Shown here: positions 1-37,534 of the stretch, in pieces
How positions within the stretch are numbered: the stretch's first letter is position 1
Layout: the number at the start of each line of letters is the position of its first letter
The notes under the pieces: model-generated
The model's database searches: none
What the model was told of the DNA's origin: nothing
What the model saw: the letters and a program-made list of their open reading frames with translations, nothing else
IMG/VR virus record: IMGVR_UViG_3300031867_000233
DNA: 37,534 bases
Reading direction: 5' to 3' (one strand)
Origin: a virus
Program-made: the position numbers and the translations under genes

Positions 1-127
1 CAAAAGTAGCGTTGTGGATGTCAGCATCCTATACGGTAGAGGCGAAGTGGACACGCCTGTAAGAATAAGGATTGCCTGACTTGTCAGGTGGAAACTTAAA
101 TATCAAACTTCTTAAATAGAACCGTCA
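1..127. repeat. Terminal direct repeat, copy 1 (identical to 37408..37534); most likely the assembly overlap of a circular contig
   Basis: Read by eye: bases 1-127 (caaaagtagcgttgtggatg...aaatagaaccgtca) recur exactly at 37408-37534. The unique unit is 37,407 bp. Confidence 0.95.
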
Positions 128-238
128 GGTTCTTAGAAGCCACCTACCTTTAGGTGGGTGGTAGTTCACAATATAACTTCCATTTGTTTCTCCCATATTC
201 AAAGTGTTGGCATTCTCAAATGACTTCATGAGCTAAGT

Positions 239-543
239 CATAAGCGCTCATGAGTAACCAATATTTATCTTTGACAGAAAGGAAGTGAAAAAAGACAACT
301 TCTTTGACAAAGTTAGTTTGGTATCACGGCTTTTTTCTCATGGGATAGCATGACACTATTTAAAAATACTCATACAACAAATTTTCATGGGCTATGCTAT
401 CCATTAATAGCGTTCAAAATCAAAAAAAAGAAAGAAAAAAATATATTTATAAAAAATAACATTAAAATAAGCATCTCAATTCAGGTCTAGCTCGTGAGAG
501 TCCAACGCTGTTTCACATGATTGGTTGCTTATGAGCGCTTATG
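239..543. repeat. 24-bp inverted repeat pair (arms 239..262 and 520..543, 22/24 complementary) enclosing a 257-bp non-coding segment
   Basis: The reverse complement of cataagcgctcatgagtaaccaat (239-262) is attggttactcatgagcgcttatg. Bases 520-543 read attggttgcttatgagcgcttatg. Confidence 0.85.
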
Positions 544-578
544 GAAGATGAAAAAATAAAACAAAACGAGGTAAAAAA

Positions 579-767
579 ATGGCGAAACTTGTAAAAATGA
601 AGTACAGAACTATCGGAGGTGACTTAAAAATCAATACGTATAATGCGACAATTTCAAAAAAGATTGTGGTGGCATCTGGGATTGATCCAGAGAAAGAAAT
701 CACAGTGAAGGCAGAAAACGGAAAAATCATTATCGAGCAAAAAAATAAAGGCAAAAATTACGATTGA
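579..767 (+). CDS. Small AbrB/SpoVT-like DNA-binding protein (62 aa), putative regulator
   Basis: The ORF has an RBS (acgaggtaaaaaaATG). The sequence ...ATISKKIVVASGIDPEKEITVKAENGKIIIEQ fits the swapped-hairpin AbrB/MazE pattern. A hairpin plus T-run follows the stop. Confidence 0.45.
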   Translation: MAKLVKMKYRTIGGDLKINTYNATISKKIVVASGIDPEKEITVKAENGKIIIEQKNKGKNYD

Positions 768-792
768 AAAGGGGTATAAAAACCCTTTTTTA
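766..792 (+). terminator. Weak rho-independent terminator-like hairpin after the AbrB-like gene
   Basis: aaaaggggtataaaaacccttttttat: a short G/C stem followed by a T-run. Confidence 0.4.
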
Positions 793-839
793 TATGACAC
801 AAAAAGAGTATAATCAAATTGTAAAAAAGAGGTAAAAAA

Positions 840-1070
840 ATGGTGAAAAAAGAGGAAAAAAATTTTGTATTATCTAACCGTACATATGACATTCTGAAGT
901 GGGTTGCACTTATCGGAACGAACGCATTTTCAGCGTTAGTTATATCGCTCGGCGAAATCTGGGGATGGAGCTATGCAGTACCGATTGCAGGAACTATTTC
1001 TGCAGTTGGTTCGTGCATTGGTGCATGTTTACAGGTAAGTTCGGCAAACTATAATAAAGGGGGACAATAA
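840..1070 (+). CDS. Holin (Dp-1/LL-H-like family)
   Basis: 76 aa with the motif SNRTYDILKWVALIGTNAFSALV and hydrophobic helices. It lies two genes upstream of the endolysin and has a strong RBS (aagaggtaaaaaaATG). Confidence 0.75.
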   Translation: MVKKEEKNFVLSNRTYDILKWVALIGTNAFSALVISLGEIWGWSYAVPIAGTISAVGSCIGACLQVSSANYNKGGQ

Positions 1071-1418
1071 ATGGGTCCTGAAACAAGTGTAAGCATCGCA
1101 TTACTTATTTCTTTGACATCGCTTGCATGTACGTTGATTAACACCTTTGCAGGTGGAAAAAAGCGTCAAGAAGAACAGGCAGAGCGAGAAAAGAACCGTC
1201 AGATGGACATTGAAAAAAACTTCGTCAAAATCAACGTGAAGCTGGACGATTTTTGTGACACCACAAAAAAGATTATGGCAGAAAGCAGTGAAAAAACTGA
1301 ACAGTTGAAAAATGTATCAGAGCAACTCATTCTTGTTACGGAACGTGTAAATACGCTGTTCAAGTACAAGGATGATCACGAAGCAAGAATTAAGGGGCTA
1401 GAAGACAAGGTCAAATAA
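1071..1418 (+). CDS. Membrane-anchored coiled-coil protein, lysis-cassette accessory (function unknown)
   Basis: N-terminal TM helix (VSIALLISLTSLACTLINTF) followed by a charged coiled coil. It sits between holin and endolysin, and its ATG directly follows the holin stop. Confidence 0.55.
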   Translation: MGPETSVSIALLISLTSLACTLINTFAGGKKRQEEQAEREKNRQMDIEKNFVKINVKLDDFCDTTKKIMAESSEKTEQLKNVSEQLILVTERVNTLFKYKDDHEARIKGLEDKVK

Positions 1419-1432
1419 GGAGAAATAAAAGA

Positions 1433-2395
1433 ATGTACGGCATTGATATTTCAAAGCATAATGGCAATTTTAATTTAGAGCCATATAAGGGACAATTCGT
1501 TATTATCAGGGTTGGATATGGGCATTTTCATCTTGATGAAAAGTTTGAAAGAAACGTGAACGAGTGTAAACGATTAGGCATTCCATTCGGTATTTATCAT
1601 TACTCATATGCACTTAATGAAGAAGAAGCAGAAGCAGAGGCTAAAGGAGTTCTTGACGCAATCGCAAAATACAAGAATGACATCAAAGTAGGGGTTTGGT
1701 TTGACATGGAGGATGCAGACGGATATAAGAAGAAGCATGGATTCAAGATCTCTAATTCGACCATTGCTCCAATTTGCTATAAATTCTGCAAGATGATTGA
1801 AGACGCAGGCTATTATTCAGGTATTTACACATCTAGTTCATGGCTTGATTACGTAAGTGGCTTAAATGACAGATTCGACAAGTGGGTTGCGAACTGGGGC
1901 AAGAATGATGGATCACAGCACACAAACACTTCACAATACGGTACTATTCAGCAGTATACATCAAAGCCACTAGACAAGAACATCATGTATGCTGATATTT
2001 CAAGATATTCAAGAAGTAACACAACACAGGTAAAACCAAAGCCAGCACCAGTAAAGCATAGATTTAATTTAGAAGTCGATGGCAAGATTGGACATAATAC
2101 AGTTAAGGCTATGCAAGCATGGTTAGGAACTGTTGTTGATGGCGTTGTATCTGGGCAGTCCAACAGACAAAAGAAACATCTTATTGCTTGCGTATCGAAC
2201 ACATGGGAGTTTAGCGACAGTCCAAAAGGCTCTTTAATGGTCAAGGCATTGCAAAAGAAGTTAGGCTGTGCTATTGATGGTATCATGGGAAAGAATACTA
2301 TAATGGCGCTTCAAAGAATGCTAGGCGTAAAGCAAGATGGATATCTAGGAAGCGATACTGCTAAGGCTTTACAGATATATCTTAATAGATTGTAG
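1433..2395 (+). CDS. Endolysin: GH25 muramidase with C-terminal peptidoglycan-binding repeats
   Basis: The N-terminus MYGIDISKHNG...FVIIRVGYG...GIYHYSY is typical of GH25 lysozyme. The C-terminus has three PG_binding_1-like repeats (DGKIGHNTVKAMQAWLG, DGIMGKNTIMALQRMLG, DGYLGSDTAKALQIYL). Confidence 0.9.
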   Translation: MYGIDISKHNGNFNLEPYKGQFVIIRVGYGHFHLDEKFERNVNECKRLGIPFGIYHYSYALNEEEAEAEAKGVLDAIAKYKNDIKVGVWFDMEDADGYKKKHGFKISNSTIAPICYKFCKMIEDAGYYSGIYTSSSWLDYVSGLNDRFDKWVANWGKNDGSQHTNTSQYGTIQQYTSKPLDKNIMYADISRYSRSNTTQVKPKPAPVKHRFNLEVDGKIGHNTVKAMQAWLGTVVDGVVSGQSNRQKKHLIACVSNTWEFSDSPKGSLMVKALQKKLGCAIDGIMGKNTIMALQRMLGVKQDGYLGSDTAKALQIYLNRL

Positions 2396-2396
2396 T

Positions 2397-2783
2397 ATGG
2401 CACAAGGCTATTATTCTTGTAGCAGATGCGGGAAGATACATCCGAAAGGCTATGTGTGTAAGGTAGGTGCAAGGAAGAAGCACTACAAGTACAGCTACAA
2501 AGAGTCAAGGTTGAGAAGCAAAGGCATATGGACAGAGAAGAGCAAGCAGATAAGAGAGGATGCAAACTATCTATGTGAAGTGTGCAAGGACAAAGGGATA
2601 TACAATTATCGTGACGTATCAGTACACCACATAGAGAAGCTACGAGACAGACCTGACTTACTTATTGAAGATACAAATTTAATTTGCTTATGCAAGGACT
2701 GTCACAGGATGGCAGATGTAGGAATGATTGACAAAGAATATTTAAAGAAGCTAGCAAGGAAGAGAATAGACAAGCTGAAATAA
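2397..2783 (+). CDS. HNH endonuclease (packaging-associated type)
   Basis: CSRCG...CEVC...VHHIEKL...NLICLCKDCH is an HNH/zinc-finger signature. It lies upstream of the terminase genes, as in HNH/cos phages. Confidence 0.85.
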   Translation: MAQGYYSCSRCGKIHPKGYVCKVGARKKHYKYSYKESRLRSKGIWTEKSKQIREDANYLCEVCKDKGIYNYRDVSVHHIEKLRDRPDLLIEDTNLICLCKDCHRMADVGMIDKEYLKKLARKRIDKLK

Positions 2784-2810
2784 TCCCCCCCATGGTAACG
2801 GGATTTTTCT
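2782..2810 (+). terminator. Terminator-like hairpin after the HNH gene
   Basis: AATCCC(2782-2787)-12 nt-GGGATT(2800-2805) followed by TTTTTC. Confidence 0.45.
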
Positions 2811-2874
2811 GGTGCTCTGTCAAGATGAAACGCCCCCATAGAGAGACACAAAAATAATAAAATCTTACGGTTTT

Positions 2875-2939
2875 TTGGAAAAACGGCAAATTTCACGCTA
2901 TAATGTGATTAAAGCCGTTTTTATGTTTCAAAAAGAAAC
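2875..2939 (+). promoter_or_regulatory. Sigma-70-like promoter (TTGGAA 2875-2880, 18-nt spacer, TATAAT 2899-2904) followed by a perfect palindrome GTTTCAAAAAGAAAC (2925..2939)
   Basis: The hexamers were read directly. The palindrome is identical to the copies at 30975, 31965, 33349 and 34222. A second palindrome, TTTCACGTGAAA, lies at 2957-2968. Confidence 0.55.
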
Positions 2940-2985
2940 AAAAACAGCAAAAAATGTTTTCACGTGAAACAAAGGTGGTGAACTG

Positions 2986-3831
2986 ATGAGAAAAGACTTT
3001 GCGTGTATCGTAATATCACATGGCAGACCTGAGTGCAGTACGGTAAAGGTGCTTCGTGATTGTGGTTATACAGGGAAAATCTATATCGTTGTTGACGATG
3101 AGGACAAAACGCTACCAGATTATGTCGAACGGTACGGGGCTGATGTTCATGTATTCCACAAAGAAGAAAACTTCGATACTGGAGACTTGGGTGGCAGTAA
3201 GGCATGTGGAGTGTTTGCACGCAACCAATGTTTGAAGGTTGCAGAGAAAAACATGCTGACTTACTACCTAGAACTTGACGATGATCTCGAAAATCTTTCG
3301 TACAGATATAACGATAACGGGCATTTAAGAGGAATCAAGGCTAGAGAGCTTGACAGGTTGTTGGATGGAATTTGTACTTATTTTGATGAAGCTCCTGTGC
3401 AGTGTTTAGGTTTCGGAAATGCCGTTGACTATATTGGTGGTGTTCCAACGTTTGAAAGTGGAAAAGCAAACAGGGCTGTCATGAATAGCTTTTTTCTAAG
3501 AACATCAAACAAGATTCAATGGCGAAGCAGATTTTCAGACGACATAATTACGGTTGTCGATGAAGCACAAAAAGGTCATGCAGGATTCAGATTCATTCCT
3601 GTTATGAGCACATACGATGTATGGATTCCAAAGCGAAAATCAAAAAGCAGTGGCGGTAGTATTGAGGACTATAACAAGATAGGTTCGTATAAGTTGAGAT
3701 ATTATGCTGTTATGTTTCATCCTGATTGCATAAAGATAAAAGAATCAGGAGATGGGTATGACTGGACTGTAGTATCTGAGAATGCATATCCTAAAATATT
3801 AAGCGGGCGATATAAGAAAGGCAGGGCGTAA
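2986..3831 (+). CDS. GT-A fold glycosyltransferase, paralog 1 (281 aa)
   Basis: GVFARNQCLKVAEKNMLTYYLELDDD matches the GT2/GT-A 'ArN..A....lDDD' nucleotide-sugar/DxD signature. It is clearly paralogous to 4603..5463, sharing SHGR, GVFARN, L.LDDD, DYIGGV and SFFL motifs. The RBS is aaaggtggtg. Confidence 0.7.
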   Translation: MRKDFACIVISHGRPECSTVKVLRDCGYTGKIYIVVDDEDKTLPDYVERYGADVHVFHKEENFDTGDLGGSKACGVFARNQCLKVAEKNMLTYYLELDDDLENLSYRYNDNGHLRGIKARELDRLLDGICTYFDEAPVQCLGFGNAVDYIGGVPTFESGKANRAVMNSFFLRTSNKIQWRSRFSDDIITVVDEAQKGHAGFRFIPVMSTYDVWIPKRKSKSSGGSIEDYNKIGSYKLRYYAVMFHPDCIKIKESGDGYDWTVVSENAYPKILSGRYKKGRA

Positions 3832-3833
3832 AA

Positions 3834-4613
3834 ATGGAAAGCAAAAAAATGAATATCGTTTACAAGAAGGTAAAGGACTTGATCCCGTATGAGAACAATC
3901 CAAGAAACAATGACGAAGCTGTTGACTATGTAGCAAACAGCATTAAAGAGTTCGGTTTTAAGGTTCCGTGTGTTGTGAGCGGTGACGGTGTATTGATCAC
4001 AGGTCATACAAGACTTAAAGCATGTAAGAAGCTAGGCATTGATGAAGTTCCGTGCATTGTTGCTGATGATCTTACAGAAGACCAGATCAAGGCGTTCAGA
4101 ATTGCTGATAACAAGGTATCCGAATACAGCACATGGGACAATGAAAAACTTGCTGAAGAACTGAGCGAAATCATGATTGATATGGGACAGTTCGGAGATG
4201 ATCTCTTCAAAGATGATGATACGATGGACGTTGAGCTTCCTGAAGAAGAAAATCCTTACAGCCAGAAAAAGCACATTCCACAGTATGAACCGACAGGCGA
4301 TTTTGTCGATATTATGGACTTGATTGATGATGAAAAGACGAACGAGTTAATTAAGGAAATCAAAGAATCTAATGTTTCTGAAGACCAGAAGAACTTCCTT
4401 ATCAAGTCGGCTTACAGGCATTTGAAGTTCAACTATTCAAAGATAGCTGACTATTATTCCAATGCTTCTGAAGAAATGCAGATTCTTATGGAGAAGTCAG
4501 CACTTGTCATTATTGACATTGATGATGCAATTGCAAACGGATATGTGAAGCTGACAAAGGTGGTACAGGACTTAATTGCTAAAGGTGGAGGTGGTGAAGA
4601 CGATGCGGAATAA
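3834..4613 (+). CDS. ParB/Srx N-terminal-domain protein with an uncharacterised C-terminal domain (259 aa)
   Basis: IPYENNPRNND...SIKEFGFKVPCVVSGDGVLITGHTRLKACKKLGIDEVPCIV is a ParB-like nuclease/CTPase-fold N-domain. I recognised no ParA, no methyltransferase motifs and no DPPY motif. Confidence 0.75.
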   Translation: MESKKMNIVYKKVKDLIPYENNPRNNDEAVDYVANSIKEFGFKVPCVVSGDGVLITGHTRLKACKKLGIDEVPCIVADDLTEDQIKAFRIADNKVSEYSTWDNEKLAEELSEIMIDMGQFGDDLFKDDDTMDVELPEEENPYSQKKHIPQYEPTGDFVDIMDLIDDEKTNELIKEIKESNVSEDQKNFLIKSAYRHLKFNYSKIADYYSNASEEMQILMEKSALVIIDIDDAIANGYVKLTKVVQDLIAKGGGGEDDAE

Positions 4614-5463
4614 AAGCTTTGCTGTATTTATTCTTTCGCATGGCAGAGCGAACAATATCAAGACAGTTAATATGTTAAAACGTTTTCGTTATACAGGCGA
4701 TTGGTACGTTGTCATAGACAATGAGGATGATCAAGAAGAACTGTACAGAAATGAGTTTGGCGACCATATCATTCAATTTGACAAGCGAGATTATGTAAGC
4801 AGAATCGACCTTGGCGATATGGACACAGACAGAAGGGTTGGCGTGTTTGCGAGAAACTTTATTCAAGATGAAGCAGAACGTCTTGGCTACGAATGCCACC
4901 TACAGCTTGATGATGATTTTTCTGAAATCTCAATCAGATATGCAGAGAACGATAAGCTACAAAGCATGATGGTCACTGACCTTGATACTGTATTTGATGC
5001 GTGCCTTGATTTATTTTTATCAACTCCGTTGACTGCTTTATCATTTGCATTAGCAAGTGACTACATTGGCGGTGTTGCAAATGACAGGTTTCAATCAGGA
5101 ATGTTCAGAAAAACAATGGGATCGTTTTTCTTAAAAGCAAAAGACAAAGTGAAATTTGTCATGCGCATGAATGATGATATAACATCATGTGTTTTGTATG
5201 GATCACGAGGGAAGCTGTTCTATAGCATGTCGAGCTTGCAGGTGATCACTCCTGCAACTCAGCATGATGCCGGCGGAATGACTGATATCTATAAAAAGAA
5301 TGGTACATATCGAAAATCGTTCTACAGTGTCATGTGCTGTCCTTCATTCGTAAAGGTTTCAGCCATGGGAATTACGGACTTCAGGATTCATCACGAAATC
5401 AGTTGGAATAATGCCGTGCCAAAGCTTCTGTCTGAAAGGTGGTGCAAGCATGAAAGATATTGA
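4603..5463 (+). CDS. GT-A fold glycosyltransferase, paralog 2 (286 aa)
   Basis: MRNKSFAVFILSHGR...GVFARNFIQDEAERLGYECHLQLDDD...DYIGGV...GSFFL is homologous to 2986..3831. The start is set at ATG 4603, after the RBS aaaggtggaggtggtg. It overlaps the ParB-like stop codon. Confidence 0.7.
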   Translation: MRNKSFAVFILSHGRANNIKTVNMLKRFRYTGDWYVVIDNEDDQEELYRNEFGDHIIQFDKRDYVSRIDLGDMDTDRRVGVFARNFIQDEAERLGYECHLQLDDDFSEISIRYAENDKLQSMMVTDLDTVFDACLDLFLSTPLTALSFALASDYIGGVANDRFQSGMFRKTMGSFFLKAKDKVKFVMRMNDDITSCVLYGSRGKLFYSMSSLQVITPATQHDAGGMTDIYKKNGTYRKSFYSVMCCPSFVKVSAMGITDFRIHHEISWNNAVPKLLSERWCKHERY

Positions 5464-6550
5464 TTATCTGATTATCGGTGCAGGGCTGAGCGGTTCAGTA
5501 ATTGCAAGTGAAATGACGTACAAGGGCTATAAATGCGTTGTTCTTGAAAAACGTGATGCTGTAGGAGGAAATATCAGAGATAAAGAAATCAGCGGAATAA
5601 ATGTCCATCTATACGGCCCTCATATATTTAGAACTAATGACATTGAAATATGGTCTTATTTAAACCTTTTCACTAGCTTTAACAGGTTCATCAATGAACC
5701 TATTGCAAATTACAAAGGCGAAATATATAACCTGCCGTTCAACATGAACACATTCTCTAAACTGTGGGGAGTTACAACACCTGAAGAAGCAAAACGAAAG
5801 ATTGAGGAACAGAGAGTACCGTGCGAAAATCCGAGGAACCTTGAAGAATATGTTCTGAATCTTGTAGGCACTGACATTTATGAGAAGCTTATAAAAGGAT
5901 ACACAGAAAAGCAGTGGGGCAAGACATGCAAGGAACTTGACAAAAGCATTATCAGGCGTATTCCGTTACGGTTCACGTACAACAATAATTATTTCAACGC
6001 AAAGTACCAAGGCATTCCCATTGATGGTTATTCTAAGACTGTAGAAAGGCTACTAGAAGGCGCTGAAGTGGTGACAGGGTATAAATGTTCATGCTCAAGC
6101 AAAGAGTGGCTAGAAAGAGCTAAAAACGTGGTTCTGACAGGTGCCATTGACGAGTGGTACGGCTATTGTTTCGGAACGCTGGAATATCGTAGCCTGAAAT
6201 TTGAAACTGAAGAATTGCAGGAAGAAAATCACCAAGGAAATGCGGTCGTAAATTACACCGATGCTAGAGTGCCATGGACTAGGATTATTGAGCATAAGCA
6301 TTTCACAGGAGTGCAGACACCGACAACAATTATCACGAAGGAATATCCGCAGAAATGGGAGCTTGGAAAAGAGCGGTACTATCCGATTGAGGATGAAAAG
6401 AACAAAGCACTGTATCAGAAGTACAAAGAGCTTGCAGACCGTGATGGATTGATCACAGTCGGAAGGCTTGCGGAGTATAAGTATTACGATATGGAAGATA
6501 CAATCAAAAGTGCATTAAAGGTGGCGAGAGAATTATGCGAAAAACAGTAA
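5450..6550 (+). CDS. glf: UDP-galactopyranose mutase (366 aa)
   Basis: MKDIDYLIIGAGLSGSV (FAD Rossmann GxGxxG), VLEKRDAVGGN, LYGPHIFRTN, NLPFNMNTF, and the C-terminal GRLAEYKYYDMEDTI. These are hallmarks of bacterial Glf as I remember them. The start is set at ATG 5450, after the RBS gaaaggtggtg. Confidence 0.85.
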   Translation: MKDIDYLIIGAGLSGSVIASEMTYKGYKCVVLEKRDAVGGNIRDKEISGINVHLYGPHIFRTNDIEIWSYLNLFTSFNRFINEPIANYKGEIYNLPFNMNTFSKLWGVTTPEEAKRKIEEQRVPCENPRNLEEYVLNLVGTDIYEKLIKGYTEKQWGKTCKELDKSIIRRIPLRFTYNNNYFNAKYQGIPIDGYSKTVERLLEGAEVVTGYKCSCSSKEWLERAKNVVLTGAIDEWYGYCFGTLEYRSLKFETEELQEENHQGNAVVNYTDARVPWTRIIEHKHFTGVQTPTTIITKEYPQKWELGKERYYPIEDEKNKALYQKYKELADRDGLITVGRLAEYKYYDMEDTIKSALKVARELCEKQ

Positions 6551-6909
6551 ACGAACAGGCAGAAGAAATATTACAGAAAGCAGAAGCATTCGGAGTTGAT
6601 AAAAACTTCTTCTTCATTACGACGTTCAGGCGATACATGGTGCAGTTGAAAATATTAAACGAGCTTGAATCGTCTATTAAAAATGACGGCGTACTGGTAA
6701 CGAAAGAGTATGTGAAGGGCAGAAAGAACGTATATTCTCATCCTGCCATTCAGGATTATAACAGAACAACTGACAGTGCAAACAAGACAGTAAGCACGCT
6801 GATGAAGATCATTTCGAGATTTTCCAGTGATGATAATTCTGATAGTGAAACTGACCCGTTGCTTCAGCTGATAAATGGCGGTGACGATGATGGCAGTTAC
6901 GAGCAGTAA
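6535..6909 (+). CDS. terS: Terminase small subunit (P27-like)
   Basis: 124 aa, immediately upstream of and overlapping terL. The helical N-terminus and acidic C-terminus are typical of P27-family small terminases. Confidence 0.6.
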   Translation: MRKTVNEQAEEILQKAEAFGVDKNFFFITTFRRYMVQLKILNELESSIKNDGVLVTKEYVKGRKNVYSHPAIQDYNRTTDSANKTVSTLMKIISRFSSDDNSDSETDPLLQLINGGDDDGSYEQ

Positions 6910-8578
6910 GGCTTACGAATACTGTAAAAACTCTGTTAGAAAGAAAACCACACCAAGATACGTCCGAAAACAAATGCGAGACTGGATGAGGATCGCTGAA
7001 GGAAAAGACAAAAAATATGTTGTATCAGAGAAAAAGGTTCAGCAGATTGAAAACATTCTAAAACTGCTTATCATGCCGAAGGGATTGAAAGCAGGACAGT
7101 CGATGTATAAGTGCGCCACTGGGTATCAGTGGCTAATTTATACAGCCATGTTATGCACTGTATATCGTGACAAGCCGAAAAAGCGCAGATACGAGACAGG
7201 GCTGTTGGAAATTTGCAGAAAGAATTTCAAGACATATACAATCGGAACAATCTTTATTATTCTGTTTCTTACTGAGCCTAGGTTCTCAAAATTCTTTTCA
7301 GTCGCACCAGATGGTGCATTGTCGAGAGAGATAAAAGAGGCAATATCTGACACAATCAAAAGCAGTCCAATTATTTACGAATACAAAGGAACGAAGCGCT
7401 TCAAGCTGTTAAGGGACTACATCAAATTCAAACCGAATGAAAATACGTTGATCCCATTAGCGTACAGTAACAACCGTATGGACGGACGTATGCCGAATGC
7501 ATTCATCGCTGATGAGGTTGGAGCATTGCCAAACGGTTATCCTGTAGAAGCGATGAGATCAGGACAGCTAAACGTTGTCAATAAACTAGGGTTCATTATC
7601 AGTACAAAATATCCGACAATCGACAATCCTTTCGAGGACGAGGTTGCATATGCCAAAAAGGTTCTTGATGGCATCGAAAAAGACGAAACAGTGTTTGCGC
7701 TTTTATATGAACCAGACAAAACATCAGGCTGGGAAACAGACGATCTTATTCTGAAGCAGGCTAATCCTGCGTCATTGGAAATCCCTGAAATCTGGGATGA
7801 TCTTCTAAAAAAAAGAGCCAGAGCCATTGCAATTGAGAACGAACGAGAAAACTTTGTCACGAAGCATTGCAATATCATTTATCAGGGGCAGGGAACAGAA
7901 ACGTTCATTGACGTTAAGGATGTTCAGGCGTGCAAGGTTGCAGATATTGACTGGTCAGGCAGAGTCGTATATTTAGGCGTTGACCTTTCAGAATCAAATG
8001 ATAATACATCTGTTGCCATGGTTTCCGTTGATGATGATGATAACATTCTTGCAGAAAGTTTTGCATTCATTCCATCGGACAGGATCACAGAAAAGACCGT
8101 CTCAGAACGTGTGAACTATCAGGAACTATTGAAGAGCGGGAAGGTACTTGCGTGTGGTGATAGGGTTATCTCATATGCGTTTGTTGAACAGTTTATTTTG
8201 AACCTTGAAAGCCGTTATAACGTACAAATTCAGGCGATTGGCTATGACAGGTGGAATGCATTGAGCACAGCACAGAAATTGGCTAATGAGGGCTATAACA
8301 CAGTTCAGATAAAGCAGTATTCAAGCGTGTTGCATTCTCCAACAAAGAGAATGAAAGAGGCAATCCTTACGCAGAAATTCAAGTATACAGAAAATAAATT
8401 GCTAGAGATAAACTTTCAGAATGCGAAATGTGCATATGATACTAATAAAAACATGTACGTGAGCAAGAAAAAGAGTAACGGCAAGGTTGATATGGTGGTA
8501 TCACTTATCAATGCAATTTACCTTCTTGAACAGGATTATTTCTTGAATGAAGGTGACTTCACATTCCAGATGATTTAA
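6875..8578 (+). CDS. terL: Terminase large subunit
   Basis: 567 aa, positioned between terS and portal. It has an ATPase-like region (LLEICRKNFKTYT...FIADEVGAL) and a C-terminal nuclease-like region (YLGVDLSESNDNTSV...GYDRWN). The exact start (6875, 6887 or 6890) is uncertain. Confidence 0.85.
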   Translation: MAVTMMAVTSSKAYEYCKNSVRKKTTPRYVRKQMRDWMRIAEGKDKKYVVSEKKVQQIENILKLLIMPKGLKAGQSMYKCATGYQWLIYTAMLCTVYRDKPKKRRYETGLLEICRKNFKTYTIGTIFIILFLTEPRFSKFFSVAPDGALSREIKEAISDTIKSSPIIYEYKGTKRFKLLRDYIKFKPNENTLIPLAYSNNRMDGRMPNAFIADEVGALPNGYPVEAMRSGQLNVVNKLGFIISTKYPTIDNPFEDEVAYAKKVLDGIEKDETVFALLYEPDKTSGWETDDLILKQANPASLEIPEIWDDLLKKRARAIAIENERENFVTKHCNIIYQGQGTETFIDVKDVQACKVADIDWSGRVVYLGVDLSESNDNTSVAMVSVDDDDNILAESFAFIPSDRITEKTVSERVNYQELLKSGKVLACGDRVISYAFVEQFILNLESRYNVQIQAIGYDRWNALSTAQKLANEGYNTVQIKQYSSVLHSPTKRMKEAILTQKFKYTENKLLEINFQNAKCAYDTNKNMYVSKKKSNGKVDMVVSLINAIYLLEQDYFLNEGDFTFQMI

Positions 8579-8636
8579 TTGATAAAAACGTGCAATTATG
8601 CTAATATATGCGTGTAAAAATGTTTCAAATAGAAAA
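8579..8636 (+). promoter_or_regulatory. Internal promoter-like element (TTGATA 8579-8584, 17-nt spacer, TAATAT 8602-8607) plus a degenerate palindrome copy GTTTCAAATAGAAAA (8622..8636)
   Basis: Read directly in the 82-nt terL-portal gap. Confidence 0.4.
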
Positions 8637-8660
8637 TACTAACAAAGGGGCGGTACGAGA

Positions 8661-9917
8661 GTGGCACTTTTCAGAAAAAGAATTAAAAACAGCATAAGCC
8701 TCAACGACCAGAGTGTTCAGCTTGACGATGTGTTGCTGTCGGCACTTCTCAATAATGAAACCATCACAAGGGACAAGGCACTGACACTTCCTGCTGTATC
8801 AGGTGCAGTTGATTTTATCAGTGGTTCGATTGCGTCCATGCCTGTCAAGCTTTACAAGTACAAGAACGGCAAGGTCGAGGAAGTTCAGAGAGACAGCCGT
8901 GTGCGAATGCTTAATGGTGACACAGGAAATACGCTTGACGGTTTCCAGACAAAGAAAGCCATGGTCGAGGACTATCTGCTTGGCAAGGGTGGATATTGTT
9001 ATATCCAGAAAGACAGGCAGAACAACGTAACGGCACTGAAATACATTCCAGATATGGACGTTACCGTGTGGTCAAATTCCGACCCGATGAACCGTTTCGT
9101 ACAGTTTTATGTTGGCACAAACAAGATTTATCCGTGGAACATGGTAAAGTTGCTGAGAAACACGAAGGACGGTGCAAGTGGCAAGGGGCTGACAGAGGAA
9201 ATCTCAAAGGCCCTTGAAACTGCCTACAGCACGCTGGTTTATCAGCTTGGACTGGTCAAGACGGGTGGAAACAAGAAAGGTTTCCTTCAGGCTGAAAGAC
9301 GTTTAGGTCAGGAAGAAATCGACAAGCTGAAGGATGCGTGGAAACGGTTATATACGAACAACACCGATAACGTCATGGTCCTTAACAATGGCATCAAGTT
9401 TCAGGAGTCGTCAAACAGTTCCGTTGAAATGCAGTTAAACGAAAGCAAGAAAACTCTGCAGGATGAAATCAATGGAGTGTTCCATATACACAGTGACTTC
9501 AATCTGACATTCAAAGAAGCAATCTATCCAATTGTTAAAGCATTTGAGACAGCAATCAACAGCACACTTCTGCTGGAAAAAGAAAAGAAAAACTTCTTCT
9601 TTGAATTTGATACGAAGGAAATCGTGAAAGCAAGCATCAAAGAGAGATTCGATGCCTACAAGGTTGCAAAGGATACAGGGCTTATGACGATAAACGAACT
9701 TCGTAGGATGGAAAACCTGAACTACGTTGAGGGTATGGATGTGATCAATGTTGGACTCGGTGCCGTACTGTACGACATCAATACAGGAACATATTACACG
9801 CCAAACACCGGACAGGTTACAGGTGGAAATGAAGAAGAAACGGCTGAGAAAGTTGAAGAAAATGAACAGGGGGAAGATGATGGACTACAAGTACCTGAAG
9901 AATCTGACGAAAACTAG
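8661..9917 (+). CDS. Portal protein (HK97 family-like)
   Basis: 418 aa with a GTG start after the RBS aaaggggcgg. Its position after terL, its size and its acidic C-terminal tail are typical. Confidence 0.85.
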   Translation: MALFRKRIKNSISLNDQSVQLDDVLLSALLNNETITRDKALTLPAVSGAVDFISGSIASMPVKLYKYKNGKVEEVQRDSRVRMLNGDTGNTLDGFQTKKAMVEDYLLGKGGYCYIQKDRQNNVTALKYIPDMDVTVWSNSDPMNRFVQFYVGTNKIYPWNMVKLLRNTKDGASGKGLTEEISKALETAYSTLVYQLGLVKTGGNKKGFLQAERRLGQEEIDKLKDAWKRLYTNNTDNVMVLNNGIKFQESSNSSVEMQLNESKKTLQDEINGVFHIHSDFNLTFKEAIYPIVKAFETAINSTLLLEKEKKNFFFEFDTKEIVKASIKERFDAYKVAKDTGLMTINELRRMENLNYVEGMDVINVGLGAVLYDINTGTYYTPNTGQVTGGNEEETAEKVEENEQGEDDGLQVPEESDEN

Positions 9918-10647
9918 CGCTGATTTTTACGTTTATGGTGATCTCGTTGACGAGAACTTGCCTGACTGGTTTACTGGCGAGAAATCAGAAACAGCAGTTG
10001 ACACAAACACATTTAAGGCAGAACTTGACAGCCTGAATGGTGTGACAGATTTTAATATCTACATCAATAGTGGCGGTGGCTCAGTGTTTGCAAGTTCCGC
10101 AATGGTCTCGATGCTGAAGAGATTCAGGCAGAACACAGGAGCAAAGATTCATGCATATATTGATGGATTGTGTGCAAGTGCCGCAACGTATCTTGCCATG
10201 GTGGCTGACGACATCAATATTTACAAAAACTCGGTAATGATGATTCATAAGCCAATGACGTATGCATATGGAAATGCTACCGAGCTACAGCATGACATTG
10301 ATACATTGAATCTGATTGAAAGCGGAACGATGTTGCCGATGTATGAAGCAAAGGCAAAAGAAGGAATCACAGCAGAAAAGATTGCAGAGCTGGTGGACAA
10401 CGAGACATGGTTCAGTGGCAATGCAGATGATGATATGTATATCGGAAATTATTTCAATGTGAATGCACTTGAAACAGTGAAGGATGTACAGGCGTGCGCA
10501 ACGGACTTGTTTAAAAATTATAAGCATGTGCCGGATGCATTAAGAAAGCCAAAACAGGTTAAAAAGCCTGTCGAGGATCGTGTGCTTGACTATTCAGCAT
10601 ACGAGAATATTATCAGTTCTTTAAAAAATGGAGGGGCGAAGAAATGA
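9877..10647 (+). CDS. Prohead maturation protease (ClpP/S14 family)
   Basis: YINSGGGSVFASSAMVSMLKRF...YIDGLCASAATYLAMVADDI...MMIHKP is a ClpP-like serine protease core. The upstream extension to 9748 overlaps portal and was rejected. The start (9862, 9877 or 9880) is uncertain. Confidence 0.85.
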   Translation: MMDYKYLKNLTKTSADFYVYGDLVDENLPDWFTGEKSETAVDTNTFKAELDSLNGVTDFNIYINSGGGSVFASSAMVSMLKRFRQNTGAKIHAYIDGLCASAATYLAMVADDINIYKNSVMMIHKPMTYAYGNATELQHDIDTLNLIESGTMLPMYEAKAKEGITAEKIAELVDNETWFSGNADDDMYIGNYFNVNALETVKDVQACATDLFKNYKHVPDALRKPKQVKKPVEDRVLDYSAYENIISSLKNGGAKK

Positions 10648-11783
10648 CCGTAAAAGAACTTATTGAAAATCGAAACGAAAAAGTCGCTCAGATGGAAAAT
10701 CTTCTAACAACTGCAAAGGTAGAAAACAGATTGCCATCTGAAGACGAAAAGAAGCAGTTTGCAGACCTTGAAAAAGAGGTAAAGGACATTGATGCAACTG
10801 TTGCCATGTATGACCAGATGGCCAGCATGAGCATGAAGAAAGTTCCTGCAGGACCTGTTGAAATGACAGATGCAGAAAGAGATCACAAAGCATTCGAGAA
10901 TGCAATTCGTGGCATTGTGAATACTACTGACACACCGACAATGCCTGCTGATGCAAAGGCGCTGATTCCGACAACAGTATGGAATGAAATCATTTCTCAG
11001 GTTATTGAAATCTCACCTGTGTTCTCTATGGCAGACCGCTATAACATCAACGGCAATCTAGTATTACCAAAGTATGATGCGGAACACAGTTCTATCGTGA
11101 TGCAGTATGCTGATGAAGGAACAACAGCAGAGTCTGGAAAAGTTGTCATTAGCCAGATTACACTTGGCGGATTCCTTGCACGTTGCCTTGCAAAGATCTC
11201 AAAGAGCCTTATCAACAATTCTAATTTCGATATTGTTGGCTTTGTCGAAGCAAAGATGGCACAGGCAATCGCACAGTATTTTGAGCATGAAATCTTGTTC
11301 GGTACAGATGGCAAGGTTGAAGGTCTGAAGGGCATTACAGCAGACATGACTGTAACAACTGCCACAGCCACAAAGGTCACATCTGACGAGCTGATGGATC
11401 TTCAGGATAAGGTAATCGATAACTATCAAGCTAATTCTGTTTGGATCATGAACCGTGAAACACGAAATGCAATCAGAAAGTTAAAAGATAAAGAAGACGA
11501 TTATTTATTGAACCGTGACTTCACGGCAAAGTGGGGATATACACTTCTTGGCAAGGATGTTTATTGCTCTGATGCTATGGACAAGATGCTTGCAGGAAAG
11601 ACAGCCATTTACTACGGTGACTTCTCTGGTCTTGCAGTGAAGGTTTCCGAAGATGCTAACATGCAGGTTCTCACAGAGCGTTATGCAGAGGAACATTTAC
11701 TTGGCATTCTTGCTTTCGTTGAGTGGGATGCGAAAGTTGCCGATACGCAGAAACTTGCAAAACTTGTCATGAAAGGACAATAA
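10644..11783 (+). CDS. Major capsid protein (HK97 fold) with N-terminal delta/scaffold domain
   Basis: 379 aa. A coiled-coil N-terminus is followed by a capsid body. It follows the protease, as in HK97-type head modules. Confidence 0.85.
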   Translation: MTVKELIENRNEKVAQMENLLTTAKVENRLPSEDEKKQFADLEKEVKDIDATVAMYDQMASMSMKKVPAGPVEMTDAERDHKAFENAIRGIVNTTDTPTMPADAKALIPTTVWNEIISQVIEISPVFSMADRYNINGNLVLPKYDAEHSSIVMQYADEGTTAESGKVVISQITLGGFLARCLAKISKSLINNSNFDIVGFVEAKMAQAIAQYFEHEILFGTDGKVEGLKGITADMTVTTATATKVTSDELMDLQDKVIDNYQANSVWIMNRETRNAIRKLKDKEDDYLLNRDFTAKWGYTLLGKDVYCSDAMDKMLAGKTAIYYGDFSGLAVKVSEDANMQVLTERYAEEHLLGILAFVEWDAKVADTQKLAKLVMKGQ

Positions 11784-11803
11784 TCTAGAAAGGGGTGAGC
11801 AAT

Positions 11804-12115
11804 ATGGAAATGAGCACTGAAGTAAACAAGGTCAGTGATATTACTGAAGAAAGCGTCGCAGAGTATCTAAGACTGGACGAAGTAACAGACAGTGAAATAA
11901 ATACATTGACCACGCTTATTTCTATTGCAACCTCATTTATCAAGAGCTATACAGGGCTTGACGATGCTGGCGTTGACAAATATCCTGAATTCGTGATTGT
12001 AGTGCTTATTCTTTGTCAGGACATGTGGGACAACCGGACGATGTACGTTGACAGCAAGGACCTGAACAACACGGTGCAGAGTATTCTTGCAATGCACAGT
12101 GTCAATCTGTTGTGA
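11804..12115 (+). CDS. Head-tail connector (gp6-like)
   Basis: About 103 aa with the EYLRLD... motif, positioned right after the MCP gene. ATG 11804 is preferred over GTG 11795. Confidence 0.65.
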   Translation: MEMSTEVNKVSDITEESVAEYLRLDEVTDSEINTLTTLISIATSFIKSYTGLDDAGVDKYPEFVIVVLILCQDMWDNRTMYVDSKDLNNTVQSILAMHSVNLL

Positions 12116-12124
12116 GGTGATTAA

Positions 12125-12451
12125 ATGCTGAATGCAGGGAAGTATTCAAAGCGTATCACAATTTATAAAACTGTAATTGTGACAGATGAAGATGGCTTTC
12201 AGACAGAACAGAAGCAGGTGATACTACAGCCGTATGCGTATGTTCGGACAACAAAAGGATTTACGCTTATTGCAAATAATTCTGATTTTGAAAAAGCATA
12301 CACCAACTTCACGATTCGGTTTCCTAAAACAAAGATCACAAGGGACATGCTGATTGAGTTTCATAAAAAGACATACACAATCGAGTATCTGAACAACGTT
12401 GATGAAAACAGCGTAGAACTTGAGATTCAGGCAAAGGAAGTGACGCACTGA
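12125..12451 (+). CDS. Head closure protein
   Basis: 108 aa. Position and the pattern KRITIY...DEDGF...AYVR are typical of SPP1 gp16/HK97 gp9-like proteins. Confidence 0.6.
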   Translation: MLNAGKYSKRITIYKTVIVTDEDGFQTEQKQVILQPYAYVRTTKGFTLIANNSDFEKAYTNFTIRFPKTKITRDMLIEFHKKTYTIEYLNNVDENSVELEIQAKEVTH

Positions 12452-12879
12452 TGGCGATATTCTCATTTGATATTGATGACAGCGTGATGAAGGATATAAA
12501 TTACATTGACAAGCAGTTTGATCATATCTTTGGTGGCATGACATACGCAGGTGCAGAGGTCGTATACAAGAACGTTATTTCGTCGCTCCCAGGGCAACTG
12601 AAAAGTTCAGGATTCAGCAATTGCGTAAAGCTGTCGAGAGTTTACAAAACTCCATCAGATGATGGCATCAATACGAAAGTCATGATCACAGGGTATTTCA
12701 CCAATGAGAAAGGCAAGAAGACTCCTGCACCGCTGGTTGCTAACATGTTCGAGTATGGCAGTGACAAAAGGAAATATCCAAAGCATCCTTTTTTCAGAAA
12801 GTCTTTCAAAAGGGCACAGATCATGAAAGCCATGGAAGATGCTCAGAAAAAGCTGAGCGGGGGACTATTGGATGAATAA
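12451..12879 (+). CDS. HK97 gp10-like neck/tail component
   Basis: FEYGSDKRKYPKHPFFRKSF resembles the gp10-family 'eyGt....PF' motif. Gene order is consistent. Confidence 0.6.
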   Translation: MAIFSFDIDDSVMKDINYIDKQFDHIFGGMTYAGAEVVYKNVISSLPGQLKSSGFSNCVKLSRVYKTPSDDGINTKVMITGYFTNEKGKKTPAPLVANMFEYGSDKRKYPKHPFFRKSFKRAQIMKAMEDAQKKLSGGLLDE

Positions 12880-13225
12880 CCTCATTGAAAAAACGCTAAA
12901 AGGGTTCACAGTGAACGGCAAGGAAATCCCTGTAAAGTTCTTACGGTATAATGGCAATGAAGAAACATATATCACGTACATGGAAACAGATGCAGAGAGT
13001 ACGTTACATGGCGATGACGAGTTGCTAAATTATACCGAGTATTATGACTTTGATATTTACTCAAAAGGCAATTACAAGCCGATTGTAAAAGCATTAAAGG
13101 CATTGCTTACAAGTGTTGGGTTTATGTGGGAGCCTGACAGATCATCCGAAGATATGTATGAGGATGATACGAAGTATTACCACAAGACATTATGTTTCTC
13201 AATCGAAAGGAGCGCAAATGGCTAA
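12872..13225 (+). CDS. Tail completion/terminator-like protein (assigned by position)
   Basis: 117 aa, immediately upstream of the major tail protein. Confidence 0.45.
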   Translation: MNNLIEKTLKGFTVNGKEIPVKFLRYNGNEETYITYMETDAESTLHGDDELLNYTEYYDFDIYSKGNYKPIVKALKALLTSVGFMWEPDRSSEDMYEDDTKYYHKTLCFSIERSANG

Positions 13226-13778
13226 AATTGGTTTAAATAACTTCAGATATTCAAAGCTGACAGAAACGCCAGAGGGAAAAGCTACTTACGATGGCGCAAA
13301 AAAGCCAGCTAAGGCTATTTCCTGTAAGGTAGATATTTCTAACAACGATGCGACTTTGTATGCCGATGATGGACTTGCTGAGAGCGATACATCTTTCCAG
13401 AAAGGTTCTGTTACAGCAGGAATCGACAATGAGGATGTGCAGACAATGGCAGACCTTCTAGGGCATGAGGTATCAGAAGACGGCAAGGAAATGGTCAGAA
13501 ATGCAAACGATGTTGCACCATATGTAGGTTTCGGGCGAATCGTTACAAAGATGGTAAACGGTGCTTACAAGTACACGGTAGAGTTCCTATGCAAGGTTAA
13601 GTTCTCAGAACCTTCACAGGATGATTCTACCAAAGGAGAAAGCGTATCATTCAGCACAACTGAACTTGCAGGAACGGTTGCAACATTGGCTGATGGCACA
13701 TGGTCAAAATCAAAGACGTTTGATACAAAGACTGAAGCTGTCACATATCTTGAAGGACTGATGGCAAAAACAGTCTAA
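13218..13778 (+). CDS. Major tail protein
   Basis: MAKIGLNNFRYSKL... begins at ATG 13218 after the RBS gaaaggag. It is followed by a strong terminator and the chaperone pair. The upstream extension to 13113 was rejected. Confidence 0.75.
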   Translation: MAKIGLNNFRYSKLTETPEGKATYDGAKKPAKAISCKVDISNNDATLYADDGLAESDTSFQKGSVTAGIDNEDVQTMADLLGHEVSEDGKEMVRNANDVAPYVGFGRIVTKMVNGAYKYTVEFLCKVKFSEPSQDDSTKGESVSFSTTELAGTVATLADGTWSKSKTFDTKTEAVTYLEGLMAKTV

Positions 13779-13790
13779 AAGAATATTTAA

Positions 13791-13817
13791 GGCAGGGTTC
13801 GTCCCTGTCTTATTTTT
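13791..13817 (+). terminator. Rho-independent terminator after the major tail gene
   Basis: GGCAGGG-TTCG-TCCCTGTC followed by TTATTTTT. Confidence 0.75.
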
Positions 13818-13834
13818 ATAGAAAGGACAACAAC

Positions 13835-14197
13835 ATGGCAGATATTAAGGATATTACAAAAGAATTTGAGCACAAAGGAAAGATATACAGGCTTGTTTTC
13901 GACCTGAACGTGATGGAAGCAATTCAGGATAAGTACGGAACTATCGAGAACTGGGGCAAACTCACAGATGGTACAGAAAACGATGGCGAGCCAAATGCAA
14001 AGGCGGTTATTTTTGGTTTCCGTGAAATGATCAACGAGGGTATTGACATCATGAACGAAGAAACAGGAACTGACGTTAAACCGCTGACGTTGAAACAGAC
14101 AGGAAGATTGATCACAGAATACGGACTTTTGAAAGCAACAAAAGTGATGAATAATACTGTTATTGACAGCACACAGAGTGCCGAAAAAAACGTATAA
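13835..14197 (+). CDS. Tail assembly chaperone (gpG-like)
   Basis: 120 aa, positioned between the major tail and tape measure genes. It ends just after a slippery heptamer. Confidence 0.7.
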   Translation: MADIKDITKEFEHKGKIYRLVFDLNVMEAIQDKYGTIENWGKLTDGTENDGEPNAKAVIFGFREMINEGIDIMNEETGTDVKPLTLKQTGRLITEYGLLKATKVMNNTVIDSTQSAEKNV

Positions 14198-14430
14198 TCC
14201 CCGATGAGGTGGATGAACCAGAGCCGATAGACTTCACATGGTTTTATTTCGTTGGCAGAAACAAACTTGGGTTTACATTCCACGAAGTCGGGAGACTTAC
14301 GCTTACAACATTCAACCTGTTTTACAAGCATTACAAGGACGACTTTGACTGTGAAATGGTGTTGAGAAAAACAGGTACAACATATGAGAAAGCATACGAA
14401 AAATTACAGCATGAAGACGACTGGTTCTAA
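13835..14430 (+). CDS. Tail assembly chaperone frameshift fusion (gpGT-like), via a -1 shift at 14185..14191
   Basis: The frame of 14209..14430 is -1 relative to 13835..14197, with no intervening stop after the slip site. Confidence 0.65.
14185..14191 (+). promoter_or_regulatory. -1 programmed ribosomal frameshift slippery site A_AAA_AAC
   Basis: In the zero frame the codons read gaA AAA AAC. The -1 frame is open from 14191 (cgt ata atc ccc gat gag gtg...) into ORF 14209..14430. Confidence 0.7.
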
Positions 14431-14442
14431 GGAGGTGAGCTT

Positions 14443-17276
14443 ATGGCATTAGGTGGAACGATTAAAATCAAGGGCGAAAGTGAGTACAGGCGAGCACTGT
14501 CACAGATCAAACAGAACTTGAGGGAAGTATCTTCCGAAATGAAGATCGTCACGAGCACATATGACAAGAATGACACAAGCACTGGAGCACTGGCGGCTAA
14601 GAGTGATGTTCTGACCAAGCGACTTGAACAGCAGAAAGCGAAACTCAACCTTGTTGCAGAGCAGTACAAGAAGTATGAGGAAGCTGTCAAGAAATCAGCC
14701 GATGAGCATGAACAGCTTGGCACGAAACTGGAAAGCGCAAAGGCAGAGCTTGAGCGCATTGGAAAGACAACCGGAGAAACAAGTGCTGAGTACGAGAAAC
14801 AGAAGAAGGTTGTTGATCAGTTGCAGTCTGAGTATGATGACAGCACAAAGGCACAGGATGTCAATGCAAAGTCACTGTCCAACCTCAAGATTGAGCTAAA
14901 TGGAGCACAGGCTGATGTAAACAAGACATCTAGGGAACTTGACAACCTAGGAAAGTCACAGGAGAAGACAAACGAGGGATGGACTGTCATGAAACAGGTA
15001 CTTGCTGACCTTGCTCATGATGCAATTCAGTCTGCATTCAATGGCATTAAGCAGTTAGGAAGTGCAATCATTGATACAGGCAAGCAGTCACTTGAAGCAT
15101 ATTCAAATTATGAACAGCTTGTCGGTGGCGTTGAAACATTGTTCGGCGCAGGAGGAAAGAGCCTAGAAGAGTATGCTAAAAGCGTCGGCATGAGTGCTGA
15201 CAAAGCAAAAGGGCAGTATGAAAAGCTGATGGGCGCACAGTCAACCGTACTTAAAAATGCGAACAATGCCTACAAGACAGCAGGGCTTAGTGCGAATGAG
15301 TATATGGACACTGTAACAAGTTTCAGTGCATCCCTCATTCAGTCGCTTGGTGGAGATACGGCAAAAGCCGCCAAGTATGCCAATACAGCAATCACAGACA
15401 TGTCGGATAATGCCAACAAGATGGGTACTGATATGTCATCATTGCAGAACGCATACTCAGGATTTGCCAAAGGCAATTACACGATGTTAGACAATTTGAA
15501 ACTAGGTAAAACCCACTATTGCCTAGTATAAACCTCGCGAAAACGGTGAAACCCTTTGAAATAAGGCGATACCGTGCGAAGCCCCTTAAAGGGGAACGTG
15601 TAACGACTATCGAAAACACACAAATATGTGGAAGTGAGTAGAGTACACGCAAGTGCGTGGAAGTGCGAGGTAGCCCAAACGGGTGAAAGAGATAGTCTAA
15701 TCTCTATAGTGATATAGAGCAGTTCCTAAGAGAACGGCATGAGATTAACGACCTCATGTGAATATAAATGTATGGTGGTACAAAGGAAGAAATGCAGAGA
15801 CTTCTTAAGGATGCCGAGAAGCTACCAGGGGCCATGGGACGAAAGTTCAATCTTTCCAATTATGCCGATGTGGTCGAAGCTATCCATCTTGTGCAGGACC
15901 ATATGGGAATCACAGGAACAACGGCAAAAGAAGCAAGCACAACTATTGAAGGTTCTACAAATGCGATGAAATCGGCATGGCAGAATTTACTCACAGGCAT
16001 GGCTGACGATAACGCCAATTTCGGAGAATTGGTCGGAAATCTGGTTGACAGTGTTACAACATTCGGAAAGAATGTGATACCAAGAGTACAGCAGATCATC
16101 AAGGGAATGGCGCAGGTGGCAACACAGTTGCTACAGGAAGTGGTACCGCAGATTGTTAAAGAAATTCCTCCGCTTCTGTCAGAAACACTTCCGATGCTGA
16201 TTGATGCACTGACAGCAGTGGGACAGAGCGTTATTCAGGTATTGCCGACATTAATGCCGATTGTTTCGGATGGGATTATGCAGATCGTACAGGGAATCAT
16301 TACACTGTTGCCAGAGTTCCTTAATGCAGGATTGCAAATGCTAACATCCTTGATACAAGGCATTACGCAGGCATTGCCACAGCTAATAGACATGTTGCCA
16401 ACAATCGTACAGCAGACAGCAGATGTAATCATTCAGAATTTGCCAACAATCATACAGGCAGGCTTGCAGTTGCTTGTTGCACTGATTAACGGTATTGTGA
16501 AGGCGTTGCCACAATTAATAGCCATGCTACCAACGATCATAGGGACAATCGAAGGAATATTAATAGCTAACTTGCCACTTATCATCAAAACAGGTTTTCA
16601 GATTCTTGTAGCACTGATAAAAGGCTTGATTCAGTCACTGCCACAGCTCATTGCATGGACACCACGAGTAATCAGGGCAATCGTAAGTGTTCTGGTTCAA
16701 AACTTGCCAAAAATGCTATCTATGGGTGGACAGCTTTTAGGATCACTCATCAGTGGTATTGGTTCAAAGATTGGAAACTTGGGCAGTGCAATTGGAAATG
16801 TTGCAACTAAAATCATTGACGGCATAAAGCACATACCAGGAAAGATGATCAAATGGGGCAAAGACATGATCCAGGGCTTGATTGATGGTATCAAGGGCAT
16901 GATTGGCAAAGTCGGTGACGCAGTTGGTGGAGTAGCCAATAAAATCAAATCATTCCTTCATTTCTCAAGGCCGGACGAAGGGCCTTTGGCTGAGTATGAA
17001 AGCTGGATGCCTGACATGGTGGAAGGAATGAGCGATTCCTTAAGAAAGGCAAGTCCAGAGCTTATTGACCAGACTAAGGCACTGGCACAGGGAATGTCCG
17101 ATGCAATGACTGTGAATGGCACTATAACAGGCACTGGCGTAGGATATGGAGGTTCATCCTTCGATTCAATGGTGTCAGCATTCAAGGATGCACTATCACA
17201 GGTCAAGATCGAGATGGACGACGAAGAAATGGGCCATTTTGTTGACAAAACGGTGACGAAACTGATTTATTATTAA
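14443..17276 (+). CDS. Tape measure protein, two exons (14443..15507 + 15771..17276, 856 aa after splicing)
   Basis: Joining ...MLDNLKLG to YGGTKEEMQRLLKDAEKL restores the conserved TMP motif NLKLGYGGT. It has a coiled-coil N-terminus and hydrophobic repeats (LPQLI..LPTII). Confidence 0.85.
15508..15770 (+). ncRNA. ORF-less group I intron (IA2, T4 td-like), 263 nt
   Basis: Exon 1 ends in U and the intron ends in G. P1 pairs cuaggu (15502-07) with gccuag (15521-26), including a U-G at the splice site. P10 pairs ccacuau (15512-18) with auggugg (15772-78). P7 pairs gacuau (15605-10) with auaguc (15692-97). A P9 hairpin cucuauaGUGAuauagag is present, and the 3' hairpin caugagAUUAACGACcucaug has the same loop I recall in the T4 td intron. 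Confidence 0.88.
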
Positions 17277-17288
17277 GGCGGTGAAAAT

Positions 17289-17990
17289 ATGAGAAACTAC
17301 GTTATTCAAAATGGAAAAGACAGCCGATATTTAAAAGGATTGCTGATTCAGGAGTTGCCACCGATTACAAAGCCATTGATGCGCACAAGCATTGAGCAGA
17401 TAGACGGGCGTGACGGTGATGTTATAACCCGTCTAGGCTATTCTGCATACGATAAAAAAATGAAGATTGGTCTGTTTGGAGATTATGACATTGACGATAT
17501 TATTCCGTTTTTTAATTCAAGCGGAACGGTGATATTTTCAAATGAGCCAGAAAAATACTACGTGTATGATATTCTGGATGCGATTGATTATGAACGGCTT
17601 ATGAGATTCAGAACGGCTGAGATCACGTATCATGTACAGCCATTCAAATACAGCAGTATCGAGAAACTGAAAGTGTTCAGCAATCTGACAAGTGCTATCA
17701 CAGTAAGAAATAACGGTAATTATGTATCAAAGCCGATCATTCATATCAAAGGAACAGGGACTATCAATCTGTCGCTGAATGGCGTGCAGTTATTCCGTAT
17801 TGAATTGAGTACGACAAATTCCATCACGATAGACACTGAAAAACTTGAAGCGTACAATGACGATATATGGATGAACAGATACGTTGTTGGCAATTATGAC
17901 AAGTTCGTTCTCAATGTTGGGTCTAACTCCGTATCATGGGATGGTCAGCTAACATATATTGCATTTGAAAAAATATCGAGGTGGATTTAA
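17289..17990 (+). CDS. Distal tail protein (Dit)
   Basis: 233 aa, directly after the TMP gene. The pattern ...IEQIDGRDGDV...YSAYDKKMKIGLFG is typical of the siphovirus tail family. Confidence 0.75.
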   Translation: MRNYVIQNGKDSRYLKGLLIQELPPITKPLMRTSIEQIDGRDGDVITRLGYSAYDKKMKIGLFGDYDIDDIIPFFNSSGTVIFSNEPEKYYVYDILDAIDYERLMRFRTAEITYHVQPFKYSSIEKLKVFSNLTSAITVRNNGNYVSKPIIHIKGTGTINLSLNGVQLFRIELSTTNSITIDTEKLEAYNDDIWMNRYVVGNYDKFVLNVGSNSVSWDGQLTYIAFEKISRWI

Positions 17991-18337
17991 TGGAAAAAAT
18001 GAATCTTGAAATGATCAGAGGGGACACGCTGAGCTTTGCATTCGAGGTTGAGTATGATGAAGCTTTGCAAAAACTGGACAGTGCATACTTCACATGCAAA
18101 GAGAACTTCGATGATGATGCGCCGATATTCAAAAAGTCGTTAGGGCATGGCATCACATTGGCAAAGCAGGAAGATGGAAAGCTGTACTATGTAGTACGTG
18201 TTGCTCCTGAAGATACGGAAAGTGTTGAGCCGGGGCTTTATTATTACGATTTGCAAATTGGCATCAATGGCGATGTGTTCTCAATACTGATTGGCTCGTT
18301 AAAAATTCATAGTGATGTAACGATAGGGGTGAACTAA
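17990..18337 (+). CDS. Small beta-sandwich-like virion protein (115 aa), function unknown
   Basis: MEKMNLEMIRGDTLSFAFEV...PEDTESVEPGLYYYDLQI resembles Ig-like decoration or fibre-adaptor domains. The ATG overlaps the Dit stop codon. Confidence 0.55.
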   Translation: MEKMNLEMIRGDTLSFAFEVEYDEALQKLDSAYFTCKENFDDDAPIFKKSLGHGITLAKQEDGKLYYVVRVAPEDTESVEPGLYYYDLQIGINGDVFSILIGSLKIHSDVTIGVN

Positions 18338-18338
18338 T

Positions 18339-21300
18339 ATGAATGATTTTTTAAAAAAACCGCTCGTTAAAGTCCTTATGTTGAAGGGCGAAAAAGGCGA
18401 AACAGGAGATGTAAGCAAAGAAAATTTTGACAATTCAATAAACGATTTAACCAATTTGATATCAAATAATCGTAGCAGAATAGACGATGCTCAGAATGGA
18501 ATAAAGACTGCTAATAGCAGAATAGACAATCTTATTGTATCTAGTGGAAGTGATTCCAGTGCAGAAGTCATTGACGCAAGAACTGGATATGATGGAACAT
18601 CATATGATACACTAGGTATAGCCGTCAGAGAACAGATCGCCGGACTGAAAAAGGAGATTGACGAAAAGGGAGTAACTGACGGTAGTATTACCGAGGAGAA
18701 ACTCTCCGACGAGTTAGCCGCTAAGGTAAATAGTGCCGGTTATGTTATCGGTGCTGACGGTAAAAAGTACAGTATCGCGATCGACGTTAACGGTAATGTT
18801 AGCGCGGATCGTATTTACGAGATCAGTACCGACGGTCTGTTATGCGATATTCAAATTGTCGACGGTGCGGTCGTAGATACTACCGGTAACGTCGATACGT
18901 CCGGTTTTGTCGTTACTGACGATTATTTTGTCGGTGACAGTCCAATGTACGGAGCCGCGAGAGGTACAAACATTATCGACGGCCATAGTTTAGGTAGCCG
19001 TACTATTATTTTCCTCGCGGATTTGGACGAGGCTCATCATACTATATTCGGTAATGGTGATACTATGTATGGATTACGTTGGGGTAAAAAAGCGACTAGT
19101 AATAGTGACGCGTTTACGACTTTTAGTAAGATTTTAGCGCCGGTACAAGAATTTAGAAACGCCTACAATTTAGCTTATGATATTTACAGTAAAGCGAATA
19201 TCACAAAAGATCCTCTTGTGATTTCCGATTATAACGATATGTTTTTTGTACTCTCAGTTGATACCGAAAATAGTAAGTATTTCGCCGGTTGGAATGAATT
19301 TATAGGCGACGAAATTTCTTACGATTACGCTAATTATCCAGCTCTAACGAGTATCCGTCTTTTTAAAGGCGCTACTAATGATATTGCAAAATTTAAGCGA
19401 GTTATCGTTTATGATAGGGCGCTCACTAAAGACGAGGTTAACGAACTGAGAGAAAAGATCATGCTACTTTATTATACTCAGTGGTATAACTCAACGACAT
19501 TTGTTCAGGGTATGACCGGTCTCGGATCTCCGTCCGCTTATCAAGTAAGATCGAGCGAAAGAGTACCGGAATTTATCGATACTCCTATCGAGTCCGGCGA
19601 GCAGACTATTACTATCAACGGCGAGGATAGAACGTTTATTAACGTAGATCCTACGGAGCCGACTATCGACGACGATATGAGTTATGTCGAGGCGCTCTAT
19701 TGGCTTAATCCGATCGAGTCTCTTAACGTTGGAGATATGTATAATATCGAGGCTATGGTTTATCCGTATAATGTTACCGAAAATAGTTATAATGTCGAGT
19801 ATGTTTCCTCTAATCCGTCCGTTATCGAATGTTATTACGGCGTCCTAATTGCAAAAAAAGCCGGATCGGCAACTATTACCGCTAAGGCCTCCGGTACCGA
19901 AATTACTTGTACGTTGGATATTACAGTCGCAGAGGTGGAGAACGTAGTCGAGAATTTCTTTAAAGTATCCGAGCAATTTATTTATAAAGGTAATCAGTTA
20001 GTCGGAGGCGACGGAGTGAATACCTTAAAAGCGATTGTCGGAGCAATCGAACAGGCAAGCGCTAACGGTTATAACGGCGTGGTATTTCCTAAAATGGATT
20101 ATCATGTTAAGCCTTATAAAAAGGACGTAATTTGTTACGTTCCTAGTGATTTCACCGTCGATTTTAACGGATCTACGCTTTACGTAGAGGATAACGATTT
20201 TTGTCATACTACAGACAGTCGACCGGATAAATCCGTCAATCCGTATACTATGTTTTCTTTTTCCGGGTTTAAGGTTAAAGACGAGGACAGAAATCAGATA
20301 GAGGATAAATATTATATGAGTTGTAAAAACTCAGTCGTTAAAAATTTACATTATTACGGCGAGCGTCGACTAATGTCCGATCTGGGTTACGCGAATGGAG
20401 ATTACGGAGAACAGGTAAAAGCGTTTGCATTTTCGACCGGTGCGTATAATTGCAAAATCGAAAATATTAATTTTTATGATACCGTCGGTTTTAATATTGC
20501 TACCATGACGAACAGTTTCGACCAATGGAGCGGTACAGGATTAGACGGGGCCGTCCGAGGTTGTGTACGATATAGCGATTTTATCCTCGGAAAACTCGAC
20601 AAAACAGGTTTAACCGCCTCAGAGGACGGAGATTGGTATCATACTGATTTCTTAAAACTCGGATATAATTACTCAGATAATCCGACAGGTAGTAAGGATA
20701 TGAAATACTATAAGGTCGGTGAAATGAACGTAGCGACTACCTACGGTTTAAGTACAAGGTGGTATGAAATTTACTGGTTTGACGCCGATAAAAATCTTAT
20801 CGAGTATCGTACTCACCAAATGACACTCGAAAGTTATTTACTCCCGGAAAACGCCGTATACTTTAAAGTTAACGCGAGATTTCCTAGTGGCGCTCCTACG
20901 TCCTCCAATGAAGGTAAGGTCGATACTCCTCATGTTATTAGAGTATGGCCTAGCGTGGATCCGGATAGATGCTATATCCGTAATTGTAAATTTTATAATC
21001 CTCACGCGAGCGCTATCTCTATGACAGGCGGTACTAATTTCGTACTGAGCGATATTTTCGCCGAAAACGGCCATTCTCCGTTGGGCGTTTGGTCTATCGA
21101 CTATGAGGACGGTTGGCAAGCTATGAGACACAATATCAATTATCGGATCATTTGTACCGGTATTTTAACTATGCCTGGCGGTCATAATACGGCAACTTTA
21201 CACTCCGTCATTAACACGGCTCGAAGTGGTCCGGAGACTGAGGCGGTTAAATATATTAATTGTGCTATTCAGACCTTACAGCCGTCTCCTAAGACTAACG

Positions 21301-21431
21301 ATTTAATCGCTAATGTTACTTACGGAGGAGATATTAAGAGTTATGGACAGTCCTCGCTTAAGTATCAATTAAAGGCGGCGAGACTTAGAGAGGTAAATTG
21401 TATTAAAAATACCGCTATGAACGTGATTTAA
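18339..21431 (+). CDS. Tail fibre / receptor-binding protein with a predicted polysaccharide depolymerase (1030 aa)
   Basis: Read N- to C-terminus: a collagen-like GEKGETGD; a fibre motif SAEVIDARTGYDGTSYDTLG; a LamG/ConA-like region (IRLFKGATND..VIVYDRALTKDEVNEL); a Big_2-like Ig domain (VEYVSSNPSVIECYYGVLIAKKAGSATITAKASGTE); then a long region consistent with a right-handed beta-helix (NGYNGVVFPKMDYHV...NCKIENINFYD...IRNCKFYNPHASAISMTGG). Confidence 0.75.
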   Translation: MNDFLKKPLVKVLMLKGEKGETGDVSKENFDNSINDLTNLISNNRSRIDDAQNGIKTANSRIDNLIVSSGSDSSAEVIDARTGYDGTSYDTLGIAVREQIAGLKKEIDEKGVTDGSITEEKLSDELAAKVNSAGYVIGADGKKYSIAIDVNGNVSADRIYEISTDGLLCDIQIVDGAVVDTTGNVDTSGFVVTDDYFVGDSPMYGAARGTNIIDGHSLGSRTIIFLADLDEAHHTIFGNGDTMYGLRWGKKATSNSDAFTTFSKILAPVQEFRNAYNLAYDIYSKANITKDPLVISDYNDMFFVLSVDTENSKYFAGWNEFIGDEISYDYANYPALTSIRLFKGATNDIAKFKRVIVYDRALTKDEVNELREKIMLLYYTQWYNSTTFVQGMTGLGSPSAYQVRSSERVPEFIDTPIESGEQTITINGEDRTFINVDPTEPTIDDDMSYVEALYWLNPIESLNVGDMYNIEAMVYPYNVTENSYNVEYVSSNPSVIECYYGVLIAKKAGSATITAKASGTEITCTLDITVAEVENVVENFFKVSEQFIYKGNQLVGGDGVNTLKAIVGAIEQASANGYNGVVFPKMDYHVKPYKKDVICYVPSDFTVDFNGSTLYVEDNDFCHTTDSRPDKSVNPYTMFSFSGFKVKDEDRNQIEDKYYMSCKNSVVKNLHYYGERRLMSDLGYANGDYGEQVKAFAFSTGAYNCKIENINFYDTVGFNIATMTNSFDQWSGTGLDGAVRGCVRYSDFILGKLDKTGLTASEDGDWYHTDFLKLGYNYSDNPTGSKDMKYYKVGEMNVATTYGLSTRWYEIYWFDADKNLIEYRTHQMTLESYLLPENAVYFKVNARFPSGAPTSSNEGKVDTPHVIRVWPSVDPDRCYIRNCKFYNPHASAISMTGGTNFVLSDIFAENGHSPLGVWSIDYEDGWQAMRHNINYRIICTGILTMPGGHNTATLHSVINTARSGPETEAVKYINCAIQTLQPSPKTNDLIANVTYGGDIKSYGQSSLKYQLKAARLREVNCIKNTAMNVI

Positions 21432-21506
21432 GGAGATGATAACGTGTTAAATATGAATTTAACTGAGGGGATATCGGATTATCAGACGGAACACATCTAG
21501 GTGGTA

Positions 21507-21701
21507 ATGGACAAGAACAATTTTATAAAAAATATTCGGCTTTTATCAATAGACTTTAGTCAACTAAAGCAGACTAAAGGAACTCTTGTTGAGTTTGAAA
21601 ATTTAACATTTGATTCATGTACGCTTAATATTAGTGATGAAAGCCAAGAAATAAGCATTCATGGTGGGATTAGAAAATTAAAGGAGGAGCTAAATGATTA
21701 G
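21507..21701 (+). CDS. Hypothetical protein (about 64 aa), very AT-rich
   Basis: The ORF lies between the fibre gene and Tal. The start (GTG 21501 or ATG 21507) is uncertain. Confidence 0.35.
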   Translation: MDKNNFIKNIRLLSIDFSQLKQTKGTLVEFENLTFDSCTLNISDESQEISIHGGIRKLKEELND

Positions 21702-23355
21702 AATATTTTCTCCTGACGATAAAATATTTACGTCAAATGGTGATTCGGTTATCCAACCATTCAAGGCAAAAGTGCATAAAGAGGATAACGGCTCATTCTA
21801 TCTGGATATCGAAGCAGACCTATCATATGTTGATATTCTGACAGCAAACAGGATTGTGGTTGCAGATACGCCACAGGGCGCACAGGCATTCCGCATCAAG
21901 AATCCAGAAAAGACAAAACATAAGATCACGATAAAGGCACCACATATCTCATATGATGCAGAAAACTACGTGATTGCAGACAGCTATGTTGTTGACAAAA
22001 ATTGCAACGATGCAATGGACCATCTGAACAGTGCCACGGACAATCCTAGCCCTTTTCAGACGTATTCTGATATTGCCATGGTAGATTCCTACAGGTGTGT
22101 GAGAACATCGCTGTATGACGCTTTTGGCACGGTTCTTGAGCGCTGGGGTGGGCACTTTGTGCGTGACAATTACAGGTTTGGCATAATGAGAACCATCGGG
22201 CGTGATAACGGCGTGACTGTGCGATACAAGAAAAACCTTAAGGAAATGACATGCACGGCGAACTGGGACAGCGTTGTGACAAAGCTCATGCCAGTCGGGA
22301 AAGACGGCTTGCTGTTGGATGAGGTATATCTTTACAGCAATACGCAGTACGATATTCCTTTTACAAAGGTCGTGTCTTTCAACCAGGATATTGATCAGGA
22401 TTTATACAAGGATGCTGACGGCAATCTTGACGAGGTTGCGTACAATAACGCATTGATTGAGGATCTGAGAAAGCAGGGGCAGGCATATGTTGATGAAAAC
22501 TGCGTTCCAAAAGTGAATTACACGTTAAAGGCAAACGTTGAAAAACTGACGGATATAGGCGATACAATTGAAGTCATTGACGAACCGATGGGTGTGGATA
22601 TTGTAACGCACGTTATTTCGTATGACTATGACTGCATTCTAGGCAAGTATACGGAGCTTGAGTTTGGAAATTTTCAGCAGAAGGTTTCTGACCTTATGGG
22701 AACAGTTAGCGCAACAATCGAGCAGAGTGTTGAAAAAAAAAATGCGAGCTTACAGGTTGTATTCTCAGATGCAATTCAGCAGGCACAGGACACAATTCTA
22801 GGAATGCTTGGCAATTCGTATGTCGTGTATGAAGGCGACAAGATTCTGGTTGTTGACGCATTGCCAAAAGAAGAAGCACACAACGTTATTATGATCAACA
22901 GCGGTGGAATTGGGTTCTCAAGTACTGGAATCAATGGAACATTCGAGAGTGCATGGACGATTGATAACACCTTGAATATGCAACATATCAACGTTATAAA
23001 TTTAGTTGCTGACATGATCAAGGGCGGAACATTGAAGCTCGGCTCTAACCTTAACCAGAACGGACAGATTGAAGTCTACGATGAAGCGAATAATCTGATT
23101 GCAAAACTGGACAAAAACGGGCTTATCATGTATGGGCTTGACGGTTCATATCTTGTGGTCAATAATTATGTCGGTTTTGCAGGATATGACCGCACGGGAG
23201 CCAAAACATTCTGGGTTTCAGGTGACGAGTTCCATCAGAAAAAATCTGTTATCGAGGAAGAGATCACGTTATGCAACAAGGCAAGGCTTATTCCGATAAC
23301 TGTAAAAGATGGCGATACTGTTACAAATGACGGCATCGGCATTGTGGGGGTATAA
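21694..23355 (+). CDS. Tail-associated lysin / baseplate hub protein (Tal, prophage tail endopeptidase family)
   Basis: MIRIFSPDDKIFTSNGDSVIQPFKAKVHKEDNGSFYLDIE... is the typical N-terminus of the 'phage minor structural protein' family. The RBS is aaaggaggag. Confidence 0.75.
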   Translation: MIRIFSPDDKIFTSNGDSVIQPFKAKVHKEDNGSFYLDIEADLSYVDILTANRIVVADTPQGAQAFRIKNPEKTKHKITIKAPHISYDAENYVIADSYVVDKNCNDAMDHLNSATDNPSPFQTYSDIAMVDSYRCVRTSLYDAFGTVLERWGGHFVRDNYRFGIMRTIGRDNGVTVRYKKNLKEMTCTANWDSVVTKLMPVGKDGLLLDEVYLYSNTQYDIPFTKVVSFNQDIDQDLYKDADGNLDEVAYNNALIEDLRKQGQAYVDENCVPKVNYTLKANVEKLTDIGDTIEVIDEPMGVDIVTHVISYDYDCILGKYTELEFGNFQQKVSDLMGTVSATIEQSVEKKNASLQVVFSDAIQQAQDTILGMLGNSYVVYEGDKILVVDALPKEEAHNVIMINSGGIGFSSTGINGTFESAWTIDNTLNMQHINVINLVADMIKGGTLKLGSNLNQNGQIEVYDEANNLIAKLDKNGLIMYGLDGSYLVVNNYVGFAGYDRTGAKTFWVSGDEFHQKKSVIEEEITLCNKARLIPITVKDGDTVTNDGIGIVGV

Positions 23356-23356
23356 A

Positions 23357-25075
23357 ATGGCGACATCAGGAACATTCAAGACATCAGAATATGAAGGCGC
23401 ATGCCTACAGTTCGACTGGACGCTGAAAAAACAGAGTACAGCCAACAATCAGTCTGTTATCTCGTGGACATTAAAAGGAGCAGGGATTAAGTCTGGCTAT
23501 TGGTACATGGCGGGGCCTTTCAAGTGCGTTATAAATGGGACTACAGTTTATCAGTCAAGCACAAGAATTAAGCTATACACTGGAACGGTTGTTGCATCTG
23601 GAGAGCTTGCAATCGGGCATGATACAAACGGTTCAAAGTCATTCAGTGCATATGCAGAGTGTGCAATCTATACATCTGCTGTAAACTGCAAAGGCTCTGA
23701 CAGTTGGAGCCTTCCGGACATAGGCAGGGCATCACAGCCAAGTTTGAATACATGGCCAAATAATTCTCCAAATTTCAACATCGGAGACACGATTGTTGTA
23801 CACATGAACCGAAAGTCAACAGTATTTACGCATACCGTTGTGCTGAAGCTAGGCTCATATAGTTATACCATCGGCACAGGTGTAACGGACAACATTTCAC
23901 TGGATACAGACAGGATTGCATCTAATCTTTATGCGCAAATGCCAAACAGCAATTCTATGGCGGGAGAGATAACTGTCACAACGTACAGTGGCAGTGCGGT
24001 TATAGGAACATCAAGCTGTGCAATCATTGCACACGTTGTAAATTCTAATCCGACATTTGATGTTTCGTATGAGGATTCAAATTCTAAAACGGTTGCAATC
24101 ACAGAAAATAATCAGTACATTATCAGGAATAACTCTGCGTTAAAAATCAGTGTAAGCAATGCAAGGGCGTTAAACAGTGCCACGTTGAAATCAATTACTG
24201 CTGTTGTAAATGGAAATGCTTATACAGGCACGTTAAATGGCTCTACAGGCACAATCAATGTCGGTGTGGTAAATGTATCATACGACACTGAAGTGACCGT
24301 TAAATTGATGGATTCAAGGGGAAATGAGGGCATCAGAGAGATCACGGTGCTTGTGTATGACTGGACATTGCCAAGTGCAATCATCAAGCTGAACCGCAAG
24401 AGCAATTACTATTCAGAAAGCATCTTGAATGTCAATGCAAATTATTCCTCAATAGGTGGTAAAAACTCAGTCACAATTAAGTACCGCACGAAGAAGGTTG
24501 CAAACAGCACATATAGTACGTATACAGCAATCCAGAATAACGTTGATGCGAATTTTACAGCTGATAACGAGTATGAATGGAATGTGCAAATTAATATTGC
24601 AGACAAGCTAGGCAATACAACATACAATCTGATTCTTCCGAAGGGTATTCCAATTGCTTATGCTGACATCAAGAAATACAGCTTTGGTGTGAATTGCTTT
24701 CCGAAGTTCGACAACAGCCTTGAAGTCAATGGCATGTGCATTAGCGGTCAGGTGCTTTATAACAGCACGAGCGGAACAGCAGGAACCGTCACATTGTCAG
24801 ACAGTGCGGAAAATTACACATATCTTGAAATCTTTTACAGATCGTCTGGTGATAATGCTTGTGGCAGTGTTAAGGTATTCAGCCCGAACGGAAAGCTCGT
24901 GCATTTAGGCACGATTCATTATATTGCAGATTATGACTATGCAAAGTTTGCTCTTGTAAGTGTGTCGGGGTCAATGATCACATTCAGTCAGAATTACCAG
25001 ATCACTATTAAGAACAACGGCTCAGCATATTCAGCTGAAAATGCAATTTTTATAACAAGAGTGGTTGGATATTAA
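23357..25075 (+). CDS. Second receptor-binding / fibre-like structural protein (572 aa, DUF859-like N-terminus)
   Basis: MATSGTFKTSEYEGACLQFDWTLKKQSTANNQSVISWTLKGAG resembles siphovirus DUF859-type tail proteins. It is the last gene of the structural operon. ATG 23357 is preferred over 23309. Confidence 0.6.
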   Translation: MATSGTFKTSEYEGACLQFDWTLKKQSTANNQSVISWTLKGAGIKSGYWYMAGPFKCVINGTTVYQSSTRIKLYTGTVVASGELAIGHDTNGSKSFSAYAECAIYTSAVNCKGSDSWSLPDIGRASQPSLNTWPNNSPNFNIGDTIVVHMNRKSTVFTHTVVLKLGSYSYTIGTGVTDNISLDTDRIASNLYAQMPNSNSMAGEITVTTYSGSAVIGTSSCAIIAHVVNSNPTFDVSYEDSNSKTVAITENNQYIIRNNSALKISVSNARALNSATLKSITAVVNGNAYTGTLNGSTGTINVGVVNVSYDTEVTVKLMDSRGNEGIREITVLVYDWTLPSAIIKLNRKSNYYSESILNVNANYSSIGGKNSVTIKYRTKKVANSTYSTYTAIQNNVDANFTADNEYEWNVQINIADKLGNTTYNLILPKGIPIAYADIKKYSFGVNCFPKFDNSLEVNGMCISGQVLYNSTSGTAGTVTLSDSAENYTYLEIFYRSSGDNACGSVKVFSPNGKLVHLGTIHYIADYDYAKFALVSVSGSMITFSQNYQITIKNNGSAYSAENAIFITRVVGY

Positions 25076-25131
25076 ATAAAATAATGATATACTATTGGTG
25101 CAGTGTTTTCATGTTCACTGTATTCCTTTCT

Positions 25132-25167
25132 CAGCCTTGCCGAGGGTCCGGCGGGCTGTTTTTTTAT
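25132..25167 (+). terminator. Rho-independent terminator ending the structural operon
   Basis: CAGCCTTGCCGAGGGTCCGGCGGGCTG followed by TTTTTTTATTT. Confidence 0.7.
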
Positions 25168-25220
25168 TTGCAAAATTCTATACTAACTTGTCATAGCCTA
25201 CAGGTTACATAATATTAGTA

Positions 25221-25250
25221 AAGAAAAAGTCACCGCTTGCATTCGGTGAC
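25221..25250 (-). terminator. Rho-independent terminator for the integrase gene (- strand)
   Basis: GTCACCG(25229-35)...CGGTGAC(25244-50). On the - strand the hairpin is followed by TTTTTCTTT. Confidence 0.6.
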
Positions 25251-25335
25251 TGATTGGTATATATTATAAGTGTCATTTTAATTGACATCTGATCATAAAT
25301 TCTCCTGGTAAAGAGCAGACAGAAATGCCTGCTTT

Positions 25336-26670
25336 TTACTTGAAGAAAACTTCTATTCCATCAGGTGAAACATGGACAGAATCAATGATATTTCGCCACA
25401 GCGTGCGCTTGTTTTCACGTGTGAGGTTCTCATATATTGATTGCCAGCCGGTATTTAGAAATTGTTGCAGATGGTCTGTATTTTTTGGCTTGATGGATTC
25501 AAGCCTTTTTATTTTGTTTTCCGTTTCGGCGTACAGACGTTCATAGGTACTTACAGGCATACGCTTCTTGATGAAGATATAATTCAGATTGTCAAGCTCT
25601 TTTCTTAGTTCTTTCAATTCCTTTTCGGTTGTGTTCTTTGTTTCAGATGTGATGCTTGATATTGTGGCTATATGGTCCTTAAGCAGGGTATCAAGGTTAG
25701 ACAGCAGATATTTTTCCGTTGACAGTTCCGCATAGTGCTTTTTGTGGTTGCATGTATGCACCGAGTGGGCATTGTTGCATCTGTAATAATAGTATCGTTT
25801 ACCGCCTTTCGGATGGCTCACTCCGACCAGCTTAGAACGGCATTCTGGGCATCTTAACAGTCCAGTGAATAAATATGTATGGCGCTGTATTCCAGTGCGT
25901 ATATTAGCCTGTAATGCGGTCTGAACGGCATTGTATGTGTCTCGTGTGATGTAAGGTTCGGCGTAATTGGAGTTTCCACGGTATGATCCTGCATAAAATT
26001 CATTCTTTAATATGTGCATATATGACATATAAGGTCGAGACAGTCCGTATTTATTGTTTACGTATTCGACTGTATGATGGACTGACTGATGCAGGAGAAA
26101 TGACGAGAAGATGTCTTTCACTATTGGCGCTTTGGATTCATCAATCACAATGCGTTTATTACCGTTTTCCGTTGCAATCCTGTAACCAAAAGGGACATTG
26201 CCAGTTATAGGCTGACCTTGTGCGACTTTGTACTCAAACACAGCCTTGATGCGTTCAGAGCCTTTTTTCAGTTCGTGTTCCGCAAGGTTGACTTTAAGGT
26301 TGAACATAAACAATCCGTTCGCAGTGGACGTGTTTATATCGTCCTCACATATGGAAATCATGGCAACGTCATTCTGTTGAAGAAGTTCAAGCATCTTGTT
26401 AGCCTCAAGGACGTTACGTGACAGGCGGTCAAGTCGTGTGAAAGCTATGGCATCAAGATCACGAAGATTTGACAGCATGAGTTGCAGTTGAGGGCGTTTC
26501 ATTGTGCTTGCTGAATAGCCTTCGTCTACATAAATGTGTTGCAGGTCATGATCGTTATCGTTGCACCATTGCGTTATTTCTTCAGTCTGGGCTTGTATTG
26601 AGTATCCATATTTCTTTTGCTCGTCAGTGGAAACACGGGCATATCCTGCCACTCGCAGTTTTTTTCTCAT
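25336..26670 (-). CDS. Large serine recombinase (integrase)
   Basis: MRKKLRVAGYARVSTDEQ... is a resolvase catalytic domain. The length is 444 aa, and a Cys-rich zinc-ribbon region (LLRCPECRSKL...YYYRCNN) is present. Confidence 0.9.
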   Translation of the reverse strand: MRKKLRVAGYARVSTDEQKKYGYSIQAQTEEITQWCNDNDHDLQHIYVDEGYSASTMKRPQLQLMLSNLRDLDAIAFTRLDRLSRNVLEANKMLELLQQNDVAMISICEDDINTSTANGLFMFNLKVNLAEHELKKGSERIKAVFEYKVAQGQPITGNVPFGYRIATENGNKRIVIDESKAPIVKDIFSSFLLHQSVHHTVEYVNNKYGLSRPYMSYMHILKNEFYAGSYRGNSNYAEPYITRDTYNAVQTALQANIRTGIQRHTYLFTGLLRCPECRSKLVGVSHPKGGKRYYYYRCNNAHSVHTCNHKKHYAELSTEKYLLSNLDTLLKDHIATISSITSETKNTTEKELKELRKELDNLNYIFIKKRMPVSTYERLYAETENKIKRLESIKPKNTDHLQQFLNTGWQSIYENLTRENKRTLWRNIIDSVHVSPDGIEVFFK

Positions 26671-26693
26671 AAAAAATACCTCCGATTGATTGA

Positions 26694-26743
26694 AAATAAA
26701 AAAAGCAGTCCATACTAGCCGATGAGGGCGGTGAAAATATGGA
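26694..26743 (-). terminator. Possible terminator between the repressor and integrase genes (- strand)
   Basis: GTCCATA(26707-13)/TATGGAC(26737-43) with a T-run on the - strand. The 23-nt loop makes this a weak call. Confidence 0.3.
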
Positions 26744-26844
26744 CGCAGAAAAAATATATTCGTTGCTGTTTGGATTGTATGCTGAACAGGAAAATCTCAA
26801 AATTGAATATGAGTTAGACAGCTCTTTTTTTTCGACAGATGGTT

Positions 26845-27186
26845 TCAATCAGAAACATTCTTGCTGTCAAGGTACAGTTTCATTATCTTCAGATACAGCT
26901 CGTCCTTCTCAGGTTCCGGAAGATCGTGAAACAGAGACTCGATGCGCAGTGTGAGGTCTGTTGCTTCATCATAGTTTGATGTATCAATGCCAAAATATGA
27001 AATGTCGATGCCGTATACTTCACAAAAACGTTTCAGAGTGGAAAGAGTCAGGGAACGTTTTCCAGATTCAATATTAGATATTGCAGGCCTTGAAAGCCCG
27101 ACAAGTTCAGCAAGTTCAGACTGTTTAAGATCACGGGATTTGCGCAGTTCTTTTAGTTTCCTTCCGATTGATTTGTTGTTGATCAT
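26845..27186 (-). CDS. cI-like repressor (XRE-family HTH, 113 aa)
   Basis: IGRKLKELRKSRDLKQSELAELVGLSRPAISNIESGKRSLTLSTL is an XRE helix-turn-helix. It is divergent from the Cro-like gene. Confidence 0.85.
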   Translation of the reverse strand: MINNKSIGRKLKELRKSRDLKQSELAELVGLSRPAISNIESGKRSLTLSTLKRFCEVYGIDISYFGIDTSNYDEATDLTLRIESLFHDLPEPEKDELYLKIMKLYLDSKNVSD

Positions 27187-27233
27187 TATTTTTACACCAC
27201 CTAAAAAAGTTTATATTTCGATGATAACATAAC

Positions 27234-27310
27234 GTTGCTATTTGAAACAATAAAAAAATAATCGTCTTTTGATGAAAAGTAATTGCAATTTGATGACAAG
27301 AGTTTATAAT
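27234..27310 (+). promoter_or_regulatory. Immunity-region control DNA: degenerate palindrome GTTGCTATTTGAAAC (27234..27248) and rightward promoter TTGCAA (27283-88), 16-nt spacer, TATAAT (27305-10)
   Basis: Read directly in the cI/cro intergenic region. The palindrome differs by one half-site base from GTTTC-N5-GAAAC. Confidence 0.55.
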
Positions 27311-27334
27311 GTAAATCAAGAAAGGGGGAACGAA

Positions 27335-27529
27335 ATGAAAAGAGCAGAACTGAAAGCATTCAGGATGTCAAAGGGATTCACTCAGAAGGATGTTGCAGAA
27401 ATGCTTGGAATATCAACGAGCCATTATGCCTGCATCGAGCAGGGAACGCACAATCCTTCTACAAAGATTGTCAAAGCGTTCTGCAAAGAATTTGGTAAGG
27501 AAAATGCAAATTTGATTATTGGGAGCTGA
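27335..27529 (+). CDS. Cro-like HTH regulator (64 aa)
   Basis: FRMSKGFTQKDVAEMLGISTSHYACIEQG is an XRE HTH. The ATG at 27335 follows the RBS aaagggggaa. Confidence 0.8.
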   Translation: MKRAELKAFRMSKGFTQKDVAEMLGISTSHYACIEQGTHNPSTKIVKAFCKEFGKENANLIIGS

Positions 27530-27533
27530 AAAC

Positions 27534-27656
27534 ATGTTTGACATCGTAGCAAAAATCGTAAAAAGCGGTAACGCAGAAGAATTAAGAGAAATCATTAAAC
27601 AGTACGAAATTGATGTTTCAAAAAGAAAGGAAAACAAGAAAAATGAAGGGATTTGA
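27534..27656 (+). CDS. Small hypothetical ORF (40 aa)
   Basis: The ATG follows gggag, and the ORF fills the gap between cro and erf. It is below the ORF-track cutoff and was translated by hand (MFDIVAKIVKSGNAEELREIIKQYEIDVSKRKENKKNEGI). Confidence 0.3.
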   Translation: MFDIVAKIVKSGNAEELREIIKQYEIDVSKRKENKKNEGI

Positions 27657-28260
27657 AGACATTACACCAGAGATTGCAACAGATTTGATTGAGCTGGTAA
27701 ATCAGTTAAGAGGACTTGAAAAGTCTGCACAGGTCAAATATTCCGTGAAGAATCGTAGTACAGGAGAATGGACTCATAAATCATTTGATTATGTGCCATT
27801 GGACAACATCTTAAACAAAATCAAGGAAAATCAGAACTTTGCATTGCTACAGCCTATTGGAATTGATGAAAACGGCATCTGTGGCGTGCGGTGTGTATTA
27901 GTGCACAAGAGCGGACACGTATTTGAAACAAACACCTATCCGTTTGCAGTAAAGGAAGGCGCAAAGCTACAGGATGAGGGAGCAGAGATCACATACCGCA
28001 AGCGTTATTCATTGGGTGCATTCCTTGGCATGGCAACAGAGGAAGATACAGACGGAAACGATGATGAAGCAACGAACAGCACGGAACGCAAGGCATCGCC
28101 AAGACAGGTAGAAGTATTGAGCAAGATTTACACAGGCGAGAATCTTGAAAAGCTGTTAAGGATGAACAATATCGAAAAGCTGGAAGACATGCCAATGTCG
28201 AAGGCAAGCGAGTTGATTGGTAAGAACATGAAGCATAGAAAGGCGGAAAAACATGACTAA
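27643..28260 (+). CDS. erf: ERF-family single-strand annealing protein
   Basis: ...FDYVPLDNILNKIKE...GAEITYRKRYSLGAFLGMATEEDTDGND matches the Erf core as I recall it. Confidence 0.75.
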   Translation: MKGFEDITPEIATDLIELVNQLRGLEKSAQVKYSVKNRSTGEWTHKSFDYVPLDNILNKIKENQNFALLQPIGIDENGICGVRCVLVHKSGHVFETNTYPFAVKEGAKLQDEGAEITYRKRYSLGAFLGMATEEDTDGNDDEATNSTERKASPRQVEVLSKIYTGENLEKLLRMNNIEKLEDMPMSKASELIGKNMKHRKAEKHD

Positions 28261-28513
28261 TTTTATTGACTTGATTTATTGTGATGATTTGAATAGCTCG
28301 CAAGTTATTGCCTGTGCTCCGATGAGCGCATTTATCAAGAAAGGTGACATTGTATTTATTAATGAGACGAAAAAATTTTACTTTGTTACATGCAATATAA
28401 CTGTTGCAAAAGATTCAGACACTTACAAGTTTATTACTGATGCTTTAGGCAATCCGTACACAGTAACTGGCAAATATTCTCATCAGGAAATCGGAGGAAC
28501 TGAAAATGAATAA
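28253..28513 (+). CDS. Hypothetical protein (86 aa)
   Basis: The ORF is translationally coupled within the recombination module. Confidence 0.5.
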   Translation: MTNFIDLIYCDDLNSSQVIACAPMSAFIKKGDIVFINETKKFYFVTCNITVAKDSDTYKFITDALGNPYTVTGKYSHQEIGGTENE

Positions 28514-28820
28514 TATTATCGAAAGAACAGGATCAGACGTTACGTTATCTGAAGAAGTATGCGAGAGAATTGTCAGCCTTGAGAAACAGGCAAAAGAGAT
28601 CAAGAAACAGCAGGACAGCATGAAGAATGACATTCTTGAAGCTATGCAGAAGTATGGTGTATTAAAGTTCGACAACGAGTTTCTGAAGATTGCATTCATT
28701 CCAGAGCGTGACGCAGAAAGGTTTGACAGCAAGACTTTTAAAGAAGAGAATCCTGACGTATATGACTTGTACGCCAAAATCTCAAAAGTGAAGCCTTCCA
28801 TCCGCATCACGGTGAAATGA
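28506..28820 (+). CDS. Hypothetical coiled-coil protein (104 aa), possibly Gp157-like
   Basis: A coiled-coil N-terminus is followed by ...FDSKTFKEENPDVYDLYAKIS. Similar proteins sit next to phage recombinases. The family assignment is tentative. Confidence 0.45.
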   Translation: MNNIIERTGSDVTLSEEVCERIVSLEKQAKEIKKQQDSMKNDILEAMQKYGVLKFDNEFLKIAFIPERDAERFDSKTFKEENPDVYDLYAKISKVKPSIRITVK

Positions 28821-29425
28821 TGGAAACATTCAGCATTAAAGGCGGTACGCTTGAATTTCTTCCTGAAACTCATACATATCTGTATGAAGGGCTTATGTTA
28901 CCAAGTGTCACGCAAATTTTAGGTGTGAAGTACAAAAACGATTATGCAAGTGTACCTCCTGCCGTGCTGGAAAATGCATCTAAAAGAGGCACGGCAGTAC
29001 ATAAGGCAATCGAGAACTTTAACGTTTCTGGTTATGATGATGGAAGCGAAGCGGTGCGAAACTTTAAGTTCTTGCAGAAGCAATACGGATTCGAGGTTCT
29101 GGACAGCGAACTTCCGATTGTATTGTTTAAGGATGATATGCCGATTGCGTGCGGACGGCTTGACATGACGATGTTGATTGACGGACAGACAGGGATTGCG
29201 GACATTAAAACCGTCAGCACATTAAACAAGGAAAAGATCGCATATCAGCTGAACTTATACAGAATAGGATTGATGCAAAGCTACGGAGTTGATGCAAAAT
29301 TTCTGAAGATCATACATATCAGGGATGGCATCAGGAAATTTATTGACAGCCCTGTAAACGAGGGCATGGCATGGGAAATCATAGAAAAATATTACAGCAT
29401 AGTAAAACATTACAGAGGGGACTAA
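28817..29425 (+). CDS. PD-(D/E)XK family exonuclease
   Basis: GTAVHKAIENF...CGRLDM...IADIKTVS carries motifs of the RecB/Cas4-like nuclease fold. It sits next to the Erf gene. Confidence 0.65.
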   Translation: MMETFSIKGGTLEFLPETHTYLYEGLMLPSVTQILGVKYKNDYASVPPAVLENASKRGTAVHKAIENFNVSGYDDGSEAVRNFKFLQKQYGFEVLDSELPIVLFKDDMPIACGRLDMTMLIDGQTGIADIKTVSTLNKEKIAYQLNLYRIGLMQSYGVDAKFLKIIHIRDGIRKFIDSPVNEGMAWEIIEKYYSIVKHYRGD

Positions 29426-29426
29426 A

Positions 29427-29825
29427 ATGAATGCAGTTATATTAGTTGGAAGAACTACAAAAGACATTGAACTACGAAGGACAGGCAGTGGCACGGCTGT
29501 TGCAAGTTTCACTCTTGCCGTCAACAGAGACTTTAGAACACAGGACGGGCAGGAGGCTGATTTTATTCAGTGCGTGGCATGGAAAAAGACAGCAGAGCTT
29601 TTGGAACAGTACGTACACAAGGGCGACAGGATTGCAGTTAGTGGCTCTATCAGAACAAGAAATTATGAAGATAATCATGGAAAAAAAGTGTATGTCACAG
29701 AAGTTCTGGCAAATCAAGTTGAATTTTTAGAAACTAAGAAGAGCAGTGAACAAAGCAATTATAACAATAACAGTTATAACCATACTGATTTAGACAACTT
29801 CAACGATACTGAATTGCCATTCTAG
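29427..29825 (+). CDS. ssb: Single-stranded DNA-binding protein
   Basis: MNAVILVGRTTKDIELRRTGSGTAVASFTLAVNR...FIQCVAWKKTAE is an OB-fold SSB. The C-terminal tip is acidic (DTELPF). Confidence 0.9.
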   Translation: MNAVILVGRTTKDIELRRTGSGTAVASFTLAVNRDFRTQDGQEADFIQCVAWKKTAELLEQYVHKGDRIAVSGSIRTRNYEDNHGKKVYVTEVLANQVEFLETKKSSEQSNYNNNSYNHTDLDNFNDTELPF

Positions 29826-29838
29826 GCGGTAAAACTGT

Positions 29839-30288
29839 ATGATAGGAAATTCAAAAGCTATCATCCAGTGGTTGTTCGACCAGCAGGACGCAGACAAGCT
29901 GTACGAGATTAAAGAGAAGAAATCGAAAAGATCACTCACAGCCAATGCGTACTACTGGTCTTTACTCAACCAGCTGGCAAGCGTGATGAGGATGGACAAC
30001 CAGGAATGCCACTTCCTTATGCTTAGAAGATACGGGCAGTATGAAGTTGTTAGCATTCGTTCAGACGTGGACCTACATGGCTATTTCAAATACTATGATG
30101 AGATAGGCAAAGGCAAAGTAAACGGCAAGGAGTTCACGCATTACAAGATTTACAAATGCAGTTCCCAGATGGATTCTAAGGAATTTTCCATACTCCTTGA
30201 TGGCGTAAGAAGCGAATGCGAAGAGGTAGGAATACCGACGCTTACTCCTTCTGAAATTGCACAGCTTAAATTCATAGGAGGTGATTAA
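29839..30288 (+). CDS. NinB/Orf-like recombination mediator (tentative)
   Basis: KRSLTANAYYWSLLNQLA resembles the 'RSLdQN..lW' motif of lambda NinB. Confidence 0.45.
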   Translation: MIGNSKAIIQWLFDQQDADKLYEIKEKKSKRSLTANAYYWSLLNQLASVMRMDNQECHFLMLRRYGQYEVVSIRSDVDLHGYFKYYDEIGKGKVNGKEFTHYKIYKCSSQMDSKEFSILLDGVRSECEEVGIPTLTPSEIAQLKFIGGD

Positions 30289-30603
30289 TTGAAAGAATCA
30301 ATTATGCCTAATGGCATGTATCAGTCTAACGGTCACACGTACTTTTACAGCAATCAGAGATATGATGGCACTCACAGGCATGAAATCTTCTTCGGAACAG
30401 ATAACAGGAAGAAGTCCATAGAATATGGGCTGTATGTCTATTTGCTTCCCCAGGACCATAATATGAGCGTTTACGGCGTCCACAACAGGCTAGGAAAGGA
30501 CTTCAACCTATACCTGAAGAAGAAGGGACAGCTACAGGCGATGGTCACATATGACTGGACTGTTGAAGATTTCATAAAGATATTCGGAAAGTCGTATTTA
30601 TGA
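30289..30603 (+). CDS. Hypothetical protein (104 aa), possibly a degenerate HNH-like family
   Basis: The TTG start follows the RBS ataggaggtga. HRHEIFFGTDNRKKSIEYGLYVYL resembles Ref/DUF968-like proteins but lacks their cysteines. Confidence 0.4.
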   Translation: MKESIMPNGMYQSNGHTYFYSNQRYDGTHRHEIFFGTDNRKKSIEYGLYVYLLPQDHNMSVYGVHNRLGKDFNLYLKKKGQLQAMVTYDWTVEDFIKIFGKSYL

Positions 30604-30612
30604 GGAGGTTAC

Positions 30613-31011
30613 GTGTACAGAAAATATCATAATAAAAAGACTATTCTTGATGGCATCAAGTTTGACTCAAAGCTGGAAGCTGAACGATATGCACAGTTGA
30701 AGATCCTGGAACGTGCGGGAGTCATAAGGGAATTGGAATTACAGCCCTCTTTTGAGCTTTTGCCGTCATTCAGGAAGAATGGCAAAACATGGCGTAAAAC
30801 CGTGTATAAAGCCGATTTCAGGTACATTTTGTGTGATGGCGATATAACTATCATCGAGGATGTAAAAGGCTCTACAGCGGTAATTACGGACGTTTTTCGG
30901 TTAAAGCAGAAATTATTTGAATACAAATATCCAGAGTACACAATCAGCATCGTTACGAGCAAAGACGTCAAGAAGTTTCAAAAAGAAACGAAAGTCGGCA
31001 AAATGTGTTGA
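30613..31011 (+). CDS. DUF1064-type PD-(D/E)XK protein (putative Holliday junction resolvase)
   Basis: YHNKKTILDGIKFDSKLEAERYAQLKILERAGVIRELELQPSFEL matches the DUF1064 pattern. Confidence 0.7.
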   Translation: MYRKYHNKKTILDGIKFDSKLEAERYAQLKILERAGVIRELELQPSFELLPSFRKNGKTWRKTVYKADFRYILCDGDITIIEDVKGSTAVITDVFRLKQKLFEYKYPEYTISIVTSKDVKKFQKETKVGKMC

Positions 31012-31036
31012 CTTAATCACATTATGATGATAATAT
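30975..31036 (+). promoter_or_regulatory. Palindrome-promoter cassette A: GTTTCAAAAAGAAAC (30975..30989), 18 nt, TTGACT (31008-13), 17 nt, TAATAT (31031-36)
   Basis: Read directly. It has the same geometry as cassettes B-D. Confidence 0.65.
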
Positions 31037-31222
31037 TAAAGAGTAGAAAAAAGCTACACCACCTATTCAGTAACCGCCATTGCTGAATAGCAGTGAATGA
31101 AACTGAATAGGTACATGAACCGTATTGCATTAGGTTGGCGGACTTAATGTGATGCGGTTTTCTGTTATTAGAAAGGCAATAATATGACAAATTGTAAAGC
31201 AGAAAAGGAAGGAAATAAAAAC

Positions 31223-31963
31223 ATGAGCAAAGTAAAAGACGAGAATTATATCCACATACCCGGTTGGGCTGTTACAAGGCTAGGGCTGAAAGGAAACGAG
31301 CTTCTTGTGTATTCAATCATATATGGATTTTCACAGGATGGTGAGACAAGGTTCACAGGAAGCCTACAGTATCTTGCAGATTGGACAAATTCAACAAAGC
31401 AAAGCTGTATAAAATGCCTAAAGTCATTGGCTGAAAAAGGATATATCACAAAGTATGAAAAGATCGTGAATAGTGTAAAGTTTTGCGAGTATCAAGCAGT
31501 TAAACCTAATTCTATGGTAGTAAACAAAGTTGAACAGGGTAGTAAACAAAGTTCACATGGTATTAAACAAAGTTTAACGGGGGGTATTAAACAAAGTTTA
31601 CCTAATATACTAGATAATAATATACTAGATAATAATATAGATAATAATATAGGGGAAAACAACAACACACCGAAACCTGAGAAAAAGAAAAGATTTGTTA
31701 TTCCTAGTGTAAAGGAAGTTCAGGCATATTGCACAGAAAGAGGAAACAACATTGATGCACAGCACTTTGTAGACTATTACAGCGCAAGAGGATGGATGCT
31801 TGGAAAGAACAAAATAAAGGACTGGAAAGCATGCGTCAGAACATGGGAAAGGAACGACAGCTTCAAGCCACAGAAACAGCAGGAACATCCAGAACACCGC
31901 AAGTACGATCAGAATGGCTATGAGTCGGAAGAAGAACTCATGAAAATATTATACGGCAAATAA
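31223..31963 (+). CDS. Replisome organizer / replication initiator (winged-helix N-domain, conserved phage C-domain)
   Basis: IHIPGWAVTRLGLKGNELLVYSIIYGFSQDGE...SLQYLADWTN...CIKCLKSLAEKGYI is a replisome-organizer N-domain. The C-terminus reads VQAYCTERGNNIDAQHFVDYYSARGWMLGKNKIKDWKACVRTWE. An alternative start lies at 31184. Confidence 0.75.
   Translation: MSKVKDENYIHIPGWAVTRLGLKGNELLVYSIIYGFSQDGETRFTGSLQYLADWTNSTKQSCIKCLKSLAEKGYITKYEKIVNSVKFCEYQAVKPNSMVVNKVEQGSKQSSHGIKQSLTGGIKQSLPNILDNNILDNNIDNNIGENNNTPKPEKKKRFVIPSVKEVQAYCTERGNNIDAQHFVDYYSARGWMLGKNKIKDWKACVRTWERNDSFKPQKQQEHPEHRKYDQNGYESEEELMKILYGK
31516..31652. repeat. Iteron cluster / putative origin of replication inside the initiator gene
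   Basis: GGTAGTAAACAAAGTT occurs twice (31516-31, 31538-53) and GGTATTAAACAAAGTTTA occurs twice (31559-76, 31583-600). AT-rich tandem repeats ATATACTAGATAATA/ATATAGATAATA follow (31604-31652). Confidence 0.7.
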
Positions 31964-31964
31964 T

Positions 31965-32026
31965 GTTTCAAAAAGAAACAAAGTACAACAAAAAGTATTG
32001 AAATTACTTTCATATTATGATATTAT
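31965..32026 (+). promoter_or_regulatory. Palindrome-promoter cassette B: GTTTCAAAAAGAAAC (31965..31979), 18 nt, TTGAAA (31998-32003), 17 nt, TATTAT (32021-26)
   Basis: Read directly. Confidence 0.65.
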
Positions 32027-32057
32027 AATAATGCAAAGAGAAAAGGAGAACAAAAAC

Positions 32058-32285
32058 ATGAAAACATACGTAACATTAGCAGTAGAAAAAGGAACAGGAA
32101 GAAAGGTATTTATTGAAGCAGAATACAAAACAAAGAAAGCTTTTGCTTCAGACTTATACGGAAATGGTTATCACCCATACAGAGGAATTGTTGAAGAAAA
32201 ATCCATTTATGATGAATGGCTTAATACAACAAACGGAACGATTGAAGAACTTAGAGAAATCAAAAGAAAGAGAGCTAACAAATAA
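32058..32285 (+). CDS. Hypothetical protein (75 aa)
   Basis: The ATG follows the RBS aaaaggagaa. The TTG extension to 31998 would run through the promoter and was rejected. Confidence 0.55.
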   Translation: MKTYVTLAVEKGTGRKVFIEAEYKTKKAFASDLYGNGYHPYRGIVEEKSIYDEWLNTTNGTIEELREIKRKRANK

Positions 32286-32473
32286 TGAAAAGAAAAGAAT
32301 GCGAGAAGCAGATCAGAGACTTGATGATTCAGATTCGTGACGTTTACAGGAAGTACGATAAAGATGGAGAATATCTTAGCTTTGCCATAATTGACAACAC
32401 CTTAATGGCAAATAATATGTGTTATACAGACGATGCGGATCATCCGATTAACATATATTATGTTATCAAGTAG
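32285..32473 (+). CDS. Hypothetical protein (62 aa)
   Basis: The ORF is coupled to the preceding stop (TAATG). Confidence 0.45.
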   Translation: MKRKECEKQIRDLMIQIRDVYRKYDKDGEYLSFAIIDNTLMANNMCYTDDADHPINIYYVIK

Positions 32474-32503
32474 ATAAAAAAGAACATTGGAAGGACTGAC
32501 AGC

Positions 32504-33346
32504 ATGAAAAGCATAGATATTTTTAAGGATGAAGAACCAACAACAGAAGCGATACAGCGCATGCTTGCCACTTGTGATGATAAATCTGAATATATCAAAG
32601 ACAATATGATTTACTGCCGAAAATGCCATGAGCCACGGAGATTATGGCTGTCGGGATTCGGTGAATATGTTTCTGTTATGTGTTCATGCGATATTGCAGA
32701 GCGTGACAGGAAGGAAGCAGAGCAGAAAAGGCGTGAAAGACTGGAACAAATTGCAGGATACAGAAACACAGGCTATCCTGACAAAGAGCTTCAGAAATGC
32801 CGATTTGATCACGATGATCGCAAGTCGAAGAAGGCTAGCGATATGTGCAGGAATTATGCTAAACGGTTTGACGAGTTCAGTAAAACAGGTAAAGGTCTTA
32901 TTCTGTTCGGAGGAGTCGGAACAGGGAAAACATTCCTTGCCTCATGCATTGCAAATGAACTTATCGACAATGGCATACCATGTCTTGTCACGAATTTTGC
33001 ACGTATCATCAATACGCTTCAGGGAATGTATGAAGGAAAGCAGAAATACCTGGACAGTCTGAATGAGTTTGATCTTCTGGTCATTGATGATCTCGGGATT
33101 GAGCGAAACACGGAGTACGTAAACGAGCTGGTGTACAATATCATTGATGCAAGATACAGGAGCGGAAAGCCGATGATAATTACAACGAATCTTAAGTATT
33201 CAGACCTGTACCATACGGAAGATACAAGCAAAGCCAGAATATATAGCCGTATCATTGAAATGTGCCTACCTGTACTTGTCAGCGGAGAGGACAGAAGAAA
33301 AAACAAGATGCAGGACGCAAGGCTGATGGATATATTAAACAGCTAA
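32504..33346 (+). CDS. DnaC/IstB-like AAA+ helicase loader
   Basis: Walker A is LILFGGVGTGKTFLASCIANEL and Walker B is LLVIDDLGIE. A downstream ...ARYRSGKPMIITTN region and an N-terminal Cys cluster are present. Confidence 0.85.
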   Translation: MKSIDIFKDEEPTTEAIQRMLATCDDKSEYIKDNMIYCRKCHEPRRLWLSGFGEYVSVMCSCDIAERDRKEAEQKRRERLEQIAGYRNTGYPDKELQKCRFDHDDRKSKKASDMCRNYAKRFDEFSKTGKGLILFGGVGTGKTFLASCIANELIDNGIPCLVTNFARIINTLQGMYEGKQKYLDSLNEFDLLVIDDLGIERNTEYVNELVYNIIDARYRSGKPMIITTNLKYSDLYHTEDTSKARIYSRIIEMCLPVLVSGEDRRKNKMQDARLMDILNS

Positions 33347-33348
33347 AT

Positions 33349-33410
33349 GTTTCAAAAAGAAACGAAATACCGGAAAATGTATTGAAATCGCTTTCATAAT
33401 ATGATATTAT
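33349..33410 (+). promoter_or_regulatory. Palindrome-promoter cassette C: GTTTCAAAAAGAAAC (33349..33363), 18 nt, TTGAAA (33382-87), 17 nt, TATTAT (33405-10)
   Basis: Read directly. Confidence 0.65.
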
Positions 33411-33441
33411 AATAAGCGTAAAAGGAAAGGAAGAAACAAAC

Positions 33442-33879
33442 ATGAAAAAATTAGCAGAAACATTATTGAACTACTACAAGGAACACGAGGACGACTTCAA
33501 TCATGACATCGAGGAACTGGACAGCTGGAACGGAATCCTCGGAGACAACCGTATTGAGGATATGGACATTCTTGATGAGATTTACCAAGGTACAGAGGCT
33601 ACCGAGATCCTGAGACGTGCGTATTTCGGGCATGACGATGATACATGGCACGAGGAAAATGGAGAAAAAGTCTACGGCGAGTTCAATCCGAACCGTGACT
33701 ATTTCTACTTTAACGGATATGGAAATTTGGTCAGCACAGATTATAAAGACTACAGTGATTATCTTGATCTTGATTATGTGCAGGACATCGTAGACAATTA
33801 TGGACATCTTGACCTGAGCGTTTGGGCACAGGAAATCATCGACAACTATGACGAGGACGGTGACAGCAATGAGAATTAA
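33442..33879 (+). CDS. Highly acidic hypothetical protein (145 aa)
   Basis: A hand count gives about 44 D/E versus about 9 K/R residues. It is the first gene after cassette C. Confidence 0.6.
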   Translation: MKKLAETLLNYYKEHEDDFNHDIEELDSWNGILGDNRIEDMDILDEIYQGTEATEILRRAYFGHDDDTWHEENGEKVYGEFNPNRDYFYFNGYGNLVSTDYKDYSDYLDLDYVQDIVDNYGHLDLSVWAQEIIDNYDEDGDSNEN

Positions 33880-34189
33880 GACATGGAACATTGAAGAAAT
33901 GACAGGATATACACCTAGAACAACATTCTATGAGGACTTCAGCATTGCAGACAATTTCGGTGTTCTTGCAATTCGAGATACGTATTGCAGAGCGTTCAAC
34001 GCATGGCAGAACAACATTGAATACATGACAGAGCTTGTAATGGTTCTGAATTGGAAGATCTGGGAGCATCACAGAAGTAACTACATGATCGCAGGAATGT
34101 ATGCCGATCTTTGGCGAGAAGCTGACCAGTGGGTAGTTGACCATTTCGATGGTGATGATCTTAAGTATTACATTAGAACAACGGACTAG
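33869..34189 (+). CDS. Hypothetical protein (106 aa)
   Basis: ATG 33869 overlaps the preceding stop. A terminator follows the ORF. Confidence 0.55.
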   Translation: MRIKTWNIEEMTGYTPRTTFYEDFSIADNFGVLAIRDTYCRAFNAWQNNIEYMTELVMVLNWKIWEHHRSNYMIAGMYADLWREADQWVVDHFDGDDLKYYIRTTD

Positions 34190-34207
34190 GAAAACCTAGT
34201 CTTTTTT
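34185..34207 (+). terminator. Rho-independent terminator
   Basis: ACTAGG-AAAA-CCTAGT followed by CTTTTTT. Confidence 0.7.
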
Positions 34208-34221
34208 ATTGAAAAAATTAT

Positions 34222-34283
34222 GTTTCAAAAAGAAACAAAATGCGGTAAAAGGTATTGCAATTTTTACCATATTATGGTATTAT
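34222..34283 (+). promoter_or_regulatory. Palindrome-promoter cassette D: GTTTCAAAAAGAAAC (34222..34236), 18 nt, TTGCAA (34255-60), 17 nt, TATTAT (34278-83)
   Basis: Read directly. Confidence 0.65.
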
Positions 34284-34328
34284 AATAGTGGAAAGAGGGA
34301 AAGGGAAATCCCAAAGGAGGAACAAATC

Positions 34329-34706
34329 ATGAAAGAAATTACATTAACAAATTATGAAAGCATTGAAAAGTTTATTGAAGCAGTTGAAAATGCTGAAAGA
34401 TGGGACGCAATCCCAAAAGAAGACTATGAAGAAGCATTTGACCAAGTAGCAGTTGAATCTTATAAATTTGATGATCCTGATGAATTGTGGGAAAACTTCT
34501 TACTTCATTATAAAGCATTCAATAGAGCAAATGAAATTCTAGAAGAACTAAAGGAAGAAGAAAGTGATGGCTATAGTCATTCAAGAGAGTTTTTCAGCTC
34601 GCTTGTTGGCGAAATATCAGGTAAATATTTTTCTAATTTATGGATGAATGGAAAGATTGATACACTAATTAATGAACTGATATTTGCCTATCCATACATT
34701 TGCTAG
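34329..34706 (+). CDS. Acidic hypothetical protein (125 aa)
   Basis: The ATG follows the RBS aaaggagga. The upstream extension to 34209 would cross the promoter cassette and was rejected. Confidence 0.6.
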   Translation: MKEITLTNYESIEKFIEAVENAERWDAIPKEDYEEAFDQVAVESYKFDDPDELWENFLLHYKAFNRANEILEELKEEESDGYSHSREFFSSLVGEISGKYFSNLWMNGKIDTLINELIFAYPYIC

Positions 34707-34764
34707 TTAAATATATATAGTGAAGCGATAACACTATAAACACTAGCTTTTGGAGGAAATAAAA

Positions 34765-34971
34765 ATGAAATTTAAAAAATGGGTTAGAACAATAGCAAAA
34801 TTATTATTTTTTATTGGCGTATGTGTAGTTTTCGGACTTGCTGGAAATTGCGATTTATACCCAACATTTCCAATGGAAAAGGTATTGATCTATACATTGA
34901 TATCTATAGTACTCTTTTCGCCTTATTTCTTTATTTTTGTACATGATATCGAGGATGATAGTAAAAAATGA
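34765..34971 (+). CDS. Small membrane protein (two predicted TM helices)
   Basis: MKFKKWVRTIAKLLFFIGVCVVFGLAG...VLIYTLISIVLFSPYFFIFV. The RBS is tggagga. Confidence 0.55.
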   Translation: MKFKKWVRTIAKLLFFIGVCVVFGLAGNCDLYPTFPMEKVLIYTLISIVLFSPYFFIFVHDIEDDSKK

Positions 34972-35162
34972 GTGATAAAAAATACAAATGGTGCAGGTTT
35001 TGCAAGTGGTTATGCCATGTTAAAGGATACTCTGGATTTTGTGAAGCGACTTACGAAACTCGTAATATCAATAGTCGTGGAGAGCACTGCGAGTACTACG
35101 ACTATGATCCAAATGACACATTTTACATGGTTGCTAAAAAGGTTATACGAAAGAAGCGTTAA
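34968..35162 (+). CDS. Small Cys-rich protein (64 aa)
   Basis: CRFCKWLCH...FCE...HCEY is a possible zinc-binding motif. The ORF is coupled to its neighbours. Confidence 0.5.
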   Translation: MSDKKYKWCRFCKWLCHVKGYSGFCEATYETRNINSRGEHCEYYDYDPNDTFYMVAKKVIRKKR

Positions 35163-35165
35163 AAT

Positions 35166-35624
35166 ATGAAGTTATCAGAATTTTTAGAAACAGCAAATTG
35201 CAGGCTTATCAAGATTGGCACATGTGGCGGTTCTTTTCTCTATTGTGGATCACTGAAAAACCTAGATACAAAGAAGGTTGACAGAAGATATCGAAAGTTT
35301 ATCAGAGAGAGAAGAAAAGTACATCTTGAAAACGTTAAGAGGTATCAGTCGAAAGGCATAATAATAAAGGAGGAAGTGCAAGGAAAGAATACAGATAAGA
35401 TAAGCCGTTATGGCAGATACATGACGGTTGAAGAATTTGTCAATCTGCGAATTGACGAAGAACGAAAGCGGTTTGAAAATTACGAAAGGAAAAGAAAAGA
35501 GTACAAGCCGATTGCAAAGCGAGAAATAAAGAAATGTTACAACAGCGTTCTATATGATGATTGCATTATTGTGATTTTAGAAGGAATGGAACATGGCAAT
35601 GTTTACGATATGGAGGACGAATAA
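35166..35624 (+). CDS. Hypothetical basic protein (152 aa)
   Basis: The ORF is tightly packed between its neighbours. No family was recognised. Confidence 0.55.
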   Translation: MKLSEFLETANCRLIKIGTCGGSFLYCGSLKNLDTKKVDRRYRKFIRERRKVHLENVKRYQSKGIIIKEEVQGKNTDKISRYGRYMTVEEFVNLRIDEERKRFENYERKRKEYKPIAKREIKKCYNSVLYDDCIIVILEGMEHGNVYDMEDE

Positions 35625-35903
35625 ATGAATTTAAAATTATATAACCAAGAGCAATTTTTAAAATGTGGCAGGACACAAGAGATCGTCTGGATTGAAGAGC
35701 TAGGAGAACTTCAGCATGAGATCACAAAGTCACTTAGAGGAATGTTAAGCAAAACTCACTTAGTCGAGGAATTTGCTGATGTGTTGATTTGCCTTGAACA
35801 ATTAAAAATCAAGTACAACATATCAGACGACCAGTTACAAGAGTGGATTGACTACAAGTACAATCGCAACTGCAAACGGCTAGAACAAGAAGAGGAGAAA
35901 TAA
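35625..35903 (+). CDS. MazG-like nucleotide pyrophosphohydrolase (small phage type)
   Basis: IEELGELQHEITKSLRG...LVEEFADVLICLEQL carries the EExxE...EExxD pattern of all-alpha NTP-PPases. Confidence 0.6.
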   Translation: MNLKLYNQEQFLKCGRTQEIVWIEELGELQHEITKSLRGMLSKTHLVEEFADVLICLEQLKIKYNISDDQLQEWIDYKYNRNCKRLEQEEEK

Positions 35904-35905
35904 AT

Positions 35906-36301
35906 ATGTTAGATGAAGAAACATACAAAAAAGAATTAGTCAGAATGTGGGACAGTATCAGAGATGATAAATACAAAGGCATTGATTCATGCGCAGGTGT
36001 AATTTATTGTGAGGTATGTCCACTTTATAAAATTGGATGTGGGTCGTTTAACGCCTTTGAAACGATTAAGGCAATTGAAAAATGGAGCAAAGAAAACCAA
36101 CCAAAAAAGTACAAAGTTTCTAGAATGGAATATGATATGCTTCAAATTTATGCAATTAATCATATTTCAAATAATGACACATTTAATGATTTTTGCACGT
36201 TGAGAGGGCTTCTTGATAAAGGATATTTTGAGGGAGCAACTGGAAGTATGCATATAGGCGAATATTACATAAATTGCGAGGTTGTAGACAATGATGACTA
36301 A
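35906..36301 (+). CDS. Hypothetical Cys-motif protein, tandem paralog A (131 aa)
   Basis: YKKELVRMWDSIRDD...CAGVIYCEVCPLY...WSKENQPKKYKVSRMEYDML...LLDKGYFEGATGSMHIGEYYINCEV. Confidence 0.6.
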   Translation: MLDEETYKKELVRMWDSIRDDKYKGIDSCAGVIYCEVCPLYKIGCGSFNAFETIKAIEKWSKENQPKKYKVSRMEYDMLQIYAINHISNNDTFNDFCTLRGLLDKGYFEGATGSMHIGEYYINCEVVDNDD

Positions 36302-36698
36302 AGAAGAATACAATCGCGAGACAGTTCGCATGTGGGATAGCGTGCGAACAAACAGTAAAGGCGAACATACCTGTTCAGGCGTACAGTGTGAAGATTGCCC
36401 ACTTTATTATGTGAGTTTGTGCCACTCATATGGTTCTATTAATGCTTATGACGTATATGAGAAAGCTATTAAATGCATTGATTATGTTGAGAGGTGGAGC
36501 AAGGAACACCCACCCAAAAAGCACAAAGTCTCACAGTTGGAGTATAACATTCTTCTTACGGCAATTGATTTTAGTGCAGAGGAGGAAACATTCAATGACA
36601 TTGACATTCTATATGGATTACTAAAAAAAGGATATTTCAATGGATCAACTCCAAGTATGCGTATAAGAGAATATTTAAAAAATTGTGAGGTTGCATAA
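36291..36698 (+). CDS. Hypothetical Cys-motif protein, tandem paralog B (135 aa)
   Basis: YNRETVRMWDSVRTN...CSGVQCEDCPLY...WSKEHPPKKHKVSQLEYNIL...LLKKGYFNGSTPSMRIREYLKNCEV is collinear with paralog A. Confidence 0.6.
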   Translation: MMTKEEYNRETVRMWDSVRTNSKGEHTCSGVQCEDCPLYYVSLCHSYGSINAYDVYEKAIKCIDYVERWSKEHPPKKHKVSQLEYNILLTAIDFSAEEETFNDIDILYGLLKKGYFNGSTPSMRIREYLKNCEVA

Positions 36699-36777
36699 TG
36701 GTAGACATACAAACAATATTGCTAGCTATATTTATAGCTGTAATATACATGCTTTTAACAGGAGGTGAGTGAAAAAA

Positions 36778-37044
36778 GTGAACAGAATAGAACGAAGAAT
36801 GTTTGAAGACATGGCAGAGCGCATTAGTAAATTGAATGATGAATTAGTAATGTCAAGCCGTGAATATGACGCATTGTTTGAAGAGGTAATAGAATTTTTC
36901 ATTAATGTAAAGAACGGACGAGATCTAGAAGCATGCGTTGAAGAATTTGAAATTGATCTATCGAATAATTGTGGCATTGAAGTTGCTAAAGAAATTGAAT
37001 TTGAAATAGCTAAAGAAATAGGATTTAGCAATACAGGAGTGTGA
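36778..37044 (+). CDS. Hypothetical acidic protein (88 aa)
   Basis: GTG 36778 is preferred, being 10 nt after GGAGGTG. GTG 36769 is an alternative. Confidence 0.45.
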   Translation: MNRIERRMFEDMAERISKLNDELVMSSREYDALFEEVIEFFINVKNGRDLEACVEEFEIDLSNNCGIEVAKEIEFEIAKEIGFSNTGV

Positions 37045-37046
37045 AA

Positions 37047-37214
37047 ATGACAGAAATAACAATGAAAGACGGCAAAAAATACATATTTAATTTAGACTAT
37101 GATTATGTATTTAACTTGATTTGTATGCTTGACGGAATCAAACTAAATGATATCAACGGCAATGATGTTTCAATCAGAGGAAAAGATATCGAAAGAATAA
37201 CAAAGGTGAGATAA
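37047..37214 (+). CDS. Small hypothetical ORF (55 aa)
   Basis: Hand-translated as MTEITMKDGKKYIFNLDYDYVFNL...ERITKVR. The RBS is caggagtg. It is below the ORF-track cutoff. Confidence 0.35.
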   Translation: MTEITMKDGKKYIFNLDYDYVFNLICMLDGIKLNDINGNDVSIRGKDIERITKVR

Positions 37215-37215
37215 A

Positions 37216-37368
37216 ATGAAATTGAAAAATCCAGAGTACATAAATGAAGAAATGTACACAGAAAATGACATGGCTGAATTTGTAAATTGCTTGCTATCTG
37301 TAATTATTGCGGGTCTAGAGCTGTTTACGGTACTGTTTGGCATATATGCAATAATCACATCACTATAA
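37216..37368 (+). CDS. Small hypothetical membrane-anchored ORF (50 aa)
   Basis: Hand-translated as MKLKNPEYINEEMYTENDMAEFVNCLLSVIIAGLELFTVLFGIYAIITSL. The RBS is aaggtgag. Confidence 0.35.
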   Translation: MKLKNPEYINEEMYTENDMAEFVNCLLSVIIAGLELFTVLFGIYAIITSL

Positions 37369-37407
37369 ACATAAAATGGCTCTTGAAGCCATTTGAGGGT
37401 GTCAGCA

Positions 37408-37534
37408 CAAAAGTAGCGTTGTGGATGTCAGCATCCTATACGGTAGAGGCGAAGTGGACACGCCTGTAAGAATAAGGATTGCCTGACTTGTCAGGTGGAA
37501 ACTTAAATATCAAACTTCTTAAATAGAACCGTCA
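37408..37534. repeat. Terminal direct repeat, copy 2
   Basis: Exact copy of bases 1-127. Confidence 0.95.

Follow-up and report, generated by a model that had tools for sequence, protein, structure and literature searches.

We analyzed a circular phage contig from IMG/VR (IMGVR_UViG_3300031867_000233; 37,534 nucleotides); this whole stretch is referred to here as the window. Its last 127 bases (37408..37534) are an exact copy of the first 127 (1..127), leaving a unit of 37,407 bp. This exact terminal duplication is the assembly overlap of a circular contig, and the hairpin region described below straddles the join. The stop codon at 37368 and the ATG at 579 delimit a gene-free gap of 617 nt (i.e., 37369..37407 plus 1..578). 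It had been described in an earlier note as the longest such stretch of the genome, which was borne out by a wide margin, the next-longest gaps in the ORF map being ~200 to 240 nt.

Small early genes lie upstream of the gap. The last of them had no family match in Pfam or PHROGs, and the earlier observation that no late activator could be recognized was not contradicted. The first gene past the gap (579..767, + strand) encodes a 62-aa protein that is found in 39 IMG/VR phage contigs and had no match in Pfam, PHROGs, or NCBIfam. It is followed by genes for a Dp-1-type holin, a GH25 endolysin, an HNH endonuclease, two TET-associated glycosyltransferases, a ParB_N protein, UDP-galactopyranose mutase, and the small and then the large terminase subunits. 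The large terminase shares ~77% identity with its counterparts in Lactobacillus delbrueckii cos phages.

Three other features of the genome were recorded. The glycosyltransferase, ParB_N, and mutase genes form a DNA modification cluster within 2986..6550 (+ strand; between HNH endonuclease and small terminase), which suggests that the phage DNA is sugar hypermodified. A group I intron (RF00028; 15468..15719, + strand; 71 bits), the sole Rfam match in the window, sits between two ORFs (14443-15531 and 15768-17276) that had weak coiled-coil matches only in Pfam and that are preceded by two ORFs of tail-chaperone size; the tape-measure gene is probably interrupted by this self-splicing intron. 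The only recombinase, a large serine recombinase, is encoded at 25336-26670, 25 kb from the gap.

Direct reading of the sequence confirmed every hairpin that had been listed for the gap:

37374-37394: AAATGGCT/AGCCATTT
16-29: GGATG/CATCC
41-57: GGCG/CGCC
75-88: CCTGA/TCAGG
119-132: GAACC/GGTTC
140-161: CCACCTACC/GGTGGGTGG
228-252: CATGAGC/GCTCATG

The repeats reported for the 3' half were also present (direct TCTTTGACA at 268 and 301, TCATGGG at 335 and 382, and an inverted pair at 343-351 and 394-402), as was an A-rich block (12% G+C at ~411-460). The + strand of 2..169 folded with a z score of -4.21, and none of 200 shuffled sequences folded as well. The scores were -4.56 (+) versus -1.49 (-) for 1..300 and -6.75 (+) versus -2.49 (-) for 232..548, the last segment owing its score to a 24-nt clamp. 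Folding is beyond chance and strand specific (1..300 and 232..548 assessed on both strands; 2..169 on the + strand only).

General searches of the region were blank. Rfam returned nothing there for the whole window at the gathering score, and a search of 1-900 at E <= 10 gave just three noise matches, with nothing in the region. No ROOL, GOLLD, HEARO, or other Rfam family was thus found in the region on either strand, counter to the earlier proposal of a ROOL- or GOLLD-class RNA. No tRNA or tmRNA genes were found, and a blastn search of INPHARED phages with 1-578 gave no match. Promoter and terminator scans found none inside the gap, the sole scan site being a terminator-like hairpin that reads on the - strand (37394-37374).

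The composition of the gap became apparent from related phages. We retrieved the 39 IMG/VR loci with the 62-aa protein and compared the matching intergenic region in 19 of them (here, the relatives). This region is only ~180 nt long and highly conserved. It consists, in order, of a hairpin, GAGGGTGTCAGCAC, a promoter-like GTGTCA-N17-TATAAT, ~50 nt of AT-rich sequence, an invariant AGTGTTGGCATTCTC..CATGAG, a short variable spacer, and a ribosome-binding site. Three anchor blocks are common to the window and the relatives (37369-5, 186-235, and 529-578), and between them the window holds two blocks that are absent from every relative. The 617-nt stretch is a mosaic of a short native backbone and two insertions, not one functional RNA. 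Its parts are as follows:

37374..37394, + strand: native hairpin AAATGGCT-CTTGA-AGCCATTT, directly after the last early gene; kept in the 19 related phages
37395..37407, + strand: native block GAGGGTGTCAGCA(C), which ends at base 1; invariant or nearly so in the relatives
2..79, + strand: tnpB remnant, i.e., the last 25 codons (2-76) and the stop codon TGA (77-79), still in frame (tblastn)
2..169, + strand: complete TnpB omega-RNA scaffold, i.e., tnpB 3' end plus transposon right end, ending in TAGTTCAC (162-169) (homology, model, and covariation)
170..185, + strand: flank past the right end (AATATAACTTCCATTT), in the omega-RNA guide position; the phage's own insertion-site DNA
186..235, + strand: native leader block including GTGTTGGCATTCTC (204-217) and CATGAGC; 84 to 97% identity to the 19 relatives and invariant among them
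236..528: second insert, AT-rich, with TCTTTGACA twice, TCATGGG twice, the hairpin 343-351/394-402, and the A-rich block
529..578, + strand: native leader end with the ribosome-binding site GAGGT before the ATG at 579; 13/13 and 17/19 identities to one relative (L007)

The native hairpin at 37374..37394 has no U-tail on the + strand, and its variants in the relatives keep the pairing through G-U or G-C on that strand only. The 14-nt blocks 37395-1 and 204-217 could, judging from their complementarity, form an RNA helix that would include five G-U pairs. Of the four variants seen in the relatives, three preserve this pairing and one disrupts it; two-sided changes are absent, as the 3' strand does not vary. 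Following the native hairpin, the -35-like GTGTCA at 37399-37404 is part of the promoter-like site of the lineage. In a scan of one relative (L018:2848-2876), GTGTCA-N17-TATAAT gave 10/12 matches. The site is conserved in the 19 related phages (in one of them with CATAAT), directly ahead of the first late/lysis gene. No -10 box was found after GTGTCA in the present phage by the promoter scan.

The first inserted block was identified through an exact word that matched an unrelated contig (L040), in a stretch that straddles the end of a 422-aa ORF. This ORF (L040:4370-5638) matched PF01385 (OrfB_IS605; 103 bits), PF07282 (Cas12f1-like TNB domain; 38.5 bits), and NF040570 (guided_TnpB; 187.7 bits versus a cutoff of 100), and the full-length relatives of the block, by these profile matches, encode true TnpB. 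A tblastn search with the full-length L040 TnpB aligned residues 398-422 to the window at 80% identity and found no other TnpB-like sequence in it. By blastn, 2..169 was 82 to 90% identical to more than 20 full-length IMG/VR elements, always from base 2 to ~169. All 23 full-length elements end in GTTCAC and then continue into unrelated flank, as the window likewise does at base 169. Since the similarity ends after GTTCAC in every element, this terminus marks the transposon right end, past which the guide position begins. A search of the whole window for the left end of the element turned up neither its hairpin nor its motif. With the cognate tnpB absent in cis save for its last 25 codons, the block is a remnant and not an element. 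On sequence grounds, we identify 2..169 as the right end of an IS200/IS605-type, tnpB-only element.

The closest matches were the copies in Sharpea azabuensis DSM 18934 (95 to 99% identity). In that genome (G002; e.g., L247, L249, L251, L258, and L259), the omega-RNA occurs at least 11 times and contig ends carry many tnpB pieces, which marks the element as very active there; some of the copies are decayed gene-less remnants. As judged from this identity to multicopy elements, a Sharpea-like rumen or gut host is suggested for the phage. A protein-less mini-element of the same family was also seen in another phage contig (L087:1-190, - strand; IMGVR_UViG_3300021254_000105), where TTTAT and a ~60-nt left end are joined directly to an omega-RNA scaffold (97% identical to 2-128) that is cut by the contig end. 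We had considered this contig as a sibling phage with a shared insert and rejected it as such, given its different context and its protein-less element with its own left end.

The hairpins of the first block belong to a conserved RNA structure of eight helices, i.e., the five hairpins of the earlier list that fall in the block and three more. The helices are 7-12/33-38, 16-20/25-29, 40-44/54-58, 70-72/102-104, 75-79/84-88, 108-112/135-139, 118-123/128-133, and 140-148/153-161. Covariation was assessed among the 23 full-length elements, from which the window and the Sharpea copies were excluded. The structure was paired in 90.5% of cells, versus 33 to 48% with slid partners, and compensatory changes occurred in 23 of 43 pairs (105 cells, versus at most 21 cells in slid controls). 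A covariance model (R1) built from this 23-element alignment, with the window left out, scored 2-169 of the window at 200.6 bits (E value, 1.5e-51) over model positions 1-168; a search with R1 found no second copy of the scaffold in the phage. From the covariation and the R1 score, we conclude that the hairpin chain is a complete TnpB omega-RNA scaffold. The structured noncoding RNA that the earlier note had offered as one option was therefore correct insofar as the 5' hairpins are a real RNA family with covariation; as to the family, it is that of TnpB omega-RNAs, present as a gene-less remnant. A long closing helix in our first fold (16-27 with 203-214) was discarded as a feature, because it arises from the resemblance of the first scaffold hairpin to native GTGTCAGCAC, which can itself pair with 204-217.

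The relatives, which lack the segment, also point to where the element inserted. At the same point they read GTGTCA-N17-TATAAT and then AATATGACTT, i.e., ..CTTAT|AATATGACTT.., in which the 10 bases after the divide are identical to 170-179 at 9 positions and the divide itself falls inside the TATAAT box. In the window, GTTCAC is followed by AATATAACTT. The left end of the full-length elements is a hairpin (..AGAAAACCCAC..GTGGGATGAATG..) with TTTAT 8 to 12 nt before it in most copies. We infer that TTTAT is the target-adjacent motif, as read by eye from the flanks and not from empty-site pairs; the relatives carry CTTAT in place of the TTTAT of the element flanks. Together, CTTAT|AATATGACTT in the relatives and GTTCAC-AATATAACTT here suggest that the element inserted into the -10 box, behind (C/T)TTAT. 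At the left junction the sequence is ..GTGTCAGCAC-AAAA-GTAGCG.., with a CAAAA that occurs both natively (..GCACAAAACGC..) and in the tnpB copies of Sharpea (..GCGCAAAAGTAGCG..).

These data allow the history of the first block to be outlined. The element, or a protein-less derivative of it, would have inserted directly after (C/T)TTAT in the -10 box of the promoter-like site. A later deletion with its junction in the shared CAAAA would then have removed 12 bases of flank, the left end, and ~94% of tnpB. What is left is an omega-RNA scaffold in the sense orientation to the phage genes, followed by DNA of the phage itself where a guide would be. Most likely, the remnant is debris without activity that would be transcribed passively within read-through RNA, and the main consequence of the insertion would be the loss of the native promoter.

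We consider it very probable that the gap is a native backbone with a first insertion, the scar of a tnpB-only element, and a second, an unrelated AT-rich block. In this reading, the homology, structure, and boundaries of the first block and the lack of both tnpB and a left end are direct results, and the sequence of events, the target motif, and the absence of a present function make up its inferred part. Some details count against a simple scar. The scaffold is complete and differs little from active copies, which leaves some room, on sequence grounds, for a present function. To the right of the element, the flank matches the relatives over 10 nt only and is followed by a ~25-nt difference, which indicates a more complex history on that side. 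The 5' limit of 2..169 also lies within ~2 nt of the internal junction of the protein-less element in L087; this coincidence may be due to chance, given that both junctions are located in an A-run, or to selection for a whole scaffold. Remnants with other 5' limits are present in a Lachnospiraceae genome and in Sharpea. The junction word of the window (GTGTCAGCACAAAAGTAGCG) is absent from IMG/VR, and its four matches in JGI metagenomes were unrelated soil contigs. The varied 5' limits, the unique junction, and the missing left end are signs of decay rather than design.

The second insert lies between 24-nt inverted repeats (239-262 and 520-543) that are 92% complementary, both mismatches being G-U on the + strand. 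The right repeat arm partly reuses native ATGAGCGCTTA, and the position is an indel-prone spot in the relatives. None of the 39 related loci and no other retrieved locus contained the insert, two exact words from it were absent from IMG/VR and JGI metagenomes, and it had no match in INPHARED phages or in the Sharpea or Lachnospiraceae genomes. A gapped TCTTTGACA pattern search was discarded because it gave chance matches only. Among the possibilities for the insert are a clamp acting in RNA, a switch in the DNA, a small mobile element, and plain filler left by recombination.

That 239-543 is a functional unit (i.e., a long-range RNA clamp on the leader, an invertible DNA switch, a miniature inverted-repeat element, or an iteron/AT-rich origin-like block) is an unlikely alternative for this part of the gap. 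The 24-nt repeats with their G-U mismatches, the + strand z score of -6.75, the short direct repeats, and the 12% G+C block would all fit such a unit. The collections searched hold no homologue, however, and hence no conservation or covariation to support it, and the insert has no Rfam match, no promoter or terminator consensus, no convincing ORF, no second copy in the window, and no clean target-site duplication. The partly native origin of the right arm also speaks against such a unit. As for a switch, the inverted repeats are present and the phage does encode a large serine recombinase, but there is no promoter-like site inside on either strand, this sole recombinase is 25 kb away, and there is a single assembly. 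Because the relatives lack the block, it is not essential to the lineage.

Whether the whole 617 nt might instead be an RNA or a site of the phage itself was weighed against the same evidence. The earlier note had proposed a late-operon leader with RNA-based antitermination, a ROOL/GOLLD/HEARO-class RNA, or a packaging or bending site, and this would agree with the location between early and late genes, with the better-than-shuffled folding of the + strand, and with a native backbone that has a conserved hairpin and a possible 14-bp pairing (37395-1/204-217) kept in three of four variants. Yet no pair of that helix is changed on both sides, its 3' strand being invariant, and no Rfam family matched even at E <= 10. 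The transposon end accounts for the 5' block base for base, and the 19 closest relatives manage with ~180 nt and neither structured block. Neither the hairpin module nor the 3' half can be an essential late leader, packaging site, or bending site of the lineage, given that related phages do without them. For both inserted blocks, a phage-evolved origin is contradicted already, and we regard it as extremely improbable for the stretch as a whole. A poorly conserved spacer, which the earlier note had named as the contrary outcome, is what both inserted blocks amount to in related phages; the native backbone, by contrast, is conserved.

Another alternative concerns the remnant only. A working stand-alone omega-RNA would be transcribed by the phage, load a host TnpB, and cut TTTAT-flanked copies of the 16- to 20-nt flank. 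The likely targets would be sibling phages without the insert, into which repair would copy the remnant (i.e., homing in trans); alternatively, TnpB could process the phage transcript by cutting it at the early-late gene boundary. Several observations are compatible with such use: the scaffold is complete (model positions 1-168; 200.6 bits) and oriented as the phage operons are, near-identical elements are present in many copies in the likely host genus, and stand-alone omega-RNAs have been shown to act in trans (PMC10691335 and PMC10055086). Against it, the sequence in the guide position is simply local flank, from which each of the 19 known relatives departs at guide position 6 and again beyond position 10, so that they would not be cut. 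Guide targets did not exceed the control level in two element-carrying genomes (Sharpea and Lachnospiraceae), and the window holds no other copy of the guide sequence. The junction is unique to the present contig in IMG/VR and JGI metagenomes, decayed remnants with different boundaries are common, and the scan found no promoter for the RNA. A functional stand-alone omega-RNA is therefore highly unlikely in our judgment. We give slightly less credence still to the full proposal that a complete, nuclease-less phage omega-RNA borrows the host TnpB, whether to drive the remnant and linked alleles into coinfecting siblings or to cleave and process the early-late transcript. If true, it would be a case of a phage exploiting a transposon nuclease of its host.

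The scar interpretation has consequences for annotation and for the biology of this phage. Hairpin chains that separate phage modules are not necessarily regulatory RNAs of the phage, and a short tnpB tail together with a fixed GTTCAC terminus are signs by which transposon debris of this kind can be recognized. Because the element lies in the -10 box of the promoter-like site, the expression of late and lysis genes may be rewired in the present phage.

The first block has the organization known from tnpB-only IS200/IS605 elements of the IS1341 group (e.g., ISDra2 and G. stearothermophilus ISGst; PMC8612924 and PMC10055086). As in those elements, the RNA scaffold overlaps the 3' end of tnpB and reaches the right end, the omega-RNA (reRNA) has several covarying helices and a fixed short end motif followed by flank as the guide, and a short motif (here putatively TTTAT) stands ahead of the left-end hairpin in full-length copies. 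Unlike them, the remnant has no tnpB save for the last 25 codons, no left end, and no transposase. It shares with ROOL, GOLLD, and HEARO RNAs the form of a multihairpin noncoding stretch in a phage of a Gram-positive host, but it differs from them in size (168 nt versus 400 to 800 nt), in its origin from a TnpB element, and in the lack of a match on either strand. The omega-RNA family described by R1 has no entry in Rfam.

Protein-less IS200/IS605 derivatives that encode omega-RNAs have been described (PMC10055086), as have stand-alone omega-RNAs that act in trans (PMC10691335, citing Altae-Tran et al. 2021). Like these stand-alone omega-RNAs and PATE-like derivatives, the remnant is a gene-less, complete scaffold with a compatible TnpB elsewhere (i.e., in Sharpea genomes). 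PATE-like derivatives keep both ends and are movable, whereas the remnant is immobile because its left end is lost. The element in L087 is a true protein-less element of the same family as 2..169, with both ends. In contrast to the stand-alone omega-RNA cases, the remnant is on a phage and the candidate nuclease is in the host, with use in trans being only putative. Stand-alone omega-RNAs and transposon scars having both been described, the remnant is of a common, already known kind.

Follow-up and report, generated by a model that had tools for sequence, protein, structure and literature searches.

Four coupled genes at 2986–6550 of the window (the whole 37,534-nucleotide stretch of viral DNA that was analysed) stand, in our judgement, an even chance of forming a phage DNA sugar-modification cassette, in which two accessory genes have been added to a two-gene core encoding a ParB-like protein and the glycosyltransferase GT2. 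The best reading of this block, held with evenly balanced confidence, is ParB-assisted, post-replicative glycosylation of the phage DNA with a galactofuranose-containing glycan. Among the three targets proposed in a sequence-only reading of the window, DNA gains the most support, because both glycosyltransferases belong to the TAGT family and the nucleotide-binding domain of the ParB-like protein to a subtype that is fused to DNA methyltransferases; virion proteins and a host wall polymer are retained as rivals.

Gene block and left end of the virion chromosome

The block and its surroundings comprise the following features:

2397–2783, plus strand: HNH endonuclease (Pfam HNH, E 2e-5; phrog_144, E 5e-18)
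2839–2850, no strand: cos, approximate physical left end of the virion chromosome, from contig starts
2869–2904, plus strand: conserved GGTTTTTTGGAAAAA motif overlapping a promoter-like TTGGAA-N18-TATAAT
2986–3831, plus strand: GT1, 281 aa, TAGT-family GT-A glycosyltransferase, accessory paralog
3834–4613, plus strand: ParB-like protein, 259 aa (Pfam ParB_N, E 2e-6; phrog_620, E 1e-67)
4603–5463, plus strand: GT2, 286 aa, core TAGT-family GT-A glycosyltransferase
5450–6550, plus strand: Glf, 366 aa, UDP-galactopyranose mutase (Pfam GLF, E 1.4e-74)
6535–6909, plus strand: terS, small terminase subunit (phrog_13845, E 5e-78)
6875–8578, plus strand: terL, following terS

The ORF coordinates confirm the four coupled genes that had been described, and the overlaps claimed at 4603/4613, 5450/5463 and 6535/6550 are exact, the GT2 start overlapping the ParB stop by 11 nt and the terS start overlapping the Glf stop. 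GT1, ParB and GT2 have the same lengths in gene calls on public contigs that carry an identical GT2, on which Glf is incomplete, being cut by contig ends. A shared ribosome-binding site had also been noted; AAAGGTGG indeed lies 7–16 nt upstream of the GT1, GT2, Glf and terS starts, but ParB differs, with AAAGGCAGG in this position. All module proteins are soluble, with zero transmembrane segments; ParB is strongly acidic (pI 4.4) and the glycosyltransferases are close to neutral, which is indecisive for the target.

The window assembles into a closed circle, its ends overlapping by 127 nt, and by this closure it was correctly taken for a complete 37.4-kb genome. The source is a gut phage. HNH is its final gene before the genome end and stands as context outside the GT1-ParB-GT2-Glf module. 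We place cos at about 2839–2845, between HNH and GT1: contig L006 and the 39.7-kb contig L012 begin within about 5 nt of window position 2839–2844; in a sister lineage, three independent contigs share an identical start base, at which a fourth has an Illumina adapter fused; and the annotated cos of Lactobacillus phage c5 lies 90 nt upstream of the c5 ParB gene. Because cos separates HNH from GT1, the module is the first gene block of the virion chromosome, like that of phage c5, and not an insertion wedged into an HNH-terS unit, as it had been described. Nor is its position unusual, since ParB-TAGT pairs just inside cos and upstream of terS are common and widely distributed.

Directly 5' of GT1, at 2875–2904, lies the promoter-like TTGGAA-N18-TATAAT. 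The overlapping GGTTTTTTGGAAAAA motif occurs once in the window and recurs at the equivalent position in c5, L009–L016, L023–L025 and L028; it is a cos or promoter element. As a ParB site it was rejected, because it is retained in ParB-less variants. Late expression had been deduced from the coupling to terS, but given the conserved promoter-like site upstream of GT1, coupling alone is insufficient to read the timing. As a sigma-70-like promoter, the site could even uncouple the block from the late operon, in favour of a TarP-like cytoplasmic step in which galactofuranose would be added to teichoic acid or wall-polysaccharide precursors, with a change of receptor or serotype (lysogenic conversion, superinfection exclusion) as its outcome. 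Wall polysaccharides of Gram-positive bacteria typically contain galactofuranose, and other phage GT-A enzymes of the DNA type have TarP as their best PDB match. We nevertheless consider an envelope target very unlikely: the module has no transmembrane segments, there are no flippases or polyprenol-linked components, TarP is outside the best 50 PDB matches of GT2 (Foldseek), and both the pairing with ParB and the terminase-proximal position would be left unexplained.

Glycosyltransferases, sugar donor and acceptor

The assignment of the two paralogs as GT-A glycosyltransferases is borne out, both being members of Pfam TAGT (PF20691), the phage DNA-glycosyltransferase family, with scores (GT1: E 2.7e-21, 77 bits; GT2: E 5.5e-36, 125 bits) that exceed the gathering score of 27.5 bits; both also match phrog_842 (E 3e-35 and 3e-61, respectively). 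As diverged paralogs they share 35% identity from end to end (E 1e-46). The proposed signature GVFARN...LDDD matches the family-invariant A83/R84 and D104, with N85, D103 and D105 at least 90% conserved. With D192 also invariant, the active-site pattern of the family reads R...DDD...DD, similar to R...DDD...EDY/F, a motif reported for JGT and for phage DNA GT-A enzymes of experimentally shown activity. An AF2 model of GT2 (pLDDT 90) has the GT-A fold, and in Foldseek its PDB matches are GT-A enzymes; among predicted viral structures (BFVD) its closest matches are TAGT proteins with TM up to 0.88, including a T4-like beta-glucosyl-HMC-alpha-glucosyltransferase (TM 0.65).

The closest solved folds of GT2 include the protein/peptide glycosyltransferases ColGalT1, SunS and GalNAc-T2, and thus accord with a protein target, either packaging proteins or, as known from the glycosylated virions of mycobacteriophages, proteins of the capsid or tail; ParB would then provide a scaffold or set the timing at the site of packaging. 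The module shares its transcription with the head and packaging genes, or lies next to them, as such a target would have it, and the fusions of TAGTs to methyltransferase and sulfotransferase domains would suit protein glycan tailoring, although they fit polysaccharide glycan tailoring equally well and are therefore indecisive. Against this, those TAGT members to which a function has been assigned work on DNA, and some TAGT genes lie inside replication modules, distant from structural genes. We regard a protein target as unlikely.

Glf is a genuine UDP-galactopyranose mutase, as proposed: it hits the NCBIfam equivalog TIGR00031 with 375 bits (cut-off 303.75) and carries GAGLSG at its N-terminus. 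It is not a constant companion of the pair, however, since in our neighbourhood survey the slot next to the pair is variable, holding Glf in 13 loci, a radical SAM protein in 13 and an SDR epimerase in 9. The gene 5' of Glf is always of the GT2 type, and GT1 is found in some sister phages only, being missing from others that retain ParB-GT2-Glf. GT2 is the candidate galactofuranosyltransferase.

In the complete genome no TET/5mYOX, thymidylate-synthase-like hydroxylase, DNA methyltransferase or membrane Gtr component is recognisable, in agreement with the sequence-only reading. TET/5mYOX and thymidylate-synthase-like enzymes are rare or absent beside the relatives as well, and neither TET_JBP nor thymidylate synthase is among the Pfam families matched by at least 2 of 102 neighbour-gene representatives. 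To our knowledge, every characterised phage DNA glycosyltransferase requires a hydroxylated base, or a sugar already on one. The absent hydroxylase counts against DNA glycosylation, and for a protein target the lack of an acceptor-making enzyme is a point in favour. In addition, palindromic restriction sites composed of G/C only are strongly avoided (GGCC 15 vs 57 expected, GCNGC 6 vs 57), and the DNA therefore lacks blanket protection at C or G.

That a polymer acceptor cannot be named would also suit a nucleotide or small-molecule target, whereby the phage would glycosylate or sequester a nucleotide signal or nucleotide-sugar pool as counter-defence, with ParB as an NTP-binding or phosphotransfer enzyme comparable to sulfiredoxin or the serine kinase SerK. 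Some TAGTs have an N-terminal P-loop domain, the motifs NPR, GHTR and DNK are invariant in the ParB nucleotide-binding domain, and this domain bears a weak resemblance to sulfiredoxin and SerK in both structure and sequence. However, there is no precedent for a TAGT with a small-molecule target, anti-defence genes tend to be early ones while this block heads the packaging operon, and the ParB subtype, through its link to DNA methyltransferases, points to DNA. We rank this possibility last among the alternatives, at a very low probability.

The ParB-like protein and its pairing with TAGTs

The ParB-like protein is of the ParB/Srx type and carries a nucleotide-binding domain at its N-terminus and a conserved helical domain at its C-terminus, joined by an acidic disordered linker that contains the motif PQYEPTG; neither an HTH nor another DNA-binding domain was detected in it. 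In Foldseek, only the nucleotide-binding domain of its AF2 model aligns to the CTP-binding proteins ParB, Noc and KorB. By sequence, this domain is of the subtype fused to DNA methyltransferases, as residues 6–114 hit the N-terminal end of a PADLOC model, 'Type II methyltransferase' (E 1e-29), and residues 2–138 hit phrog_498, a DNA methyltransferase (E 3e-42); for a protein target, this kinship is a further difficulty.

Although it had been called an orphan, the protein is a near-obligate partner of this TAGT clade, to which it is coupled in translation, its gene lying at most 3 genes from TAGT in 77 of the 80 IMG/VR loci with TAGT relatives; in the remaining 3, the TAGT gene sits at a contig edge. 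Of 53 evaluable loci, 45 have ParB and TAGT genes that overlap at their junction. Two loci (L071 and L072) contain two such pairs each, and in L101 ParB-TAGT, ParB-radical SAM and ParB-C5 DNA methyltransferase follow one another before TerL. Even so, ParB is not absolutely required in some relatives, because HNH-GT-Glf-terS variants lacking it keep an intact chimeric GT.

Lactobacillus, Nocardia, E. coli and Haloarcula all have phages or prophages with the pair; gut metagenomes supply additional loci, and a Lachnospiraceae MAG one ParB homolog. It stands upstream of terminase genes in Lactobacillus phage c5, in Haloarcula virus HHTV-2 and in Rac-like prophages, found in 1567/5426 E. coli genomes. 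The relatives lie beside terminase genes or replication genes. All are on phage contigs and none in polysaccharide loci, a point against an envelope target. The host range, too, argues against such a target, because DNA is common to all these hosts, while their envelope polymers are completely different. A protein target, in turn, has to contend with a pair that is conserved among phages whose virion proteins are unrelated, and across bacteria and archaea, and can hardly account for its near-obligate nature.

Known DNA-modification systems and the proposed pathway

Phage clusters for post-replicative DNA sugar hypermodification combine C5-MT/5mYOX (TET) enzymes with GT-A/TAGT glycosyltransferases (Burke 2021, PMC8256090; Pyle 2023, 10.1101/2023.12.21.572611). 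They share with the window the glycosyltransferase family and its R...DDD active-site signature, their multiple glycosyltransferases can build di- or trisaccharides, and ParB, terminase and sugar epimerases are often adjacent. In contrast, the window genome and most neighbourhoods of its relatives have no methyltransferase, 5mYOX or ThyS-type enzyme; moreover, the donor of the window module would be galactofuranose, and its ParB is partnered with the GT itself, whose gene it directly precedes and overlaps.

In phage thymine dioxygenases that depend on ParB, the latter activates the dioxygenase on dsDNA (O'Toole 2026, PMC13229309). The window ParB has the same domain plan, a nucleotide-binding and a C-terminal domain without HTH or obvious DNA-binding domain. 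The genes of these ParBs, too, adjoin that of the cognate DNA-modifying enzyme, often close to terminase, and their cognate-specific pairing is paralleled by the duplicated ParB-TAGT pairs and the locus with three ParB-enzyme pairs. The dioxygenase class, however, is tied to thymidine hypermodification by kinases and amino-acid transferases, whereas the window partner is a glycosyltransferase, the activation of which we propose by analogy.

The beta-glucosyl-HMC-alpha-glucosyltransferase of T2/T6 is the T-even phage TAGT, credited in T6 with the second glucose on DNA (PMC13390438). It has its Pfam family and PHROG in common with the window glycosyltransferases, and a T4-like homolog of it is matched in predicted fold; GT1 could plausibly be modelled on it as an enzyme of the 'second sugar'. 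Unlike the window module, the T-even system makes hydroxymethyl-dCTP before replication, employs a separate first GT, transfers glucose rather than galactofuranose, has no ParB partner and resides in large lytic genomes.

Galactofuranose had been considered unusual for phage DNA, a view that is outdated: the galactosyl-5-hydroxycytosine pathway of Rhizobium phage RL38JI (Pootjesviridae) includes a phage UDP-galactopyranose mutase within a DNA-glycosylation gene set and galactose in its glycan, the role of Glf there being itself only a proposal (PMC13326640). That pathway differs in its need for a thymidylate-synthase-like 5-hydroxy-dCMP synthase acting before replication and in its glycosyltransferases, which were annotated via matches to other glycosyltransferases; the paper mentions neither TAGT nor ParB.

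The L. delbrueckii phages c5, phiLdb, LL-Ku and Ld17 and the Rac-like prophages of E. coli share the ParB(YnaK)-TAGT core just inside cos or upstream of terS, but are without Glf and the second GT. Between c5 and the window, identity is 82% for ParB, 61% for GT2 and 92% for terS (ORF4 of c5). The annotations of these pairs go no further than 'ParB nuclease', 'hypothetical protein' or 'beta-glucosyl-HMC-alpha-glucosyltransferase'.

For DNA glycosylation by the window phage, we envisage that Glf would convert host UDP-galactopyranose to UDP-galactofuranose, which GT2 would place on replicated phage DNA; GT1 may then extend or diversify the glycan, in parallel to the T6 enzyme that adds a second glucose to glucosyl-hydroxymethylcytosine. 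The block would, we infer, be expressed in time for ParB to hold the enzyme with which it is paired on duplex DNA, or activate it there, ahead of packaging, like the ParBs of the thymine dioxygenases. The likely benefit would be a progeny genome shielded from nuclease-based defences, and the variety of the donor slot, together with the TAGT fusions, is the diversity expected under an arms race.

Genome layout and the left chromosome end

The first 127 nt of the window are identical to the last 127 nt (1-127 and 37408-37534), so the assembly closes into a circle, the genome measures 37,407 bp and the start point is arbitrary. The genome is that of a temperate siphophage. It encodes a repressor, Erf, exonuclease, SSB, NinB, RusA, DnaD- and DnaC-like loaders, a MazG-like protein and a holin, together with a structural and packaging set comprising the small and large terminase genes (terS and terL), portal, protease, capsid and tail genes. 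The module under study (2986-6550) comprises two paralogous glycosyltransferases (GT1 and GT2), a ParB/Srx-type protein (ParB) and a UDP-galactopyranose mutase (Glf). Its four ORFs lie exactly where a first, sequence-only reading had placed them, and the overlaps between them and the ribosome-binding sites (AAAGGTGG) are real.

Features of the window referred to in the text
840-2395, GH25 lysin
2397-2783, HNH
2986-3831, GT1
3834-4613, ParB-like protein
4603-5463, GT2
5450-6550, Glf, running into terS at 6535
25336-26670, minus strand, serine integrase

Two further regions drew our attention. The tape-measure protein is split into two ORFs separated by a 236-nt gap (14443-15531, 362 aa; 15768-17276, 502 aa), which match consecutive stretches of the same TMP families; this could reflect an interruption, a frameshift or an assembly issue. 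Two overlapping tandem paralogs (35906-36301, 131 aa; 36291-36698, 135 aa) are Cys-rich, have no family match and have the motif RMWDS.R...C.GV.C..CPLY in common.

Independent metagenomic contigs of the window lineage and of a sister lineage have start points a few bases apart, some 125-145 nt 5' of the first module gene. In one of these contigs, L015, positions 1-22 are an Illumina adapter, CTACACGACGCTCTTCCGATCT, joined directly to the base at which three other independent contigs (L013, L014 and L016) begin at position 1; the junction is direct evidence that the DNA physically ends there, some 125 nt before ParB. Lactobacillus phage c5 (L002) has its annotated cos site 90 nt before the ParB gene. 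Together, the shared contig starts, the adapter junction and the c5 annotation place the cohesive end in the HNH-GT1 interval, at about 2839-2845. The module had initially been described as a wedge within an HNH-terS unit; since cos precedes GT1, it is instead the first gene block of the virion chromosome.

The motif GGTTTTTTGGAAAAA at 2869-2883 overlaps a promoter-like site, TTGGAA-N18-TATAAT, at 2875-2904. Three lineages conserve it some 30-45 nt in from the left end of the genome (besides the window, L002 42-56, L014 31-45 and L023 6879-6893). As a candidate ParB loading site it was rejected: it is kept in variants that lack ParB, it overlaps the promoter-like -35 element, and TerS too is 92% identical to that of c5. 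Its presence in ParB-less variants suggests that it is probably a cos or promoter element. No terminator-like site was found on the plus strand between HNH and GT1. With a promoter-like site 5' of GT1 and no such terminator, expression timing cannot be fixed from sequence, and the late expression previously deduced from the coupling to terS is not supported.

The base composition of the module equals that of the remaining genome. None of its four proteins has a membrane segment (maximum 19-residue hydropathy ≤1.6). A host-envelope target, reached by lysogenic conversion of the Gtr or TarP type, is therefore very improbable, given these soluble proteins and the position of the module at the head of the packaging operon.

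The glycosyltransferases, Glf and the ParB-like protein

Both paralogs, which are 35% identical, score above the gathering cut-off of 27.5 bits for the Pfam family TAGT (PF20691), GT1 with 76.9 bits (E 2.7e-21) and GT2 with 124.9 bits (E 5.5e-36), and both match phrog_842 (E 3e-35 and 3e-61, respectively). An AlphaFold2 model of GT2 (pLDDT 90) has a GT-A fold. Its top Foldseek matches in the PDB are all GT-A enzymes, albeit distant (TM ~0.45), and a sequence search of the PDB retrieved no solved TAGT structure. Among predicted viral structures (BFVD) the best matches are TAGT-domain proteins with TM up to 0.88, and the matches include a T4-like beta-glucosyl-HMC-alpha-glucosyltransferase (TM 0.65, E 5.5e-10). 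The residues that never vary across 54 GT1- and GT2-type sequences are H13-G14-R15, D39, D42, R84, D104 and D192; at D103 and D105, conservation is at least 90%. The resulting R...DDD...acidic pattern resembles the R...DDD...EDY/F described for trypanosome JGT and for phage DNA GT-A enzymes whose activity has been shown by experiment. Profiles, GT-A model and conserved residues thus bear out the glycosyltransferase call for both paralogs, the fold evidence coming from GT2, and the possibility that they are not glycosyltransferases can be set aside. The usual associate of TAGT enzymes, a TET/JBP (5mYOX) dioxygenase or other source of hydroxylated pyrimidines, was not found in the complete 37.4-kb genome.

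The assignment of Glf as a UDP-galactopyranose mutase likewise stands: it reaches 375 bits against TIGR00031 (equivalog cut-off 303.75), matches Pfam GLF (E 1.4e-74) and NAD_binding_8 (E 2.7e-15), and carries the N-terminal FAD-binding GxGxxG motif as IIGAGLSG (residues 8-15).

ParB was modelled with moderate confidence (pLDDT 69). The modelled nucleotide-binding ParB/Srx domain (residues 8-92) superimposes on the CTP-bound forms of ParB, Noc and KorB with an rmsd of about 2 Å and has the invariant motifs NPR, GHTR and DNK. It is followed by an acidic, disordered linker (residues 115-143 disordered) with an invariant PQYEPTG motif, and by a helical, strongly conserved C-terminal domain (160-225) that has no PDB match. 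No HTH was found in the model or the profile matches, the PDB alignment being confined to the nucleotide-binding domain. The nucleotide-binding domain is of a subtype that DNA methyltransferases carry at their N-termini (PADLOC MTase_II, E 1e-29; phrog_498, E 3e-42). As far as this moderate-confidence model goes, ParB has the plan of the DNA-modification type, a ParB/Srx domain plus a C-terminal domain without the HTH of segregation ParBs. We rejected a partition function, as there is neither an HTH in model or profiles nor a ParA-like gene among the annotated ORFs, and also a defence system, as the PADLOC match is limited to the methyltransferase-type N-domain; pI was uninformative as an indicator of DNA binding. 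ParB proteins consisting of a nucleotide-binding and a C-terminal domain, with no DNA-binding domain, activate a subclass of phage thymine dioxygenases, on dsDNA only (PMC13229309). Here, the cognate 5mYOX dioxygenase is absent from beside ParB, and the partner is a TAGT.

Conservation and arrangement of the ParB-TAGT pair

Among deposited phages, the sole nucleotide-level match to the window is 155 nt in Lactobacillus phage Ld17; relatives were therefore traced by protein-level searches. In human-gut and other metagenomes, close relatives display every sub-combination of the module.

Module arrangements in the window and in relatives (L-numbers denote loci or contigs)
GT1-ParB-GT2-Glf: window, L009, L011, L012, L025
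ParB-GT2-Glf, no GT1: L010, L014-16, L026-36
Chimeric GT-Glf, no ParB: L023, L024
ParB-GT alone: c5, L. gasseri phi jlb1, Haloarcula virus HHTV-2, Nocardia phage NTR1, gut contigs, E. coli phages
trkG-ynaK(ParB)-TAGT-terS: L106 19959-21675 (E. coli NZ_CP033884.1), L017 6247-7921

Identity to the dairy Lactobacillus delbrueckii phage c5 falls from 92% for terS to 82% for ParB and 61% for GT2. Judged by these values, the packaging end is c5-like and GT2 is its fastest-evolving component; as the whole packaging end is c5-like, we discarded the 82% identity of ParB as a special signal. Around window 6535-6909, the two phages have the cos/packaging end in common and differ in their lysis genes, and presumably in their hosts too. 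The chimeric glycosyltransferase P0268 (L023 7001-7846, L024 1060-1905) occurs in phages with the order HNH-GT-Glf-terS and no ParB. Over residues 1-90 it has about 93-97% identity to GT1, and over residues 221-270 about 90-97% to GT2; it apparently arose by a recombination between the paralogs that deleted ParB.

Rac-like prophages of E. coli carry ynaK (ParB) and a 310-aa TAGT between trkG and terS, a pair matched in 1567 of 5426 complete E. coli genomes (~29%). PGAP labels this TAGT 'hypothetical protein', and ynaK is often marked partial. In an intact Rac-like prophage, no hydroxylase was found from intR through the tail-tip gene gpJ.

To the sequence-only reading ParB had seemed an orphan. 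A census of 80 IMG/VR loci with TAGT relatives at 39-95% identity shows otherwise: the TAGT gene has a ParB gene as its direct neighbour in 74 loci and at a distance of at most three genes in 77, and in the other three it lies at a contig edge. The ParB stop overlaps the TAGT start at 45 of 53 evaluable junctions. Terminases are the commonest neighbour families. Glf occurs in 13 loci, where it occupies a variable neighbouring slot that elsewhere holds a radical SAM protein (13), an SDR epimerase/dehydratase (9) or a second TAGT (16). When 102 representatives of the neighbour genes were scanned against Pfam, neither TET_JBP nor Thymidylat_synt was among the families matched by at least two of them.

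Locus L101 (9223-15701) has three ParB paralogs, each preceding another enzyme, namely a TAGT, a 432-aa radical SAM protein and a C5 DNA methyltransferase, with TerL directly after. Radical SAM neighbours could provide oxygen-independent functionalisation of a base or sugar. L071 and L072 have two ParB-TAGT pairs each, and the TAGT-ParB-TAGT-Glf order of the window recurs in a distant lineage (L098, 41% identity), where a sulfotransferase-like ORF adjoins the block.

The TAGT family as a whole comprises about 1,800 clusters at 50% identity. It includes fusion proteins (P0385, P0394, P0415, P0358, P0366 and P0400) with a C-terminal Sulfotransfer_2 domain, a C-terminal class I methyltransferase or an N-terminal extension of about 180 aa, which in P0358 carries the P-loop GASCAGKS. 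Apparent ParB-TAGT fusions (P0122, P0144, P0180 and P0234) were rejected as Rosetta-stone evidence, their truncated domains resembling products of frameshift or deletion. Tandem TAGT pairs also occur within a replication module (PolA, DnaB, primase, dUTPase, RecA) in phage contigs of 36.6 and 55.4 kb (L021 7001-8703; L022 5044-6746); here there is no ParB and no annotated hydroxylase, and several unannotated ORFs of 147-374 aa lie just upstream of the TAGTs.

Candidate targets and implications

Phage TAGT/GT-A enzymes glycosylate 5hmC produced by a C5-MT and a TET-like 5mYOX (PMC8256090; 10.1101/2023.12.21.572611), the second glucose in T6 is added by its TAGT (PMC13390438), and a proposal for RL38JI has a phage Glf supplying galactose to 5-hydroxycytosine (PMC13326640). 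Seen against these systems, our preferred reading is that the module is a DNA sugar-modification cassette. In favour of this are TAGT membership, the DNA-methyltransferase-type domain of ParB and its near-obligate pairing with the TAGT, the array in which a genuine DNA methyltransferase has a ParB paralog as its partner, and the conservation of the pair across hosts that have neither envelopes nor virions in common. ParB would then be a DNA-side helper, GT2 the candidate primary (galactofuranosyl) transferase, GT1 an optional glycan extender and Glf the supplier of the donor.

The serious gap in this interpretation is that no enzyme making an acceptor hydroxyl is present in the window or beside most relatives. 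We looked for a hidden hydroxylase with PHROGs and/or Pfam, covering the four module genes, HNH, terS, terL, 23 ORFs of the early region (64-444 aa) and ten of the structural region. As these yielded only replication/recombination, lysis, structural and small unknown proteins (≤165 aa), we rejected a hidden hydroxylase, although a novel small acceptor-making enzyme may be among the small proteins. Pyle et al. (10.1101/2023.12.21.572611) judged orphan GT contigs (~65% of phage GT contigs), which lack a hydroxylation step, less likely to be DNA-directed. In view of the missing enzyme and of this judgement, we regard the case for a DNA target as evenly balanced. Glycosylation of proteins instead of DNA is unlikely, the pair being conserved across hosts without common virions, and modification of a small molecule, against which the DNA-methyltransferase subtype of the ParB domain speaks, has only a slight chance of being correct.

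Restriction sites have a weak bearing on which base might be modified. Palindromes made of G and C only are strongly avoided throughout the window (GGCC 15 versus 57 expected, 0.26x; CGCG 10 versus 33, 0.30x), as are GCNGC (6 versus 57) and CCNGG (15 versus 57), whereas A/T-containing 4-mer palindromes mostly occur at about 0.8-1.1x of expectation, the exceptions being GATC (0.75x) and CTAG (1.4x). This avoidance shows that the DNA is not blanket-protected at C or G. The pattern would fit, weakly, a modification directed to A or T; it could equally mirror the restriction repertoire of the host.

A DNA target could also be reached without any hydroxylation, if ParB-TAGT were a self-sufficient unit joining the sugar directly to a canonical base. 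With the base exposed or presented by ParB within the duplex, the GT would link the sugar, galactofuranose in this module, to an exocyclic amine or to some acceptor so far undescribed in DNA. We consider this route decidedly unlikely.

Each component family is known, and neighbourhoods of ParB, GT and terminase genes are on record. In the literature searched, neither ynaK nor a hydroxylase-free ParB-TAGT pair has been characterised. Nor did we find descriptions of this TAGT clade forming a translationally coupled, hydroxylase-free two-gene core with ParB, of a swappable donor-tailoring slot on this core, here filled by Glf, or of its occurrence in small temperate genomes that are complete, among them those of culturable Lactobacillus phages and of prophages common in E. 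coli. Culturable carriers exist in the Lactobacillus delbrueckii phages c5, LL-Ku and Ld17 and in inducible Rac-like prophages of E. coli.

In the current view, phage DNA glycosylation proceeds in two steps, the making of a hydroxylated pyrimidine and the addition of a sugar. Here, a large TAGT clade is tied almost without exception to a DNA-modification-type ParB, beside packaging genes, in complete small genomes that are free of hydroxylases. Either DNA is glycosylated by a new route, or a supposedly DNA-specific family has another conserved, ParB-requiring target, and either outcome changes the annotation of thousands of phage genomes. Which of them holds also matters for enzymatic tools to label DNA with unusual sugars such as galactofuranose, and for how gut phages evade restriction and CRISPR. 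If true, direct glycosylation of canonical bases would add a class to the known chemistry of DNA modification, and thousands of phages would carry it, among them Rac-like prophages in some 29% of complete E. coli genomes.

Follow-up and report, generated by a model that had tools for sequence, protein, structure and literature searches.

The exchange of receptor-binding and tail-fibre modules at conserved linkers is established in phages of Gram-positive bacteria, for example in those of Streptococcus thermophilus and in lactococcal phages. Here, we have analysed the tail genes of a stretch of 37,534 nt (IMG/VR virus record IMGVR_UViG_3300031867_000233, hereafter the window), which, as judged from its sequence, comes from a temperate siphophage whose relatives include the c5-like phages of Lactobacillus delbrueckii (Cequinquevirus). 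Among the closest described systems are Ld17 and Ld25A, in which gp17 lies, as the enzyme gene of the window does, after Dit and a gene of 112-118 aa, upstream of Tal; in Ld25A the order is Dit, a 112-aa gene, an 878-aa glycerophosphodiesterase (GDPD) gene and, further on, Tal. According to the summary given in PMC7476776, a virion-borne glycerophosphodiesterase has been localized to the Ld17 baseplate (Cornelissen et al., 2016). The 1030-aa protein studied here occupies the same position, and its neighbours are homologous to those of the Ld25A/Ld17 type: Dit and the Ld25A tail component share 57% identity, the small protein that follows Dit is 50% identical to Ld25A gp16 (at the equivalent position), Tal (Pfam Prophage_tail, E = 1.5e-22) 60% to the Ld25A antireceptor, and TerL 77-78%. 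The likeness may extend to the extreme N-terminus of the Ld25A GDPD protein, where pairwise alignment gives a weak similarity (30% identity over 104 aa, E = 2e-4). Beyond this point the two part company, as the window protein has no GDPD domain (no Pfam match) and its C-terminal 937 residues, which include a beta-helix, are unrelated to gp17. The window also lacks the collagen-repeat and "adsorption" genes that come after gp17 in Ld25A.

A nearer relative, the sister phage L106, has the same gene order and about 92% DNA identity over window positions 8877-18616 and 21665-28243 (about 92% in Dit also), and its slot between Dit and Tal holds a 510-aa GDPD gene. This slot therefore appears to be the ancestral site of a resident baseplate-enzyme gene. 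An earlier, sequence-only reading of the window had proposed that a foreign cassette was inserted between Dit and Tal; this has to be revised, since the slot was already occupied (by GDPD in both Ld25A and L106) and only the C-terminal module has been exchanged. The foreignness itself held up against this relative, in that L106 carries a different module and not the same gene with the same bias; nor is the slot generally foreign in composition, the GDPD gene of Ld25A not being anomalous. What the window has retained is a short N-terminal anchor with the sequence KGEKGETGD and the conserved motif ..DARTGYDGTSY..G.AVR, whose DNA is 95% identical to that of L106 as far as 18637 and which gives the protein an N-terminal match to phrog_4577 ("tail protein"). 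Based on the results below, we consider it very probable that the C-terminal activity of the resident baseplate enzyme gave way to a segment of about 2.87 kb acquired from an unrelated phage, one of the type represented by L114 and L009. The features of the locus are collected in Table 1.

Table 1. Features of the Dit-Tal region, in window coordinates, with the homology on which each is based.
Feature	Position	Strand	Basis
Dit (distal tail protein), resident backbone	17289..17990	+	phrog_33 Dit, E = 2.8e-28
Conserved small protein of 118 aa, between the Dit and enzyme genes	17981..18337	+	phrog_1084
Resident N-terminal anchor, residues 1-93 of the 1030-aa ORF	18339..18616	+	L106 DNA homology
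Putative imported coding module, residues 94-1030	18617..21431	+	97.6% nt identity to L114; 97.1% to L011
Putative donor 3' flank: intergenic bases and 16 codons of the donor's next gene	21432..21489	+	L114 alignment
AT-rich filler, most of a 64-codon ORF (21507-21701)	21490..21664	+	homology to neither parent
Backbone resumes: RBS, then Tal (21694-23355)	21665..23355	+	~91% identity to L106 restarts at 21665
DUF859 tail protein, final gene of the tail module	23309..25075	+	Pfam DUF859, E = 2.4e-28; phrog_372

The anchor and its cargo appear to be modular and exchangeable well beyond this locus. N-termini like that of the window protein are fused elsewhere to GDPD, SGNH, metallophosphatase, peptidase M14, pectate-lyase-like and metallo-beta-lactamase domains, and the same cassette (46-92% aa identity) is carried by at least five other N-termini, including BppU_N, in unrelated phages. 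Among 50,697 phage records, megablast with the 14-26 kb region found no match, and tblastn with the ORF found only one distant match, in a Bacillus phage, without the same signature.

The composition of the cassette sets it apart from the rest of the window. Over its 2,805 nt (18.62-21.43 kb) the observed/expected ratio (O/E) of CpG is 1.86, about 13 standard deviations from the background of 289 equal-length windows (mean 0.854, sd 0.078, maximum 1.02), and 300-nt windows give 1.5-2.1 across 18601-21300 and about 0.4-1.4 elsewhere. The shift in bias that had been reported at about 18.62 to about 21.50 kb, with hand counts that prove exact (9 CpG at 18841-18900, 1 at 16441-16500), is thus a real and significant deviation (1.86 against 0.85 ± 0.08 in the rest of the window), and a first-order Markov likelihood segmentation places the anomalous segment at 18679-21482. 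The G+C content is unchanged (0.414, against 0.41 and 0.39 in the backbone). The bias had been described as a usage of CpG-containing codons, which is not its chief cause: codons of the form NCG are slightly more frequent in the cassette (56 against 34 per 1000 codons in the background) and those of the form CGN equally frequent, while CpG across codon junctions rises from 53 to 167 per 1000 codons. When synonymous codons were shuffled 2000 times inside the gene, C-G junctions were in excess (155 observed, 78.7 ± 5.8 expected) as were T-A junctions (185, 129.5 expected), and T-G (55, 136.6 expected) and C-A junctions (24, 72.1 expected) were depleted. From these counts it follows that the underlying signal is an avoidance of CA/TG, strongest across codon boundaries and obeying a codon-context rule against T-G and C-A; CG and TA rise as compensating gains (rho of 1.84 for CG, 1.23 for TA and 0.58 for CA/TG). 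The observed/expected ratio of C-G junctions is 2.08 in the cassette and 1.22 in the N-terminal anchor.

The same signature is found in the genomes from which the cassette would have come. L114 is 97.6% identical to the window over 18615-21487, where its gene encodes a protein of 1130 aa with a different N-terminus and lies between HNH and TerS; the nearest named relatives of L114 and L009 are Anaerostipes hadrus prophages. By delta*, the cassette lies 0.133 from the L114 flanks and 0.11-0.15 from the L009 flanks, against 0.311 from the window backbone and at least 0.216 from each of 80 NrdD-anchored chromosomal loci drawn from Clostridia other than Anaerostipes. Its 4-mer correlation is likewise r = 0.76 with the L114 flanks and 0.74 with those of L009; for the window backbone r is -0.23, and for the 80 loci it ranges from -0.41 to +0.33. 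The segment therefore behaves as the acquired islands detected by Karlin's delta* do, deviating from the genome in which it resides and fitting another, and its flanks are collinear with L106, which lacks it. It differs from such islands in keeping its G+C content, with CA and TG exchanged for CG and TA mostly at codon junctions. The agreement with L114 is incomplete, as the CG rho of the cassette is 1.84 and that of the L114 flanks 1.30 (as ranges, 1.7-1.9 and 1.2-1.45), so that the L114 genome does not fully account for it.

This excess, together with a C-G junction ratio of 1.56-2.1 in every family member whatever its genomic background, is what one would expect if the bias were intrinsic to the gene, imposed by selection on translation, mRNA or DNA (a codon-pair preference, for example), and travelled with it regardless of the donor. 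We regard this as improbable, because unrelated genes of L114 and L009 (primase, NrdD, terminase, portal, capsid) avoid CA/TG in the same way, with a CA/TG rho of 0.45-0.77 in every 1.5-kb window of the L114 sequence sampled, and because the copies in Blautia-type prophages have lost much of the bias (CA/TG rho 0.87-0.93): at shared C-G sites the window has C where the Blautia-type copy has T 44 times, and the reverse holds 7 times.

The two joints were mapped against both parents. The left joint falls at about 18616-18620, and a four-way alignment shows the crossover to be in frame, inside a short motif common to many such proteins (G-Y/A-D/E-G-T-x-Y...G-x-A-V-R followed by E-Q-I). The sequence-only reading had the shift begin within the ORF, directly after the conserved N-terminal anchor, and ascribed it to a module swap at a recombination joint with a donor of different bias; the position of this joint and the finding of a donor-type genome bear out both points. 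The right end is untidy, with no shared sequence at the joint. Donor homology ends at 21487-21489, so that the donor flank amounts to 58 nt, and the 16 codons of the donor's next gene start at 21444, where the intact downstream gene of L114 encodes 284 aa. The sequence of the window is VLNMNLTEGISDYQTE followed by a stop, that of L114 is VLNMNLTEGVSDYQTEGL..., and the base-by-base alignment continues to about 21489. The filler that follows (about 175 nt) was matched by none of the loci compared, L106 and L114 included, the 64-codon ORF has no homologue in the compared loci and no PHROG match, and a terminator search of the 3' flank found no terminator-like site. The end near 21500 given by the sequence-only reading does not hold for the replacement, which is made of these three parts (donor gene, donor flank and filler) and runs from 18617 to 21664, all of it after residue 93; the AT-rich 3' flank described earlier is also there (32% G+C at 21432-21693).

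The structure of the right end also bears on the direction of transfer. The cassette could in principle have passed from a window-type to an L114-type phage, or have reached both independently from a bacterial chromosome, and the SLH, dockerin or choline-binding domains on distant family members imply that cellular versions of the enzyme exist. Either course would be more improbable still, as the window holds a truncated piece of the very phage gene that stands next to the cassette in L114, the composition of the cassette fits the L114 and L009 genomes and not the window backbone, and the slot of the sister phage holds a different module. A scan of 185,579 species-representative genomes found no relative of the cassette, and scans of IMG/VR and JGI metagenomes added only the Blautia-type copies. 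Finally, an assembly chimera of two phages sharing a conserved motif is highly improbable: although the left joint lies within a motif common to these families, where assemblers can switch, and the two identical contigs may come from the same sample, a second assembly agrees with the window without difference over 14.8 kb, the right joint has no shared sequence and five other non-identical proteins of 1027-1030 aa (95.5-99.9% aa identity), on contigs of up to 32.6 kb and some with diverged anchors, have the same anchor-plus-cassette architecture.

Our findings point to a recent swap of a depolymerase-like tail module, with the L114 type as donor, that is well documented, an event of a known kind for which both parents can be named. 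In the proposed sequence of events, the Dit-Tal slot of this lineage would house a baseplate-attached enzyme in which a short anchor at the N-terminus carries a C-terminal activity that can be exchanged, and the ancestor of the window probably lost a glycerophosphodiesterase of the kind that the sister phage has. An in-frame crossover at the shared motif would have formed the left joint, and the right end would have been left with a fragment of a donor gene and filler. The imported piece would still follow the genome-wide CA/TG avoidance of the donor lineage, its odd composition persisting because it is too young to have changed (97.6% identity to the donor type), and codon junctions at which C precedes G and T precedes A would produce the CpG excess at constant G+C. 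As in the module exchanges described for other phages of Gram-positive bacteria, an in-frame crossover lies between an anchor specific to the lineage and a distal module that can be swapped. Unlike in those cases, the parents come from unrelated groups of phages and have opposite oligonucleotide signatures, so that the joint is visible from composition alone. The locus could serve as a clean worked example of how gut phages retool adsorption, with one anchor and interchangeable enzymes, in which public data sufficed to recover the two parents, the two joints and the direction of transfer. It would also tie the Cequinquevirus-like group by gene flow to prophages of the Anaerostipes and Blautia types, a link that implies an overlap of hosts or the existence of intermediates, and the CA/TG-avoidance signature could be used as a marker to trace DNA out of the donor lineage.

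The origin of this signature in L114 and L009 may be of wider interest, as its cause could concern the conflict between phage and host. The CA/TG rho of these genomes, about 0.6 overall, falls to about 0.4 at codon junctions, the most avoided words being GCA/TGC, CTGC and TGCA. Avoidance of a single restriction-type motif in L114 was considered and rejected, the depletion being general for CA/TG and not confined to one palindrome. The TerL of L009 is 92% identical in protein to that of ordinary A. hadrus prophages and only 77% in DNA, with 40 TG-to-CG differences, and the signature was seen in none of the 80 Clostridia loci described above. One tentative and rather doubtful possibility is that the L114/L009 lineage faces a phage-specific pressure that removes CA/TG genome-wide. 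If the host genome does not have the bias, the donor phages would harbour an undescribed driver, for which a context-specific process of mutation or repair, or the need to escape a nuclease or defence system that recognises motifs containing CA/TG, would be candidates, and the cassette in the window would trace that driver as it passes into other phages. Our literature search found no relevant report of CA/TG-depleted phage or bacterial genomes.

As to the protein, the imported module consists of a linker, a beta-rich region, a Big_2 domain (about residues 461-538) and a beta-helix (535-1030). The fold was read from an AF2 model of the C-terminal 496 residues alone, a right-handed beta-helix with a pLDDT of 91.3, the full-length model (pLDDT 50) being of too low a quality. 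Foldseek searches of PDB and BFVD matched it to GH110 glycosidases, AlgE and the HK620 and CBA120 tailspikes (E = 7e-8 to 1e-4), with TM-scores of only about 0.2-0.44 and about 10% identity. Of the domains proposed by the sequence-only reading, Big_2 and a C-terminal beta-helix of tailspike/glycosidase type are therefore supported, and LamG is not, with no Pfam match in the window protein or 48 family members and a weak sialidase lectin profile match (E = 0.035). The fold class is shared with the HK620, CBA120 TSP3 and Klebsiella KP34p57 tailspikes or depolymerases and with the GH110 alpha-1,3-galactosidases, from all of which the window protein differs in having no Pfam or PDB match at the sequence level. 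Although GH110 gives the best match (E = 7e-8), identity is 9-11% and the TM-score 0.18-0.31, and no GH110 chain was recovered in the profile search of PDB sequences, where two profiles found only low-complexity, Big_2 and weak lectin matches. Pfam and PDB gave no match to a characterised enzyme at the sequence level, and no catalytic residues were identified. PfbA, an adhesin without enzymatic activity, ranks among the best fold matches; given this and the low TM-scores and identity, an adhesin of this kind is as compatible with the data as an enzyme. From its position and N-terminus, the protein is most likely borne on the baseplate through the resident anchor, and its Big_2 and beta-helix part would most likely act on a polysaccharide of the host surface, by binding or by cleavage. 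The exchange would then most likely affect host range, that is, the cells to which the phage adsorbs. Within the family, Pfam Beta_helix is matched in 5 members and Big_2 in 15, and one homologous cassette bears a BppU_N anchor.

Our investigation supports the core of the sequence-only reading, in which a CpG-rich fibre or depolymerase module had been imported behind a conserved N-terminal anchor (residues 1-93 of the 1030-aa ORF), with three corrections: the event is a replacement, the bias is one of CA/TG codon context, and the segment is longer, with a composite right end. The compositional shift itself is confirmed. In 300-nt windows, CpG observed/expected is 1.5-2.1 over 18601-21300 and about 0.4-1.4 elsewhere; over 18627-21431 (2,805 nt) it is 1.86, against a background mean of 0.854 (sd 0.078, maximum 1.02, n=289 windows of the same length). 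First-order Markov segmentation places the single best anomalous segment at 18679-21482, and the earlier hand counts of CpG (9 in 18841-18900, 1 in 16441-16500) proved exact on recount. G+C is unchanged, at 0.414 in the imported part of the ORF (hereafter the cassette) and 0.41 and 0.39 in the backbone.

Features of the window phage discussed in the text
Feature	Position	Strand	Annotation
Two "TET-associated glycosyltransferases"	within block 2986-6550		PF20691; phrog_842, beta-glucosyl-HMC-alpha-glucosyltransferase
ParB_N protein	within block 2986-6550		
UDP-galactopyranose mutase	within block 2986-6550		
TMP, two ORFs	14443-15531 and 15768-17276		
Group I intron	15468-15719		Rfam RF00028, 71 bits, full-length match
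Dit	17289-17990		
118-aa protein	17981-18337		
1030-aa ORF	18339-21431		
64-codon ORF	21507-21701		
Tal	21694-23355		Prophage_tail
DUF859 tail protein	3' of Tal		
Serine integrase	after DUF859 tail protein	minus	

The presence of this ORF between Dit and Tal had been read as an insertion. Among isolated phages, those closest to the window belong to the c5-like group of L. delbrueckii (Cequinquevirus), with identities of 77-78% for TerL, about 60% for Tal, 57% for Dit and 50% for the small protein. In one of these, Ld25A, the gene in this slot encodes a glycerophosphodiesterase (GDPD) protein of 878 aa; a collagen-repeat gene and an "adsorption" gene come next, then Tal. The first ~100 residues of the GDPD protein are similar to the N-terminus of the window ORF. 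Since the slot already holds an enzyme gene, the spacing of Dit and Tal is a trait of the lineage rather than the result of an insertion. Checked for odd composition, the GDPD gene of Ld25A is not anomalous. In the related Ld17, the baseplate has been found to carry a glycerophosphodiesterase activity (Cornelissen et al., 2016, as cited in PMC7476776).

The two parents of the fusion can be recognized. On the backbone side, the sister phage L106 (ENA ERZ28594401 scaffold_713, 37,517 bp) has the gene order of the window and DNA ~92% identical to 8877-18616 and 21665-28243, and its slot encodes a 510-aa GDPD protein with Tal directly after. As this identity stops at 18616 and restarts at 21665, the replaced segment of the window is 18617-21664; with the slot filled by GDPD genes in both Ld25A and L106, the event was a replacement. 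On the donor side, locus L114 (ENA ERZ27291628 k119_1371271, 41,154 bp) is 97.6% identical to 18615-21487. Its version of the gene encodes 1130 aa with another N-terminus and is flanked, in this unrelated siphophage, by an HNH gene on one side and the gene for the small terminase subunit on the other. A 3.5-kb contig gives the same outcome, at 97.1% identity.

By four-way alignment, the left crossover falls at ~18616-18620, in frame, inside a motif common to different protein families (..G-Y-D-G-T-x-Y..G-x-A-V-R|E-Q-I). At the right end, the window tracks L114 past the stop codon, across the intergenic stretch and 16 codons into the next L114 gene (VLNMNLTEG.SDYQTE), and the two part company at ~21490. 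The remainder, 21490-21664, matches none of the loci compared. It contains most of a 64-codon ORF that overlaps the start of Tal and is called as a gene in public assemblies, with no relatives detected in the loci compared or in PHROGs; G+C over 21432-21693 is 32%. An extent to 21500, as previously proposed, is therefore too short, the segment reaching 21664. The window, a 37.5-kb phage genome, matches metagenome contig ENA ERZ27256863 k141_1169380. The fusion is not an assembly artefact: a second assembly (Logan SRR9036512, possibly from the same sample) is identical over 14.8 kb across both joints, and five other non-identical proteins on other contigs (1027-1030 aa, 95.5-99.9% identity) have the same architecture of anchor and cassette.

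The bias had been attributed to CpG-containing codons, and this was not borne out. Per 1000 codons, CpG occurs 15 times at codon positions 1-2 in the cassette versus 14 in the background, 56 versus 34 times at positions 2-3, and 167 versus 53 times across the codon junction, so that the excess stems from codon context, with only a small part due to such codons. The symmetrised observed/expected ratios of the cassette are 1.84 for CG, 1.23 for TA and 0.58 for CA/TG, versus 0.81-0.87, 0.66-0.72 and 1.25-1.28 in the backbone. When synonymous codons were permuted within the gene 2000 times, keeping protein and codon usage, the bases flanking the junction were found as C|G 155 times (expected 78.7 ± 5.8), T|G 55 times (136.6), C|A 24 times (72.1) and T|A 185 times (129.5). 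Every CA-containing trinucleotide is depleted, GCA/TGC being the lowest at 0.37. The rule followed by the cassette is avoidance of CA and TG, with CG and TA rising as compensation. A strong CpG excess without this purge is present in some Clostridia chromosomes, as at the nrdD locus of a Candidatus Scatosoma sp. MAG (CG 1.73, G+C 41.7%, with normal TA of 0.81 and CA/TG of 0.79).

The same signature runs through the donor's own genes, which supports the proposed import from a source of very different bias. The L114 flanks have CG 1.30, TA 1.25, CA/TG 0.60 and G+C 0.409 (the cassette being somewhat richer in CpG than these neighbours), CA/TG is 0.45-0.77 in every 1.5-kb window of L114, and the depletion in its genes peaks at codon junctions (0.38 and 0.45), is weaker at positions 2-3 and least at positions 1-2. 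The related phage L009, whose HNH-TerS slot likewise holds a cassette (46% identical), shows the same compositional behaviour. Dinucleotide distance (delta*) to the cassette is 0.133 for the L114 flanks (4-mer r 0.76) and 0.11-0.15 for those of L009 (r 0.74), compared with 0.311 for the window backbone (r -0.23) and at least 0.216 for 80 Clostridia chromosomal loci (r -0.41 to +0.33). Taken together, composition and the truncated fragment of the donor gene settle the direction of transfer, from an L114-type to a window-type phage.

The large terminase of L009 shares 92% identity with proteins listed by NCBI as "terminase large subunit [Anaerostipes hadrus]", which relates the donor group to A. 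hadrus prophages. The ordinary A. hadrus prophage L102 has G+C of 36%, CG of 1.21 and CA/TG of 0.92. Compared with its gene (L102:10001-11773), the L009 gene (L009:13667-15319) is 92% identical in protein and 77% in DNA, and contains 143 CG versus 86, 47 TG versus 108 and 40 CA versus 68. There are 40 TG-to-CG differences, and 102 CA/TG dinucleotides are found only in L102 versus 29 only in L009. From these directional differences, we infer a drive against CA/TG in the L114/L009 lineage, which may be a host bias or something particular to the phages. Tail enzymes are well known to be exchanged as modules; the purge of the donor lineage is the part that could be new. In A. hadrus-type phages (L102-L105, L009, L114), the interval from HNH to TerS also serves as a cargo slot of variable content, holding an 817-aa pectate-lyase-like protein, a 759-aa and 613-aa pair, three ORFs with a GDSL lipase, or the beta-helix cassette.

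At least five other phage backgrounds harbour a cassette of this kind at 46-92% protein identity, in each case behind an N-terminus particular to that background (one copy is joined to a BppU_N anchor), and in all of these the cassette is unlike its flanks. The carriers include Blautia-type prophages (G+C ~47%, CpG observed/expected 1.0-1.15) and a phage with G+C of 35% and CpG of 0.5. The signal is weaker in the Blautia-type copies (CA/TG 0.87-0.93, CG 1.36-1.43), and at shared C|G sites a C in the window faces a T 44 times and the reverse 7 times, a pattern consistent with decay after longer residence. Conversely, window-like N-termini are fused to GDPD, SGNH, metallophosphatase, peptidase M14, pectate-lyase-like and metallo-beta-lactamase domains. 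In two unrelated backgrounds, a family-2 glycosyltransferase gene lies just 3' of the cassette on the opposite strand (L005:14916-15512, L006:14584-15513, L010:13477-13842) and may travel with it; the window is without this gene.

Pfam gave no significant match to the window protein; with PHROGs, its N-terminus was recognized as that of a tail protein and residues 461-538 as an Ig-like domain. AF2 modelled the full-length protein poorly (pLDDT 50). A library-wide search found 722 relatives at E ≤ 0.001, and with a 48-sequence alignment built from these, residues 535-1030 were confidently modelled (pLDDT 91.3) and are predicted to form a right-handed beta-helix. The Foldseek comparison suggested for the C-terminal part, was run on this model. 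The best PDB matches (E = 7e-8 to 1e-4, TM 0.2-0.44, ~10% identity) are GH110 alpha-1,3-galactosidases, the adhesin PfbA, mannuronan epimerases and the HK620 and CBA120 tailspikes, and in BFVD tailspikes and pectate-lyase-like proteins rank highest. Among the family members, Big_2 is found in 15/48, Beta_helix in 5/48 and SLH, dockerin or choline-binding domains in a few; the LamG domain initially proposed was confirmed neither in the window protein nor in these 48. Most likely, the protein is anchored in the baseplate and binds or degrades a cell-surface polysaccharide.

Elsewhere in the window, a four-gene block flanked by an HNH gene and the terminase genes may serve DNA hypermodification with sugar, or glycan conversion; the window ORFs scanned included no TET or C5-methyltransferase. 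A group I intron splits the tape-measure gene, and at the same site the sister phages L106 and L107 have an additional HNH/NUMOD4 homing-endonuclease ORF of 182 aa, absent from the window. The portal, integrase and Dit clusters comprise 55 to ~1,280 sequences; the longest contigs among the members listed are genome-sized (37-40 kb) and these members are never inside long bacterial contigs, even though the window phage encodes a serine integrase and CI/Cro-like repressors. The 4-mer signature of its backbone is nearest to Ruminococcus and Lachnospiraceae chromosomal loci (r = 0.70-0.74).

Follow-up and report, generated by a model that had tools for sequence, protein, structure and literature searches.

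The window, which is the whole stretch of DNA analysed (37,534 nucleotides; IMG/VR record IMGVR_UViG_3300031867_000233), belongs to a temperate Lactobacillus-type phage and contains a 15-base box at gene boundaries that is real and strongly conserved. A search of the window returned five exact copies of GTTTCAAAAAGAAAC, all on the + strand and at the positions listed in an earlier note (2925, 30975, 31965, 33349 and 34222), whereas about 2e-4 would be expected from base composition, a count far above chance as that note had held. Four of these copies head the promoter cassettes P1 to P4:

30975 to 30989, + strand: box copy 1, GTTTCAAAAAGAAAC, within the 3' tail of a DUF1064 open reading frame (30613 to 31011)
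30990 to 31036, + strand: 18-nt A-tract linker and P1 (TTGACT at 31008 to 31013, 17 nt, TGaTAATAT; -10 at 31031 to 31036)
31965 to 31979, + strand: box copy 2, 1 nt past the stop codon of the DnaD-like gene
31980 to 32026, + strand: linker and P2 (TTGAAA at 31998 to 32003, 17 nt, TGaTATTAT; -10 at 32021 to 32026)
33349 to 33363, + strand: box copy 3, 2 nt past the stop codon of the DnaC/IstB-like gene
33364 to 33410, + strand: linker and P3 (TTGAAA at 33382 to 33387, 17 nt, TGaTATTAT; -10 at 33405 to 33410)
34183 to 34202, + strand: intrinsic-terminator-like hairpin and T-run preceding box copy 4
34222 to 34236, + strand: box copy 4, 32 nt past a stop codon and 19 nt past the hairpin at 34183 to 34202
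34237 to 34283, + strand: linker and P4 (TTGCAA at 34255 to 34260, 17 nt, TGgTATTAT; -10 at 34278 to 34283)

Each of the four boxes is followed by a linker of exactly 18 nt and a sigma-A promoter (TTGnnn, 17 nt, TGnTAnnAT), with -35 hexamers TTGACT, TTGAAA, TTGAAA and TTGCAA, -10 hexamers TAATAT or TATTAT, and an extended -10 TG in 4/4. The box centre lies 26 nt from the -35 hexamer, at about -61, so the rigid phasing and the promoter calls made earlier hold. The full pattern (15-mer, 18 nt, TTG, 17 nt, TGnTA) has four matches in the window and none in 100 shuffles. The stop codon of the DUF1064 frame is a TGA inside the P1 -35 hexamer, and downstream of P1 lie a long leader and then the gene of the DnaD-like initiator (31184 to 31963), both driven by P1. 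The cassette is a conserved composite of a strand-specific box (core TTCAAAWAGWAA, here GTTTCAAAAAGAAAC), an 18-nt linker and a near-consensus sigma-A promoter with an extended -10. The box is not the perfect palindrome it was taken for: the reverse complement of GTTTCAAAAAGAAAC is GTTTCTTTTTGAAAC, so that 5-bp arms, GTTTC and GAAAC, flank a non-symmetric AAAAA, and related phages carry a non-symmetric version. Nor do three copies begin within 0-3 nt of a stop codon; only those at 31965 and 33349 do, 1-2 nt after the stop.

Four further, variant copies had been overlooked, three on the + strand (8622, 27615 and 26842) and one on the - strand (27234). The core TTCAAAWAGWA occurs seven times on the + strand of the window and not at all on the - strand, with about 0.14 expected per strand. 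The features outside the four cassettes are as follows:

2925 to 2939, + strand: box copy 5, exact, 20 nt downstream of the -10 of a TTGGAA-18-TATAAT promoter (2875 to 2904)
8622 to 8636, + strand: variant box GTTTCAAATAGAAAA, between terL and the portal gene
26842 to 26856, + strand: variant box GTTTCAATCAGAAAC, arms intact, at the 3' end of the cI gene
26845 to 27186, - strand: cI-like repressor of 113 aa, the candidate binder, with an Xre/HTH_3 domain and a short helical C-terminal part
27234 to 27248, - strand: box-like site O1, GTTTCAAATAGCAAC, in the cI-cro intergenic region
27335 to 27529, + strand: Cro-like HTH protein of 64 aa, transcribed from P_cro
27615 to 27629, + strand: variant box GTTTCAAAAAGAAAG, with no promoter, at the end of a 41-codon open reading frame just upstream of the ERF gene start

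Besides heading promoters, the box is found by itself where cistrons meet, within 5' leaders and in the region of the cI-cro switch. The copy at 2925 is indeed an exact fifth 15-mer but lies downstream, not upstream, of a promoter; 3' of it come an 18-nt A-tract linker and then a parS-like palindrome (2955 to 2971) in place of the -35 hexamer. The copy at 8622 lies 14 nt after a promoter (TTGATA at 8579 to 8584, 17 nt, TGcTAATAT; -10 at 8602 to 8607) and precedes the portal RBS and GTG start, and the last bases of the 27615 copy belong to the RBS at the ERF gene start. The copies at 26842 and 27615 lie 392 bp to one side of O1 and 381 bp to the other.

The box occurs at the same positions in about 45 related phage contigs of about 37 kb (hereafter the family), with a linker of 18 nt and rarely 8 or 28 nt. 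Nearly all family loci have a syntenic counterpart of the copy at 30975, the 2925 box is conserved in the family, the 8622 box is conserved in every family locus covering the terL-portal region, and the 27615 variant is identical in 23 loci. About 40 family loci, picked without reference to the box, contain 169 copies (at most two mismatches), all on the transcribed strand. Nearly invariant in these copies are G1, T2-4, C5, G11, A12-14 and C15, and the linker core is free to vary at a constant length of 18 nt. An invariant box, a free linker core and a fixed length together indicate selection on function. A second, low-GC phage group (group 2) carries a related asymmetric box, GCTTCAAATAGTAAA, mostly 0-25 nt upstream of an RBS. 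The cassette was not found in 185,579 representative bacterial genomes, where the scan gave only 62 single random matches; this means that the host does not use it as a general promoter element.

Seven virulent Lactobacillus delbrueckii phages are syntenic with the window (TerL 77-78% identical) and are without cI and integrase. They carry four to eight homologous promoter cassettes each (AAAAAGTG-TTGACw), in which the box has decayed: copies with at most one mismatch number four in c5, two each in Ld17 and LL-Ku, one in PMBT4 and none in Ld3, Ld25A and phiLdb, so that five of the seven isolates have mostly lost it. In c5 the box stands ahead of P2, P3 and P4, and P1 is without it. The deposited annotation of c5 and LL-Ku (genus Cequinquevirus) records terminator-promoter cassettes, P1-P6 and T1-T8. 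As in the window, these cassettes (AAAAAGTG-TTGACw ... TGTTATATAAT) partition the early region of homologous genomes; unlike the window, both phages are virulent, without cI or integrase, and have an intrinsic terminator before each promoter, and their box is unannotated.

It is highly improbable that the cassettes have no regulatory role and are simply conserved linkers at module junctions, homogenised by recombination between mosaic phages. Family members do swap the modules between cassettes (neither the DnaD-like gene nor p32058 nor the stretch from p34329 onward is conserved), and deletion end-points in cI-less variants adjoin the O1 box. The position-specific pattern of conservation, however, speaks against this explanation, as do the related box in a distant group with unrelated flanks and the selective loss of the box in cI-less relatives that still share promoter homology.

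A signal acting in RNA at the cistron boundaries of a polycistronic transcript, whether as a hairpin of the boxB kind, for processing or for translation, is also very unlikely, and less likely than a dispersed repressor operator. The box is strand-specific, usually follows a stop codon or hairpin, can be folded into a 5-bp stem with a 5-nt loop and in group 2 sits close to the RBS. Nonetheless, the hairpin is weak (-2.2 kcal/mol, where lambda boxB reaches -7.9), group 2 and its subtypes do not preserve the register of its pairing, compensatory changes are absent, O1 copies upstream of P_R would lack sense transcription, and a fixed helical phase to the -35 favours action on DNA. The SAS/ESAS of Cluster K mycobacteriophages is an asymmetric repeat of constant orientation that closely precedes gene starts within the non-structural genome half, and SAS contains a Shine-Dalgarno core 3-7 bp from the start codon (PMC3203893). 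The group-2 copies resemble it in position; unlike it, the box stands apart from the RBS, may be followed by an entire promoter and is present in the switch region.

The offset from box to -35 is 8, 18 or 28 nt in the family and 6, 7, 7, 18, 27 or 29 nt at the non-homologous promoters of group 2, a helical phasing with a Rayleigh R of 0.90 at a 10.5-bp period (permutation p 8e-5 overall and 0.002 for group 2 alone). The A-tracts across box and linker likewise start at 10-bp intervals (cassette positions 6, 16 and 26). Such phasing would be kept in a purely cis-acting UP element or bent, phased-A-tract DNA read by the alpha subunits of the host RNA polymerase with no phage factor, as at rrnB P1 and Bacillus and Clostridium promoters, which share 10-bp-phased A-tracts at about -40 to -63 and a dependence on helical face. 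Strong Gram-positive promoters reportedly have, as a typical feature, phased A-tracts near -43, -54 and -65 (Helmann, 1995). The region upstream of c5 P3 (-57 to -41, AAAATTTTTATCAAAAAAA) matches in register 16 of 17 positions of the E. coli UP consensus that Estrem and colleagues are said to have described in 1998. Against this, the box has invariant G/C beyond the needs of the alpha C-terminal domain, with the other linker positions free to drift, and most of it falls upstream of -58, beyond the canonical UP window. It also recurs in 5' leaders, in the switch region and where there is no promoter, and it is dispensable: c5-group phages lose it and keep the promoter and its proximal A-tract. 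A pure UP element is thus rather unlikely, and less likely than a repressor operator.

The same geometry had prompted the proposal of a class I activator site, at which a phage protein at -61 would recruit RNA polymerase via the alpha C-terminal domain and P1-P4 would be delayed-early. Box centres at about -51, -61 and -71 do fall on classical class I faces, and since P_cro and c5 P1 are without a box, a cascade from P_cro through Cro to the boxed promoters is conceivable. However, promoters with an invariant TTG, a 16-17-nt spacer, TGnTAnnnT and an upstream A-tract are near consensus and should need no activator; Ld3, Ld25A, phiLdb and PMBT4 keep their promoters and an intact Cro with the box lost; the genomes of cI-deleted family members are complete; and the promoter-less and 5' leader copies would be left unexplained. 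We consider this proposal unlikely, and again less likely than repression.

Homologous 113-aa Xre-type cI proteins are common to the family and group 2; the recognition helix in the window is LSRPAISNIESGKR. O1 overlaps a putative cI promoter at its -35 and spacer, and 34 nt farther downstream comes the -35 of P_cro (TTGCAA at 27283 to 27288, 16 nt, TATAAT at 27305 to 27310), which has no box in the usual upstream position. Immunity regions were examined in the window family and six other cI-bearing lineages (L261/L395, L281/L387, L255/L399, L385, L393, L402, L406), and all of them have a copy beside the cI start. This copy is 27-29 nt upstream of the P_R -35 in five lineages, and the cro leader also has a copy in most. 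Moreover, the box variant tracks the cI recognition helix in the phages compared: SRPA goes with ...AGAAAC, SRPQ with GTTTC...AGTAAA, SRSQ with GTTTC...AGTARA, and SRGQ with GCTTC or TATTC...AGTAAA, a covariation over about 4-5 lineages that is confounded with phylogeny. Direct repeats TTyGATGAnAAs (27217, 27268 and 27289), which flank the P_cro -35 and cover the P_cI -10, look like classical operators for cI and/or Cro.

A Cro-only or shared cI/Cro operator, through which Cro would shut off cI at O1 and turn the early promoters down late in infection, is quite unlikely. In both phage groups a box copy does lie across the putative cI promoter, just where lambda has OR3; all lineages, c5 included, encode a Cro homologue whose helix is of the SHY/QHY type; and LL-Ku combines a frameshifted Cro helix with few boxes. 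Cro is disfavoured as binder because the four phages with intact Cro have lost nearly all copies (none in three, one near-copy in PMBT4). In addition, the group-2 box is constant while Cro helices differ (ATSFFCL, ATSHYSL, TRQHYSD). Although Cro might bind there as well, the data speak more for cI; for the AbrB-like candidate of the earlier note, no supporting evidence was found.

We favour, with a probability of about one half, a dispersed, stoperator-like repressor operator that silences internal promoters in the lysogen. The switch-region copies, the helix covariation and the loss in cI-less phages point to this reading, which the earlier note had raised as a cI-like binder and lysogen "stoperators". 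The phage's own cI, of 113 aa and Xre type, would bind the box, the switch-region operator having been copied in lytic orientation to each transcription-unit boundary. In the lysogen, repressor at about -61 would hold the otherwise constitutive P1-P4, which probably drive replication and other early genes, off. The retention of one helical face (offsets of 8, 18 or 28 nt) suggests that repressor may contact or trap RNA polymerase, or block its UP-like contacts with the upstream A-tract. Where no promoter follows, bound repressor would be a roadblock to read-through, like stoperators; in lytic growth the boxes would be empty and the promoters would fire. Protein p4 of phi29, bound upstream of the strong A2c promoter, reportedly represses by holding RNA polymerase via the alpha C-terminal domain (Monsalve and colleagues, 1997). 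Repression from a class I position would have a precedent in p4, which has no homology here and illustrates a possible mechanism only.

Several observations sit uneasily with a cI operator. There is no box over the P_cro core in the window, where the TTyGATGAnAAs repeats stand instead; -61 is not a standard repression position; and the group-2 box lacks a dyad, an oddity if the binder is a small dimeric Xre protein. L386, L406 and L407 have an SRGQ helix yet no dispersed copies (L406 does have the switch-region box), and c5 retains four copies despite the absence of cI.

Cluster A mycobacteriophage stoperators (L5 gp71, the TipsytheTRex repressor) are many copies of one short site, at an immunity-region promoter and in short intergenic spaces near start and stop codons, oriented with transcription and kept in repressor-deleted derivatives (PMC9283540). 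The box is likewise multi-copy, present in the immunity region and between genes, transcription-oriented and kept after repressor deletion. It differs in its repressor (113-aa Xre-type versus a 183-aa two-domain monomer), in having fewer sites (7-9 in each genome, with group 2 at 4-13 per 16 kb), and in the four copies placed upstream of promoters at a fixed helical phase, not downstream. In phiC31, the c repressor is said to bind conserved inverted repeats (CIR), intergenic in the early region beside repeated early promoters (Ingham and colleagues, 1994), and Bacillus phage phi105 reportedly has asymmetric, multi-copy repressor operators in early intergenic regions (Van Kaer and colleagues, 1988-89). 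These systems share with the box highly conserved copies in early intergenic regions next to repeated promoters, and differ in hosts, repressor families, site sequences and promoter types. A repressor operator ahead of internal promoters would thus be a design known from other phages, here in a new form.

The cassette made up of the repeated 15-mer (the box), an 18-nt linker and a promoter is a real, conserved regulatory unit. Five exact copies of the 15-mer, GTTTCAAAAAGAAAC, occur in the window, all on the + strand, where about 2e-4 are expected from base composition. The pattern 15-mer, 18 nt, TTG, 17 nt, TGnTA matches the four early copies and was recovered in 0 of 100 shuffles. The hexamers and spacers that the earlier note assigned to the four early promoters (P1 to P4) are right in every case, and all four also carry an extended -10 TG. 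A scan of the window for the core TTCAAAWAGWA returned seven sites on the + strand and none on the - strand (0.14 expected per strand), so that, with two box-like sites near cI, the copies are as follows.

Box copies in the window
2925, +, exact copy preceded by a promoter (TTGGAA-18-TATAAT, 2875-2904) and followed by a palindrome where the -35 hexamer would stand
8622, +, core match between terL and the portal gene
26842, box-like site
27234-27248, inverted box-like site (O1) in the cI-cro intergenic region, overlapping the putative cI promoter
27615, +, core match upstream of the ERF gene
30975, +, exact copy ahead of P1, within the tail of the DUF1064 ORF
31965, +, exact copy ahead of P2
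33349, +, exact copy ahead of P3
34222, +, exact copy ahead of P4, 19 nt past a terminator hairpin and 32 nt past the nearest stop codon

The 15-mer is not the perfect palindrome it was first taken for. Its reverse complement is GTTTCTTTTTGAAAC, and symmetry is confined to 5-bp arms; it lacks the full dyad symmetry of a palindromic operator recognized by a dimeric HTH protein, and in relatives even the 5-bp arms are not symmetric. Likewise, of three copies said to abut a stop codon, two do so, beginning 1-2 nt after the stop, and the third does not.

A family of about 45 related contigs of 35-39 kb was assembled from IMG/VR by exact-pattern and protein-anchored scans. In about 40 loci picked via the DnaC-like protein, a choice blind to the box, 169 copies (≤2 mismatches) were found, each of them syntenic and on the transcribed strand. 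The family consensus is A.GTTTCAAAaAGAAACaAAA..cg..AAAA.GT.TTG...T.......aTat.ATGaTA.tAT, with next to no variation in the box, in two linker A-tracts, in a GT dinucleotide or in the promoter elements. Variation within the box is mostly central (AAAAA, AAATA, AAAGA, AATCA), and six central linker positions vary freely while the length of the linker is unchanged. A census anchored on promoters rather than on the box, and counting unique contexts, gave a distance from box to -35 of 18 nt in 112 contexts, 8 nt in four, and 28, 19 and 17 nt in one each. Some family copies have no promoter, the box being followed directly by a ribosome-binding site and a start codon. The modules between cassettes are mosaic among family members, and the reading of the box as a recombination linker is given hardly any weight.

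A related box, atGCTTCAAATAGTAAA, was found in a second group of distant phages (group 2; 27-30% GC, contigs of 40-55 kb), whose DnaC-like protein is 31% identical to that of the window. There are 4-13 of these boxes per 16 kb, all in a single orientation and most of them 0-25 nt upstream of a ribosome-binding site and often right after a hairpin, and intermediate variants bridge the two box types. Unlike the window box with its 5-bp dyad arms, the group-2 version is asymmetric and shows no dyad, and its copies allow no shared RNA hairpin register to be drawn. The box is thus very unlikely to act as an RNA element: viewed as a lambda-type nut/boxB hairpin, it has a stability of -2.2 kcal/mol versus -7.9 for boxB, group 2 does not preserve its pairing register, most changes in the arms are not compensatory, and four copies are located ahead of their promoters. 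In group 2 the box is followed by five independent promoter classes, at offsets of 6, 7, 7, 18 and 27 nt. Taken over both groups, the offsets to the -35 fall on one helical face (Rayleigh R 0.90 at a 10.5-bp period), with a permutation p of 0.002 for group 2 alone and of 8e-5 overall, the pooled value being somewhat generous because the 17- and 19-nt family classes derive from the 18-nt class.

This geometry bears on the proposal of the earlier note that the box is a class I activator site. The centre at -61 and the offsets of 8, 18 and 28 nt on one helical face agree with it. However, an activator site would also call for weak core promoters and for a box wherever the promoter is kept, and neither is seen. 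The core promoters consist of TTGnnn, 17 nt and TGnTAnnAT with an upstream A-tract, and score 9-10 of 12 in the scan with the extended -10 TG; moreover, homologous promoters lack the box in the virulent Lactobacillus delbrueckii phages Ld3, Ld25A, phiLdb, PMBT4 and LL-Ku. Class I activation appears quite unlikely on these grounds. The A-tracts raise another alternative, a pure UP or bent-DNA element. Their starts fall on cassette positions 6, 16 and 26, and A/T-rich tracts from about -40 to -60 are in helical phase with the promoter; in c5, a phage of the same virulent group, 16 of the 17 positions between -57 and -41 of P3 agree with the E. coli UP consensus. Nonetheless, promoter-less and leader copies exist, and the G and C positions of the box are invariant, so we consider such an element unlikely.

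The virulent phages (c5, LL-Ku, phiLdb, Ld3, Ld17, Ld25A and PMBT4; the c5 group) lack both cI and integrase. Each carries 4-8 homologous cassettes composed of a terminator, a linker and -35 of the form AAAAAGTG-TTGACw, and an extended -10 of the form TGTTATATAAT. In c5 and LL-Ku these were annotated by the depositors as promoters P1-P6 and terminators T1-T8, with the box left unannotated. Four box sites are present in c5, one promoter-less and the others in front of P2, P3 and P4; Ld17 has two, LL-Ku two (with one mismatch each), PMBT4 one, and Ld3, Ld25A and phiLdb none. The promoters are kept where the box is lost and are therefore independent of it. Our comparison shows that the cassettes annotated in c5 and LL-Ku are what is left of a larger regulatory unit, and retention of the box tracks the presence of cI. 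Boxes are still present in temperate family members with a recent cI deletion or IS disruption, as is also the case in repressor-deleted derivatives of L5-like mycobacteriophages. In eight loci of the same metagenome (L144, L167, L165, L137, L153, L161, L148 and L171), cI and/or integrase is deleted, cI is fused to integrase, or an IS lies between cI and cro; these family members are likely virulent derivatives.

A site for Cro only is improbable. Cro is intact in all four c5-group phages with 0-1 box copies and therefore does not preserve the box, and the Cro helices differ among group-2 lineages sharing one box. In LL-Ku (L427, 1365-1640), the Cro-like ORF is frameshifted across the recognition helix relative to c5 and Ld3.

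The window's cI is a 113-aa HTH_3 protein that gave generic Xre matches only against the PDB. Full-length cI homologues (37-41% identity) are common to both phage groups, and Cro homologues in part. When loci were re-anchored on cI homologues, the box was enriched on the lytic strand (3-13 versus 0-2 copies) in 23 of 23 loci whose recognition helix reads LSR[P/G/S][A/Q][I/V]SN[I/L]E with no insertion ahead of it. The helix and the box also covary, albeit in few lineages: SRPA goes with GTTTCAAAWAGAAAC, SRPQ with GTTTCAAAWAGTAAA, SRSQ with GTTTCAAATAGTARA, and SRGQ with GCTTC or TATTC...AGTAAA. In the six lineages outside the family in which the immunity region was inspected (L261/L395, L281/L387, L255/L399, L385, L393 and L402), a box adjoins the cI start in the cI-cro intergenic region, the switch region; in L385, L402, L393, L261 and L406 the switch box lies 27-29 nt upstream of the -35 of P_R. 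The cro leader holds a further one or two boxes in most lineages. Because L406 has the switch copy and no dispersed copies, the switch operator is suggested to be the ancestral use of the box. In the window, O1 is flanked by two more sites, 392 and 381 bp away. Three direct repeats, TTyGATGAnAAs (27217-27228, 27268-27279 and 27289-27300), flank the -35 of P_cro, the cro promoter, and cover the putative -10 of the cI promoter. Family members conserve these repeats, with changes between GATGA and GATTA occurring in concert, and they are candidate classical operators separate from the box.

Several other candidates were rejected. The AbrB-like ORF (579-767), named by the earlier note as a possible binder, has no Pfam or PDB match and no group-2 homologue. 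For the ParB-like protein (3834-4613) it may be said that the arms of the box are the same as the outer parS arms and that a near-parS palindrome follows the 2925 copy, but the protein is encoded by only about 18 of the approximately 45 family contigs, in a TAGT/Glf DNA-modification module. The GTDB representative genomes yielded 62 unrelated single matches; the cassette is absent from them, and a host-wide promoter element or host transcription-factor site is therefore unlikely. A mini-ORF (MFQKETK...) could start at an ATG overlapping the box, but that ATG occurs in only about half of the copies and linker changes are non-synonymous. Complementarity to the 16S rRNA 3' end, judged by inspection only, amounts to 5-6 nt and is absent in group 2. 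Finally, the box was rejected as being itself a sigma-A, alternative-sigma or phage-RNAP promoter, given that it has no conserved partner element and that an RNA polymerase gene is lacking.

We give roughly even odds (about 0.5) to the reading that the box is a dispersed operator of a cI-type repressor, which would silence internal promoters and block read-through in the lysogen. From the comparisons we infer that in a lysogen cI on the box would turn the strong internal promoters off and, at boundaries, would block read-through, and that during lytic growth the boxes would be vacant. The constant helical face suggests that the repressor may contact RNA polymerase or mask its UP-like A-tract contacts. 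Several observations speak against a cI operator: no box overlaps the P_cro core in the window, the TTyGATGAnAAs repeats resemble classical operators, -61 is an unusual position for a repressor, and the covariation comes from few lineages.

The closest comparison is with the L5 stoperators, which are present in many intergenic, orientation-locked copies and also at the immunity promoter (PMC9283540). Similarly, the window holds five exact and four variant copies, which lie in short gaps between genes or at start or stop codons and also at the immunity-region promoter, and orientation follows transcription (7 of 7 core matches on the + strand and 169 of 169 family copies on the transcribed strand), the family's inverted O1 being the exception. 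A stoperator is also an asymmetric site for a monomeric two-domain repressor; here asymmetry is seen in the group-2 box and 5-bp dyad arms in that of the window, and the repressor is a 113-aa HTH_3 protein. Because the repressor is of a different type, the phased placement upstream of promoters differs and the binder is putative, membership of the stoperator family cannot be claimed. It is conceivable, though doubtful, that Firmicute phages possess a counterpart in which a small Xre/SinR-like repressor puts one strand-specific box to two uses: it would silence consensus sigma-A promoters from class I faces (-51, -61 and -71), by trapping RNA polymerase or masking UP contacts, and would block read-through at cistron boundaries that have no promoter, with the box co-evolving with the recognition helix in at least two groups of uncultured phages and decaying after repressor loss. 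The design also resembles that of the CIR operators of phiC31 and of the phi105 operators. Literature searches with the box as a string found no paper mentioning it.

The window ends with an identical copy of its first 127 bp (1-127 and 37408-37534), and is therefore a complete phage genome of about 37.4 kb, either circular or with overlapping ends, in which the cassettes are set as follows.

Gene order in the window
1, - strand: serine integrase, cI-like gene
2: Cro-like gene, ERF, exonuclease, SSB, NinB, DUF1064
3: P1, then DnaD-like initiator
4: P2, then small ORFs and DnaC-like loader
5: P3, then two ORFs and a terminator
6: P4, then ORFs without assigned function
7: holin, lysin, HNH
8: promoter and box, then TAGT, ParB_N, TAGT, Glf
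9: terminase, box, portal, head and tail genes

The window's TerL shares 77-78% identity with that of the seven c5-group phages and the window is syntenic with c5; a Lactobacillus-like Firmicute is therefore the probable host. When the early region was compared with isolated phages by megablast, no match was obtained, and the c5 group was detected only by protein-level and 'distant' searches.

Other features of this genome were recorded alongside. A leader (31040-31183) with a 20-pair hairpin (31117-31160) separates P1 from the DnaD-like gene; its start (agagtag..ctacaccacctattcagt) is kept in many family members, and against Rfam nothing reached the gathering threshold. Within the DnaD-like gene (31516-31651), 3.8 copies of a 22-bp unit, GGTAGTAAACAAAGTTTAACAG, are followed by 3.5 copies of an AT-rich 15-bp unit, iterons that are a probable origin of replication. 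Ahead of the 2925 box, a family-conserved inverted repeat (AAAACGGC ... GCCGTTTT, 2880-2921) brackets the -10 (TATAAT, 2899-2904) of the promoter. The parS-like palindrome TGTTTTCACGTGAAACA (2955-2971), which in family members reads GTTCCACGTGGAAC, a symmetric change, precedes genes (2986-6550) for two TAGT glycosyltransferases, with a ParB_N gene between them, and for UDP-galactopyranose mutase; together they may form a DNA-glycosylation module that has a regulatory site of its own. Some 450 bp of non-coding sequence (128-578) lie ahead of the 62-aa ORF at 579-767, which is followed by a terminator and holin promoter region. A group I intron (Rfam RF00028, 71 bits; 15468-15719, +) interrupts the tape-measure gene, whose halves, ORFs 14443-15531 and 15768-17276, match positions 177-466 and 467-1028 of the phrog_58 profile.

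If cI binds the box, these phages would offer a compact, testable case of a temperate phage whose many strong internal promoters are silent in the prophage. The natural series of matched repressor-helix and operator variants would then serve for work on the evolution of immunity specificity in Firmicute phages from gut and dairy sources, and the cassettes would provide short, portable, repressor-controlled strong promoters for engineering Lactobacillus or Clostridia.
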